Assembly: GCA_950097015.1 (NCBI GenBank)
Contig: CATNEN010000024.1
Location: 6,634,001-6,698,000 of the forward strand
From: Macrostomum hystrix
Taxonomy: Eukaryota > Animalia > Platyhelminthes
Direction: 5' to 3'
DNA length: 64,000 nucleotides
The translations under genes were made by a program, and so were the position numbers. Below, one piece after another: positions 1 to 64,000 of this stretch (positions are counted from its first letter, which is position 1; each line of letters opens with the position of its first letter). The notes beneath the pieces were generated by a model, which was not told the origin of the DNA, made no database searches, and saw only the letters and a program-made list of their open reading frames with translations.

Positions 1-317
1 CCGCTTTGATCGCCAGCCCGACGGACCTGTTCCAGTTCGGCCTGAGTGTCCTTCAGCACCGCACGCAGTCGCTTCAACTCCTTGCGCTGGCGGCGGCGCT
101 CGGCGTCGGCGCGCGGACCTCCGGACGCATCGGCGCCGGTCTGATCCCGGGCCAGCAGCTCGGCAAGCTGGCGCTCGGCTTCGCGTTTCTCCCTGGCCAG
201 CCGCTGCCGCTCCTGCTGCTCCTCCTCCAGCTGCTCCTCCAGGTTGCGCAGGCGACGCTGCTGTGCGTAGCGCTGGTTGTCCAGCTCGGCGTCCCGCTCT
301 TCGGCTTCGCGGGCCAT
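1..317 (-). CDS. MYO18: Myosin-XVIII exon 10 (coiled-coil tail; gene continues beyond window start)
   Basis: Acceptor cccag at 318-320; reads MAREAEERDAELDNQRY..QQRRLRNLEEQLEEEQQERQRLAREKREAE, resembling the myosin-18 tail; phase 0 with the previous exon. Confidence 0.85.
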   Translation of the reverse strand, partial: MAREAEERDAELDNQRYAQQRRLRNLEEQLEEEQQERQRLAREKREAERQLAELLARDQTGADASGGPRADAERRRQRKELKRLRAVLKDTQAELEQVRRAGDQS

Positions 318-469
318 CTGGGGGACGGACAAATTGGTAGAGAAAAATATTGCTGCGATACACCCGACCCTGATCAGAGAAATCTGTAGAAAATTTTTTC
401 AGCATCAAGCCCAGAGAGCAGACGTTTATTACTCTTAAACACTCACAAGGCCTACCAGTCCTATAGAAA

Positions 470-668
470 ACTTATAGATCTAAATTCATCGATCTCTAGA
501 CAATCTACCAGATCTAGATAATCAATCTCTAGACTTTCTACCATTCTAGATAAATCAATCTCTAGACTATCTACCAGATCTAGATAAACCAATCTCTAGA
601 CTATCTACCAGATCTAGATAATCAATCTCTAGACTTTCTACCATTCTAGATAAATCAATCTCTAGACT
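470..668. repeat. Intronic minisatellite, unit about 31-32 bp
   Basis: TCTAGATAA(A)TCAATCTCTAGACT(T/A)TCTACCA repeated. Confidence 0.85.
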
Positions 669-704
669 TCTCGCTCGGCAAAGATCCCATGTCAGTTGAC
701 CCAC

Positions 705-1073
705 CAGTTGTCGCAGCCGCTCTGCCTCCATCTCAATCCTGGATTTATCCTGCTCAGCCGCGTCCAGCTGAGCGGCCAGCTCCTCGACTTCCTCCTCCAG
801 AGTCGCCACCTTCTGCTCAAGATCGGCCCGGGCTCTCTTGAGCCGGCCAACTTCGAATTCGCTCTCGGAGGCGGAGCCGCCACCGGTCAGCAAGCCGCCG
901 GGGCCGCCGGTGAGATCGGCCAGCTGATCCTGCAGCCGCTGCGATCGCTCCTGGGCGCTGGCCGCCGAGGCCTTGGCGTCTTGCAGCTCGCGCTCCAGGC
1001 GCCACTTGTCGCCAAGCAGTTCATCGCGAGATCGTTGAAGCGTTTCGCGCGACTCCAGCTGATCCGAGAGGTC
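705..1073 (-). CDS. MYO18: Myosin-XVIII exon 9 (coiled coil)
   Basis: tgtccag|DLSDQLESRETLQ...EAERLRQL|gtgggt; heptad-rich; phase 0/0. Confidence 0.85.
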
Positions 1074-1237
1074 CTGGACAAGGGGATAAGAGCAATGCGA
1101 AAAATTAGTGCTAATGGGTAGTCATTGTGGACAGTACAGCAGATTATTACCCGCACGACTTATTTATATAAGTCCGTTTTGATCCAAACTTTTAGTTGAG
1201 TTAACAATGACCCCCAAAATCTTGTAGTTATTCTTTG

Positions 1238-1724
1238 ACCCACTGCTGATACTGTACAGTTTATCCTTGACCTACTGCTGATTTTGAACAGTTTATCCTT
1301 GACCCACTGATTCTGTACAGTTTATTCTTGACCCACAGCTGATTCTGTACAGTTTATCCTTGACCTACTGCTGATTCTGTACAGTTTATCCTTGACCCAC
1401 TGCTGATTCTGTACAGTTATCCTTGACCTACTGCTGATACTGTACAGTTTATCCTTGACCCACTGATTCTGTACAGTTTATATTTGACCCACTGCTGATA
1501 CTGTACAGTTTATCCTTGACCCACTGATTCTGTACAGTTTATATTTGACCCACTGCTGATACTGTACAGTTTATCCTTGACCCACTGATTCTGTACAGTT
1601 TATATTTGACCCACTGCTGATACTGTACAGTTTATCCTTGACCCACTGATTCTGTACAGTTTATATTTGACCCACTGCTGATACTGTACAGTTTATCCTT
1701 GACCCACTGATTCTGTACAGTTAT
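1238..1724. repeat. Intronic minisatellite, 29/32-bp units
   Basis: CCACTG(CTG)AT(A/T)CTGTACAGTTTAT(C/A)(C/T)TTGAC repeated. Confidence 0.92.
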
Positions 1725-1795
1725 CCTCAAATTATGGGTTGTCCCTTGAATGATCTCACTGTTTGAATAGTTTCGGATCTTATCGATTTTATTAC

Positions 1796-2171
1796 CTTAT
1801 TGAGCCTGGCCAGCTCCGTGTCGTGCCGCTTCTGTCGCTTCTCCAAATCCGCCTTCCTATCCAGCGCGTCCTCTAGTTGAGCTCGCAAATCCGAGGTCTC
1901 CTGCTGGGATTTCGTAGCGCGCCGCTTCGAGCCGGCCAGCTCTTCGATGAGATCGTCGCGCTCAACGGTGACGGACTGCAGGCGAGACTCGATAGCCTTG
2001 CGCTGATCGTAGTGCTCAGCCTCCATGTCGGCCAGTTTGGCATTAGCCGTGGCCAAATCGCGGCCAAGCCGGTCGATGCGCAGTCGGTACATCACCTCCG
2101 ACTCTTCGCCATCGTCCGATGTAGCCGTGTCGTCGAGCTTCTTGCCTGAACTTTCGTCCAGTCGGGAGGCC
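1796..2171 (-). CDS. MYO18: Myosin-XVIII exon 8 (coiled coil)
   Basis: caactag|(R)ASRLDESSGKK..MYRLRIDRLGRDL..LARLNK|gtaata; phase 2/0, consistent with neighbouring exons. Confidence 0.85.
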
Positions 2172-2244
2172 CTAGTTGCAATGGAGCGGCGTGCACTTTT
2201 TGCAGAAACATTGCTTCTATGAATGACTTACCCACTCCTATTGA

Positions 2245-2765
2245 CACGCTTCCTCCTGACCATACAAACGCTTCCTCCTGACCCCACAATCGCTTCCTCC
2301 TGACCCCAGAATCGCTTCCTCCTGACCCCACAATCGCTTCCTCCTGACCATACAAACGCTTCCTCCTGACCCACAATCTCTTCCTCCTGACCCACAATCG
2401 CTTCCTCCTGACCCCACAATCGCTTCCTCCTGACCCCACAATCGCTTCCTCCTGACCCCACAATCGCTTCCTCCTGACCCCACAATCGCTTCCTCCTGAC
2501 CCCACAATCGCTTCCTCCTGACCCCACAATCGCTAACTCCTGACACCCATTTGACACTCGCTTCCTCCTGACCCCACAATCGCTTCCTCCTGACCCCACA
2601 ATCGCTAACTCCTGACACCCTTTTGACACTGGCTTCCTCCTGACACCCATTTGACACTCGCTTCGTCCTGACACCCATTTGACACTCGCTTCCTCCTGAC
2701 ACCCATTTGACACTCGCTTCCTCCTGACACCCTTTTGACACTGGCTTCCTCCTGACACCCTTTGA
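2245..2765. repeat. Intronic minisatellite, 22- and 28-bp units
   Basis: CGCTTCCTCCTGACCCCACAAT and CGCTTCCTCCTGACACCCATTTGACACT. Confidence 0.92.
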
Positions 2766-2796
2766 CATATTGGGCTTTGACCTTTGTCATCCTTAC

Positions 2797-3377
2797 CTAA
2801 GCGCGCTCTGCACACCCTTCTGATGCAGCACAGTCAGCTCATTCTCCAGCTGTTCGTAGCGCCTCTTCTCTGCGGACAACTTTTGTCGCAATTCTTCAGC
2901 CTCCCGTTCGGCAATGAGCCGGCGATCCCGCTCAGCTTCGAGTTGATCGCTCACGTTGGCCACCTCGGAGCGGTCGTGTCGCAGATCGTTATTAGCGTTT
3001 GCCAGTCGATTCTCCAGCTGAGCGCAGCGCTGCTTCAGCTCGGCTCGCTCACGTTCCAGGGCTTCAATGCGAGCCCGCAGTTCGGCCAATAGGCTGGCGT
3101 CGGCGACACCGTTGGCAGCTGCGGCGGCCCTGGCACTGGCCACGGCCAGAGGTCGGACCCGGCTGTACAGGCGCCACCAGGACCAGCGGCGCAGCTCCAA
3201 GTAGATGGCGCAATTGCGCTGGATAATCTCGGCCGCGTGAGCCCGGACGCGGGCTTCATGCGCCCGGCATCGGGCTAGGTGGCCCCGACAGGCGGCCTGG
3301 AAGTGCACCAGGTGAGAGCGAGCCGCCTCTTCGCGGCACTCGTCTAGTTGGGCTAGGGCGCCGGAGCGGAAGAACAC
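2797..3377 (-). CDS. MYO18: Myosin-XVIII exon 7 (converter end, IQ motif, start of coiled coil)
   Basis: cccag|VFFRSGALAQLD..FQAACRGHLAR (IQ-like)..IIQRNCAIYLELRRWSWWRLYSRVRPL (myosin II/XVIII WxWWRL motif)..AG|gtaagg. Confidence 0.92.
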
Positions 3378-3449
3378 CTGGGATGAATGATTTTGGGGAT
3401 CTCTTATACTTAGTGCTTTAGCCACATCTTAAATATACCCTCCTATCAA

Positions 3450-4570
3450 CCCTACCCCACTCTCCCAATCTACTCTCCCCGAATTTCCTAATCTTCTCTA
3501 CCCCACTCTCTCCAATCTACTCTACCCCACACTCTAATCTACTCTATCCCACTCTCTGAAGCTACTCTACCCCACTCTCTGAAGCTACTCTACCCCACTC
3601 TCTGAAGCTACTGTACCTCACTCTCTGAAGCTACTCTACCCCACTCTCTGAAGCTACTGTACCTCACTCTCTGAAGCTACTCTACCCCACTCTCTGAAGA
3701 TACTGTACCTTACTCTCTGAAGCTACTCTACCCCACTCTCTGAAGCTACTCTACCCCACTCTCTGAAGCTACTCTACCCCACTCTCTGAAGCTACTCTAC
3801 CCCACTCTCTGAAGCTACTGTACCTCACTCTCTGAAGCTACTCTACCCCACTCTCTGAAGCTACTGTACCTCACTCTCTGAAGCTACTCCACCCCACTCT
3901 CTGAAGATACTGTACCTCACTCTCTGAAGCTACTCCACCCCACTCTCTGAAGATACTGTACCTCACTCTCTGAAGCTACTCTACCCCACTCTCTGAAGAT
4001 ACTGTACCTTACTCTCTGAAGCTACTCTACCCCACTCTCTGAAGCTACTCTACCCCACTCTCTGAAGCTACTCTACCCCACTCTCTGAAGCTACTGTACC
4101 TCACTCTCTGAAGCTACTCTACCCCACTCTCTGAAGCTACTGTACCTCACTCTCTGAAGCTACTCCACCCCACTCTCTGAAGATACTGTACCTCACTCTC
4201 TGAAGCTACTGTACGTCACTCTCTGAAGCTACTCTACCCCACTCTCTGAAGCTACTCAACCCCACTCTCTGAAGCTACTCTACCCCACTCTCTGAAGATA
4301 CTGTACCTCACTCTCTGAAGCTACTCCACCCCACTCTCTGAAGATACTGTACCTCACTCTCTGAAGCTACTGTACCTCACTCTCTGAAGCTACTCTACCC
4401 CACTCTCTGAAGCTACTCTACCCCACTCTCTGAAGATACTGTACCTCACTCTCTGAAGCTACTCTACCCTACTCTCTATCCTACTCTAACCTACTCTATC
4501 CCACTATCTAACCTACTCTACCCCACTATCTAACCTACTCTACCCCACTCTCTAACCTACTCTACCCCAC
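3450..4570. repeat. Intronic minisatellite, 23-bp unit
   Basis: CTCTCTGAAGCTACT(C/G)TACC(C/T)CA repeated. Confidence 0.95.
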
Positions 4571-4684
4571 TCTCTACTATCTTCTTCGAACTACTCTCCA
4601 TACAAATTCTACCTCACAATTCGGTGAGTGAGCGATCACTCACGACAAAATATACTGAACTTGTAGCCTAGTAGTTACTCGTAC

Positions 4685-4805
4685 AAGTATGGAGTTTCTA
4701 CCATCAAGAGGTCTGGGGTTCGAAACTCAGCCTAGGGAAGAAGCAGTTAGTATCCTTGAGCACGGCAATTATATTTCCTGGGCGCCAGTCCCTGTCCACC
4801 TGAGA
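4685..4805 (+). mobile_element. Degenerate CORE-type SINE fragment
   Basis: GGTTCGAAACTC B box followed by GTATCCTTGAGCACGGCAATT. Confidence 0.45.
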
Positions 4806-4890
4806 TTACATCTGATCTGGCAAATCTTGGCTAAGCGTGCAAGCACGATTTTGTTAAGAAGCTTTCAGTAAAATGATTAAAGAAACTTAC

Positions 4891-5097
4891 GCAAAGCTGA
4901 CTTTTGTAATAATTCTGTCTATCACTAAACAAATCAGTGTGAACGGTAACAGCAGCAGCACTATCAGCTGAACAATAGCGCTGGCGCAGCTGCTGACTGT
5001 GCAACTGGCGCGGACTGACACTAACATAAGAGGCAGCCGGGCTCCTTGCCGCAGCATCGGCCGCCCTCAGCTGCCTACTGGTTGGCTCTGGTGACAT
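4891..5097 (-). CDS. Candidate alternative first coding exon of myosin-XVIII (69 codons)
   Basis: ATG at 5097, open to a perfect GTAAGT donor in phase 0, in frame with exon 7; ttttag acceptor 15 nt upstream; promoter-like sequence further upstream. No transcript evidence. Confidence 0.4.
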
Positions 5098-6011
5098 AGA
5101 TAATATATTAGGCTAAAATGCAGTGCTCCATGGCTATTCAGCGTTTGCCTGATTGCCTGATGTTTAAATTAAGCTTTGATTGCTAATGCGCGCAGGTGGG
5201 CGAGGTGAAGGGCCGGCGAGGGGATGACTCGTTGCGCCAGCTCTTTTATGACTGAGCCAGTGAGCGAAGCAGGAACCGGAGCTCCTAGCCAATGTCCGGG
5301 AGCAGGGGGAGAGAGGACTAGGGAAGAGTACACTCAGGGTAAGAGAGAGAAAGAGAGAGATCTTCTCTAGAGTCGGAGTGAGTCGCTAAATACTACTGCG
5401 CCCCGGGGAAAAGCAATTTTTAAAAAGGTTTCAGGGAGCCACATGTAGGCAGAAAAGGGTTGTGGGGGGCCGGCGGGCAGAAAGAAAATCCACGCCGGTT
5501 GGGAAGGAAGTTTTGGAAAGAAAAGTACGCGCCACAGAGTTTAACACCAGGGAACAGATTAAGGGTGTCCAAGCAATGGCCCACCACACAATAGCTCAAC
5601 ACAGGATTTGGCCCTAGTGGAGCAGTAATCACTATGCTCAGGGACTGCCCAACTCAAAGAAAACTATTTTGACAACTTCTGCCGCGTGTTATTTTGAGTA
5701 TGAGTTTTAGAATTCTTTATTATGAAGTGACTGGACTTATTCACATTGGGAATTCTTTGAATAATTTAATAATTGATCTGTGCATAATGGGACTCTGGTC
5801 TTAGCTCACGCATGAGGATCTCACAAGGGTATACGACAGAACAGCAGTAATCAGCAACACAATATATATCCATAGGACAAGCTGACGTCAAGCCCACGCG
5901 CACAATAGCTCAGAACAATGCAATCGATTCACTTCACATTCCCTGTAGTGGATATGCGATCCACCGAGGGAAATAATTGTCCTTGTCGGTATTCTTCACG
6001 GCAACGAAGGT

Positions 6012-6348
6012 ACACGCTAATCCACATCAGGGCAATAGGCTGAATATACACGCTAATCCACATCAGGGCATAAGGCTGAACATACACGCTAATCCACATC
6101 AGGGCATAAGGCTGAACATACACGCTAATCCACATCAGTGCATTAGGCTGAACATACACGCTAATCCACATCAGTGCATTAGGCTGAACACACATGCTAA
6201 TCCACATCAGGGCATAAGGCTGAACACACATGCTAATCCACATCAGGGCATAAGGCTGAACATACACGCTAATCCACATCAGGGCATAAGGCTGAACATA
6301 CACGCTAATCCACATCAGTGCATTAGGCTGAACACACACGCTAATCCA
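6012..6348. repeat. Intronic minisatellite, 36-bp unit
   Basis: CACGCTAATCCACATCAGGGCATAAGGCTGAACATA repeated. Confidence 0.93.
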
Positions 6349-6410
6349 CTGGAGCTAATATATAGCTGTTCAATATCAGGACATTGAGATGTAGCTAGTC
6401 AACATCAGGC

Positions 6411-6950
6411 ATTGGGATGAAGCGACACGTTAATCCACAGGATATTGGGATGAAGCGACACGTTAATCCACAGGATATTGGGATGAATGGACACGTTAAT
6501 CCACAGGATATTGGGATGAAGCTACACGTTAATCCACAGGAAATTAGGATGAAGCTACACGTTAATCCACAGGACATTGGGATGAAGCTACACGTTAATC
6601 CACAGGATATTGGGATGAAGCTACACGTTAATCCACAGGAAATTAGGATGAAGCTACACGTTAATCCACAGGACATTGGGATGAAGCTACACGTTAATCC
6701 ACAGGATATTGGGATGAAGCTACACGTTAATCCACAGGATATTGGGATGAAGCGACACGTTAATCCACAGGACACTGGGATGAAGCTACACGTTAATCCA
6801 CAGGACATTGGGATGAAGCTACACGTTAATCCACAGGATATTGGGATGAAGCGACACGTTAATCCACAGGACACTGGGATGAAGCTACACGTTAATCCAC
6901 AGGACATTGGGATGAAGCGACACGTTAATCCACAGGACATTGGGATGAAG
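6411..6950. repeat. Intronic minisatellite, 33-bp unit
   Basis: CACGTTAATCCACAGGA(C/T)ATTGGGATGAAGCTA repeated. Confidence 0.95.
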
Positions 6951-7012
6951 CTAGGTGCTAATCACGTAGTCCGAAAACGTAAAGCTTTATAGCACCCAGA
7001 TACGTATCTCAC

Positions 7013-7405
7013 CTGAGTGTTGCCAATCTTATAAGCTGCCGCATGCAGTCCAAGATCTTCTAACACAGCTTTAGCCGCCTCGCGTTCGTCCAGCATGACG
7101 GCAACCGCCTGGCGGACCTCCGGCTTAGCCAGACTGGCGTATCGCTGACGCAACTCTCGGAAGCTGGCCTGATCCGGATAGCTGTACTTGTACGAGCGCA
7201 CAGTGTTGAGAATGTGGAAGGCCCTGAGCTGCAGGCGGAGCAGTGGCGTATTAACGCCCTGAGTGAAATCCGGCGCCATCAGCGAGGACTTCAGATCGCA
7301 CAGACCGGCATTGTGCACAGGAGACAGGCAATAGACAAAGTGGATGCGACCGCCCGAGCTGGCCTTCTTCAGCAGATCAGTCATGTAGTCCATCTGCGAC
7401 TTTAC
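7013..7405 (-). CDS. MYO18: Myosin-XVIII exon 6 (motor C-terminal part)
   Basis: tacag|VKSQMDYMTDLL..HFVYCLSP..LLRLQLRAFHIL..YKIGNTQ|gtgaga; 131 codons, phase 0/0. Confidence 0.92.
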
Positions 7406-7529
7406 CTGTAACCGGTTTTTAACACTATTTTTATAAGTTGCAGCTTTTTTAAAATAAATACTTACTTACAGGCTCATTTAAGAAAATAAATATTTGAGGC
7501 CAATTTAGGTTCCAGCATACTTCAGAATT

Positions 7530-8630
7530 AGGGTATTTGAGTCAGCAGTTTGAGACTGGTTATTTGAGTATCTGAGTCAGCAGTTTGAGTCAGGTTATTT
7601 GAGTATTTGAGTCAGCAGTTTGAGTCTGGTTATTTGACTATCTGAGTCAGCAGTTTGAGTCTGGTTATTTGAGTATCTGAGTCAGCAGTTTGAGTCTGGT
7701 TATTTGAGTATTTGAGTCAGCAGTTTGAGACAGGTTATTTGAGTATCTGAGTCAGTAGTTTGAGTCAGGTTATTTGAGTATCTGAGTCAGTAGTTTGAGT
7801 CAGGTTATTTGAGTATCTGAGTCAGTAGTTTGAGTCTGGTTATTTGAGTATCTGAGTCAGCAGTTTGAGTCTGGTTATTTGAGTATTTGAGTCAGCAGTT
7901 TGAGACAGGTTATTTGAGTATCTGAGTCAGCAGTTTGAGTCAGGTTATTTGACTATCTGAGTCAGCAGTTTGAGTCAGGTTATTTGACTATCTGAGTCAG
8001 CAGTTTGAGTATGGTTATTTGAGTATCTGAGCTAGTCAGCAGTTTGAGTCTGGTTATTTGAGTATCTGAGTCAGTAGTTTGAGTCTGGTTATTTGACTAT
8101 CTGAGTCAGTAGTTTGAGTCAGGTTATTTGAGTATCTGAGTCAGTAGTTTGAGTCAGGTTATTTGAGTATCTGAGTCAGTAGTTTGAGTCAGGTTATTTG
8201 AGTATCTGAGTCAGTAGTTTGAGTCAGGTTATTTGAGTATCTGAGTCAGTAGTTTGAGTCTGGTTATTTGAGTATCTGAGTCAGTAGTTTGAGTCTGGTT
8301 ATTTGAGTATCTGAGTCAGTAGTTTTAGTCTGGTTATTTGAGTATCTGAGTCAGTAGTTTGAGTCTGGTTATTTGAGTATCTGAGTCAGTAGTTTGAGTC
8401 TGGTTATTTGAGTATCTGAGTCAGTAGCTTGAGTCTGGTTATTTGACTATCTGAGTCAGTAGTTTGAGTCTGGTTATTTGAGTATCTGAGTCAGTAGCTT
8501 GAGTCTGGTTATTTGACTATCTGAGTCAGTAGTTTGAGTCTGGTTATTTGAGTATCTGAGTCAGTAGTTTTAGTCTGGTTATTTGAGTATCTGAGTCAGT
8601 AGTTTTAGTCTGGTTATTTGAGTATCTGAA
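7530..8630. repeat. Intronic minisatellite, 35-bp unit
   Basis: TTTGAGTATCTGAGTCAG(T/C)AGTTTGAGTC(T/A)GGTTA repeated. Confidence 0.95.
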
Positions 8631-8741
8631 GTTGTCAGGTTATTTGAGTTGAGTTTGGGTAAGGATAATTTGAGTTGAGTTTGATTCAGATCATTCTAGT
8701 ACTTGAGTTGGTATTTGAGCACAGCATGAGCATGGACCTAC

Positions 8742-9284
8742 CTGAGCGGACACACTCTTCTGCCTATACAGCAAGGAGGTGTTGGGCCGCAGCGGGCCGC
8801 GCCGCACGCCGGCATTCTGAGCGCGCGCCTCCGAGATCAGCCTGGCCGTGAAATCGTCCGAGCTGCGCTCCAGGAGCTCAAGAGCCTGGCCTGAGCTGGG
8901 ATACTCGCGGCAGTTCTTTAGCCAGGAGAGCGGATTGTACACCACAGGTGTGGTCAGGTTGCAGTGATTCAGCACAAAATTGCCTCCCTTAGCTCGGCGG
9001 AGTAGGCGAGAATTTCTATCGCGAAACAATTGCTTGTGCCGGTGATAGAGCTGGTGCATCCGGCGGACAAACGACTGGTCGTTGCCGGATACACTCTCTT
9101 CGTCTAGAATCCACAGCAGGCCCTGCTGTTGCTGCTGCTGCTGTTGCTGTTGCTGCTGATCGGATCCAGAGTCGCCGCCAGTTTTAACAGTGACGGAAGC
9201 GGATGTTGCCTGGCGATCCATGAGGCTGATCAGATCGGCTGGGTTCGTGTCGCCAATCTCCCAATTGGAGATGTCCACGTCCTC
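8742..9284 (-). CDS. MYO18: Myosin-XVIII exon 5 (motor; contains a Q12 run)
   Basis: aacag|EDVDIS..GLLWILDEES..FVLNHCNLTTPVVYNPLSWLK..SAQ|gtaggt. Confidence 0.9.
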
Positions 9285-9549
9285 CTGTTTTATATATGGG
9301 ATTTAAAGTTGCTGATTAGAGTGCATATTATTAGTAAAATGCGCAAATATGAATTGAAATATAAGTACGAAGATGGCAGAATGAGATAATAATAAAACAG
9401 TTCTAATTGTATCAAGCTTAAATATATACTACTGAAACACACCACTCGGTGCAATGGAGATAACTAATTTTAACTTCTAAACTTAACTACTGGAATGACT
9501 ACTATATGTAAAGTGTTTAGGGCTTTCAAGAAAAAAAGAGTTTTAGCAA

Positions 9550-12500
9550 AAAAGGAAGATGAAAAATGAAAACAGAAAATGAAAAAATGAAAAAATAGGG
9601 ATGAAATGGGAGAAATAAAGAATGAAAAGAGAGAGAAATGAAGAATAAAACGGGAGATAAATGAAGAATGAAAAGAGAGAAATGAAAAATGAAACGGGAG
9701 ATAAATGAAGAATGAAAAGAGAGAAATGAAGAATGAAACGGGAGGTAAATGAAGAATGAAACGGGAGGTAAATGAAGAATGAAAAGAGAGAAATGAAGAA
9801 TGAAAAAATAGATGAATGAAGAATGAAAAGAGAGAAATGAAGAATGAAACGGGAGATAAATGAAGAATGAAAAGAGAGAAATGAAGAATGAAAAGAGAGA
9901 AATGAAGAATGAAAAGAGAGATAAATGAAGAATGAAAAGAGAGATAAATGAAGAATGAAAAGAGAGAGAAATGAAGAATGAAAAGAGAGAGAAATGAAGA
10001 ATGAAAAGAGAGAAATGAAGAATGAAAAGAGATAAATGAAGAATGAAAAGAGATAAATGAAGAATGAAAAGAGAGAAATGAAGAATGAAAAGAGAGAAAT
10101 GAAGAATGAAAAGAGAGAAATGAAGAATGAAAAGAGAGAAATGAAGAATGAAAAGAGAGAAATGAAGAATGAAAAGAGAGAAATGAAGAATGAAAAGAGA
10201 GAAATGAAGAATGAAAAGAGAGAAATGAAGAATGAAAAGAGAGAAATGAAGAATGAAAAGAGAGAAATGAAGAATGAAAAGAGAGAAATGAAGAATGAAA
10301 AAAGAGAAATGAAGAATGAAAAGAGAGAGAAATGAAGAATGAAAAGAGAGAAATGAAGAATGAAAAGAGAGATAAATGAAGAATGAAAAGAGAGAGAAAT
10401 GAAGAATGAAAAGAGAGAGAAATGAAGAATGAAAAGAGAGAAATGAAGAATGAAAAGAGATAAATGAAGAATGAAAAGAGATAAATGAAGAATGAAAAGA
10501 GAGAAATGAAGAATGAAAAGAGAGAAATGAAGAATGAAAAGAGAGAAATGAAGAATGAAAAGAGAGAAATGAAGAATGAAAAGAGAGAAATGAAGAATGA
10601 AAAGAGAGAAATGAAGAATGAAAAGAGAGAAATGAAGAATGAAAAGAGAGAAATGAAGAATGAAAAGAGAGAAATGAAGAATGAAAAGAGAGAAATGAAG
10701 AATGAAAAGAGAGAAATGAAGAATGAAAAGAGAGAAATGAAGAATGAAAAAAGAGAAATGAAGAATGAAAAGAGAGAAATGAAGAATGAAAAGAGAGAAA
10801 TGAAGAATGAAACGGGAGATAAATGAAGAATGAAAAGAGAGAGAAATGAAGAATGAAAAGAGAGAAATGAAGAATGAAAAGAGAGAAATGAAGAATGAAA
10901 CGGGAGATAAATGAAGAATGAAAAGAGAGAGAAATGAAGAATGAAAAGAGAGAAATGAAGAATGAAAAGAGAGAAATAAAGAATGAATAGAGAGAGAAAT
11001 GAAGAATAAAACGGGAGATAAATGAAGAATGAAAAGAGAGAAATGAAGAATGAAAAAAATAGATGAATGAAGAATGAAAAGAGAGAAATGAAGAATGAAA
11101 CGGGAGATAAATGAAGAATGAAAAGAGAGAAATGAAGAATGAAAAGAGAGAAATGAAGAATGAAAAGAGAGAAATGAAGAATGAAAAGAGAGAAATGAAG
11201 AATGAAAAGAGAGAAATAAAGAATGAAAAGAGAGAAATGAAGAATGAAACGGGAGATAAATGAAGAATGAAAAGAGAGAGAAATGAAGAATGAAAAGAGA
11301 GAAATGAAGAATGAAAAGAGAGAAATGAAGAATGAAAAGAGAGAAATGAAGAATGAAAAGAGAGAAATGAAGAATGAAAAGAGAGAAATGAAGAATGAAA
11401 AGAGAGAAATGAAGAATGAAAAGAGAGAAATGAAGAATGAAACGGGAGATAAATGAAGAATGAAAAGAGAGAGAAATGAAGAATGAAAAGAGAGAAATGA
11501 AGAATGAAAAGAGAGAAATGAAGAATGAAAAGAGAGAAATGAAGAATGAAAAGAGAGAAATGAAGAATGAAACGGGAGAGAAATGAAGAATGAAACGGGA
11601 GATAAATGAAGAATGAAAAGAGAGAAATGAAGAATGAAAAGAGAGAAATAAAGAATGAAAAGAGAGAGAAATGAAGAATGAAAAGAGAGAAATGAAGAAT
11701 GAAACGGGAGATAAATGAAGAATGAAAAGAGAGAGAAATGAAGAATGAAAAGAGAGAAATGAAGAATGAAAAGAGAGAAATGAAGAATGAAAAGAGAGAA
11801 ATGAAGAATGAAAAGAGAGAAATAAAGAATGAAAAGAGAGAGAAATGAAGAATGAAAAGAGAGAAATGAAGAATGAAACGGGAGATAAATGAAGAATGAA
11901 AAGAGAGAGAAATGAAGAATGAAAAGAGAGAAATGAAGAATGAAAAGAGAGAAATGAAGAATGAAAAGAGAGAAATGAAGAATGAAAAGAGAGAAATGAA
12001 GAATGAAAAGAGAGAAATGAAGAATGAAAAGAGAGAAATGAAGAATGAAACGGGAGATAAATGAAGAATGAAAAGAGAGAGAAATGAAGAATGAAAAGAG
12101 AGAAATGAAGAATGAAAAGAGAGAAATGAAGAATGAAAAGAGAGAAATGAAGAATGAAAAGAGAGAAATGAAGAATGAAACGGGAGAGAAATGAAGAATG
12201 AAACGGGAGATAAATGAAGAATGAAAAGAGAGAAATGAAGAATGAAAAGAGAGAAATAAAGAATGAAAAGAGAGAGAAATGAAGAATGAAAAGAGAGAAA
12301 TGAAGAATGAAACGGGAGATAAATGAAGAATGAAAAGAGAGAGAAATGAAGAATGAAAAGAGAGAAATGAAGAATGAAAAGAGAGAAATGAAGAATGAAA
12401 AGAGAGAAATGAAGAATGAAAAGAGAGAAATGAAGAATGAAAAGAGAGAGAAATGAAGAATGAAAAGAGAGAAATGAAGAATGAAAAGAGAGAAATGAAG

Positions 12501-15500
12501 AATGAAAAGAGAGAAATGAAGAATGAAAAGAGAGAAATGAAGAATGAAAAGAGAGAAATAAAGAATGAAAAGAGAGAGAAATGAAGAATGAAAAGAGAGA
12601 AATGAAGAATGAAAAGAGAGAAATGAAGAATGAAAAGAGAGAAATGAAGAATGAAAAGAGAGAAATGAAGAATGAAAAGAGAGAAATGAAGAATGAAAAG
12701 AGATAAATGAAGAATGAAAAGAGAGAAATGAAGAATGAAAAGAGAGAAATGAAGAATGAAAAGAGAGAAATGAAGAATGAAAAGAGAGAAATGAAGAATG
12801 AAAAGAGAGAAATGAAGAATGAAAAGAGAGAAATGAAGAATGAAAAGAGAGAGAAATGAAGAATGAAAAGAGAGAAATGAAGAATGAAAAGAGAGATAAA
12901 TGAAGAATGAAAAGAGAGAGAAATGAAGAATGAAAAGAGAGAGAAATGAAGAATGAAAAGAGAGAAATGAAGAATGAAAAGAGATAAATGAAGAATGAAA
13001 AGAGATAAATGAAGAATGAAAAGAGAGAAATGAAGAATGAAAAGAGAGAAATGAAGAATGAAAAGAGAGAAATGAAGAATGAAAAGAGAGAAATGAAGAA
13101 TGAAAAGAGAGAAATGAAGAATGAAAAGAGAGAAATGAAGAATGAAAAGAGAGAAATGAAGAATGAAAAGAGAGAAATGAAGAATGAAAAGAGAGAAATG
13201 AAGAATGAAAAGAGAGAAATGAAGAATGAAAAGAGAGAAATGAAGAATGAAAAGAGAGAAATGAAGAATGAAAAAAGAGAAATGAAGAATGAAAAGAGAG
13301 AAATGAAGAATGAAAAGAGAGAAATGAAGAATGAAAAAATAGATAAATGAAGAATGAAGAGAGAAATGAAGACTGAAACGGGAGATAAATGAAGAATGAA
13401 AAGAGAGAAATGAAGAATGAAAAGAGAGAAATGAAGAATGAAAAGAGAGAAATGAAGAATGAAAAGAGAGAAATGAAGAATGAAAAGAGAGAAATGAAGA
13501 ATGAAAAGAGAGAAATGAAGAATGAAAAGAGAGAAATAAAGAATGAAAAGAGAGAAATGAAGAATGAAACGGGAGATAAATGAAGAATGAAAAGAGAGAG
13601 AAATGAAGAATGAAAAGAGAGAAATGAAGAATGAAAAGAGAGAAATGAAGAATGAAAAGAGAGAAATGAAGAATGAAAAGAGAGAAATGAAGAATGAAAA
13701 GAGAGAAATGAAGAATGAAAAGAGAGAAATGAAGAATGAAAAGAGAGAAATGAAGAATGAAACGGGAGATAAATGAAGAATGAAAAGAGAGAGAAATGAA
13801 GAATGAAAAGAGAGAAATGAAGAATGAAAAGAGAGAAATGAAGAATGAAAAGAGAGAAATGAAGAATGAAAAGAGAGAAATGAAGAATGAAACGGGAGAG
13901 AAATGAAGAATGAAACGGGAGATAAATGAAGAATGAAAAGAGAGAAATGAAGAATGAAAAGAGAGAAATAAAGAATGAAAAGAGAGAGAAATGAAGAATG
14001 AAAAGAGAGAAATGAAGAATGAAACGGGAGATAAATGAAGAATGAAAAGAGAGAGAAATGAAGAATGAAAAGAGAGAAATGAAGAATGAAAAGAGAGAAA
14101 TGAAGAATGAAAAGAGAGAAATGAAGAATGAAAAGAGAGAAATAAAGAATGAAAAGAGAGAGAAATGAAGAATGAAAAGAGAGAAATGAAGAATGAAACG
14201 GGAGATAAATGAAGAATGAAAAGAGAGAGAAATGAAGAATGAAAAGAGAGAAATGAAGAATGAAAAGAGAGAAATGAAGAATGAAAAGAGAGAAATGAAG
14301 AATGAAAAGAGAGAAATGAAGAATGAAAAGAGAGAAATGAAGAATGAAAAGAGAGAAATGAAGAATGAAACGGGAGATAAATGAAGAATGAAAAGAGAGA
14401 GAAATGAAGAATGAAAAGAGAGAAATGAAGAATGAAAAGAGAGAAATGAAGAATGAAAAGAGAGAAATGAAGAATGAAACGGGAGAGAAATGAAGAATGA
14501 AACGGGAGATAAATGAAGAATGAAAAGAGAGAAATGAAGAATGAAAAGAGAGAAATAAAGAATGAAAAGAGAGAGAAATGAAGAATGAAAAGAGAGAAAT
14601 GAAGAATGAAACGGGAGATAAATGAAGAATGAAAAGAGAGAGAAATGAAGAATGAAAAGAGAGAAATGAAGAATGAAAAGAGAGAAATGAAGAATGAAAA
14701 GAGAGAAATGAAGAATGAAAAGAGAGAAATGAAGAATGAAAAGAGAGAGAAATGAAGAATGAAAAGAGAGAAATGAAGAATGAAAAGAGAGAAATGAAGA
14801 ATGAAAAGAGAGAAATGAAGAATGAAAAGAGAGAAATGAAGAATGAAAAGAGAGAAATAAAGAATGAAAAGAGAGAGAAATGAAGAATGAAAAGAGAGAA
14901 ATGAAGAATGAAAAGAGAGAAATGAAGAATGAAAAGAGAGAAATGAAGAATGAAAAGAGAGAAATGAAGAATGAAAAGAGAGAAATGAAGAATGAAAAGA
15001 GATAAATGAAGAATGAAAAGAGAGAAATGAAGAATGAAAAGAGAGAAATGAAGAATGAAAAGAGAGAAATGAAGAATGAAAAGAGAGAAATGAAGAATGA
15101 AAAGAGAGAAATGAAGAATGAAAAGAGAGAAATGAAGAATGAAAAGAGAGAGAAATGAAGAATGAAAAGAGAGAAATGAAGAATGAAAAGAGAGATAAAT
15201 GAAGAATGAAAAGAGAGAGAAATGAAGAATGAAAAGAGAGAGAAATGAAGAATGAAAAGAGAGAAATGAAGAATGAAAAGAGATAAATGAAGAATGAAAA
15301 GAGATAAATGAAGAATGAAAAGAGAGAAATGAAGAATGAAAAGAGAGAAATGAAGAATGAAAAGAGAGAAATGAAGAATGAAAAGAGAGAAATGAAGAAT
15401 GAAAAGAGAGAAATGAAGAATGAAAAGAGAGAAATGAAGAATGAAAAGAGAGAAATGAAGAATGAAAAGAGAGAAATGAAGAATGAAAAGAGAGAAATGA

Positions 15501-15982
15501 AGAATGAAAAGAGAGAAATGAAGAATGAAAAGAGAGAAATGAAGAATGAAAAAAGAGAAATGAAGAATGAAAAGAGAGAAATGAAGAATGAAAAGAGAGA
15601 AATGAAGAATGAAAAAATAGATAAATGAAGAATGAAGAGAGAAATGAAGACTGAAACGGGAGATAAATGAAGAATGAAAAGAGAGAAATGAAGAATGAAA
15701 AGAGAGAAATGAAGAATGAAAAGAGAGAAATGAAGAATGAAAAGAGAGAAATGAAGAATGAAAAGAGAGAAATGAAGAATGAAAAGAGAGAAATGAAGAA
15801 TGAAAAGAGAGAAATGAAGAATGAAAAAATAGATAAATGAAGAATGAAGAGAGAAATGAAGACTGAAACGGGAGATAAATGAAGAATGAAAATAGAGAGA
15901 AATGAAGAATGAAAAGAGAGAAATGAAGAATGAAGAGAGAAATGAAGAATGAAACGGGAGAGAAATGAAGAATGAAAAGAGA
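9550..15982. repeat. 6.4-kb purine-rich 21-bp satellite
   Basis: AAATGAAGAATGAAAAGAGAG with variants (+AG, ACGGGAGAT). Confidence 0.98.
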
Positions 15983-16924
15983 GTATTGTTTGCTTTACGG
16001 AAAAGCAAAAAAGTTTATGGATTCTATTTAACAGTTGTTGTGTAGGAAGTGTAAGCCGTTGTGACAATTGATTCAATCCAACAGTGAATCACACTTGTTC
16101 AATTATGATGGCCTGAACTGACAAGTGATAATAATTTAAACAGCTTTCAACGGCTTTATCGCATCGGAATAATTTTTAGTTTATTGAAAAAAGATGCAAA
16201 TTTTACTGTCATGTCCATTGTACTAACGACTGGGGCAATGCACTGAGCGCAGTCGCCTAATGCTTGGACAAAGCAACACACGATTTTAGAATAAACAATT
16301 ATAAAAAACACCAATAAAACACGAAAGCTTCTATTGCTAAGCATGCATAAGAGCGAATTTACATGCAACGAAATTGTCTCACTGATATGTGCAAGGAGAA
16401 ACAAGAATTGGGTGTGTAAATTAAAGTTAAGATATAAAAAAAATCAGCAGCTACTAAAATGGAGGGCATATAAAACCTGAGTCATGCAAATCAGTACAAA
16501 TGAAGGTTGCGGGAGCCACAATAACTGCAGTCGAAAGATGAAGTCCAGAAATTTCTAACACAATACGAGTATATTGATACGACATTTAAACAGAGAATCT
16601 AATAATATTTCAATAGCGGCTGGCGTTTCTACACACCAACAACAATGGAGCTAAAATATTAAAAAAATACATTCAAGCACAGACAAACTGATAGGTGAGA
16701 TACCTTAGGACTGTCCGAATTATCGATCTGAGGAGCAGGTCGATATTAAAGCAGGTATGAGCTAAGAACTTGATTGATAATAACCTTACTAGTGGGTGAT
16801 GATAACAGTAATTAATAATAAATAATAATACCTGTCCTAAACGGGCTAGATGTGCAGCCGACAGCACAACCGTACGGCTATTCAGTTCGTGAACTAGAAC
16901 ACACCCCTGTGGGACGCACCCCTT

Positions 16925-17795
16925 CGGACTGGATTTCGGTATGGGATTTGGACTGGATTTCGGGTTGGGATTTGCATCGGTTTGGGGTTGGGATTTGGAC
17001 TGGATTTCAGGTTGGGATTCGGGTTGGGATTTGGACTAGATTTCGGGTTGGGATTCGGACTGGATTTCGGGTTGGGATTTGGACTGGATTTCGGGTTGGG
17101 ATTTGGACTGGATTTCGGGTTGGGATTTGGACTGGATTTCGGGTTGGGATTTGGACTGGATTTCGGTATGGGATTCGGACTGGATTTCGGGTTGGGATTC
17201 GGACTGGATTTCGGGTTGGGATTCGGACTGGATTTCGGGTTGGGATTCGGACTGGATTTCGGGTTGGGATTTGGACTGGATTCGGGTTGGGATTTGGACT
17301 GGATTTCGGTATGGGATTCGGACTGGATTTCGGGTTGGGATTCGGACTGGATTTCGGGTTGGGATTCGGACTGGATTTCGGGTTGGGATTCGGACTGGAT
17401 TTCGGGTTGGGATTTGGACTGGATTCGGGTTGGGATTTGGACTGGATTCGGGTTGGGATTCAGACTGGATTTCGGGTTGGGATTTGCATTGGATTTCGGT
17501 ATGGAATTTGGACTGGATTTCGGGTTGGGATTCGGACTGGATTTCAGGTTGGGATTCGGACTGGATTTCGGGTTGGGATTCGGACTGGATTTCGGGTTGG
17601 GATTCGGACTGGATTTCGGGTTGGGATTTGCATCGGTTTGGGGTTGGGATTCGGACTGGATTTCGGGTTGGGATTCGGACTGGATTTCGGGTTGGGATTT
17701 GCATCGGTTTGGGGTTGGGATTCGGACTGGATTTCGGGTTGGGATTTGCATCGGTTTGGGGTTGGGATTCGGACTGGATTTCGGGTTGGGATTTA
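16925..17795. repeat. G-rich 24-bp minisatellite
   Basis: GGACTGGATTTCGGGTTGGGATT(T/C) repeated. Confidence 0.95.
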
Positions 17796-17871
17796 GGGTT
17801 CGGCTCGCTCTGAAGAAAGGGTCCAACCAGTTAATGAGTTCATTACAAAAGACTCAACAATGCCAACTCAC

Positions 17872-18326
17872 CTCTTCGTGCCGCTCTCTAGGCAAAGCCA
17901 GATTGAGCTCATAATTGAGTCCCAGCAGCCGCTCCTGGGCATAATTGTAGCACAGATCCTCGAAGCTAGCTCCGGTGGTGCGGCCGCAGGAGGCCACCTG
18001 CTGGAAGCCGGGCGGATCCAGAACGGTGATGGTGTGCGAAGATCTATCACCGCAGGAGAAGCACCGATTAACCAGGAACATCACCAAGGTGACAATCTCT
18101 GTGTAGAGCCCCGTGACGAAGCCTTGCAACAGTTCGAACGGAGTGTAGGCCTGGCCGCCGGCTGCCTTGGCGTCGGCCTGGCCCAGCTGGAAGGCGTGCT
18201 TGCGCAGCTCGGCCGCGCTGCAGCCCAGCAGGGAGGCGGCCCGCTCCGCCGCCGTCACCTTTTCGAACTGGAAGCCGCCGTGGGGCAGCTGAACAGCGCC
18301 GGCTGTGCCCAGGTGAAAAATCGCGG
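17872..18326 (-). CDS. MYO18: Myosin-XVIII exon 4 (motor; degenerate switch II LDPPGFQ)
   Basis: ttttcag|(A)AIFHLGTAG..AASLLGC..ITVLDPPGFQ..FEDLCYNYAQERL..EE|gtgagt; DxPGFQ in place of DIAGFE is diagnostic of class XVIII. Confidence 0.92.
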
Positions 18327-18967
18327 CTGAAAATCCAGGTGGAGCGAATGAATTCGGGTTTTATCCCAACCAGCTGAACTCCTCCTACGGCGGAAAAGAA
18401 GAAAATATGCTCTGGCTTCTGCAGAGAAATCAGGCAATGATCCTGCATAGATTTTATACTAAAGCATCAAATTATAAAAACTGCACTGTTCTGAACTAAC
18501 TGAACTAAGCTCTGTAAGGCCAATATCACCGCATCATTCTATACTGATTAAGATCCCAATAACCAATTTTACAAATTGAAATCCTAATAACAACGAGATG
18601 TTGTATTTAAAGTAATGATAATTAAAAGTTATTAGGATATTTCAAATTTTAAAAAAATTACACATGTAGGTGCAAGCCTTTGAATGCCACGCCATATTAA
18701 CTGCTGGTGGAATTGTGGCAGAACTACCCGCTCGACTCGGCAACGCGAACGACCAGCATCGGCTGGTAGGGCGAGTAGAGACAAGAGAGTAGCTAGCAAC
18801 AATTCGGGCATTCCTAAATATTGCACCGGCTGGGCTAAGCCAGCATGAATTGGCTACTATAGGTCCGCCGTACTAACAGACAGGGCCATAACTGAGCCCA
18901 GCTGTCTAGATTAACGGACCAAAAATTCTATTTAAAATAACTAACTCTATTAAAAGATCATCTAAGG

Positions 18968-19990
18968 TGGCGGAACATCAAAGGATTCAAGAATAGATGA
19001 CTGGCGGAACATCAAAGGATTCAAGCAGAGATGACTGGCGGAACATCAAAGGATTCAAGAAGAGATGACTGGCGGAACATCAAAGGATTCAAGTAGAGAT
19101 GACTGGCGGAACATCAAAGGATTCAAGTAGAGATGACTGGCGGAACATCAAAGGATTCAAGAAGAGATGACTGGCGGAACATCAAAGGATTCAAGCAGAG
19201 ATGACTGGCGGAACATCAAAGGATTCAAGAAGAGATGACTGGCGGAACATCAAAGGATTCAAGCAGAGATGACTGGCGGAACATCAAAGGATTCAAGTAG
19301 AGATAACTGGCGGAACATCAAAGGATTCAAGCAGAGATGACTGGCGGAACATCAAAGGATTCAAGAAGAGATGACTGGCGGAACATCAAAGGATTCAAGT
19401 AGAGATGACTGGCGGAACATCAAAGGATTCAAGTAGAGATGACTGGCGGAACATCAAAGGATTCAAGAAGAGATGACTGGCGGAACATCAAAGGATTCAA
19501 GCAGAGATGACTGGCGGAACATCAAAGGATTCAAGAAGAGATGACTGGCGGAACATCAAAGGATTCAAGTAGAGATGACTGGCGGAACATCAAAGGATTC
19601 AAGTAGAGATGACTGGCGGAACATCAAAGGATTCAAGAAGAGATGACTGGCGGAACATCAAAGGATTCAAGCAGAGATGACTGGCGGAACATCAAAGGAT
19701 TCAAGAAGAGATGACTGGCGGAACATCAAAGGATTCAAGCAGAGATGACTGGCGGAACATCAAAGGATTCAAGTAGAGATAACTGGCGGAACATCAAAGG
19801 ATTCAAGCAGAGATGACTGGCGGAACATCAAAGGATCTATGCGCCAAGATGACTGGTGGTACATCAAAGGATTCAAGTAGAGATAACTGACGGAACATCA
19901 AAGGATCCATGCGCCAAGATGACTGTCGGTACATCAAAGGATCTATGCGCCAAGATGACTGGCGGTACATCAAAGGATCCATGCGCCAAG
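18968..19990. repeat. Intronic minisatellite, 34-bp unit
   Basis: GACTGGCGGAACATCAAAGGATTCAAG(T/C/A)AGAGAT repeated. Confidence 0.96.
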
Positions 19991-20063
19991 AAGGATTCGG
20001 CATTAAAAAGCTAAACTTAAAGCGGGGACTGTCGGAGCATCAAAACAACTTCAAGAAACTCAC

Positions 20064-20484
20064 CCAGCAGTTTGCACAGGCTGAACCACTCCTGCTCAGA
20101 GATGCCCAGAGTACGACCGGCTTCGAAAATGCGGGCCCATTTGTCCTTGGCAAAGGCCAGATCCTCCTGACGATGCAGCGGAGTCAGGAACTGATTAGGC
20201 TCTGGCGCATTGTTCAACAGCAGCCGCTGTCGCTCAGTCTCGGACAGGCCAGACAGCATGTAATAGAAGACATGAAACGCCGGCTCGCCTTCCGGTCGGC
20301 GAACAATGCGCGATCTCTCCAGCAATAGGACGTGATAGGAGAGGCCGGACACGCAGCCAGAGTGATCGAAGTCGATGGCGTAGAGCTGGGCGCAGCGGGA
20401 GGCGCTTGTGTTCATGATGGTGCGACTGCTGACGAACGCCTCTGTCAGGGTGGACAGGGCGCGCAAGCGGTCCACCGTGACCAC
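20064..20484 (-). CDS. MYO18: Myosin-XVIII exon 3 (motor; switch I region)
   Basis: cccag|VVTVDRLRAL..TIMNTSASRC..IDFDHSG..LLERSRIVRRPEGEPAFHVFYYML..LG|gtgagt. Confidence 0.93.
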
Positions 20485-20615
20485 CTGGGAGGCAAGGTTA
20501 AACAGGTGAGCTCGTATGTGTGGCAAGCTGCATCTCAATCTCAATATTTATTTTATTATCACGATTCTGATTAACACAAGGACCTGAAAGCCAAGCAAAT
20601 AAAGTCTTGAACATA

Positions 20616-20860
20616 GGGGGGAGAGTGGCAGAGAGATGTTAACGTGTTTTGCATCTCGCACCAATGTTCCTGAGCTCGATTCCGCGGTGAGGCCACAGTC
20701 ATTTAGGGCTTGTCGTGCAATTTACTCCCTTGAGGGTTTATCTCCAAGGCGTAGTGAGAGTGTACACTGCCTGACAATAAGAAAGTCAGGGCAGATGTAC
20801 ACGCTCAGGAGTGAGCGAAATGGGCAGAATAGCCTACTCGCGAGCTGCGGATCTAGTGTT
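20616..20860 (+). mobile_element. tRNA-derived SINE family A copy
   Basis: GGGGGAGAGTGGCAGAG (A-box-like) and GAGCTCGATTCC (B-box-like); body shared with copies at 30050, 41070, 42465, 47545. Confidence 0.75.
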
Positions 20861-21363
20861 GATGATGGACCTAAAAAGGCATACACGCGGTCAAGAGAAA
20901 AAATAAATCTATTGTCAAATTACATTTAAAGGCAATAAATAAGGTTAAACAGTGCATGTGTTGTGTGTCAAGCACACTTGCAGGTGGGGACTGCACACCT
21001 AATGTACTCCCCGGCTCTCTCGGACACCGGTTGACAGCCGCGTGTCAGCAATGGAATTTACTTTTTTCCAAACATATCGGCAGCATCCAAACCCCACTGA
21101 ATTGCCACACAGAACTGCTTTATTCCACGCCAGCCGGAATTATTATTACCCGACGAAATGTCGGTACTCATTTGCAGCTGAGTAGACTGTGTGCACATCA
21201 GGGCAAAGCAGCTTGCCAAAGGCTGCACGAATAGTTCTAGACTATGTCGGGAGTCGAACCCAGGACCATCTGATCCAGATTCCGACACCTTACTGACTGA
21301 CCTATCCGCCCTGTGCAAACAAAACAAAGCCCAGATCATAGATCCAAGGAAATGGAATCCTAC

Positions 21364-21957
21364 CTTGCTAGGACAGGAGCCAGCCTGTAGGAAATAATGC
21401 AACAGATGCCGGACACAGAAGGACTTGCCGGAGCCGCTGCGTCCAACCAGACACATGGCCTGATTGGTCTGATTGGTCAGCAGATTTCTATAGGCCATCT
21501 GGGCCGAGGCGTAGATATGCGGCGGCATCTCCAGCTGGCGACAGCCGCGAAAAGTTTCCATGACTCGCTCGGTGTAGATTGACAATGGATACATTGGATT
21601 GAGCACTAATAGGCCAGGGCCGCAGTAGGTGTGGATCAGATTGCTAGAGAATCTGGCTCGTAGCACGTGCACTAGTGAGCACTCGTTCAGATACCTGAGC
21701 TGAGTGAGGTTCTCAACCCGGTCTAGCTTGGGACTATTGGCCTGCTCGATATCTTCAGTTTCAACCACTATCACTTTGCCATTGTGCTCTAGTTTGACTC
21801 GCACCTTATAATCCGGGAGCTTTTCAACTACCGTGCAGCCGGAATAGCCGTCCTTGTGCACCAACCAGAATCGGCAGCCAATGCCGGCTGTGGAGGACAA
21901 GGTGGCGACGGCGTTGGATGTCTCCGTGGCGTCCGTGTCAGTTTCGTCCGATGTCTC
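21364..21957 (-). CDS. MYO18: Myosin-XVIII exon 2 (SH3-like region, motor N-terminus, P-loop)
   Basis: ctccag|ETSDE..WLVHKDG..DIEQANSPKLDRVENLTQLRYLNECS..PPHIYASAQ..GRSGSGKS..PSK|gtagga. Confidence 0.95.
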
Positions 21958-22317
21958 CTGGAGTCAGTTTGAGAAGGGATATTTCAGTGTCAAGCATAAT
22001 TTTGCGAGTCGATGATGAATATTACATGCACAATATAACGGAACAATGAAAAAATCGACAATAAAGTGTAAAAACATAACCGAAACTTGAAAAGTTCATT
22101 TACAAACAATGACATCGAAATATAAGCGATGAATTGAATAATAATAATCTAACATTTGTATAGCTCCTTAGGAGAAAGCGCTGCTTCTTCCGATGCTGCC
22201 TAACGAGGCATCTATGGCACTGGAAATCGATTCGATGATTAAATTAGCATCATTCTACTTATGAGTAGCAAAATGAGAGAAGTAGCTCGTAATAAGATAA
22301 GCAAAAATACTTATAAG

Positions 22318-23385
22318 TGTGGACAATGGAGGCTTAATCAAAAGAATAGGATATTGGACAATGGAGGCTTGATCAAAAGAATAGGATATTGGACAATGGA
22401 GGCTTGATCAAAAGAATAGGATAATGGACAATGGAGGCTTAATCAAAAGAATAGGATATTGGACAATGGAGGCTTAATCAAAAGAATAGGATAATGGACA
22501 ATGGAGGCTTAATCAAAAGAATAGGATATTGGACAATGGAGGCTTAATCAAAAGAATAGGATATTGGACAATGGAGGCTTAATCAAAAGAATAGGATATT
22601 GGACAATGGAGGCTTAATCAAAAGAATAGGATATTGGACAATGGAGGCTTGATCAAAAGAATAGGATATTGGACAATGGAGGCTTGATCAAAAGAATAGG
22701 ATATTGGACAATGGAGGCTTGATCAAAAGAATAGGATATTGGACAATGGAGGCTTGATCAAAAGAATAGGATATTGGACAATGGAGGCTTAATCAAAAGA
22801 ATAGGATATTGGACAATGGAGGCTTAATCAAAAGAATAGGATATTGGACAATGGAGGCTTGATCAAAAGAATAGGATATTGGACAATGGAGGCTTGATCA
22901 AAAGAATAGGATAATGGACAATGGAGGCTTAATCAAAAGAATAGGATATTGGACAATAGAGGCTTGATCAAAAGAATAGGATATTGGACAATGGAGGCTT
23001 GATCAAAAGAATAGGATATTGGACAATGGAGGCTTGATCAAAAGAATAGGATAATGGACAATGGAGGCTTAATCAAAAGAATAGGATATTGGACAATGGA
23101 GGCTTGATCAAAAGAATAGGATATTGGACAATGGAGGCTTAATCAAAAGAATAGGATATTGGACAATGGAGGCTTAATCAAAAGAATAGGATATTGGACA
23201 ATGGAGGCTTAATCAAAAGAATAGGATATTGGACAATGGAGGCTTAATCAAAAGAATAGGATATTGGACAATGGAGGCTTAATCAAAAGAATAGGATATT
23301 GGACAATGGAGGCTTGATCAAAAGAATAGGATATTGGACAATGGAGGCTTGATCAAAAGAATAGGATATTGAATAATGGAGGTTT
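22318..23385. repeat. Intronic minisatellite, 35-bp unit
   Basis: TTGGACAATGGAGGCTT(A/G)ATCAAAAGAATAGGATA repeated. Confidence 0.96.
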
Positions 23386-23438
23386 ATCTTCAGCCTCTTG
23401 AGTAAATTTTGAGTAAACAGCGGCTGCAAGCAACTCAC

Positions 23439-24074
23439 CACCTGCTGATGTCTAGTCCGGCCTAGCTCGGACAGTTCGGGCACCTGCTGCACAGTGAGAC
23501 AGATCTCCGCGTCCGACTGTCGTATTATATCGACAATTTCGTCCTTGGAACGACTGCGGACATCGATGCCGTTAATAGTTACAATGCGATCGCCGGGTAG
23601 TAGGCCCAGAGATCCTCTCTGGCCAGGCTCGGCTAGCATCACAGGCAGCTTCTCGCCAGACGCTCTGTCATAAAGAAAGGTCTTGCGCAATTGAAAGCCG
23701 AAGTCGCCTTTGGCGGTGCGCGACAGCGTCACCTTGCGCAGCTCGGGCGGCCGCAGAGGACTGGGATCGGCCAGGGGCAGCCGGACATTGAACGATTTGT
23801 CTTCGACTAGCACAACGCCAGACTGCCGCTGATCGGCCAAATCTTCGTCATCGTCATCGTCACGATCTCCAAAGGCTGTTGTCAGAGTTGTTGCCGAATA
23901 GTCGCTGCCAGCTGACGGCTGGTCCAGCGGGCTGACATTGCCGCGCAGGATGCCCCGCTTTGGCTGGGTAGCTGAGGCTGGCGGATTGAACTCGCCGCGT
24001 ATCTTGGGCAGAGTGCTAGGCCTGTGCACCTCGGCATTGGCTGAGGCAGCGGCTGCGGACTTTTGGTCCGACAT
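23439..24074 (-). CDS. MYO18: Myosin-XVIII exon 1 (N-terminal PDZ domain)
   Basis: ATG directly after acceptor ctccag; PDZ motifs GDFGFQLRK..GLLPGDRIVTINGIDV..EIVDIIRQS; consensus donor gtgagt at 23438. PDZ plus degenerate motor is the MYO18A-type architecture. Confidence 0.88.
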
Positions 24075-24363
24075 CTGGAGAACAAGAAGAACACTCTTTA
24101 TAGACAAGCTACGCCACCATATTCTTGTAAAGAAGCATAAAATAATTAGCAATGATCTAGCAACCATGGCAGTGCCACTAGTCAGGAGAGCTGCCTCTGT
24201 GTTGAAAATATCAGTACAAAAATGGCTTAGCTCTGAGCTAACTTGGCAAGTAATAAAGTCTTAACTCTGTATCCAGTAGCCACAGGATATTAATATAGTG
24301 TGATTTTTATCCATAAATTAATTATTTTTCTTTTAAAGCTTTCTTTTTCCACAAAAGAAAACG

Positions 24364-24660
24364 TTGCAGCCTCATGATTAGAGTGTTGGACTCGCGACTT
24401 AAAGGTCGGGGGTTCGATTCCTGACTCAACTGGAACAATTTGTGTCCTTAAGCAAGTCACTTAACTCTGCATTGCTTCAGTTCACCCAGCTGTTAAATGG
24501 GCACAAGAATTAGTTGGGATAATTAAAGGTTGGGTGTGGCGTCCCCCAGTCCAAGGACTAAACAGCTGTATGGAGTCTTCAGATGTGCTGCGCAATAGCT
24601 GCAGCTGTGCTGTCGGCTGTGCATCTGGCCCAATTGGGGCGGGTGTAATCAATTTGATAG
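24364..24660 (+). mobile_element. tRNA-derived CORE-type SINE
   Basis: B box GGTTCGATTCC at 24411; GTGTCCTTAAGCAAGTCACTTAACTCT..CAGTTCACCCAGCTGTTAAATGG resembles the CORE domain of MIR-like SINEs. Confidence 0.7.
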
Positions 24661-25874
24661 ACCTAATTATTTTGACTTTTAAGTTAATCTCAACTCAAGA
24701 TCTTCCATTGTTTTATTAGTGTTTAGATAACCCTAGCAAAAAAGATCTAACAATACCAAAATGCATAATAAACAAACTAACACAGGGTACTAAAAGTATA
24801 TTCCTAATTTAAAATATTGATTCAAAAGTTTTTTTCAAATAAAGTTATTTAAATTTAAATTAACATTAAAATAAGATAAGTGCCATAGTAAAAGAACTGG
24901 TTAATTAAATGGGAAAAATTATCTGCCAACTTCCATACGTAAATATGACAATCCAATAGAATAAATTGCTAATTTTGCTTATTTGATGAAATTTGATTTA
25001 AATTTTCTATAATTAATACACAGCAAATAAATGGATTTACTGTTTAACATGTACTAGCAGCTCAATTGTTTGCTATAGTTCTAGCTCATGCAAAATTTAA
25101 AATCCCACACTAATATAGCATGAATAAATGGCTTAAAAAGGCTGCAACAGCTTAGGGAACCTTAAAACTTAAAAGCAAGCTATGAATATTGGGATTTAAT
25201 TCAAGCTATAATTAATGGTATTGCTTACTGCTCACATTTTTCTTCTATACTGTTAATTAAAAAATTAAGTACCTTGTCTAACTAGGGATGCCAATTTCAG
25301 TTAACTGGTTAACCTAAAAACTGTTTTGGCCCAGAAAAACATTTTTAGTCTAGTTTCCATTCAGTTTTTGCACTTCTAAATTATTTCATTAACAATTTAG
25401 CATTTTAATTTAAACAAGCTAAGATTTCATGTTGCACTTTATTAATAAACATTATTAATAAATATAATTGTCATTTATAAACAAGATTTTGTTATCTGGT
25501 TAGATTTAGATTTGATATTTTTTGGTACACTATAAGCTGTATAAGACTAGTATAGGCCCCTAGGAGTAGGAGTATGGCTCAAAGAACTGACTGAGCTTAG
25601 ATTGCAATGAAATAGTAAAACTAGCTAGCTGTTGGTATGGCAACAGAAAAAGAAAAATGCTTAATGTTTAATATACAATATAAAAATTATTTGTTTGAGT
25701 TGATAGTTGGAACTAGACATTTTATATTTAAAAGTTTTGCAATTTGACCACTTACGTACATCATACAATTGCCAAAATTCATCCACTGCACAAGGCACAT
25801 GTACTTATCTCTCAGTACATCTCAGCACAGCCCACAGTCAAAGGTAGTGACTCTTAGACTGTACAGCACTAGCC

Positions 25875-26225
25875 ATGGAGCTGAATCGTGAGCAAAGTTG
25901 GCTACTGATTTGGTACTGCCACAAGCAAAAGCTCAGTGCACTTAAGGCTCATGCTGAGTTAGTGGCAGCATTAGACACCCAAGCTCTATCATATGCCATG
26001 GTTACGCTTTGGTACCGAGAGTTCTAAGCTGGCAAGATCAACTTGCCTGCCAGTTGTTATCGACAGTGTGACACAGCAGGCTCCAAGGATGGGAATGCGA
26101 GGGCAAAAGCTTTATCATGACAACACCCCAACTCACACTGCTACTCAAGCCTTTCTGGACCAGCTGGGTATCGGAACGCTGGAGTAAATTCCGCATAGTC
26201 CACTGCATAGTCCGAGCCTGAAAGA
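25875..26225 (+). mobile_element. Degraded mariner transposase remnant
   Basis: MELNREQSWLLIWYCHKQKLSA..LSYAMVTLWYREF* (mariner N-terminal HTH) followed, after a large deletion, by LYHDNTPTHTA..LDQLGIGTLE*IPHSP. Confidence 0.7.
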
Positions 26226-29200
26226 GGTTCTTTAAATGGAAGTGCTTATTCCCATGTTCCTGTGTCAATAATTTCAATTTTATCCACATGGATCCGTGCC
26301 AATAATTTCTGCTTATCCACACAGCAGCTTGTATGAATAGGTCTACAACTCTTTATATATGCCATGCCATTAATTTCAATTTTATCCACATGGATCTGTG
26401 CTGATAATTATCTGCCTGTCCACACAGCAGCTTGTTTTGCCAATAACTTTAAGAACTTAAAGCACATATTTTACAGGAACTGTGTAGCAATTTTCATATA
26501 ATATATACAACAGGTCATACATGTTTTCCAGAACCTGCAGTTACCTGTAGTAGGGCCTCTTAATTATAAGCAATGTAATTAATTTCAATTTCGAATAATT
26601 GTTCATTTCGAATAAAATGTAACATTGCTAACAATTGCATGAAGAATCACGCTGACATTTGTATTGCACACATTGTATCATATTGAAATATGATATGATA
26701 CACATGCACAAATGATACTACTGACTTGTTACCATACGAAAATAAGGTTTCAGAAACTCGACAAAACATGTTAACTAGTTCTGTGCTTTCCTCTGCGAAT
26801 CTTTACAAGTGTGTGTCCTTCAGACTTAGGCATTAAATTCTTGAGAGTTAAAACAGTGTCCCAATGCTTTTGCTGGACAATTTTCTTAGTTGTAGACCTA
26901 TTCATACAAGCTGCCATGTGGATAAGCAGAAAATTTTCGGCATGGATCCATGTGGATAAAATTGAAATTATTGGCATAGGACCTTGGGAATAAGCTCTGC
27001 CTTTTTAAACAGAATGGTAAATTCCACATAGTCCACCACATATAATAAGGTTTGCTAAACAGTGTGGTAAAAACTGCTAACTTAACTGTAGGGTAATGTT
27101 GACATTACTATGCAGTAAAGTTAGCATTTTTTACCGCACTGGCGCACTGTAAAATGTTGCTAACATCTTCACTCATTTAGGCCTAGTATGGGTGTCATCT
27201 GAAGACTATAAGTATTAAGTGCTTGTGCACTGGCAGCACTGGCACATAAATTCATTGTAATGTTGTAACAACAGACTGTTATAACTTTGCAATATCTCAC
27301 AGTGTACATCTGATATGTACACAAAGGTCAAAACTCAAAACATAGGTCATTAGGCCAATAACTTGTCAACTTAGGCTTATGCCTACAGTACTTGCTTGAT
27401 TTTTTCATGTTACCAAATATTTTGTTCCTTAAATTAAGTAAAATAATTACTTTCAAAAGTAAAAAATTAACGAATGGAACTCGACTTGAGAGCCAAAAAT
27501 TAAATAGGATCTTGACTTAATGACAATGACGTGATGACTAGGCCCTATATATCCAAATAAAATTTAACAGCACATAACTGTAAAGTAAAGCAATCTGGTG
27601 GTCTAGTGGAAGTGCAAAGCAAATAAGATATTGCTTTGTTAGTGCTACACCGAATATTTGCATATTGTGATGCCTAAACTGTTACTCTACATTTGAAATT
27701 GATAGTAAAGCTAGGCCTAGCTAATGGCGTACATCTACGAAATTTCCTCAGCGACGACATCACTGGCTATCACGACATCTTGATGGCCCAGGATGAGTAG
27801 AAAAAAAAACAGTCAGTTTTCTAAGTTTCTATATAACATACAGAGAATTAAAAAATTATTTTTGTCACCTTAAACATATAACTTAAACTTTTGTTATACG
27901 TGCGCAAATGATAATAAAGCCTTGCGTAAAAAATCATATCAGCTTAATGAAAAAGCATCTTACAGCTACCATGAAGTCAATATAAATCTTAGGCTTATAC
28001 TTAGGCTGCAACTCAGTTGCTGCAAGTATACCCTGTGTTCAAACATTAAAAAAACAAATCTGTATCTTTTTCCGGATTTGAGATGCATACCTTCCAATTG
28101 TGGGGCAAACAATATTATTGGTTTAGTAATAGATTGTTGAAACAGAAATATACCATATTTTTATATCGCAATACCTTTTATGGGTATTTAAGGAACCTAG
28201 GTTAAAAAATCTTCCCTAAACCCAGCCTCCCTTGTATTTAATGATTTACTTTGTTTTAAACGTGGTTGCATTACAATAGTTTTTGCCGAAGAATGGTGCA
28301 CAATAAGAAGACTGCGACTTTATACTACAATCAGAGCTTGAAACTTGCCATCAGAGACTTCAGATTACAACGAACCTTAATAGCTAGGTATCTAACAAAT
28401 AGAGCAATAGACGAGAAAGTTGGTTGCAAGCCAGATCGATTATTTAAATTGTGCAAAAAGGCAACACCCAAACGCTTAAATCGAAATGTTTGTTATCATG
28501 TTTGTCTTTATTATACTTTAAAGGGACCAAAACAGAAAAGGCTTATAGCATGCAGCTAATTAACAGGATTTTTATTATATTAAATCGAATTCTCGGAGTA
28601 CAGTTACGCAGCAAATAACAACGCGTAAGAAAGCATAGTTACTATTAGCAGCTAGAAGAAGGCCTGTCGGCAATGTTCTTCTTTCGTTCGTTATATTATT
28701 ATTTTATTTTTATAATTTATTATTTTTTTTATAATGATAGAGCTAGAGTAGGAAATTAAAAACAGAAACATATACGCAAATTAGCATTAAAAAACTATAG
28801 CGTGTTCTTAAAATGTTAAATATAAGCAAATAGATTTTTCTGGGCAAATTACGAGCGTACACACAGAAAAAGAGAAATCGCTAATGTTTTTATTATAGAT
28901 AAACACAATATTAATTAGCCGAAATCTGGCGACATCATGTGTCAGTATAATCATCAAGAAATCAAGATTTTCTAAAACTCAAATAAAATAGGATGACAAA
29001 GCAGATATTTTATAACAGTACCCCTATATTATTTCGAATTATAGTTAGTTAAAAAAAAAACTGTGAAAGTACGAATAGCTTTTTGGCTTTACTTGCAATA
29101 ACTGGAATAAAAAATTACAGAAAATTTATTTGAGCACTGGGATTAAACTAAACGAAAAACACAAGGGTACTCTCTTTTAAAACCGCGCCTTAAAATTCTT

Positions 29201-29492
29201 GACTTGAAATTACTAAAACAAAACATTTCATACCCCTGGAGATGTTTTTATTGGTATAGGTTTTGAAACAGTCTACAGAAAACAGCAGGAAGTATGTCTT
29301 ACAATGGCTAGGGAGTGGATGTCGCTACGATTGTAAGCAAAATTGATGTAAGGTAGGATTGCCACACTGGAACAGGCAAGTATGCAAATTTAGCATAGAT
29401 GTCTCCATTTTTTTTTAATTATGAGCAAATCTAAAAGAATTTCTTAGAAATTGAAGTCAGCATAGTAGATTCAGTAAGAGGATTCGGGATCT

Positions 29493-29900
29493 TCACTTGC
29501 CTTTGCCGGCCCGGCCAGGCGGCTTGGGCTTGCCGAACTTTTGGCCCGAGTCAACCTGGGGCGGGTGAAACTCCATCTGTAGGGCCGACTCGCTCAGCTC
29601 CGAGGCGCTGTCAACCTCTAGCCGACGTTCCGGCTCAATGCCGAACGCTGAGCACTGCTGGATAAAGAAGGCCCGACCGCTTGAATACACCATGCGCTCC
29701 TTGATTGGACACTTGTAACCGGGCATGGAGTAGGCGAATAGCACAGGGGCAATGTCCGCCCCATTGTGCCGGTGCCGATAGCGGAACAGATGATAGCGGG
29801 GTGTGTCGTCTGGCACACGGCTGGCCAGCTCGCTGGCTGGAAGGCGCTCGGCCCGGTCCGGACAGCGGAGCTCTTCGGTTGGGCGAAGCGAGATGCTAAT
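29493..29900 (-). CDS. TWF: Twinfilin exon 3 (C-terminal ADF-H domain and tail)
   Basis: cccag|ISISLR..VPDDTPRYHLFRY..VLFAYSMPGYKCPIKERMVYSS..KFGKPKPPGR..*. Confidence 0.95.
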   Translation of the reverse strand: MSISLRPTEELRCPDRAERLPASELASRVPDDTPRYHLFRYRHRHNGADIAPVLFAYSMPGYKCPIKERMVYSSGRAFFIQQCSAFGIEPERRLEVDSASELSESALQMEFHPPQVDSGQKFGKPKPPGRAGKGK

Positions 29901-30049
29901 CTGGGATAATTTGGGATTAGATTTTGGACTCTAGCTTAATATGGATTTAATATCAATGTGCTCCAAATAGACTAAGCATGGATCAGTTTCGATCAGATTG
30001 AGTACTGATCGTTTTCAAATTGATTAATCACTGATAATCGCTGACTTCT

Positions 30050-30258
30050 AAACACAGACTCACACTTTCTCATTGTCAGCCAGTGTACACTCCCACTGTG
30101 CCTAGGAGGTTGGCCCTTAAGAGTGTAACTTGCAAGACAAGCCAGCAAGCCTTCTCTCCGCGGCAGCGCCCCAAATGAATGCGGCCTCCGCCGCGGAATC
30201 GAGCTCAGGGACCTTGGTGCGAGAGGCAAAAACGTTAATCGCTCTGCCACTCACCCCA
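30050..30258 (-). mobile_element. tRNA-derived SINE family A copy (twinfilin intron 2)
   Basis: Reverse complement GTGGGGTGAGTGGCAGAGCG..GAGCTCGATTCCGCGG..GGAGAGAAGGCTT..AGTGTACACTG. Confidence 0.8.
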
Positions 30259-30426
30259 CTATAATACGGATTAACTATCGAACAATTTCACATGGATTTA
30301 CTATTGATCATGTCAATCTAAACATTTGGTGGTTTCAGACGGATTTACTTTGTCAGTCAACATGATATGGATAAGATCCAGCTATTTTTAGGTGAATAAA
30401 CAGCAGAGCCTGATGGCGGCACAGAC

Positions 30427-31022
30427 CTGCACATAGTCCAGACTGCCAGCAACGAACTGTTTTAAAGCGTCGGCCGCCTCGACCGAGACTTCAAAGCCGA
30501 CGCCGGCCAGGGTCTGCTGGCGCTCGTCGATGCCAGCCTGAACTCGCTCCATTTCGCGCACCATCGCCCGCTCCTCCTCGGCCTGGGTTAGCGGCGGTGG
30601 AGCCTTGGCGGCTGCTAGGTGCCGATCGTAGCCAGATAAGCAGAGATCCTCCGGCTGTGTGCCGGCCAGGGTGCCATCGGCCGCCAGGTGTTCGCCGCCG
30701 AATGCCCGTTTCACAGTTGCGGCCGTGGCGCTGTAGAGCATCTTGGCGCGGATCGGGGCCGAATCGTGGACATACTGCATAAACAGCCACTGGTAGCCGT
30801 ACGAATTGCGCGCATCCAGCCTGTAGAACAGGTAGCAGGCGGCGCCTTTGTCCAGGTGCGGTGCCACGCATTCGTCATATTGATCGCGCCAGTTGGCGCC
30901 AGGCTTCACCGGTGCGCGAGTCTCCAATTCTAAAGACTCGTCGCGAATGACTGCCTTCAGGAAGCGCCAATTGCCATCTTCGGCGACAGCTTCGGCAAAT
31001 GCCTGCGCCAATTCGTCGCTTG
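30427..31022 (-). CDS. TWF: Twinfilin exon 2 (N-terminal ADF-H domain)
   Basis: gtcag|(A)SDELAQAF..CYLFYRLD..WLFMQYVHDSAPIRAKMLYSATAATVKRAFGG..DYVQ|gtctgt. Confidence 0.96.
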
Positions 31023-31561
31023 CTGACAGTGAGTGGCGGGGTAGGTGGGATTCTAGAAAATTGGTGCTATTGCACTATTGATAATAATTCACTAGTACTC
31101 GTATCCAGTGTTAAACTCATATTCTTATATTCATCCCCAATTTCATAGAAACTATGGCTTTAAAAGAAAAAATTTCATGAAACTAATAATGTATACCAAG
31201 TAATTAGAAAGGGTCCCTTTTCCTTTGTCAATCCCTAAGATCCATCTGTGTATACAAAACTCATTGAGGGACATCGCTGCACTAATAATGGAAGTTCAAA
31301 GCTATGCATGGTTGCACAGCAGGCCATGTTTGCTTGATATCTTGAAGAATTCATATGGCACCTTTACATTAGCCACTTGTTTTGGCCATGTAGAGTATTG
31401 GAAAAAATTATATTACAATATTAATTAAAAAACATGTATAAAAGTATTTATAAAACTGGCATTTTAATGCATTGTAATGTTATGTAATGAATAGTTTTAT
31501 CGCGGCAAGAAATTATATCAACAAACTTAGGAGAGTTAATAAAATCAACTATCCATCAAAA

Positions 31562-32030
31562 CGGTCCCAGGTCATTTTGGTGACAAGACATTTCAGTGAC
31601 AACTATTTTTGCACCTAAATATGCTGAGAAAACTGCCTTCCATGATCCAGCAGCTGCTTAAAGCCTGCACTCGCCTTGTCAATCCAAAACTTGAAAAATG
31701 ATTATTATACTCATTTAATTAGGAATGAATAACTATTGAAACTATTGACTACTCATTAAATAATTTAATGATTTAACTCATTTAAAGTAAAACCCAGACT
31801 TAATCAGAGCGATGCAGCTTCTTATTAATACTTATAGCATCTACTATGTTGAGCTTATCATTCAAACTCTGTGGTAACGAGATGGCAATGAGTAGTCAAG
31901 GCTGTTTTTAGCATATTTAGGTGCAAAAATAGTTGTCACCAATCTGACCAATTATGTCACTGAAATGACTTGAGTTGTCATTGAAATGACTGTCACCAAA
32001 ATGTCTTGTCACCAAAATGACCTGGGACTA
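31562..32030. mobile_element. MITE in twinfilin intron 1
   Basis: TIR CGGTCCCAGGTCATTTTGGTGACAAGACATTT / AAATGTCTTGTCACCAAAATGACCTGGGACTA; flanking direct repeat TCAAAA (or ATCAAAAC); short subterminal GTCAC repeats. Confidence 0.8.
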
Positions 32031-32912
32031 TCAAAACTATATAAAACCAATCAATCAGAGAGCTTGGAGGACTCAGATTGTGTTTTGTGCTCAGCACAAG
32101 CTGAAAGGCCAAGAGCCAAAATAGAGAACTTAAAGGAGTTCCTCATTGTTTGTCTTATTCATTTGAACTTTGGCTACCACTGCATATTCAGCACCAAGCA
32201 CGAACAAATATTGGAAACAAAAAAATAAAAATTAAACATTTTATATTGAATTTATGACACCACTATTCTACTTAAGTTAAACTGCATATAGTTTATATAG
32301 CAGTTGCATACTGTTTATAATCTCAATTTTCTGCTTTTGAGACTTATAGCAAAGATTCTATAGGCCTATAGGTTTGAACTTTGGGCACAATTTTTAGTGA
32401 TTAAAGCAAAACTATTATGGAAATTTTTAAGTTTGACCTCTCAGCTAAAATGACTTCAAATTGACTTTTAGCTACAATGGACTAAATTTGCTCAAACAAA
32501 TTAATAATTATCATAGAAATTATTGTGTCAAATTAAAAAAAAGATTGAATAGGTGGTCTAGCAATATTTTTCTGTTAAAAATTAGCATGCTTGAATGAAG
32601 ACTAGTTTGTTACTTAAGCAAATAAGGTGCTAGTATAATATATACACAGGCCTAGGCCCTCTCGCTGAGGCACATCATGGAATGATATTTTATGTTTCAG
32701 ATATATCTTAGATAACAAGATGACATAAAACTCTATAATAGGCCCAGGGTCTAGGAATAGTATATTATCTGAAAATATAAAGTATATTTAAAGTTAAATA
32801 ATTAACATGTGGATAATTATAATGTAGGTGTATTGCATTGTATTGGTGTCTCCACAGAATACAAAAAAATTATATGTATGTTATACTGCATTAATAGGAA
32901 TAATTAACCTAC

Positions 32913-32937
32913 CTTTAATTCCAGTTTGGTGAGCCAT
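32913..32937 (-). CDS. TWF: Twinfilin exon 1 (25-nt micro-exon MAHQTGIK, not in ORF track)
   Basis: ATG GCT CAC CAA ACT GGA ATT AAA G|gtagg matches the conserved twinfilin N-terminus M(S/A)HQTGI; phase 1 joins exon 2; total about 342 aa. Confidence 0.9.
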
Positions 32938-33442
32938 CTTTACACTTTCAAAAATTTCTATCGAGACTAGGAGCTTGCCTTATGCCTTATGGGCCTAGAC
33001 GAATGTTTAACCTTTTCTCCCTTTTAAAATAGTTTTCACAATCAAGTAAGTATAGATTGCCTATTCTGCCTAGGTTGCCTGAGAGTTATTAGAAATTAAC
33101 TAGAGAAACATAGAAAACGGGAAGCGATCATCCACTATCCGGGAAGTTAATATTAGATTTTTAACTTAACTTTAACTTAAGAAAGAAAGAGATTTCTTTA
33201 ATGTTTCGCAGAATGATCGAACTGTTGTGTATTTTAACAAAGTATTGTAAAAAATGAAGTCAATCTACATCGTAGTCTCTGCAAGTTATCTAATATAATA
33301 AATATGTGTATGATGCGAAAGAAAAATATATCTGGAGTAATTGGTCAAACTTGTGCAAAATTCCCTTGTAAATCGCATCAGCCGTGTTGACGACTCTTAG
33401 GCTACATCGAACATGCGCGACTGTCGCCTAATAGGCAACTCT

Positions 33443-33472
33443 GAACATGTTCTTTGTTCCGCGAACATGTTC
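33443..33472. promoter_or_regulatory. Candidate p53-family response element
   Basis: Two perfect RRRCWWGYYY half-sites (GAACATGTTC) with a 10-nt spacer, and a third 9/10 half-site at 33409; about 500 bp upstream of the twinfilin ATG. Motif match only. Confidence 0.35.
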
Positions 33473-33525
33473 TTTTAAATCAATAAGGCTACTTAATGTA
33501 TATTAATGAATTAATAACATGAAGA

Positions 33526-33668
33526 AAACACTATGCCTTCCTTGGCATGAGGTCAACAAACAATACAGAGAGTTAAACCATGTGTGTGTGTGTTAAACCT
33601 TACTAGACATAGTATGGGTTTAACTCTGTCTTGTTTGTTGACCTCATGCCAAGGAAGGCATAGTGTTT
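33526..33668. repeat. Short foldback (about 52-bp arms), CACTA..TAGTG ends
   Basis: AAACACTATGCCTTCCTTGGCATGAGGTCAACAAACA is perfectly inverted at 33631-33668. Confidence 0.75.
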
Positions 33669-36573
33669 ATAAAGATAAAGATAAAGTTAAATTTTTTGGT
33701 ACTGCCCGAGTTGCATCAAAAAGAAAATGAATTTAGTTCTCTACCTCTGTCTGGCACTTTGGGCAGATCCTGCGTTCGTATTATACTCTTGTTCTGGCTG
33801 TTCTCTGTGTCTCACAGTAAGTCTTTTGTAGTGTAGTGTCAGCTTGTTTGCCCGTGTTATTATTCAGTACTTATTTTTAGACACGTGTATTTTGCTAAGA
33901 GTTCACCCACGCCAAGCCGGGCCGGACCAGCTGGGGGAACGGACGCCCACCACCCCCGCGAGCGCTACCCCGGGGCTACGGTCCCGGCCAATCAGCGAGC
34001 GACCCGGCCTCACTACCTGTCTACCCTCGGCAAGAAGCGACCCCGGGGCTCAGAACGGCGGTCGCAAGTCTACTGCGATTTGTCGCCTTGGCTCATGCTA
34101 CAGCCAGGCATCCACCTCGCCGATCGACCTAATTTGGGGTTAAGGTGACTCTATATAACGAAGCGTGTTTTTGTAGTCCAAATTATCTGTTTCTTCGCAA
34201 TTCGCCTCACACTGTGAGAAGCACGTGCAAATTATCGTTCTCTGCAATTCGCCTCACACTGTGAGAAGCACGTGCAAGCTAGTCCACTTGTTTTGTCCCT
34301 CCCCGCCCGACCACACTCCGCTTGTTCAGTTAGGTAGCTTTCGGCGCTACGCGTCTTGAGAGTGCGCCGCTGACAAGGGTGGTCTAGATAGGCGCTTGTT
34401 GTCGAAGTCAGTACGTGCTCTCTTCGGAGACTCCGCCGTCAGGCAGGAGTGCCAACCGATAGGATCTGTCTGGGCAGCGCTGAAAGCAGAGACAACCGGA
34501 GCCTCTCGGGAAGAGTAGCGCGGATGTAGGCCAGTTAAGTAAAAATTGTTATATCCAAATTGTTAGACCAGACTTGCTTCTCACTGTGAGCGCGCTATAA
34601 TTTATTTCCGTGTGAACATCTATTCTGTCAGTATAACTTTTAAGTCAAGTAAACGATATTCAAAGTAATTCCTATTCGTATCTGGAATCTTAGTCACAGC
34701 CAATTAACTCACTCCTAATCAAATTATTCGAGTCTTCGCGTTCATACTGTGTTATTCTTTTTCATTGGGAGTTTCGCCGGGCCGGAGGACGACACACGGG
34801 TCTCATCGCTTATCTATTCCACTTCGCTCGCTACCAGTCTCTAACGCTATTTAATTCCAGATTTCCCTGCTGCTATTGAAACGATTGGTAGGACACCGAC
34901 CCCGGTGAATAGTGAATAGTCGCTAGCTTTAAATACCTCACGCTCCAGCTAGGACATTCATTTTATTACAGTAGTCCCTGCAGGCCATCGCAAACGGCGA
35001 AGGGAAGGGGCCGAAATAATATAAGTTTTAGTGTTGTACAGTATGGGCTGTACAGTGTTATACAGTACAGAATTCATTGTCTGTAACATTTACTGGCGCA
35101 CAAAATACTAAAAATAGCGCAGTCGATGGTTGATGGTAAATAAGTTGTGCATCTACTTAAGCGTCAGCCATGCACTAAAACAGCTTGAGACAGTTTAGGT
35201 AATGCTCAAAAATAGAAGAGCGCAGATAAATATTTTCATATTTGATTTCTGTAATCCAGCCTTGTCTGTTGATCGGTTGCCATGGTCCCTAGTGCCTCCT
35301 TGGACTCGCCTCGGAATTGCCTCGGAGTTGCCCCGGGGCTCGTGTCGGCTTCGCAGCGTGCTGCTTTCGCCTTGCCAGTTATAGAAAGTACGATTATTTC
35401 GTATTTCAATCGCCGGATCCTGCAGACGACAAAGGTCCGGGACTGACTTTCTATTATAAAAAACGGGTTAAGATCTTCGTGTGACAGTCCACGACTCGGT
35501 CTAATACTGCGCCTTATGGCGAAATAACCTTTAGTAATCGACAAACGCAAAACCGGATTTACTCTCTGATTTGACATAACCATTAGCGAGCGGGCCGGGC
35601 CAGTTGCCCTCCGTCGCGTTCCACCGTCTATATTTATATCTGTTATTTTCATAACAAATTTGTTAATTGTTATTTACACCCTGCAGTGTGCGTGTCAGTA
35701 CGCTCTTCCTCTTCCCCAGTCTCTCTTTCTGTCCCAGGCAGAGGAGGTGCGTCTCGGTTGTAGGTCTCTCCTTCTAGCATGTCTTAATGTTGACCGCAAT
35801 CGATCCGTCGTGCCTAGCCCTGTCCAGCGCCGGTTTCTGCTGTTCGGGACAGAGTTTTTTGCCGACGTGGCATTTCGCGGACTCGCTCTCTCTTCTCCCG
35901 CGGTCGTCCCACAGTTGATCTCCCTGACAACGCGGGACGAAAGCTGGGGCCGGGCTGGTTAGTGTGCTCGGCGGGGACATCCTCTCCAGCCGTCTGTTTC
36001 TCCCTTGCTCGGTCGGGTCCCGCTCAGGCCTGGCAACGCCGCCCCGGCGTGTTTGCTCCCTCGAGGACCGGCTCGCTCCGGCCGCGCCATCTCGCTTTTT
36101 CCTGCAAATTGCTTGTCTAGGGTGGGGCCAGACCGGCACGCCATATCTGCCTGCACTTTATCTATTACTCCCTCTTTCTCTCTCCTGCCTTACCTTATTT
36201 TTGCCCTGCATACCAGTCAACCTGGCTATTCATCATCAACAGGACTCTGCGGGATGGCCTTGTTTTCTGTTTATTGTGTAAAGACGGTAAAATAACATTA
36301 AAAAACAATAAGTCATTTCTTTCACCTTTTTTTTCTCTATTGTTACTATTTCTAGCCATTACATAATTTCTATTTTTTGTAGCCTCTGCACTCAGCAACA
36401 AATAATGGGAGGCTATAAGCTAAGCAGCAAGTAAACATTCGTGAACATCTAAAGATATATATAAACATCAGTATTTTTAAACATGAGAAAACTTAATGGA
36501 ACTAAAAAGGCAGCTTAAAATTAGTTTTCTCAGTGAAAATTGACTCAGTTTCTTAAACCTCTAGAGGTTAGCT

Positions 36574-37496
36574 ATGTCGAATGCCAAAAACTATCGCTCG
36601 AAACTTCAAAGTGCCGCTTCAGAGGGCCGGAGCGACGCAGTCGAGAAGTTGCTTAACGATGGTGCTGACATCAATGAACAGGACGAGAGCGACGGATCTA
36701 CACCGTTGATTTTGGCTTCCGAGAGAGGTCACGTGACTGTGGTTCGCTTGCTGCTGGACAGGGGTGCCAGCCTCACAATATGTAAAACGGACCGTTGGAG
36801 ACCATTGCACATTGCCGCCTACAATGGTCACGGACAGGTCGTCCAGCTGCTGATAGGGGCTGGCTCCGAACTTGACTGGCCAGACTGTCAAAATTCGACA
36901 CCGCTGCACGTGGCTACACTGTACGGCTACTTGGACGTCGTTCGTAGACTGCTGGTTTCGGGCGCCGATTCCGGGAAGCGGGACTATTGTGGCAGATTAC
37001 CTCTGCACCTCGCTTGTCAATATGGACACATGGATACTGTCATCCTGCTTCTGCAGGATGCTCCGAAGCTTGTTGAATCTCCCGATGCGACAAAGTCGAC
37101 GCCGCTCCACACGGCCGCAAAGATGGGACGCGCCGCAATCGCAAAGCTGCTACTTGACAACGGCGCCAATGCGGACGCCCTGGACGCCGCAGGCAAGACG
37201 CCGATCGAGCTGGCTACTCAAGCTGGACATATCAAGACCCTTAAATGCATGCTGCCGTGGATGGATACCTCCATGGAAGTGACTTCCAGCGCTGTCCTGC
37301 GCTTGGCTGCTGCATTTGGCCAAGTCGAATGCTTCGTCGCGATTCTGCGGCACTGCAACTCATCGGTTGAGGCAGCTCGCAGCGCCTTGCACGGCCTGCC
37401 GCAGACAGAGTCCGTCAGGCGACTGACGATGCATCTGGAGAGCGCCCGGTTCCTAGCGCCAGACACTTCCACAGCTGAAGTTCGCAACACGTTCTG
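36574..37496 (+). CDS. Ankyrin-cGLR fusion exon 1 (7-8 ankyrin repeats)
   Basis: Repeated G.TPLH.A...GH..VV.LL..GA motifs; donor TG|gtgaga at 37497 (phase 2) just before the apparent stop. Confidence 0.88.
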
Positions 37497-37922
37497 GTGA
37501 GATGAGACCTCTCTTAGTTGGCACAAGTCTCAAGTCACTCAATGGTGGACTCCATATTATAAGCCTTCTATTTTTTCGCGTTCAGTCACCCTAGCTGGCA
37601 GTGAAAAGTCGATTAGAAACGATGGACTAACTTACCTTACACTCGGAGTTTACAGTAGCTGTTGAGCAGCAGCAAATTAGCGTACGTGGATACAGTGATT
37701 CTCTGAGGCACTAATACCTGACCCTAAAGAGCGCTTATCTCGCTTTTCAAACTCCTGGGTGACGGGATGACTACGTTGTCCAGTAAAGCAACATAGGCAC
37801 ATTAATCGCAATCCAATATTAGTGAGCCTACAGAACTACTCGTACTCGTTACTCGTACATTGCAATGTCAGATAATAACTTCTGCCATCACTGTTTTATC
37901 TGTCATCGTGCCCTTCTCGCAG

Positions 37923-38269
37923 CATGCCAACCCTGATCGAGGCTCTGGAGTTGGCTGGCTTTAACCTGCAGCGGATGAAATATCTGCACAACAGAGCAAT
38001 GGTGCAGCAGGGCATCATCCGCTGCCAGATTGCCGACAGCATCGACTGGAGCGGCTGCGAGGCGCACCTTGTTGGCAGCTACAGAGACGGCTGCGGAAAC
38101 TCCTTCGTGTGCGCCGATGGCAGCACGGACTTGTCCTCGGACATTGATGTCCTCCTGGTGGACAAGAGCTTGAAGACCTTGCACATCGAACCATTTTGCC
38201 AGTGTCCAGCAGTTTTGTACAGCGACAAAGTGTCCTATGAGGATGGACACGTGATGGTCTCTGGATTCT
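37923..38269 (+). CDS. Ankyrin-cGLR fusion exon 2 (nucleotidyltransferase GS and DID motifs)
   Basis: ctcgcag acceptor completes a Cys codon in frame; HLVGSYRDG...SSDIDVLL is the hGS-x-DhD signature of the pol-beta/Mab-21/cGAS fold; donor T|gtgagt at 38270. Confidence 0.85.
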
Positions 38270-38353
38270 GTGAGTTCGTGACCTTTCCTTGACAATGATT
38301 ATCAATTAGAATATCTGGCAAAATTATAATCTATGATCAAACTTACCTTTTAG

Positions 38354-39897
38354 CCTCAAATCCAACAAAGTATTATGGACCTTCTCGCTTGAAGCCCGCC
38401 ATGGACATGGTGCCAGCCCAGTGGTGCTGCTGCTACCCGACGATTGCGTTGTTCGAAAACGCACGCCACTTTCCCAAGCACGTTCTTGACAAGCTGAAGG
38501 TCGAGGTTGCGAGGCCGCAGTCCTGTCACGTGGTCTCGGCTTCGGCGCCGGACAAGCGCGGAAAGCAGAAGCGGATCGGAACTACATTCCTGGAAAGGAT
38601 CGTCATGGAGAATCTCACCTCCGAGCAATGCAAGTTCTTTGTGACTCTCAAGTACCTCGTCAAGTGTGTCATTTCAAATCAAGCTCCAGGACTGAAGACA
38701 TACCATGTCAAGACTCTGCTTTTCGAGGCTCTAGATGCTACCCCACCAGAGCAGTGGCAGCATGAGACACTGCGTTTGATGCTTCTCATGGCTCTGGAAA
38801 CCATGGAGTCGAAGTTGCGAGCGATGCAATCAGGTGATTTGAAGTTCCTGCAGCATTTCTTCCTGCCCCATGCTGTGATCTATCTGAAGGACTCCAGCAA
38901 CCCAGCTGCGATAGCTGACTCGCTCCGGAATGTAATCGACAGCATTGACGAGAGGCTCAGCGAGTTTGCTGCCACTTTGAGACGTGCTGACAACTGCATC
39001 GTATTCAACCCGTTCCTGAATCTCGCGCTAGTTCAGTGTAAATTGCAGTACTCAGATAACTGTCCTTCACAAGATGATCTGAAGGATTTACCGTCCAATC
39101 TGTACACCGCAATGGCTGCTGTAAACAAATGTATGAACATGTTAGACCAACACAAGCCAGAGACAATGGCTGACTTTAGTGAAGCCGTAGCTGCACTGGC
39201 TCTCACAGAACACATCGGACCCTTTGCCATCTCTGCCAAAGTGTCAATAAGAGTTCTGATCCTGATGAAGCTTGGACGGCAGGATCAGGCTCGAGACGAG
39301 CTTGTGCAGCTGATCAACAGTAGCCACAGCTCGTCAGAGTGGTTTGCATCGGGTGCTGTCTCACTCAAACACTGCGAATCTGTCCAGGCACTCTCGAAAC
39401 AGCTGCAGCAGAGGAACTGCATAGCCAAGTTCTGTTGTCGACTAGGCGACGATGACGACGATGAGTTCAAGCTCGAGGCTGCGGGAATTCAGCACTTTCA
39501 ATACGACCTGTTTCCCATTGTGCTCTCCAATCACATCAGTGCCTACTATATGAACTTTAATGCGCTGGCCATCTACCTGGCGTTTCTCCTCGTGCCAGCT
39601 GAATGCAGAGACAGATGCGACGAGATGGTGATGAGACTAGCCGAAGACACCAGGGCAGATCTGCAGGAGGTCTTTCTGGCACTGAAGTTCGTTCAGGACA
39701 CTTGCCGGCTGGTTGGTATTGTGCTCAAGCATAGGAGGACCATCGGAGAGGAACCCGTGCTGCAACAGGCGCTGCAACACCGCATCTGCAGTGATGCAAG
39801 TCTTCGTGTGCTCTTTGACTATATATTTAAGAATGAAGTTTTGAAACTAAAATTCGTAAACATTTTACAAGCATATGAGTTTGGTCTTATTAAATAA
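38354..39897 (+). CDS. Ankyrin-cGLR fusion exon 3 (Mab-21/cGAS C-terminal lobe plus helical extension)
   Basis: ttttag acceptor in frame; MDMVPA (third acidic residue), FLERIVMENL..LKYLVK..LKTYHVKTLLF..W..FLQHFFLPHAVIY are typical Mab-21/cGLR motifs. The last ~20 codons may be replaced by a further exon at 39922. Confidence 0.85.
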
Positions 39898-40354
39898 TTC
39901 CTTGCCCCCCTTACATTTCAGAAAAAATTTGAAGAGTCAATCATCGACTGGACTTGCGGGCAAATTCTTGGAGACCCTGGCTCCTTGTGCACTCATGGAA
40001 CATCCTGTGGAACTGGCTGAACACCAGATGCGATTGGCAGTCACAGTGGTCGAAGCTCCGAGTCAATATTTTAAACTGTCTCGTGAACTATTCTTCTATT
40101 CTGATCTCACAGCACATTTCGTATAAGAGTTCTTCCATTTTCCTCATGGCGTCGAAATGCAAAATCCATGGCAGGTACAACAAACAAAATACAGTAAGTT
40201 ATTCTGTTTTAACCGTCATCCTCAATTTCGACTAACTCTGAGTCAAACCGTAAACCGCCGCAATCTTTTCCAGAAATGAAACAGACTGAAGAGGCTAAAA
40301 ACTTTAATCAGAGCATTCTCGCTCCTCAGTTCAGTTCCTGAAGAGAGAAGAAAT

Positions 40355-40590
40355 TAGTCAGTTTGACTAAGGACCAACAGCTCCTACAGATTTGTAATTA
40401 CAGTTTACGGTCCAGGGCCACCTAGCTTCCTGAGCTACCAGGACTGTTCAGTCTCTTTTTGTCAAACTTTGTCAACTTCGGTCATGTTTAATAAAGGCTT
40501 TATAAATGAAAATGAAACGAATAAACTAATTATCATACTGTTGTGTATGGTGATAATGAATTTCTAAAACGGCCCTTCTCAGGGCCGCCA
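40355..40590. mobile_element. Partial second copy of the 45059 element
   Basis: Near-identical to 45085-45335 (TAGTCAGTTTGACTAAGGACCAACAGC..GGCCCTTCTCAGGGCCG). Confidence 0.75.
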
Positions 40591-41069
40591 TTTGAATTGC
40601 TGTGCTTTTTAGATCATGAACTTTTATGCTAGCTACTGTTAGAAGACTGGTTCGTTCGTGCTGCTTATTACTAAAAAATAATTTGGCTTGTTTTGTAAAG
40701 TATCGATCGACTAGTTTTTTAGTTCTAATGAATGTGTAAGCACAAGCTGCACAGACCATCTACCGTGTTGCCTAGAGTACAACAACACATAAGATTTACG
40801 ATTTAAGATGGAGTATACTTATTACCGATTTAGTTAGAAATGCGGAGACAGGAAGTAGTGATTGATCAATTAAGGTGACTCGCTTTATTAAATTACGAGT
40901 AGATTGTAGTTTCAACGAAAAACGGAAATGGATATACACGCATCTGAATGAGGCTTAATTGACATAATTGTTTGTTGATTTGTTAAGTTGTTTTACAACG
41001 ACTAATTACTTTTTAACTATTGCGTGTCGGCACAATGAACTACTTTCTATGGCCTAGCCGCATTCTGCA

Positions 41070-41320
41070 GGGGGGTGAGTGGCGGACCGGTAGACGACTA
41101 GCTGACTACTGTCGACACTAGCACCAAAGGCCCTGACCTCGAATCCGCAGTGAGAACACATTATTTTGGGCGCAGCCGCGGAGAGAAGGCTTGGGGCTTG
41201 TAGTGCAATTTACGCACACGAGGGTCAACCCCCAAGGCACAGTGTGACTGTTTACCATGAAGGGCAATTGAGAAAGTCAGGGCAGGTCAGGAAAGACACC
41301 CTATGAATGTCTGTGCTCAG
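41070..41320 (+). mobile_element. tRNA-derived SINE family A copy
   Basis: GGGGGTGAGTGGCGG..ACCTCGAATCCGC..GCCGCGGAGAGAAGGCTTGGGGCTTG. Confidence 0.7.
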
Positions 41321-41698
41321 GAGTAATCGAAATGAGCAGAATTGAATTCTTGATGTCTGCGGTTCGACTGTCGTCCAAACGATGCAGTTTCCAAAAACTG
41401 ACCCTATGAATATTGTTAAGATTATTATCAGATAACTAGTCCTTTTAATGCGCATTTTATTGATATAAATTGATTAAGAGAAACGGTAGAAACATGTTAA
41501 AATCGAACAATAGTAAACTTGTATTAGAAAAATTTCATAATTGACAGACAGTAAAAAATATACTTTTAGATTCAACAGTTAGATAGTTAAGAGAGCAAGC
41601 CACAACACAGTTAGATGATTACAGGGATGCACTGGACATAACACAGCAGATATAGTACATAAGCATTCGTAAAAGTAACCTGTTCAGTTCCAAATTAA

Positions 41699-42333
41699 TC
41701 AATTAATGATCAAATCTGCGCCAACAGCAAGGTCATAGTCGATTTCCGACATCATAGCCGACCTGCGCAGGGCGGAGAACCGACTGCTTAATAAAGACGA
41801 CTTGCGACCAGCGGGTGCGTCCGCTGCGCCGGACACATTCCCTAGTTTGGAACCCAGCGTAGTGCACTGCCCGGCTAGGCCCGCTTCGAACACGTGCTGA
41901 TGCGTGGTCTCCAGGTGGCGCAACACGTGGCTAATCCTGTGGAAGGTGCTGCAACAGATCTTATTTAGCGGACACATGAATGGATCCTTCAGCGGACGCC
42001 TGGAAGATCGAATGCGCTTCTTGGATACCTTCGGTTTGTCGACAGTCTCAGTAGCAGCTGGGTCTTCAATCGATTTCAATTCAACAATGCTAACATTGGC
42101 CTCCTCGATGCTGACTGTGCCGTCGCACCCAGTGGCTTCGTCGCTGCCGCAATGCTCAGCCAGGTGCTCTCTTAGATGCTGCACATTGGCTAGTTTGAGT
42201 CCACATTCAATGAACGGACATAGCAGCGGTTCCAGCTGCTGTTCCCGCCGCTTCTGCACAGCCTCATCACGGTGAATTTGACTATCAGATTTCTTTCCTG
42301 CAGGTCGCCTCTTCTCTGCTTTAGCGACAGCGC
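41699..42333 (-). CDS. Zinc-finger protein, final exon (2 fingers)
   Basis: ttttcag acceptor, phase 1; CPFIECGLKLANVQHLREHLAEHC and CPLNKICCSTFHRISHVLRHLETTH. Confidence 0.75.
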
Positions 42334-42464
42334 CTGAAAACACAACACAGTGCCTATTGTTAATAATAATAATAATAATTTTTGCAGGGGCTGTGAGCAC
42401 TGGACTCATTATTTGGCCCGCAGTCAGCGAGGAGGCTCTTCTGTCCATTCCACTGACTCTTGAG

Positions 42465-42560
42465 CACGCACTCACGTACAGTCACACCGGTGTACACATC
42501 TGCCATGACTTCTCATCGTCAGGCAGTGTACTCTCACTGTGCCATTGGAGTTGATCGAGA
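42465..42560 (-). mobile_element. SINE family A 3' fragment (zinc-finger gene intron)
   Basis: CATCGTCAGGCAGTGTACTCTCACTGTGCC matches 47670-47705. Confidence 0.55.
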
Positions 42561-42619
42561 CACCCCTTCCCCCAGTTAGGGCTAGTTGTCACCCCCTGGC
42601 TCTTAGGGATGCAACGTAC

Positions 42620-43205
42620 CGGCGTCATCAGCAGCCGCAGCATTGACGACTCGCTTGCGTCCTGGGCGGGATGAATCAATGCGACCGGCGCTATGAACAA
42701 CATCCAGATGTCGGCGCAGGTGACTGGTCCGACCAAACGGCTTGTAGCACAGGTGGCAGGTTAGTCGTTTAATACCGGCGTGTTTGATCTCAACGTGCCG
42801 CTTCAGGTCGTGCAGCCGGTTAAAGAGGGTGTCGCAATGCTCGCACTGATGCGGCTGACGACCCTGGTTGGCCTCCCTACCTGAGCAGTAGGACAGGTGA
42901 GCTTTGTAGCTAATGTTGTTCGAGTAGCTACCGCCGCAGCTTTCGCATCGAATAATGACGTCATCGGCGGAGTCGTTGAGAGAAGCGGCTAGAATACAGC
43001 TCTTCTGGTGAATGACAGCGTACGCTTTGGTCTTAAAAGCTTTGCCGCAATGCTCACAATTGGTGAGCTGCTCATCGCTTTCTGCCATCGAGTTTCTTTT
43101 CTTTGGTTCAGGAGAAGTTGAACAGTCGGCGCTGGTGTCAGCCTCACTCTTGACTTCATCAGCCGAATCATTGACTCTCTTAGGGGTCCTCTTGAACCGC
43201 TTCAT
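42620..43205 (-). CDS. Zinc-finger protein, exon with 4 C2H2/C2HC fingers
   Basis: ATG at 43205 after acceptor ctgcag (43216); CEHC..HQKSC, CESC..HLSYC, CEHC..HVEIKH, CHLC..HLDVVH; donor G|gtacgt joins the next exon in frame. Start codon uncertain. Confidence 0.8.
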
Positions 43206-43276
43206 TGCTAAGGGGCTGCAGTTTGAGGCAGTAGAATAATGTATTAAGAAAAAAATAATGCAAATGCATATGCCTG

Positions 43277-44440
43277 AACCAAACCGGACACTGCACCTGA
43301 ACCAATTCTGACACTGCACCTGAACCAATTCTGACACTGCACCTGAACCAATTCTGACACTGCACCTGAACCAATTCTGACACTGCACCTGAACCAATCC
43401 TGACACTGTACCTGAACCAATCCTGACACTGTACCTGAACCAATTCTGACACTGCACCTGAACCAATTCTAACACTGCACCTGAACCAATCCTGACACTG
43501 CACCTGAACCAATCCTGACAATGCACCTGAACCAATCCTGACAATGCACCTGAACCAATCCTGACACTGTACCTGAACCAATCCTGACACTGTACCTGAA
43601 CCAATCCTGACACTGCACCTGAACCAATTCTGACACTGCACCTGAACCAATTCTGACACTGCACCTGAACCAATTCTGACACTGCACCTGAACCAATTCT
43701 GACACAGCATGTGATTCTGAACCAATTCTGACACTGCACCTGAACCAATTCTAACACTGCAACAGAACCAATCCTGACACTGTACCTGAACCAATCCTGA
43801 CACTGTACCTGAACCAATCCTGACACTGCACCTGAACCAATTCTGACACTGCACCTGAACCAATTCTGACACTGCACCTGAACCAATCCTGACACTGTAC
43901 CTGAACCAATCCTGACACTGTACCTGAACCAATTCTGACACTGCACCTGAACCAATTCTAACACTGCACCTGAACCAATCCTGACACTGTACCTGAACCA
44001 ATCCTGACACTGTACCTGAACCAATCCTGACACTGCACCTGAACCAATTCTGACACAGCATGTGATTCTGAACCAATTCTGACACAGCATGTGATTCTGA
44101 ACCAATCCTGACACTGCACCTGAACCAATCCTGACAATGCACCTGAACCAATCCTGACAATGCACCTGAACCAATCCTGACACTGTACCTGAACCAATCC
44201 TGACACTGTACCTGAACCAATCCTGACACTGCACCTGAACCAATCCTGACACTGTACCTGAACCAATCCTGACACTGCACCTGAACCAATCCTGACACTG
44301 CACCTGAACCAATCCTGACACTGTACCTGAACCAATCCTGACACTGCACCTGAAACAATTCTGACACTGCACCTGAACCAATTCTGACACTGCACCTGAA
44401 CCAAGCCTGACACTGCACCTGAACCAAGCCTGACATTGCA
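43277..44440. repeat. 23-bp minisatellite upstream of the zinc-finger coding exon
   Basis: ACACTG(C/T)ACCTGAACCAAT(T/C)CTG repeated. Confidence 0.96.
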
Positions 44441-45058
44441 CTATAACTCTAAAATATAGGTACTTTTGTAAATTATAGAAATTGTTTAGAATGAATAATA
44501 AAACATGACGATATTAAACCAGTAAATCTGTATAATTACTAGAGAAAAAGTGTAAAAATGTATGCTATTAAAAAGAAAACATTAAAAAGTGCCTAGAGAA
44601 GACAACGGCCACTGATTGAAAGCAGGTGTATAAAGCATAAAGTAGGGAGTTTCGATTTGAAAAAATTCATAAAATTACAATAGGAATTACAAACACAGCC
44701 TTACCTCATAAACAAAAAATCATTTTCATTTGTAAATAATCAATTAAAATGGTGTGTTTGAATGTACTCTAAATATCGTCAAAGAGATCAGTTAGGCTTC
44801 AAAGCTGGCGATAGTGTTGGCAGGCCAGACAGAACACGTAGTTTGCTTATCTCTAACTACGCGAAGTTAAATTGATATATCGATAGGTTTGACAGCTAAC
44901 ACTGTTGAGCTTGATTTGTAGGCGATAAGCTGATGAGCAATAATGGTAGCCTCCGAAGCCTCCGAAGCCTCCGAAAGGGTCGCTGGAAGGTTAAAAACTA
45001 TTATTACACAAGCTATTCGAATAATAATCATCTTACTTTGCAACTATGCTGTTACAAT

Positions 45059-46103
45059 ACTGACACTGACAATTGGCCCTTACTAGTCAGTTTGACTAAG
45101 GACCAACAGCTACAAATTTGTAATTACAGTTTACGGTCCAGGGCCACCTAGCTTCCTGAGCTACCAAGACTGTTCAGTCTCTTTTTGTCAAACTTTTTCA
45201 ACTTCGGTCATGTTTAATAAAGGCTTTATAAAAGGAAATGAAACGAATAAACTAATGATCATACTGTTGTGTATAGTGATAGTGAATTTCTGAAAGTGTC
45301 AGTTGTGCAGCTGAATGGCCCTTCTCAGGGCCGTGACAGGCAGAGACTGAACAGTCGGTTTACTCCCGATTCACCGATTCCCGATTTGCCGAAATTCCCA
45401 ATTCGCCGAATCCCGATTCACCGAAACTCCCGATTCGCCGAATTCCTGATTCGCCGAAATTCCCGATTCGCCGATTCGCGATTCGCCGAATTCCCTCTTT
45501 GCCGAAAAATTTCCTAAGAACATTTTTGCTGAGCTACCGTACCTCATTACGCTTTTACTTTCGGCTCTACAAGGATGTCCAGCAAGTTTTGCTTTTTCCG
45601 AAGTACGTGTGATGTTCTTCTTTGCTCACTCAATCTACGTTCCAGAAAGTTAATAAAGTTTAGAAGCAAATTTACAAGTTAATGAATCAAGAAACTGCAT
45701 TTCATTTAAGTTAGTTTTTTAATTAATTTCAATACAATAGAAATAGAGTTCCAATGTTTGACCAACACTCAAAGAGGCAATGGTTATGTGGTTTAATTTT
45801 AATTTATGATAAAGTAAGATGTATTGGATCAGGATTCAGCGAATCAGGATTCGAGTTAGGAATTTCGGCGAATCGGGAATTCGGCGAGTCAGGAATTTCG
45901 GCGAATCGGGAATTCGGCGAGTCAGGAATTTCGGCGAATCGGGAATTTCAGCAAATCGGGAATCGGCGAATCGGGAGTAAACCGAACAGTCCTGGTAGCT
46001 CAGTAAGCTAGGTGACCCTGGACCGTAAACTGTAATTACAAATTTGTAGGAGCTGTTGGTCCTTAGTCAAACTGACTAGTAAGGGCCAATTGTCAGTGTC
46101 AGT
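45059..46103. mobile_element. Foldback/MITE with TIRs of more than 110 bp, interrupted by the nested MITE
   Basis: ACTGACACTGACAATTGGCCCTTACTAGTCAGTTTGACTAAGG.. is inverted at 45986-46103; no TSD identified. Confidence 0.75.
45356..45984. mobile_element. MITE with CGGTTTACTCCCG termini and TTCGCCGAA-type subterminal repeats, nested in another element
   Basis: Inverted termini at 45356 and 45984; target duplication AACAGT (45350-45355, 45985-45990). Confidence 0.85.
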
Positions 46104-46392
46104 GTCACTATCAATGAACAAAAGTTCATTTTATATTATTAACGACTAGAAATTCACAACAGAGTGCATTTCTAAATAAATACGGGCAGTATCATAACTT
46201 GTCTAATTTTAGATACATCAGCTAAGCAAGTGATAAAAGTTTATTCGTTACTCAGAAGTGGAACACTGGAACCCAAAGTGGTTTACAATTATAATAAATA
46301 AATGGGAAATCAAGTTTAAATGTTCCAATGTTTAAACGAGCGCTCAAGACAAAGACAATAATTAAAAAATATTGAATCTGTTTATCTTGTTA

Positions 46393-46998
46393 TATACTCG
46401 GCAACAGCTAAAACCCCCCAACTCACGCTGTCACACGGCCCAAAAGTTTTGTATGCCATCGGTGACTCAGAAATGCGGCTGGCATCGCACTGAATGGCAA
46501 AACAGAGCTTGTCATTCTGGAGCAGAGTGTAACTGGGCAGACCTATGCAGAGCTGCTACAGCAGCAGTTTCTGCCATTTGCTACGAGAACCTTTGGCGGC
46601 CCGCAGAACTGCATGCTTCAAGACGACAACGCTGCGCCACATCGAGCAGCACACGGGCAGTTGCTAAAGGAGCAGCTCGGCATTTGCACATTGAACTAGC
46701 TGTCAAAGTCTCCAGACATGAACCCCATCGAGCATGTCTGGGACTTTGTAAAGCGAAGAGTTCAGCAGGATGCCCCACAGAATGCTGAACAGTTGCGACT
46801 GGCGGTGCTGAATGCCTGGCAGCAGCTGCCCCAAGAGTTCATCAACCGGCTGGTGATCAGGATGCCACGACGAGTCACGGCACTTTTGCATGCTCGTGGT
46901 TACTACACACGATACTGAGACTAGAATTAAAGACATTGCTTAACTTTTGTGCCCGTGTGACAGCGTGAGTTGGGGGGGTTTAGCTGTTGCTGAGTATA
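46393..46998 (+). mobile_element. Internally deleted Tc1-family transposon (DD34E remnant)
   Basis: About 55-bp TIRs (TACTC(G/A)GCAACAGCTAAA..ACTCACGCTGTCACACGG) flanked by TA; LQDDNAAPH-x-SPDMNPIEHVW with 34 residues between D and E and one in-frame stop. Confidence 0.9.
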
Positions 46999-47030
46999 AC
47001 TCTACCATAGACTAAGCAGTGGCAAGCGTA

Positions 47031-47121
47031 TCAGGTGGCAGACTCTGGTGTCAGAGGCGGTGTCAGGGTGGGTTGATTAGTCAGCACTCGGTTTAGATTG
47101 TCCAGACAGAATTGGTGTAGT
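47031..47121 (-). CDS. GRHPR: Glyoxylate/hydroxypyruvate reductase-like exon 4 (not in ORF track)
   Basis: cattgcag|A CTA CAC.. gives (K)LHQFCLDNLNRVLTNQPTLTP..*, the expected terminal NL..L helix; phase 2 matches donor AA|gtgggt at 47888. Confidence 0.75.
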
Positions 47122-47544
47122 CTGCAATGTCAGCAAAGTGGATGACAAGGTCTTCAATTATTAGCTTTCAAACTAATAGTAAACCCTACTTAAGGATTAA
47201 ATTGAATTCAGAAAGCGATGACAAACCATAAGCCATAGATTGAAGACCTAGCAGAGGTTAGAGTGCGAGGACCAATCAGAAGCATCACAGTGATGAGCAG
47301 CAAGAAACTAGTTCGTATGGACCAATCATCAAAGCAAGTAAGTAAGGACCAATCAGAAGACAGTAAAAAAGGACCAATCAGAAGCTTCACAGTGTCGAGA
47401 AGCAAGAAGCTAGAGATAGAGGACTAAGCAGAAGCCAATGGGAGGGGAGTTTGATTGAATGACCGAAAAGGACCAAAAAAGAGCAAAGCAGGCAAAAAAT
47501 AATAATAATGATTGCAGAAGGGCTGTGGGCAATGGGACATTATT

Positions 47545-47860
47545 TAGTGACCCTAGACCCGCAGCCAGCGAGGAGGCAAATTCTGCCCATTTCGCTGACT
47601 CATGAGCACACACGCACACAGATACTGTACGCAGACACGCTCACACGTGTGTACATCTGCTCAGACTTTCTTATCGTCAGGCAGTGTACACTTTCACTGT
47701 GCCTTGGAGGTTGGCTTTTAAGGGCGTAAATTGCACGACAAGCCCCCAAGCCTTCTCTCCGTGGCTGCGCCCCAAATGAATGTGGCCTCGCCGTGGAATC
47801 GAACTTAGGGACCTTGGCGCGAGAGGCGAACCCGTTAACCGCTTTGCCACCGAACTCCCC
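47545..47860 (-). mobile_element. tRNA-derived SINE family A copy, longest (GRHPR intron 3)
   Basis: Head GGGGAGTTCGGTGGCAAAGCGG..AAGTTCGATTCC; tail GCGAAATGGGCAGAAT.. shared with 20815-20860. Confidence 0.8.
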
Positions 47861-47888
47861 TCAAAGCAGACAAAACACTCGGACCCAC

Positions 47889-48373
47889 TTGGCAAGAGTA
47901 TCCACAGTGTGCGTGCCAACATGCGGCGTGACGGTGACATTGAGAGCGGCGGCCTCAGCGATTAGCGGATGGTCTCCGGGCAGCGGCTCGGGGTCGGTGA
48001 CGTCGAGGCCAGCGCCGAAAATTCTTCCCAGCTCGAGGGCGGCCAACAGGGCGTCGGTGTCCAAAAGGCCACCGCGGCCAACATTCACCAAGAAGGCGGT
48101 CGGCGGCATCAGCGCCAAGCGGCGGGCGTCGATGAGTCGTCGGGTCTCGTCGGTGAGGGGACAGGCGAGCAGCAGGACGTCCGAGCTGGCCACCAGGCTG
48201 TCCAGGCTGGCCAGGAACTCGGCGCCGGACAGTGCGGCTTCAATGTCGGGCGGGGCGCGGCGCCGCTGATGGTAGGCGATGCGCATGCCCAGGCCGCCAG
48301 AACCGCAGCGACGGGCCACCGCGCGACCCACGCTGCCCAGGCCGACGATGCCCAGGCGGCGGCCAAACAGGTC
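47889..48373 (-). CDS. GRHPR: Glyoxylate/hydroxypyruvate reductase-like exon 3 (NAD(P)-binding domain)
   Basis: DLFGRRLGIVGLGSVG, CPLTDETRRLI, LVNVGRGG, GAGLDVTDPEPL, TPHVG: D-2-hydroxyacid dehydrogenase motifs. Confidence 0.92.
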
Positions 48374-49239
48374 CTGTGGGTTAGGGCGTGTGCTTTTCAA
48401 TTTTTTAATTGGCTATTTACTTTTTATAATTTTTTCTGACACTTGCATGTTCTATTTTACCTATTACTGCGCAATGATGACATCGTTTTTGGCCCCAACT
48501 TTTGCCATCAGCACTACTGTCTACTAACAATGGATCTGAAAGATCAGCTCCTATACTGTCAGGCCCTATTTGAAAACATCGCTGTTATTCAGGCGAAAAC
48601 ACTGCTTATCGGACAGACAGCAGAAGCCGCAGATGCAACCTGAGCACAGTCGCCGTTTGAATTGAAGTGCGCCATGCCAAAGATGTTGTTCTTGCTCGAC
48701 CGCCTTTCACTGCTTGCTGTGTTTCTTCGGATGCTTCCACACAATTTATTTGTAACGTCGGCTGCTTTTAGCCAAAATGTGCCCCATGCATTGGAGATCA
48801 GTTCAAATGACTTTAGACTTGGTATTAATGTAGCTGAAGATGCAGACCAGACTGACCAGTTTACTACTCTGTTCGAAAATTAGGAGTTTGTGGTTTAAAT
48901 TTATCTGACAGCGTTTTACTGCTTTTATTTTAGCATCGTTTTCTTATCCAGAAAGCTTTTAGCTGCCATATAGAGCCTAATTCGTGTCGATTTCTGTAAA
49001 GATCGCAATAGTTCCAGACAGTACCAAAAAATTATAATAAAGTAAATCAAAGCGTGGCCATGTTGACATGTTTTTGCTAGGGTTGTTTTGACTAGCATAA
49101 AGTGAAATGCTAGTGAAAGTCAAAGTAAAAAAGTTACTTACAATTTTCCTAGCCTCTTACATTTTTTTGTCGGTTTAAACAATTAAACCACATTGTGGCA
49201 CTTTCCTCCGCCATTTCTAACTCTCATCCGAAGCGCTTC

Positions 49240-49323
49240 CTCGACCCTGAGCTATCTAACTACTGCCTAGACTGTGGTCTCGCCAAGAACACAACTGACC
49301 ACCTGTTTGCCTGCCCCAGCTAG
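49240..49323 (+). mobile_element. Degenerate LINE 3' zinc-knuckle fragment in GRHPR intron 2
   Basis: LDPELSNYCLDCGLAKNTTDHLFACPS*, same C..C....HLFACP motif as the element at 60756-61481. Confidence 0.55.
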
Positions 49324-49463
49324 ACCCACAACAGTATTTGATCTGATCAAATCAGCCATCAGTAAATTGCCTTGTAGAGCCTTAACAACAGCAAGTGCAG
49401 AAAGCGTACTAATTTACAGATGGTTTAGCCATAAAATAAATACAGAGTGGTGATTATGCACAC

Positions 49464-49679
49464 CAGTCCTGGCTTCAAGCCTGGCCAGCCAGCGTCTGCT
49501 CCCACAGCCAACGCTCTGGCAATGCTTGGGGCTCGCCTAGCAACAGACAGCATGAGGTAGATGGCTGTTTCGGCAGTGGCGTCGGCTATTACACCGGGCG
49601 TGTTGGTGACGGTCACTGAACGCTTGGCTAGGGCATCTAGATTCAAATGATCGAAGCCAACGCCATAGCTGGCCACTGC
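49464..49679 (-). CDS. GRHPR: Glyoxylate/hydroxypyruvate reductase-like exon 2
   Basis: ctcag|AVASYGVGFDHL..VTNTPGVIADATAETAIYLMLSVARR..PGL|gtgtgc; phase 0/0. Confidence 0.92.
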
Positions 49680-49767
49680 CTGAGAACAAAACAGGACAGG
49701 CATGCTTAAAGGCTGATTTCGCCATTAAAATATAATTTGAAATCCATCAAAACCTAAATTGACTCAC

Positions 49768-50022
49768 TCGAAGGTCAGGCAATTGGTCGAGGCCCCCATT
49801 GTCAAGGATGCCACTGTCAATGGTGACAAAAGCGGCTAGAATGCCAGGTCCATACAGCTCTGGCTGTAGGTTGAACTGGTCATAATAGACTAAGCTGAAC
49901 TGCTTGGCTGCATCAGTCCAGAATGACGGCAGCAACTCCTGGTGACTTCGGGGCACCAGACATTTTGGTTTGGCAGCTGCAGCTGAACTGGGAGTGGCAC
50001 TAAAACTTGGTTGCCCCTGCAT
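49768..50022 (-). CDS. GRHPR: Glyoxylate/hydroxypyruvate reductase-like exon 1
   Basis: M..KPKCLVPR..LDQLPDLR|gtgagt, in frame with exon 2; exact start uncertain; orthology to GRHPR versus a paralogue not established. Confidence 0.75.
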
Positions 50023-51884
50023 CCTACTAATCAGCAATGATGGGAACCTGCGCAGCAGGCTGTTAAAGTGAAGCTGGAATTTTTTTGTAAGCTTAAAACC
50101 CTACTATGAAAATTACAATTACGTTGTGCTATGTCTAAGATATTCATTCTTAAGAGAATCACTGGACAGTAGGACAATTCTAATAATTTGAATGAACCAT
50201 GTCTCACATACAAATAGTTAGGCTACCAATATTTACGCAAATTCTCAAATGATAAACATTGATAATAGCTTACTCTTCATAAAATATTCTTTAAACTAAA
50301 CCAATATTCAATCAAGAGACTATCCATAACTTCTCAGAGCTTTCTAGTTTTATGTTATAAAAAGGAATCAATAAATAGATCAATGTCTAGATAGCTAGGC
50401 CTAACCTATACATTGCTAGAATATCATGACATGTGAATCATAAAACTAATCTAACTATGTTTAAGGCTTTAGCTGAAAAGTAAGGATGCAATGATGAGCA
50501 GGTAACAAATTTAAATCGCAAAATAAATTATGTTTGTGATAAGAGTAGCATTGAGTAATTGAGTTAATTTTTCTAGTCTTAGGTCTCATAGTAATTTAGC
50601 ATGTCATCATCAAGACTTAAGAATGTTCATTTGATATTACACTTTATTAAGCAAAAGTAAAAAATCATCCAGTAATCATTAACCCATTAAAATGAATTCT
50701 TAGCCTTATAAAAATAATTTCAAGCTTTTCTTTAATGGCAATTAAAGTCAATGGCAAACATTACTATTTTTACAAAGTTGCTCAGGTTGATTATTTACCT
50801 TCTCTAATTGATAAATACAGCAAGCTAGCATTATAGACTCTTCAAGCAAACTTTATAGCAATTGGCTCAGCCGCTCAGACTATCCCTACAACTAGGCCTA
50901 CACAAAAGCTATAGGCCCCTAGGCCTATATTCCTATACTATATATTCAGCCAAGTCCAAATGATGTCCAGAACAGAAAATGGATTTCTAGTCCATGTCAT
51001 ATATTTCTAATTCCTACAAGAAAGATGGCTATTTCAGCATATTAAAAACTGCTGTGCAGTCTATATTTGTCTAGAGATGATGTCTAGATATAAAACTACA
51101 GAGAATTGCCCCATTGCCCATGCCATACTACTCACTGCTCAAAGTGTAACAGCATTAGTAGCTCTAAAAAGCTGGCTTCTGGGGAGTCATGGGGGTTGGC
51201 TATGCCTCTGATTTAAAATAGCGTTGGCATTGAACTATTTTCATTTTTAATTAGGCCCCTAGTGCAAAAGTACATTGACTGTTGTCTGTTGTAAAAGTAA
51301 ATGTTCGGTTTTCTAAAAGACAATTAAATATTAAATGCACTCTCGTGTATAGTTAGATTCTAAATAAGCTAAAAAACATGTCACTGCCAAACTGTGTTGT
51401 AGTTGCCAGATTTTTGTCTAACTTTGTCACATTCTGTTCAGATTGTGCTGGAAGTGTTTATAGGCACTAGGCCCTATTGTTTTCAGATTCAGACCATCGC
51501 CGGGCGAAACCGAAACAGAGCAACAGAGAAAGCAGACAACAACGGGTTCAACTCTTTTAAACGTGTCTCATGCATGTTCGAACTTCGATCTATTAAGTAT
51601 CGTCAGATCGCTGACAGGGTTGCATGGCCAGAACTAAAACTGCTGGATGAATATTCTTCGAGCAGTGGTCCTTGCCAGGTGTAGCACACGTTTCGTTCGG
51701 TTCTTATAAGCTACCGTTCACACAAAGTGTAAATAATATAAATTCTGTACACTATAAAAATTAGGAAAATTTCCTACGAATTTCATTTTTTATGTTTATA
51801 AGTTTTATCCTTTTTTATTTTTCGTTAAACTTTGCTGAAATTTGAATAATTAGAATTTTATGTTTTTATCGTGTACTCCGTCAA

Positions 51885-52806
51885 GGGGTGTGTATAAAGC
51901 CAGGGCTCGGCTGGAGGTCAGTGGCATTAAAACAAAGTTTAAAGAATAGTCGGGCAGATAAGTCGAAACATGAAGAATAAAAGAAATTCATATGCGTGTA
52001 TAAATTATGATTGTTTTTATAAATTTTTTATTTATCTTTACATCACGAAGTTAGTTACATAGATTTTTTTTAATTTCCTTTTTACCGGCGGTAATTACGT
52101 CAAATATTAAGTCATATATTAATATTAATAAATTCAAGTCAAATAGAGGCTATTCGAATTTTAAAACGGCGAAAGCTTTCGTATAAATATATTATCGTAG
52201 GGGCTTATAAACCGCTCATAAACCCGTTATAAGCCGAAGTTTATTTTGAACGACCAGACCAAGTTATATTATAAGTAACATCGCTGCTTGAAGCAGTTAG
52301 TGGCGAATAAGAGTTACATCAAGATCTAGTTGAAAAGTAGTTTTTCATTTGTGGCGAACGAGTTTAAAAAAGTGGGTTTATAGCGCGTCGCTAGTGAAAC
52401 GGGAGTGTAATCTTATCTAATCTTTCGCTTCCGCTTGAAATAATACGAAAGAGCCTTAGCAATACCAATGCTCAATTGTACACGCAATATTTTCTCAATA
52501 TGCCTTTTCGTAATTCAATATCGAGAATCTCATTGCAAAACGATATTCTCAAAATTATATATTATAAAATACAAAATGAAAAGAATTAAAAAATAAATGC
52601 CTTGATCAAGCCTTGTTTTGCAATAACATGGTGTTAAATTCTAGCAATTTTCGCAGTCTATAACTTCAACTGTGTATCTTAAAGATTTAAACTTAAAACT
52701 TAAAATAAACTTATTCTTCATGTTTCGTCTTATCTGCCCGACTATTCTTTAAACTTTGTTTTAATGCCACTGACCTCCAGCCGAGCCCTGGCTTTATACA
52801 CACCCC
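51885..52806. mobile_element. Non-autonomous DNA transposon with GGGG..CCCC ends and about 100-bp TIRs
   Basis: GGGGTGTGTATAAAGCCAGGGCTCGGCTGGAGG.. inverted at 52712-52806; TSD TCCGTCAA (8 bp, 9 bp if asymmetric); Merlin- or Mutator-like. Confidence 0.85.
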
Positions 52807-54559
52807 TCCGTCAAGCTCCTTGCAGTCGCGTTATTATTAAATAGCGAAGCGTTAAACTTAATCGTTGCATTCAGTCATCCTAATAATTTTATAATTAGTA
52901 TTTTGCGCAAGAGCTCCGGTTGTGCAAATCTTATCTGGACAGGCTACAGAGATAGTACAAAGAGTAAAAAAATAGAAATATAACAATGCCCAGCATCAAC
53001 ATTAATTGCATCCAGCGTGCTTGAGCTAGCACTATATATTTTGAATTTCGTATATTTTGAATTTTTTATGCAGTCGATTGACAAATAGGTTTCTCACTGT
53101 ATACTTATTATTTTACCATTTTAAGAACTTTTAACTATATATTATATTACTTATTTGTATTTAGGCCTATATTTTATGACTGACTACTTTGTCTTTGATC
53201 ATTCTTTAGTGCTCTGCATTAAATCCAGGTTTATTACTCCAAAGACAGTCCCAATCTCACTGGCTTAAACTAAAAAATGTATATAATAATAATTGATTTC
53301 TATTGTTGACCTTATATTATCCTTTTGCACTAGAGTCGACTAGACCTATGTGTTTCTCTTTCTCCTCCACTCACTCCTTATTTATATGCATTTTCTTTAT
53401 TTGATCCCTAGGCCTACAATGTATTTTTCTGCATTATGAAATTCAGGGATAGTTAACAAATAATTGTTGTAATTTTGACATATACTCACTTTCTTAGACT
53501 GCATTGTTTGTATGTTAAATATATATTTAGACTATTATAAAACTATAGGGTAGTGTATCATCAACCAAACAAGAATGTGTATTTTTTTAACTTCAAACCT
53601 AAGCTACAGATTTTCTATTTAAGATATGATGATAAATCAAAAGCCAAGTTATAGAAAACAGTTACATCTTTCTAAAAAGTATCTGCTTTTGCTATTTAGT
53701 CAAATAGAAAAAAAGTTATTCCTTCTTTTTATCTAAAACCGAACAATGATTTTCATGTATCTTCAAACCAAACAGAGAATTTGATGTTTGGTTTTACAAT
53801 TTGAGTGAGTGGTTTAATCTTATTTTAAGGAGTGAACTATCATGAATTATGTCATTTGAAAGCATTTTTCATGCTTTATAAATAACTACATTTATGGTCA
53901 TTTAATTGGCAAGCAACCATATACAATCTTCGTCTAAAGTACATACTGAAAAAATGTTGTTAAAAATTATGCTTTTGAGATGAAAAATTTTACTAAAACA
54001 TCAATATCTTTATTTTCTCTTAATGATTCATTGCATGTCATGCCTCAACTTGTAGATAATTTCTTTGACTTTCAAATTAGTTGTTCTGTGAAACACAACA
54101 AGCTTGTTTCTGTCTTGCACAAGACCAAAGAAGGAGTCAAAATTATTGTTCGGTTTTGAAGATACACTGTTCAGTTGATGATACTTTACCCTAACTAAAT
54201 GACATTTCATAATATAATCCACCCACACAATACTGTCAATAGTAAATACAACTTAGGGCCTAACAATTGAAGTATTACAAAACAAGCGCCCTCACTTGTG
54301 TTCTCCAATCCTTACAATATAATTTGAACCAATTTTTTTATTTATTACAATAATGTAGAACATTGATTGTCATTTTTAATTATACAAATATACAAAAATC
54401 TTTGCAACTTCATTGAGTTACACAATGGCTTGAAAAAATGAAAACCAAGAAATTGCTGCAACAGAACAAGTGCAACAGATTGTATAACATTAAGAAAGTC
54501 AATAAAATATTTTTAAATATAGGCCTATCTTATGTTACACCTCATTTGTGCCAACTTAG

Positions 54560-55580
54560 CCCTATTGGAACAAATAGGGGTTTTTGCGGACAGCGTTTGG
54601 CGCGCTTGTGAAAAATTGCCTGCACAGCTGCACACATACATGCGCAACCTCCCAAATCTTAGCCGGCCGTACGACTTAGTTTTTGCTCTCATTTGCGACT
54701 TAGTTCATTTCATTGCTCTATTTACGACTTAGTTTGCTCTCATTTGCTCTCTTTTTCTCTCCCCTTTTTCCTTTTCTTCACGCCTTCCTTTTTTGTCCCT
54801 TGGTCCCCCCTTTGATTTTTTTGCACTTGGTCGATTGGTTTTTGTGACTTACCTTGCTTGGCCCTCGTTTCACCCGGCCAGTTCGGCCGGGTCGGCCGGG
54901 TGTTGCGCATGTATGGCTGCACAGAAAGAAATTTCTGTCTGCATGGCCATGCCATGTGTGCATAAAGTTGTATGCGTAAGTATGTAGATGTATAACAAAC
55001 AGTGGGCCCTTGTGCCCCTACACTAACGTCTTGTGTTCTTTATAAATTTATTTTTTGTAATACATTTACATGTACAAGTACATGTAGATGCAATGCTAGT
55101 AGTGAATGCCAGTGCCTCTATACTTGCACCTTGTGCGTTAAAATGTATGTACATTACAACACATTATAAAATACACTTAAATGTACATGTAGGTGCACAT
55201 GGTATACCAGTGTGACATCCATGCTATTGTGCGCTTAGTTATACATTTACATATTAAAATAAACTTATATGTACATGTAGGTGCAATTCTAGCCAGGCAC
55301 AGTTTATAGGCCTTATTGTTTCTTAATGTATAGAGAATTTTTTGATGGAGGGGTGCACATTTATTTGCAAACACGACTACATGCTCTGCAGTGCCAGAGT
55401 GCGAAAAGACAATTCAGTCTGACCCAACCCACATTGAGTCAGACTGAATATGTTTGACTGAAGATACAATTTTGAAGATATAAAGCAATTGCGCATTTGC
55501 ACTCTTTTTTTCTTAAAACCAACTGCGCACTTGCATGCCTTGCAAGTATCCACAGCTTTTTTAAATTTGCTCCAATAGGG
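54560..55580. mobile_element. Possible old MITE
   Basis: 15/16 inverted termini CCCTATTGGA(A/G)CAAAT; no matching TSD. Confidence 0.35.
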
Positions 55581-56552
55581 TACTTATACTTAGCTAGATA
55601 CTAAATCTAGATTTTTAATATGCATCTTGATTTATATTTATTTGGCATTTTTATTAAAAATAATATTGAAACTATAGTATAGAGTAATATGGATTTTTAG
55701 AATTCAAGAGCTGTGGCAAGAAAATCGAAAAACATGCATTTAATCATATATATTGGTTTTATACACATTTACTTCTTTTCAATTTTTTAAGTTCAGCAAA
55801 TAACGATAGAAGTTAAGGTAATAAGAATTTCAAACAGAAAAGAAATATAAAATTAAAAAATATTGAGCTCTGCTTTAATCTTAATGCTTTTTGGCAAATA
55901 GCTAAAAATACATAGCTATACATATGTATACATATGTACACTATACATAGCATAGCATTGTCCACATTAATTAGTAAAAAGACCAGTTCATAGTGAGTCA
56001 CATGCTAGTCACATAGGATGAAGTTATTTACAAGATCAGTTTCTATTTAATTATAAATCTATATCTAAATAATCTGTCATTTTGGTTCACATTTGTTGGC
56101 TTACTCCAAACCACCAATAGAACATGAAAATTATTCAAAGACATTTCTTATTGCCATACCTAATTTATTATTACTAGATTAAGCAAAGTTATTGTATTTG
56201 GCTAAATTTGCAACTACTTGGACAAATCAAAACTTTTTTCATGTTACTTCTCTTTTATTTAATCTCTTAGTAAAGATTTTATAATTTAGTTTTGCTTTTT
56301 TGACAGCAATAATTTTGTTCATGCTTAGGCTTACTTAGTGAGTCAAGTATTTCGAAAGTACCAAGTAGCCAGGCTTGTACCTAGAATGATAGGTTTAGGA
56401 TTTTTTGCCTTGTCAGTGCTATATAATTTGTTTGCTTTAATGTCACTCTTAAAGCTTCAATTTTAACTTAGACTATCTGTTGAATCATATCTAATTACAG
56501 ACAGGATCTGTGCCGATCCAATCTAACAAAATTTAATCGAAAGGCTATTATA

Positions 56553-56992
56553 ATGGTTCAGCCACCAGCAGACACACAGCGCAACCCAGCCGCCACAACT
56601 GAGCCAGATTGGTTTAGCCAGGCTCGCGATGTTGGCAAAGAGTTTGTTTACATCTATTATATGAGCGTTAACAAGTGCCCGCAGGATCTATATCGTTTCT
56701 ATTCGTCGTCGTCTTTGTTCATCCATGGCGGACGGGAGGCGCCTGGCCAGGAGCAACAGCCGGCCTGCGGTCAAGCGGCCATCGCCGAGCGCATCGCCAG
56801 CCTAAACCTGTACGACTGTCGCACCAAGATTCTCATGGTCGACTCGCTGCCGGATTCCAAAGGCGATGGTGTGCTAATTCAAGTCTGCGGCGAGATTAGC
56901 AACAATGCCGGCCCGATGCGCCGATTCATGCAGACTTTTCTGCTGGCTCAAAACGGACCTAAGAAGTACTTTGTGCAGCGCGACATCTTTAG
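56553..56992 (+). CDS. G3BP: G3BP exon 1 (NTF2-like domain)
   Basis: VGKEFVYIYY..LYRFYSSSS..GQAAI..GVLIQVCGEISNN..RRFMQTFLLA..KKYFV..DIFR with AG|gtaaga donor. Confidence 0.95.
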
Positions 56993-57200
56993 GTAAGATT
57001 ATATTATTATATTATATAAGCTATATAAGGTTATAAGGTTATATATAATATAAGGTTATATTATTAAGCTATATTTCATTGGTCAATGGTTACTTTAAAA
57101 TAATGATATGCACTGCTTACCACGTAGGCATCCAAATTCTAGTCTGATTTAAAGCAACATAATTTGTGTCTATGGTAATATTATTAAGTTTATTATTATA

Positions 57201-57969
57201 GAGCTCGTTCAGATTTTCGCATAACAGCGTTGAGGTCTCCAAGCACCAGCACTGAGTCACGCTGAGCAACCGCCTCCAGTTGCGCCGAGAGGAACTCCAG
57301 AAATTGACGGTGCTCCGTCGGGTGCGCAGCTGTGGGTGCATAGGCACAGAATAAGTGAATATTACGGGTGCGGAGACGAAGGTCGACTCGTAGTAGTCTT
57401 GGCGATAAGCTTTCGCATCGAAAACATTTCTGTAGCCGTGGGCTGGTGAGGACACCAACTCCTCCTCGGCCTTTTGCGTCTGCTGAAGTGAACTGAAGGA
57501 GCCAGCCGCCACCGAGGTGCTCCTGATGGAGCCCAGGATCGGTTTTAATAGATAGCTCCTGCAGCATTACAATGTCTAGTTGCAGATCGGTAGCTAATTT
57601 TGCCAGTAGATGTTGCCTCCAACCTGCTCGCAGAGTCCGGCAGTTCCAAGTCGCGACTCTTAGTTGTTGTTTCTGTTTATGCGGCGTGCAATTTGGTTCA
57701 GCTTGGATCCGTTGGTTGTGGACCTCTAGGTCCCCGGCGCCACCCGGAGGAACCGTACCACTGCGCATAGAGGTTCTGCCAGCAGTGCGACGCTCGCGGG
57801 CACGGTGTCGGCCACGGCAGTTTCGCTCGCGGCGTCGTTCAATACGCCGACGCACACTGCGTTGTCCTCGTGTGCAGGGTGGTGTGCCGCTCTTGGCAGC
57901 CGCAGCAGGTGCGCGGCTCTCCGTTGAGGCCTTGGTACGCAATTCCATTGTTGGAGCAGGAATTGGCAC
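57201..57969 (-). CDS. LINE ORF 5' piece (AP-endonuclease N-terminal half), inverted
   Basis: LRVATWNCRTL, DIVMLQE, GGVG, AYAPT, VLGDLNA; ends at KSERA at the target-site junction. Confidence 0.88.
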
Positions 57970-58004
57970 CAGGAGGCGGCGGCGCTATTCAAACGCAGTA
58001 GCGT

Positions 58005-58199
58005 TTAAATAGACTGCAACTTAAATAGACTGCAACTTAAATAGACTGCAACTTCAATAGACTGCAACTTAAATAGACTGCAACTTAAATAGACTGCAAC
58101 TTAAATAGACTGCAACTTAAATAGACTGCAACTTAAATAGACTGCAACTTAAATAGACTGCAACTTAAATAGACTGCAACTTAAATAGACTGCAACTTA
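58005..58199. repeat. 12 x 16-bp tandem repeat at the LINE inversion junction
   Basis: (TTAAATAGACTGCAAC)12 plus TTA; one variant unit (TTCAAT). Confidence 0.97.
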
Positions 58200-58204
58200 C
58201 GAGC

Positions 58205-60640
58205 TCTGAACGAGCTCTCTTTGTCACCCCGCGCGAAAACAACAACACCGATGCACTAATGGATTTCGTGGACCGGCACGATCTGGTCTCAGCGAACACT
58301 CTCTTTAGGAAACCAGCTGTGAGACTGGCAACGTTCACTGGATGCAAGCGCCCGACCCGGAACGCCAGTGGAAAGTTTGCCACAAAAAGACTCGCACAGC
58401 TGGACCACATTCTAATCCGCTGGCGGGAACGGCGCCGTGCAGTCAACTGCGACACGGTGGCACCTTTGGCAATTCGGTCTGACCATAGACTGCTTTACTG
58501 TGAACTGCGCCTTAGGCACCCACTATACCGACCACCGAAGCGGCAGCCAAAGCGCTTTTTCCGCGCCTTGCGCGACCCAAGCACAAGAGGCCGTTTCTGC
58601 CTGGCCTTTGCCGACGCGCTGGACAAACGACCGGAACCAGCAGCACCTGCCAAATACTCGGACGTCAGCAGCGCTGTCCAGGCTGCCGCTACTAAAACGC
58701 TGCCTCTGGTGAAACCAGTAGCAAGCGGTCAGCCTGTATGGCAAAACGACGAGGCGCTGCGACAGGCCCGGCAAACTGTGGAAAGACTGCGGAGGAGCGG
58801 ACAGCCTGCGGAGGAAGCTGAGAAAGCCTTAGCAGAGGTTTTTAAGGCCCGGCAACGCGCCGCTGTTGAGGCCGCAATTCAAGAAATTACTGAAGCCGGC
58901 CCCGACAAGAAGCCCCGTGCTGTTTGGTCTGTTGTAAACCAATTGACAGGCCGTAAACGGCGCAGTACGCTGAACCTGTCTGGTGACACGCCCGAAGAGA
59001 GGCGAAACGAACTAAAAGCCTTTTTCTCTGGCATCGTTAACGCGTCTCCACCGCCGCCAAGAGACGACATGTCACTGCCCGCAGAGGTCGCACTGCCAGA
59101 AGAATGCTCTTTCAACACCAGTCCTATCACCATTGACGAGGTGCTTCTGCTCGCTAAGAAGACACCGGGCGGCAAAGCCACCGGACCCGATGACGTGCCT
59201 GTCGAAGTGTTGCGCCTCCCGCTGGTGGCGCAAGAAGTCACGCAAGTGATGAACTGCGTGCTGGCGGGAGGTCCCGCCCCCGCTGAATGGCGGACGGCGC
59301 ACATCGTCGGGATCCCGAAGAAGCCCGGAACTGTCAAGGTCGAAGAGCATCGCGGAATATCCCTAATGTCCTGCGCCGCGAAGCTGTACAACAGGGTGCT
59401 GCTGACGCGGCTGCAACCTGTGTTGGACCCGTTCCTCCGGCGAGAGCAAAACGGCTTCCGGCCAGGTAGGGGCACGGTGAATCAGATTCTCGCTTTGCGC
59501 CGCATTTTAGAAGAGACCCGTATCCACCAGTCGGCGGTCATCTGCATCTTCGTGGATTTTCTAAAGGCCTTCGACTCGGTGTCGAGACGGGTCATCCCGA
59601 AGATCCTGCGCGCGTACCATGTGCCTGAGCAGCTGGTAACGGCTGTGATGGCCCTGTACCAGGAGACCAGGGCGGCAGTTGTGACGCCGGACGGCCTATC
59701 CGATTTCTTCGACACGACCTCCGGTGTGCTGCAGGGCGACACACTCGCCCCCTTTCTGTTCGTCCTGGTCCTGGACTGGGTGCTGCGCACTGGCCTCCCT
59801 GACGACGCCAACGGCTTTCTGCTCTGTCGCAGGACAAGCAGCCGACACCCCGAAAGACGACTCTCTGTCCTGGCGTACGCGGACGACCTGGCGCTGCTGT
59901 CCAGCTCAATCGAAGGTGCTCAGCATCTGCTGGACAAGCTGACTGCGGCGGCGGCAATGGTCGGGCTGTCCGTGAACACCAAGAAAACAATGGTGCTGAC
60001 CGTCCCAAATGACCTCAACGGCGAGATCTTCTGCCACAGCGTAAATGGGCAAGCGGCATTGCTGCCGCGCTGCGAGACCTTCATCTATCTCGGCGGTCAA
60101 GTGCCCGACATCCTGGACGACATGGCGCGACGCAGGGCGCTTGCCTGGGCAGCCTTTCGCACCCTGCGGACTGTCCTGCAGTGCCCCACGCTGCCGGATC
60201 GGCTGAGAGGGCGGTTGTTTCAAGCCGTCATAGAGACCGTCTTTCTCTACAACGCTCAAACGTGGACTCTGAACGGCACACAGGAGAAGCAACTCGATGC
60301 CGCCCACGCCGGACTCCTGCGAGCCGCCTTCGGCGTCCACTATTCGCCGACTGCCGTCACCAACACCAGCAACGATGAGCTCTATCGCCGGGCCCAGCTC
60401 TGCCGGCCAAGTCAGCTGCTGCGCATCCGGCGCCTGCAGCTGGCTGGCCACGTCATCCGTGCGGAGCAGCGCTGCCCCGAGCCACTGCAGGACGTGCTGC
60501 TGCTTTCCCTGCAGGGGCCCCGGCGGCGTGGTCAGGCGAGGGCGCTACGCTATCCTGAACTGCTATTGACTGACGCTGAGATCTCTGACCCTCGTGGACT
60601 GACAATTCTGCGCCACTCTGCTCTTGCGCGTGCCTTTTGA
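58205..60640 (+). CDS. LINE ORF 3' piece (endonuclease C-half and reverse transcriptase)
   Basis: Starts SERALFVTP (overlapping the inverted piece); QLDHIL, SDH, EQNGFRPGR, FVDFLKAFDSV, GVLQGDTLAP, LAYADDL; no stops. Confidence 0.93.
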   Translation, partial: SERALFVTPRENNNTDALMDFVDRHDLVSANTLFRKPAVRLATFTGCKRPTRNASGKFATKRLAQLDHILIRWRERRRAVNCDTVAPLAIRSDHRLLYCELRLRHPLYRPPKRQPKRFFRALRDPSTRGRFCLAFADALDKRPEPAAPAKYSDVSSAVQAAATKTLPLVKPVASGQPVWQNDEALRQARQTVERLRRSGQPAEEAEKALAEVFKARQRAAVEAAIQEITEAGPDKKPRAVWSVVNQLTGRKRRSTLNLSGDTPEERRNELKAFFSGIVNASPPPPRDDMSLPAEVALPEECSFNTSPITIDEVLLLAKKTPGGKATGPDDVPVEVLRLPLVAQEVTQVMNCVLAGGPAPAEWRTAHIVGIPKKPGTVKVEEHRGISLMSCAAKLYNRVLLTRLQPVLDPFLRREQNGFRPGRGTVNQILALRRILEETRIHQSAVICIFVDFLKAFDSVSRRVIPKILRAYHVPEQLVTAVMALYQETRAAVVTPDGLSDFFDTTSGVLQGDTLAPFLFVLVLDWVLRTGLPDDANGFLLCRRTSSRHPERRLSVLAYADDLALLSSSIEGAQHLLDKLTAAAAMVGLSVNTKKTMVLTVPNDLNGEIFCHSVNGQAALLPRCETFIYLGGQVPDILDDMARRRALAWAAFRTLRTVLQCPTLPDRLRGRLFQAVIETVFLYNAQTWTLNGTQEKQLDAAHAGLLRAAFGVHYSPTAVTNTSNDELYRRAQLCRPSQLLRIRRLQLAGHVIRAEQRCPEPLQDVLLLSLQGPRRRGQARALRYPELLLTDAEISDPRGLTILRHSALARAF

Positions 60641-60752
60641 CGGCAGCCCCTCTGGCTTCGGCCTTGGGTTGTCGTCCTTTGTTGTTGTTGTTGTTGTATT
60701 ATTATATTTTACCGTTCCGGTCGGCTCTGGTAAGCAGGGCTAGATACTCTAT

Positions 60753-60755
<3 letters not shown>

Positions 60756-60805
<50 letters not shown>

Positions 60806-61481
60806 ACCTTGGCTCGGCGGGCCAGGGCCAGTACCTGCTCCTGGGAAAAGCTCGGCGAAGAAGCCCCAGACGGTCTTGGGCTGGGACCAGAGATCCCGCG
60901 GGACGAGCGAGGTGGGACGAGCCGGGCAGGCGAACAGATGCGTGACCGACTCTTCCTCGCCGTGGCAACGCGGGCAGGTGGCAGGCGACTCGTGGTCGAG
61001 GCGGTGCTTATAACTGGCCAGGTGAAGGCAGAAACCCGACCGGAGTTGGGCTAGCGTGCCTGGGCGAAGCGCGGCAACTGCGTCTCGGAGGCGTCGATCA
61101 CAGGCGATGGCGCGCCGAGGACCCGATTAGGTTGCCGGTCAAGCAGGCGTTTCTGCACGCAAGCGGTGAGGAGGGCGATGGAAAGCTGGCGGGTGGTGAG
61201 CGGACCGGGGGAAGGACGGAGAAGCGGCTGATGCACGTTGATGAAGTTGATGGCGCAGGTGGTGAGCGACGAGCGAAGTTGCCGCCGCGGGGCCGGGACG
61301 AGCGACAGATGATGACATGGGTGACACGGATGAAGCGCTTGCACCCAGAACTGCGCTGCCAGAAGTTCAGAGTGCAGGGACACCGGCAGGATCATACATT
61401 CGTCATGAAGATGATCGATGCCCGAGCAGCTGTGGCACCCGGTGATGATTCTAAGCGCTGACCATAGAGTATCCCGGTGAT
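60756..61481 (-). mobile_element. 5'-truncated non-LTR retrotransposon (I/Jockey-like 3' end) with (CA)n tail
   Basis: PNRVLG..IDASETQLPR then, after a frameshift near 61052, LAQLRSGFC..CPRC..THLFACP (CCHC); stop followed by (CA)n; 13-bp TSD GATACTCTATGGT at 60743-60755 and 61482-61494. Clade tentative. Confidence 0.82.
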
Positions 61482-61670
61482 GATACTCTATGGTCAAGAC
61501 CCCCTAAGGATTTTACAGTGACATACATGACGTCATTATGTACATTCGTAAGTACAAAGCATACACAGCTCAAGCCCTAGATCTTCCAGTTGTCTCTCAA
61601 AGCCTTTTTGTTCATTCCGAAATTGTAGCCGACTAGAATGACGAAATTGTACCCCGCTCGGATTTTGCAG

Positions 61671-62502
61671 GTACCATGACGAAGTTTTCACCGACGTCGA
61701 TGCGGCAAGCTCAGACGCGACGATCGAGTCGTTGCCTGACGCCCCAGAACCTTCCGAAGTTGCAACTGTCGCCGCGCCACCGGCATTGCCTTCCGCCTCG
61801 GCCGCTGTTGCTGTTTCCGCTTCTGCTGAACTCGAGCCACCCGGATTGGCCTCGCCCATTCCCGCCTCTTCTGCGTCGGCTAACGGCGAAGACGTCATCA
61901 TCATCGACGATGCGCAACCGTTGTCGTCTGGCCTTATTACTTCGGCCTCGGCGGCTGTAGACGATGATGATTCTGTCATTGCCGCCGGTTCCGCCATCGT
62001 CACCGCAGTTGAGCCGGCTTCAACTGTGCCCAAAGTTGAAGTTCCAGCGCCTATCGTCAGTTCCAGCGTTGCGTCAGCGGCTAACAGCTGCGGCGGCGCC
62101 AGCGCTGGCGTCAAGAAAAATTTCGCTGCACTCTTTGGCGGTGGCTCAACTGTGGCGCCTCCGCCTCCGCAGCCGCAGCCTCAGCCGCAACCGCAAGCTC
62201 CAACTCAGCAGGCGCCTCGTCGACAAACTCCGGCCGCATCAACTAACGGCGGCAGCGGCAGTGGCTCTCATCCTGCCCCGTCTCAGCAGTTTGGGCCTGA
62301 GCACGATGCGCCTGACAATCAGCAAGTGTTTGTGGGCAATATTAAGCCCGAAGTTACCGAAGCTATGCTGATCGCCGAGTTAAGTGCGTATGGCGAGATT
62401 ATCGGCTGTCGAATCACACCAAATCGCAACAAGGACTCAGTGGGCTTCGGCTTTGTCAGCTTTAGCGATCCTGCAAGTGCTAAGTTTCTGATTGAACAGA
62501 AG
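61671..62502 (+). CDS. G3BP: G3BP exon 2 (acidic/Pro-rich linker and RRM)
   Basis: ttgcag|G TAC CAT GAC gives DIFR-YHDEVF (G3BP consensus DIFRYQDEVF); QVFVGNI..GFGFVSF RNP motifs; donor aag|gtcagt. Confidence 0.93.
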
Positions 62503-62702
62503 GTCAGTACAGCGTGGTCAATCGCATTTAGAATCTCTAATAGCGTGATCTTTCTACTGTTTAGCAACCGGCTGCTGTGTTACGTGCCTTTCTGTGTTCA
62601 GGAGTCTGTTGTGTGTGTACGCGTTGAATGGCTAGGTGTCTTTCGTAGTTAGTTAGTAGAGATGTAAAATATGTAATCAAAGTTACAACGTTATATTTGT
62701 AG

Positions 62703-62882
62703 AGAATTACCACCAGCTATGGTGATCGTCTCAACGTCGAGGAGAAAAAGTCTTCGGGGCGGCGCGGTGGTGGCGGTGGCGGCGGCGGCGGTGGTGGTGG
62801 CGAATATTACCGCGGCAGTGGTAGAGGCGGTCGCGGCAGTGGCGGAGGCGGTCGCGGCGGCTCTGGCGCTCCGAGGCGATAA
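62703..62882 (+). CDS. G3BP: G3BP exon 3 (RRM end and RGG tail; frame not in ORF track)
   Basis: ttgtag|RITTSYGDRLNVEEKK..RGSGRGGRGSGGGGRGG..*; total about 483 aa. Confidence 0.92.
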   Translation, partial: RITTSYGDRLNVEEKKSSGRRGGGGGGGGGGGGEYYRGSGRGGRGSGGGGRGGSGAPRR

Positions 62883-63857
62883 ATCTTCAATAAATGGGAT
62901 TTAATTGGGACTCGAAAAGCAGCAGAGTGGGTTGGGCGAATTCTGTGTTTAAAATCTGGTGTAAATGTTATCCTAATCGCACTACTGACCAGCAGTAGTA
63001 GTATGTAGCGCGTGGCAAGATAAAACACGGGCAAAATACTTCTCAAATTCTATCCGTCTCTTGTAGTTGTAAGTTTAAGCCAGTGATTTTGGTTAAGCGA
63101 AATTGTTTAATTTAATGCGGCCGCTAAGTGTTCCACTTGCTGTTGCTTTTTTATCGTTTCTCTCTTCGTTTCCTCATCGTCTCTGAGAAATAAGCAAGCA
63201 ATTCTTTTTGTTGAAAATGAATTCCAATTTAAATCTGCGCTGTCAGATGCCTGCCTCTAGGCACCGGTCTGATAATGAACAGTGCATTGGTATTTATACA
63301 CTCAGAGTTTCAGTGCTTCTAAGTATATTTTCTATCGGTCGATTCAATTGTGCTCGCCTTCTATATTCATTATGATATTAATTATACTTTTTTCCAGCTC
63401 ATTGATTGCCAGCTAACATTGGGTTGCCTTCCTTTATTTCTTATTATCTCCCTATTTTCTCTAGTTATAATCTTCCAACAATTTCTCTGCTCGTCTGTCT
63501 GCATTTGTTCGTGTGCGTGAGCCAGTTCTATTGGTTCGTGATTTGAGGCGATCCTGAAGTGCAACATCGCGCACATTTTCCCAGTGCTTCTTCTTTTCTC
63601 TCCGTCACTGTCTCGCTTCTGTCGCTCTGTCTCATTTTCTCAGCAGTTTTTTTTCATGTCAACACAGCGCAGTTATCTGGACTGTTTCGGCCGGTTAGAC
63701 TATGCAGCCGTTTCTAATAATTCAATGATGATTAATTAAATAAGTCCGCAGTTTGACAAAACAAACGATTCATCTGTTGCTTGAATTTCGGCTTCATTTA
63801 TTTTTTGCTATTGTATTTTCCTTGTAACATTGGTCTGTTATCGAGTCTTGGACTGCT

Positions 63858-64000
63858 TCCTTTCTGTCTGACTTCTTGTCTCTCTGCATCTCTTTCTGTC
63901 TGACTTCTTCTCACTCTGCATCTCTTTCTGTCTGACTTCTTGTCTCTCTGCATCTCTTTCTGTCTGACTTCTTCTCACTCTGCATCCCTTTCTGTCAGAC
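63858..64000. repeat. 32-bp minisatellite running off the window end
   Basis: TCTCTTTCTGTCTGACTTCTT(G/C)TC(T/A)CTCTGCA repeated. Confidence 0.85.

Follow-up and report, generated by a model that had tools for sequence, protein, structure and literature searches.

An expressed four-exon ankyrin-cGLR gene of Macrostomum hystrix with a complete predicted active site, and a divergent STING-like family as candidate receptor

A 64,000-nucleotide stretch of the Macrostomum hystrix genome (the window) contains three separately listed open reading frames that encode ankyrin repeats and parts of a cGAS-like nucleotidyltransferase (cGLR). The locus raises the question of whether these frames belong to one gene, whether the product has the residues of an active enzyme, and what such an enzyme would respond to. 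An earlier note, made from the sequence alone, had proposed a single ~937-aa protein in three exons ending at 39897.

The locus is one expressed gene on the + strand, with four coding exons and a product of 936 aa. Exons 1 to 4 were joined, with the introns removed, in single contigs from each of four public runs, and the RNA origin of these runs was inferred from the missing introns. The contigs are colinear into exon 1 from 36409 (X2) and 36500 (X1), giving a 5′ untranslated region of at least 36409..36573 (+); an in-frame TAG at 36562-36564 lies upstream of the ATG at 36574. Coding exon 1 (36574..37496, +) ends in phase 2 and is followed by intron 1 (37497..37922, +; 426 nt, GT..AG), which is absent from one contig in each of the four runs. 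With the exon boundary marked by a slash, its donor is CTG/GTGAGA and its acceptor, at the phase 2 junction 37496/37923, is TCTCGCAG/C. Coding exon 2 (37923..38269, +) is separated from exon 3 by intron 2 (38270..38353, +; 84 nt, GT..AG), with donor TCT/GTGAGT and acceptor CTTTTAG/C in phase 1 at junction 38269/38354. Intron 2 was likewise missing from contigs in 4/4 runs, and the Macrostomum lignano protein P0001 stays in register through the junction, where exactly one of its residues falls on the codon that the intron splits. Both junctions had been predicted, and the contigs of the four runs reproduce them exactly.

The three-exon model did not survive. Intron 3 (39796..39921, +; 126 nt, GC..AG; donor GAT/GCAAGT, acceptor TTTCAG/A) is also absent from contigs in all four runs, and it removes the last 33 codons of the earlier model together with its stop at 39895-39897. 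Retention of this intron in the main isoform was ruled out by the spliced form in 4/4 runs. The true coding end is at 40020, after a fourth coding exon (39922..40020, +) whose translation gives 32 codons and a TGA stop (40018-40020) and which has a weak but colinear match to P0001 771-786. The 3′ untranslated region runs past 40100, as the contigs reach this position and further.

Exon 1 encodes the ankyrin array and a linker. Pfam Ank matched it in six scored stretches (E 9.8e-46), Ank_2 matched as well (E 2.9e-45), and by eye we counted ~8 tandem 33-residue repeats, in agreement with the 7-8 reported before, which makes the product an ankyrin-repeat protein. Residues 142-294 of exon 1 share 49% identity with 1-153 of P0001 (BOX15_Mlig016808g2), the database copy of which is truncated at its N-terminus. 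As its sequence is colinear with all four exons (49-68% identity), P0001 is likely the orthologue of the window gene.

The catalytic core is encoded by exon 2, which on the evidence of sequence, P0001 match and family profile contains an N-terminal helix and the first half of the nucleotidyltransferase (NTase) core, and by the first part of exon 3 (38354..39000, +), to which Pfam, the profile and the orthologue model assign the third catalytic Asp, the remaining NTase core and the Mab-21_C helix bundle (~38641-38871). The motifs GSYRDG, SDIDV, AMDMVPA, LKTYHVKT and HFFLP are all found in the translation of these two exons, as had been noted (the second and third as SDID and MDMVPA). The GS lies at 38074-38079, D-I-D at 38140-38148 and the third Asp at 38404-38406, and the predicted active site is a complete set by the definition of Li et al. 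2023: G-S, [D/E]h[D/E]h and a third h[D/E]h. Mab-21_C passed the Pfam cut-off in exon 3 (E 1.4e-7). Exon 2 alone had no Pfam match, because this half of the NTase is too divergent for PF03281; it is 68% identical to P0001 172-282.

Single sequences were insufficient to establish the relation to cGLRs, as phmmer searches of PDB gave only marginal matches to Sp-cGLR1 (E 0.5-0.7). The link became clear with a family profile built from a 54-sequence alignment, which matched Sp-cGLR1 at E 2e-27, Cv-cGLR1 at E 7e-18 and cGAS at E 1e-17 to 1e-20; its significant PDB matches were cGLRs, cGAS, MB21D2 and MAB21L1 only. This profile aligns the GS and D-x-D of the family with the GS and E-F-D of mouse cGAS, and likewise pairs the third Asp with its cGAS counterpart, which bears out the reading that all three catalytic acidic positions are intact.

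The fold was examined on an AlphaFold model of P0001:165-793, which is 53-68% identical to the window protein and stands in for it (pLDDT 90.7, pTM 0.91). The model has both lobes of the caged architecture, the NTase core and the C-terminal helix bundle. Foldseek ranked cGAS, Cv-cGLR1, Sp-cGLR1 and MAB21L1 first. The superposition that the earlier note had suggested gave VIA-align Z scores of 20.2 for Cv-cGLR1, 18.8 for Sp-cGLR1, 18.5 for mouse cGAS, 18.2 for MB21D2 and 12-14 for bacterial CD-NTases, the match to cGLRs and cGAS spanning model residues 1-330. As modelled on the orthologue, the predicted fold of the window protein is closest to animal cGLRs. The best structure and profile matches, Sp-cGLR1 (Stylophora pistillata, PDB 8GJY) and Cv-cGLR1 (Crassostrea virginica, PDB 8GJW), share with it the layout of the catalytic motifs and the Mab-21_C helix bundle. 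They are, however, single-domain, basic enzymes activated by dsRNA or dsDNA, with known products, whereas the window protein has an additional ankyrin array and a C-terminal domain of ~290 aa, and a core that is near neutral (pooled pI ~6.9). Human and mouse cGAS share this fold and have catalytic residues that align, but the window protein differs from them in this core pI and in having neither a basic N-terminal tail nor a zinc thumb. The thumb motif H(X5)CC(X6)C was not found in exons 2 or 3, as had been stated before, and on this ground and that of the core pI we rejected an identity with cGAS proper. Past the D-x-D strand and before the C-lobe, the family keeps a Cys/His cluster of its own.

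The second part of exon 3 (39001..39795, +) encodes a family-specific C-terminal domain of ~265 aa, mostly helical, with a pI of 5.3 in the window protein. It is conserved both among the paralogues and in M. lignano and is modelled confidently in P0001. No significant Pfam match was obtained for this domain in the window protein and three relatives. An Atlas fold search aligned residues 1-562 of the P0001 model with a 721-aa mollusc Mab-21 cluster (TM 0.54), and a protein-atlas feature search reached 0.85 at best, also with mollusc clusters, a score that offers a lead but no evidence.

The gene belongs to a large family. The paralogue count that had been called for gave at least 80 ankyrin-cGLR genes in the M. 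hystrix genome. The paralogues are ~30-35% identical, and the catalytic residues are kept despite this divergence. Of the sampled loci, 21/21 have the GS, 20/21 the D-x-D and 20/20 the third Asp, and these positions show at least 90% conservation in the 54-sequence alignment, which argues that the active site is under selection. At ten paralogue loci taken with long upstream flanks, ankyrin coding sequence lay directly upstream on the same strand in every case, over spans of 0.4 to 4.5 kb. The window gene (36574-40020) stands alone among housekeeping genes, outside the clusters formed by paralogues.

A word search with exon 3 was too narrow to reveal the extent of the family and returned only five M. 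lignano proteins; a full HMM search of representatives gave 672 matches, 81 of them at E <= 1e-30. The M. lignano relatives have 7 to >20 ankyrin repeats and resemble the window protein in their order of ankyrin array, cGLR and C-terminal helical domain and in their motifs. They are from a different species; the databases searched did not hold the proteome of the window's genome. One of them, P0037, has the same length as the window protein (936 aa), and PAA45980.1 is its cGLR part. Li et al. 2023, whose catalogue includes PAA45980.1 and P0001, list M. lignano ankyrin-cGLR proteins in Table S2, cloned five family members for a biochemical screen with dsDNA and poly I:C (Table S3, numbers 89-93) and already include the ankyrin-cGLR fusion among known architectures (PMC9980059). 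The novelty for the lineage was therefore overstated in the earlier note: the window gene is real and is one more member of a family already catalogued in Macrostomum. In Stylophora pistillata, the fusion of a cGLR core to ankyrin repeats is a minor architecture (Li et al. 2023, Figures 1C, 4C), and ankyrin repeats or death domains, as additional ligand-interacting domains, are present in 3/42 cGLRs (PMC9980059). In the flatworm family, by contrast, every sampled member has ankyrin repeats, and their number varies widely.

A possible receptor was found in the same genome. One exon, at G000:C2:9104028-9105038, scored 25 bits with Pfam STING_LBD, below the cut-off of 27, when the query was taken from the start of the open frame and so included the conserved first helix. 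At least 12 paralogues of this exon are present. Its model is of low confidence (pLDDT 57.5), but all of the top 50 Foldseek and top 9 VIA matches are STING (Z 9.2-10.7). The profile of the family matched PDB weakly (E ~0.004) and gave spurious repeat and coiled-coil matches too. Word searches, which say little because of their length window and how far the sequences have diverged, returned no database relatives, and the exons upstream of the STING-like exon contained no recognisable domain. The proteins may carry a STING-like ligand-binding domain followed by a TIR-like domain, and this divergent family is a candidate receptor for the ankyrin-cGLR signal.

We favour, at a probability of roughly 0.6, an ankyrin-cGLR gene with a complete predicted active site whose product is a switchable surveillance enzyme under ankyrin control, with the STING-like family as candidate receptor. 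The protein would be cytosolic and off at rest. Its ankyrin array, perhaps together with the C-terminal domain, would bind a non-nucleic-acid ligand or keep the enzyme inhibited; on ligand binding the enzyme would begin to make a nucleotide signal, either cyclic or short and linear, and this signal would act on a downstream receptor, for which the STING-like proteins are the obvious candidate. A ligand other than nucleic acid is favoured by the core pI of 6.9, which lies below the >8.5 of cGLRs that sense dsDNA or dsRNA (PMC9980059). Counting against the proposal, no flatworm protein is among the 15 active enzymes characterised after the screen that included the five M. lignano members; these came from insects, anemones, molluscs, hydras and corals (PMC9980059).

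The same screen bears on the strongest of the alternatives, in which the cGLR domain senses double-stranded nucleic acid directly, like cGAS and Drosophila cGLR1, and the ankyrin array only tethers it to a partner or compartment. Every cGLR with an identified activating ligand responds to dsDNA or dsRNA (PMC9980059), and the core of some family members is basic (residues 310-650 of P0037 have a pI of 8.8). The near-neutral core of the window protein, its acidic C-terminal domain and its lack of a zinc thumb all argue otherwise, as does the absence of the M. lignano relatives, screened with dsDNA plus poly I:C, from the reported active enzymes. We regard direct sensing as unlikely here.

Slightly less probable still is an active nucleotidyltransferase that makes no cyclic dinucleotide, but linear 2′-5′ oligonucleotides in the manner of OAS or nucleotide additions to RNA or protein, with signalling free of STING. 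The P0001 model does share the Pol-beta NTase fold with OAS, TUTases and poly(A) polymerases (Z 10-12), and the STING-like candidates are very divergent. Yet these scores compare with 18-20 for cGLRs and cGAS, and the profile matched none of these enzymes significantly. OAS itself was rejected, with a Z of 12.3 for OAS1 and no OAS in the Pfam scan or among the profile matches.

We would give little credence to a non-catalytic scaffold of the MAB21L1 or MiD49/51 kind that only binds nucleotide or protein. MAB21L1 and MiD49 are also good structural matches (Z 16.6 and 14.7), MAB21L1/2 and MiD49/51 being of the same Mab-21 superfamily fold, and none of the flatworm members has a demonstrated activity. 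These proteins lack a complete catalytic triad, however, and Mab21L1/2/3 are described as having no predicted functional active site (PMC9980059), whereas the full GS, D-x-D and D set is present here and maintained among paralogues of only ~30-35% identity. A developmental protein like MAB21L1/2 was rejected for the same reason, the triad being complete in the window protein and kept in 20/21 sampled paralogue loci. Finally, the unspliced ankyrin frame meets a stop at 37498-37500, and the frames were listed apart, but separate neighbouring ankyrin and Mab-21 genes are rejected by the spliced contigs of four runs (unless these are chimeric assemblies), by the continuity of the M. lignano protein over the junctions and by the same ankyrin-cGLR order at 10/10 paralogues, and can be considered highly improbable.

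Beyond the single gene, the switchable surveillance enzyme that we favour may be part of an innate immunity specific to the macrostomid lineage and built from two expanded components, the 80 or more ankyrin-diversified cGLRs that would sense proteins or other non-nucleic-acid ligands and a lineage-specific STING-like family; we consider this broader proposal speculative and rather doubtful as a whole. By analogy with the repertoires of NLR or LRR receptors, ankyrin arrays of such different lengths may diversify cGLR recognition.

By itself, the window gene is one further member of a catalogued family. The ligands of the many orphan cGLRs are an open question, in which Li et al. 2023 see the chief limitation of their screen (PMC9980059). 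With a variable ankyrin array on every sampled cGLR and a near-neutral core in the window protein, this family is a natural place to look for cGLRs activated by protein ligands or in a guard-type manner. Concrete constructs for cloning follow from the corrected gene model and from the STING-like candidate receptors. The ligand question is testable, since RNAi and transgenesis are available in Macrostomum, a laboratory animal.

The three ORFs listed on the plus strand (36574-37500, 37924-38292 and 38389-39897) had been joined in the earlier note into one spliced protein, and this holds up except at the 3′ end. Downstream of an in-frame TAG (36562-36564), the first start codon is the ATG at 36574. 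Exon 1 ends at 37496 at a consensus donor (CTG/GTGAGA), beside the end of the first ORF; exon 2 starts at 37923, after a polypyrimidine tract and AG, and ends at 38269 (donor TCT/GTGAGT), and the third frame is entered at 38354 (acceptor CTTTTAG/C). The codons split at these two junctions encode Cys and Ser.

Four public sequencing runs, all from one 2020 study, contained around 80% of the words sampled from 36400-40100, the value expected from an intron-less copy. Contigs from all four runs skipped the introns at 37496/37923 (426 nt, GT..AG) and 38269/38354 (84 nt, GT..AG), confirming the proposed junctions in phases 2 and 1, respectively, and showed zero other letter differences from the window besides the skipped introns. 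The library type is unrecorded, but contigs lacking introns at consensus splice sites must be cDNA, and the runs were therefore read as RNA. A single 3344-nt contig of one run, X1, extends from 36500 through all exons to beyond 40100; thus, the ankyrin and Mab-21 parts lie on one transcript, which does not end at the stop at 37500. A third intron, 39796-39921 (126 nt, GC..AG, donor GAT/GCAAGT), was also skipped in 4/4 runs and contains the last 33 codons and the stop of the protein as first read. Exon 3 ends at 39795 in phase 0, and exon 4, from 39922, adds 32 codons before a TGA at 40018-40020. The four exons give a coding sequence of 923 + 347 + 1442 + 96 = 2808 nt, or 936 aa. The length of the third intron is a multiple of three, and its retention would give an alternative C-terminus ending at 39897. 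The gene is real, expressed and correctly recognized, with its 3′ end corrected.

The gene is a singleton, with a twinfilin-like gene, a C2H2 zinc-finger gene and a 2-hydroxyacid dehydrogenase gene as its neighbors. The twinfilin/ADF-H-like gene (30388-31011, minus strand) and the D-isomer 2-hydroxyacid dehydrogenase-like gene (47861-48400, minus strand) were recognized by eye from ORF translations and are unrelated to the present finding. Just upstream of the zinc-finger coding region, and fused to it in the ORF list, is a tandem DNA repeat (42603-44441, minus strand) with long open frames in several phases and a unit of ~20 residues. The segment of about 6 kb at 10001-16000 (GC 0.29, GC skew about +0.96, AT skew about +0.71), in which C and T are nearly absent from one strand, is probably a purine-rich satellite.

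A word search with exon 3, in databases without the proteome of the window's genome, matched no proteins other than those of Macrostomum lignano, the best being BOX15_Mlig016808g2 (793 aa, ankyrin and Mab-21_C), hereafter P0001, the likely orthologue. Compared one at a time, the exon translations were colinear with this protein: residues 142-294 of exon 1 matched 1-153 (49% identity), 4-114 of exon 2 matched 172-282 (68%), 1-480 of exon 3 matched 285-765 (53%) and 2-17 of exon 4 weakly matched 771-786, leaving exactly one residue for the split codon at the second junction. This identifies the source as a Macrostomum-like flatworm distinct from M. lignano. The family alignment, used in an HMM search, retrieved 672 proteins at E ≤ 0.001, of which 81 had E ≤ 1e-30. 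The strong matches named by look-up were all from M. lignano (6/6); many were 900-1400 aa long with the cGLR module C-terminal, and long ankyrin arrays were present in 4/4 of the long ones scanned in full. Bivalve proteins were among the more distant matches.

Exon 1 matched Pfam Ank (E 9.8e-46), and about eight repeats were counted manually, in line with the 7-8 originally claimed. Exon 3 matched Mab-21_C over the curated cut-off (E 1.4e-7), while exon 2 alone had no Pfam match. The orthologue segment P0001:165-793, folded with a 54-sequence alignment in place of the window's joined protein, gave a confident model (mean pLDDT 90.7, pTM 0.91). Foldseek against the PDB placed human and mouse cGAS, Cv-cGLR1, Sp-cGLR1 and MAB21L1 on top (E about 4e-7). 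An independent fold search with model residues 1-330 (VIA-align) gave Z scores of 20.2 for Cv-cGLR1, 18.8 for Sp-cGLR1, 18.5 for mouse cGAS, 18.2 for MB21D2, 17.2 for a Tribolium cGLR, 16.6 for MAB21L1, 12-14 for bacterial CD-NTases and 12.3 for OAS1. The family profile also matched the PDB sequences of Sp-cGLR1 (E 2e-27) and cGAS (1e-17 to 1e-20). In the alignment to cGAS, the family G-S (38074-38079, plus strand, as for the following sites) falls on G-S, D-x-D (Asp codons 38140-38142 and 38146-38148) on E-F-D, and the third Asp (38404-38406) on the Asp of "SVDI", so that the three catalytic acidic positions are intact, as had been proposed. Since the transcript carries both parts, the fold is of the cGLR/cGAS type and the aspartates align, the reading of the product as a cGLR-type enzyme by class, as predicted from profiles and modeling, stands.

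As previously noted, the zinc-thumb motif of cGAS, H(x)CC(x)C, is absent; the flatworm family keeps its own Cys/His cluster instead, between the D-x-D strand and the C-lobe (38190-38260 and 38420-38440, exons 2-3; H91, C96, C98, H113, C144, C145, C177 and H178 of P0001:165-793). C98 is conserved in 46/54 aligned sequences, distant relatives included, and the cluster may be a metal site unlike the zinc thumb. Beyond the Mab-21_C bundle, ~290 residues are conserved across the family, confidently modeled in the orthologue and mostly helical, with no match in Pfam. In an Atlas fold search, model residues 1-562 aligned with a 721-aa mollusc Mab-21 cluster (TM 0.54), which suggests that the expanded mollusc cGLRs may have some of this extension as well.

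In six-frame searches of the genome, exon 3 had at least 84 matches and exon 2 at least 80, almost all of them open, giving a family of at least 80 members. Every exon-2 match lies just 5′ of an exon-3 match; members of the family therefore have in common the intron that separates the D-x-D exon from the third-Asp exon. Sampled paralogues share only 30-35% identity overall. Of 21 sampled loci (20 distinct), all have GS and 20 have D-x-D, and the third Asp is present in 20/20. The exception reads D-I-G, with the second catalytic Asp replaced (L030, G000:C2:6143828-6153827, NTase exon near 6998-7300), and may have lost its catalytic activity. Same-strand ankyrin coding sequence was found directly upstream at 10/10 loci retrieved together with long 5′ flanking sequence, making the fusion the rule of the family. 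This part ranges from about 0.4 kb at locus L036, where a second ankyrin block downstream may be a tandem gene, to about 4.5 kb at L028 (G000:C2:4858708-4868707, 1407-5876), where roughly 45 repeats are encoded in an unbroken stretch ahead of the cGLR exons. Repeat number is the main variable of the family.

The animal cGLR catalogue of Li et al. (2023, PMC9980059) includes, in its Table S2, M. lignano proteins that carry Ank_2 domains, and five M. lignano proteins of exactly this family were cloned for its screen (Table S3, numbers 89-93); number 90 corresponds to the cGLR portion of P0037, an ankyrin-cGLR of 936 aa from M. lignano. Hence, the family and its architecture were already catalogued. 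The 15 active enzymes described there are from insects, anemones, molluscs, hydras and corals, and none is from a flatworm.

The domain order, expression, fold class, intact conserved active site and family expansion with variable ankyrin arrays are all shown here. The pooled pI of the cGLR core is 6.9; dsDNA/dsRNA-sensing cGLRs have a pI >8.5, and acidic cGLRs are suspected of binding other ligands (Li et al. 2023, PMC9980059). We infer that the ankyrin array, and possibly also the C-terminal domain, would regulate the enzyme, that nucleic acid would not, and that the product would be a nucleotide second messenger.

A possible receptor is a divergent STING-like family. Pfam STING_LBD matched one open exon (G000:C2:9104028-9105038, minus strand; L015:1501-2511) at 25 bits (cut-off 27; E 1.4e-5; profile positions 3-145 of 182), whose first helix is similar to its conserved counterpart in the STING ligand-binding domain. 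The exon has at least 12 paralogues; the majority cluster on C2 at 8.97-9.10 Mb, with others at C7:13.14 Mb, C39:4.23-4.25 and 19.16 Mb, and C38:7.50 Mb. Word searches with the family found no database relatives, and two conserved exons upstream contain no recognizable domain. A structural model using 10 paralogues has low confidence (pLDDT 57.5); with it, the top 50 Foldseek matches were all STING (E about 1e-7), and the top nine of the VIA search were STING ligand-binding domains from oyster, human, coral, fly and choanoflagellate (Z 9.2-10.7). Residues 238-337 of this model, encoded by the same exon, weakly resemble TIR domains (Z 6.4-7.5), a likeness that a common alpha/beta arrangement could also give, and only a lead. 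Taken alone, the gene is an ordinary member of its family; the family of at least 80, all sampled members of which have variable ankyrin arrays, together with possible divergent STING-like partners, constitutes a testable system for the activation of cGLRs by ligands other than nucleic acids.
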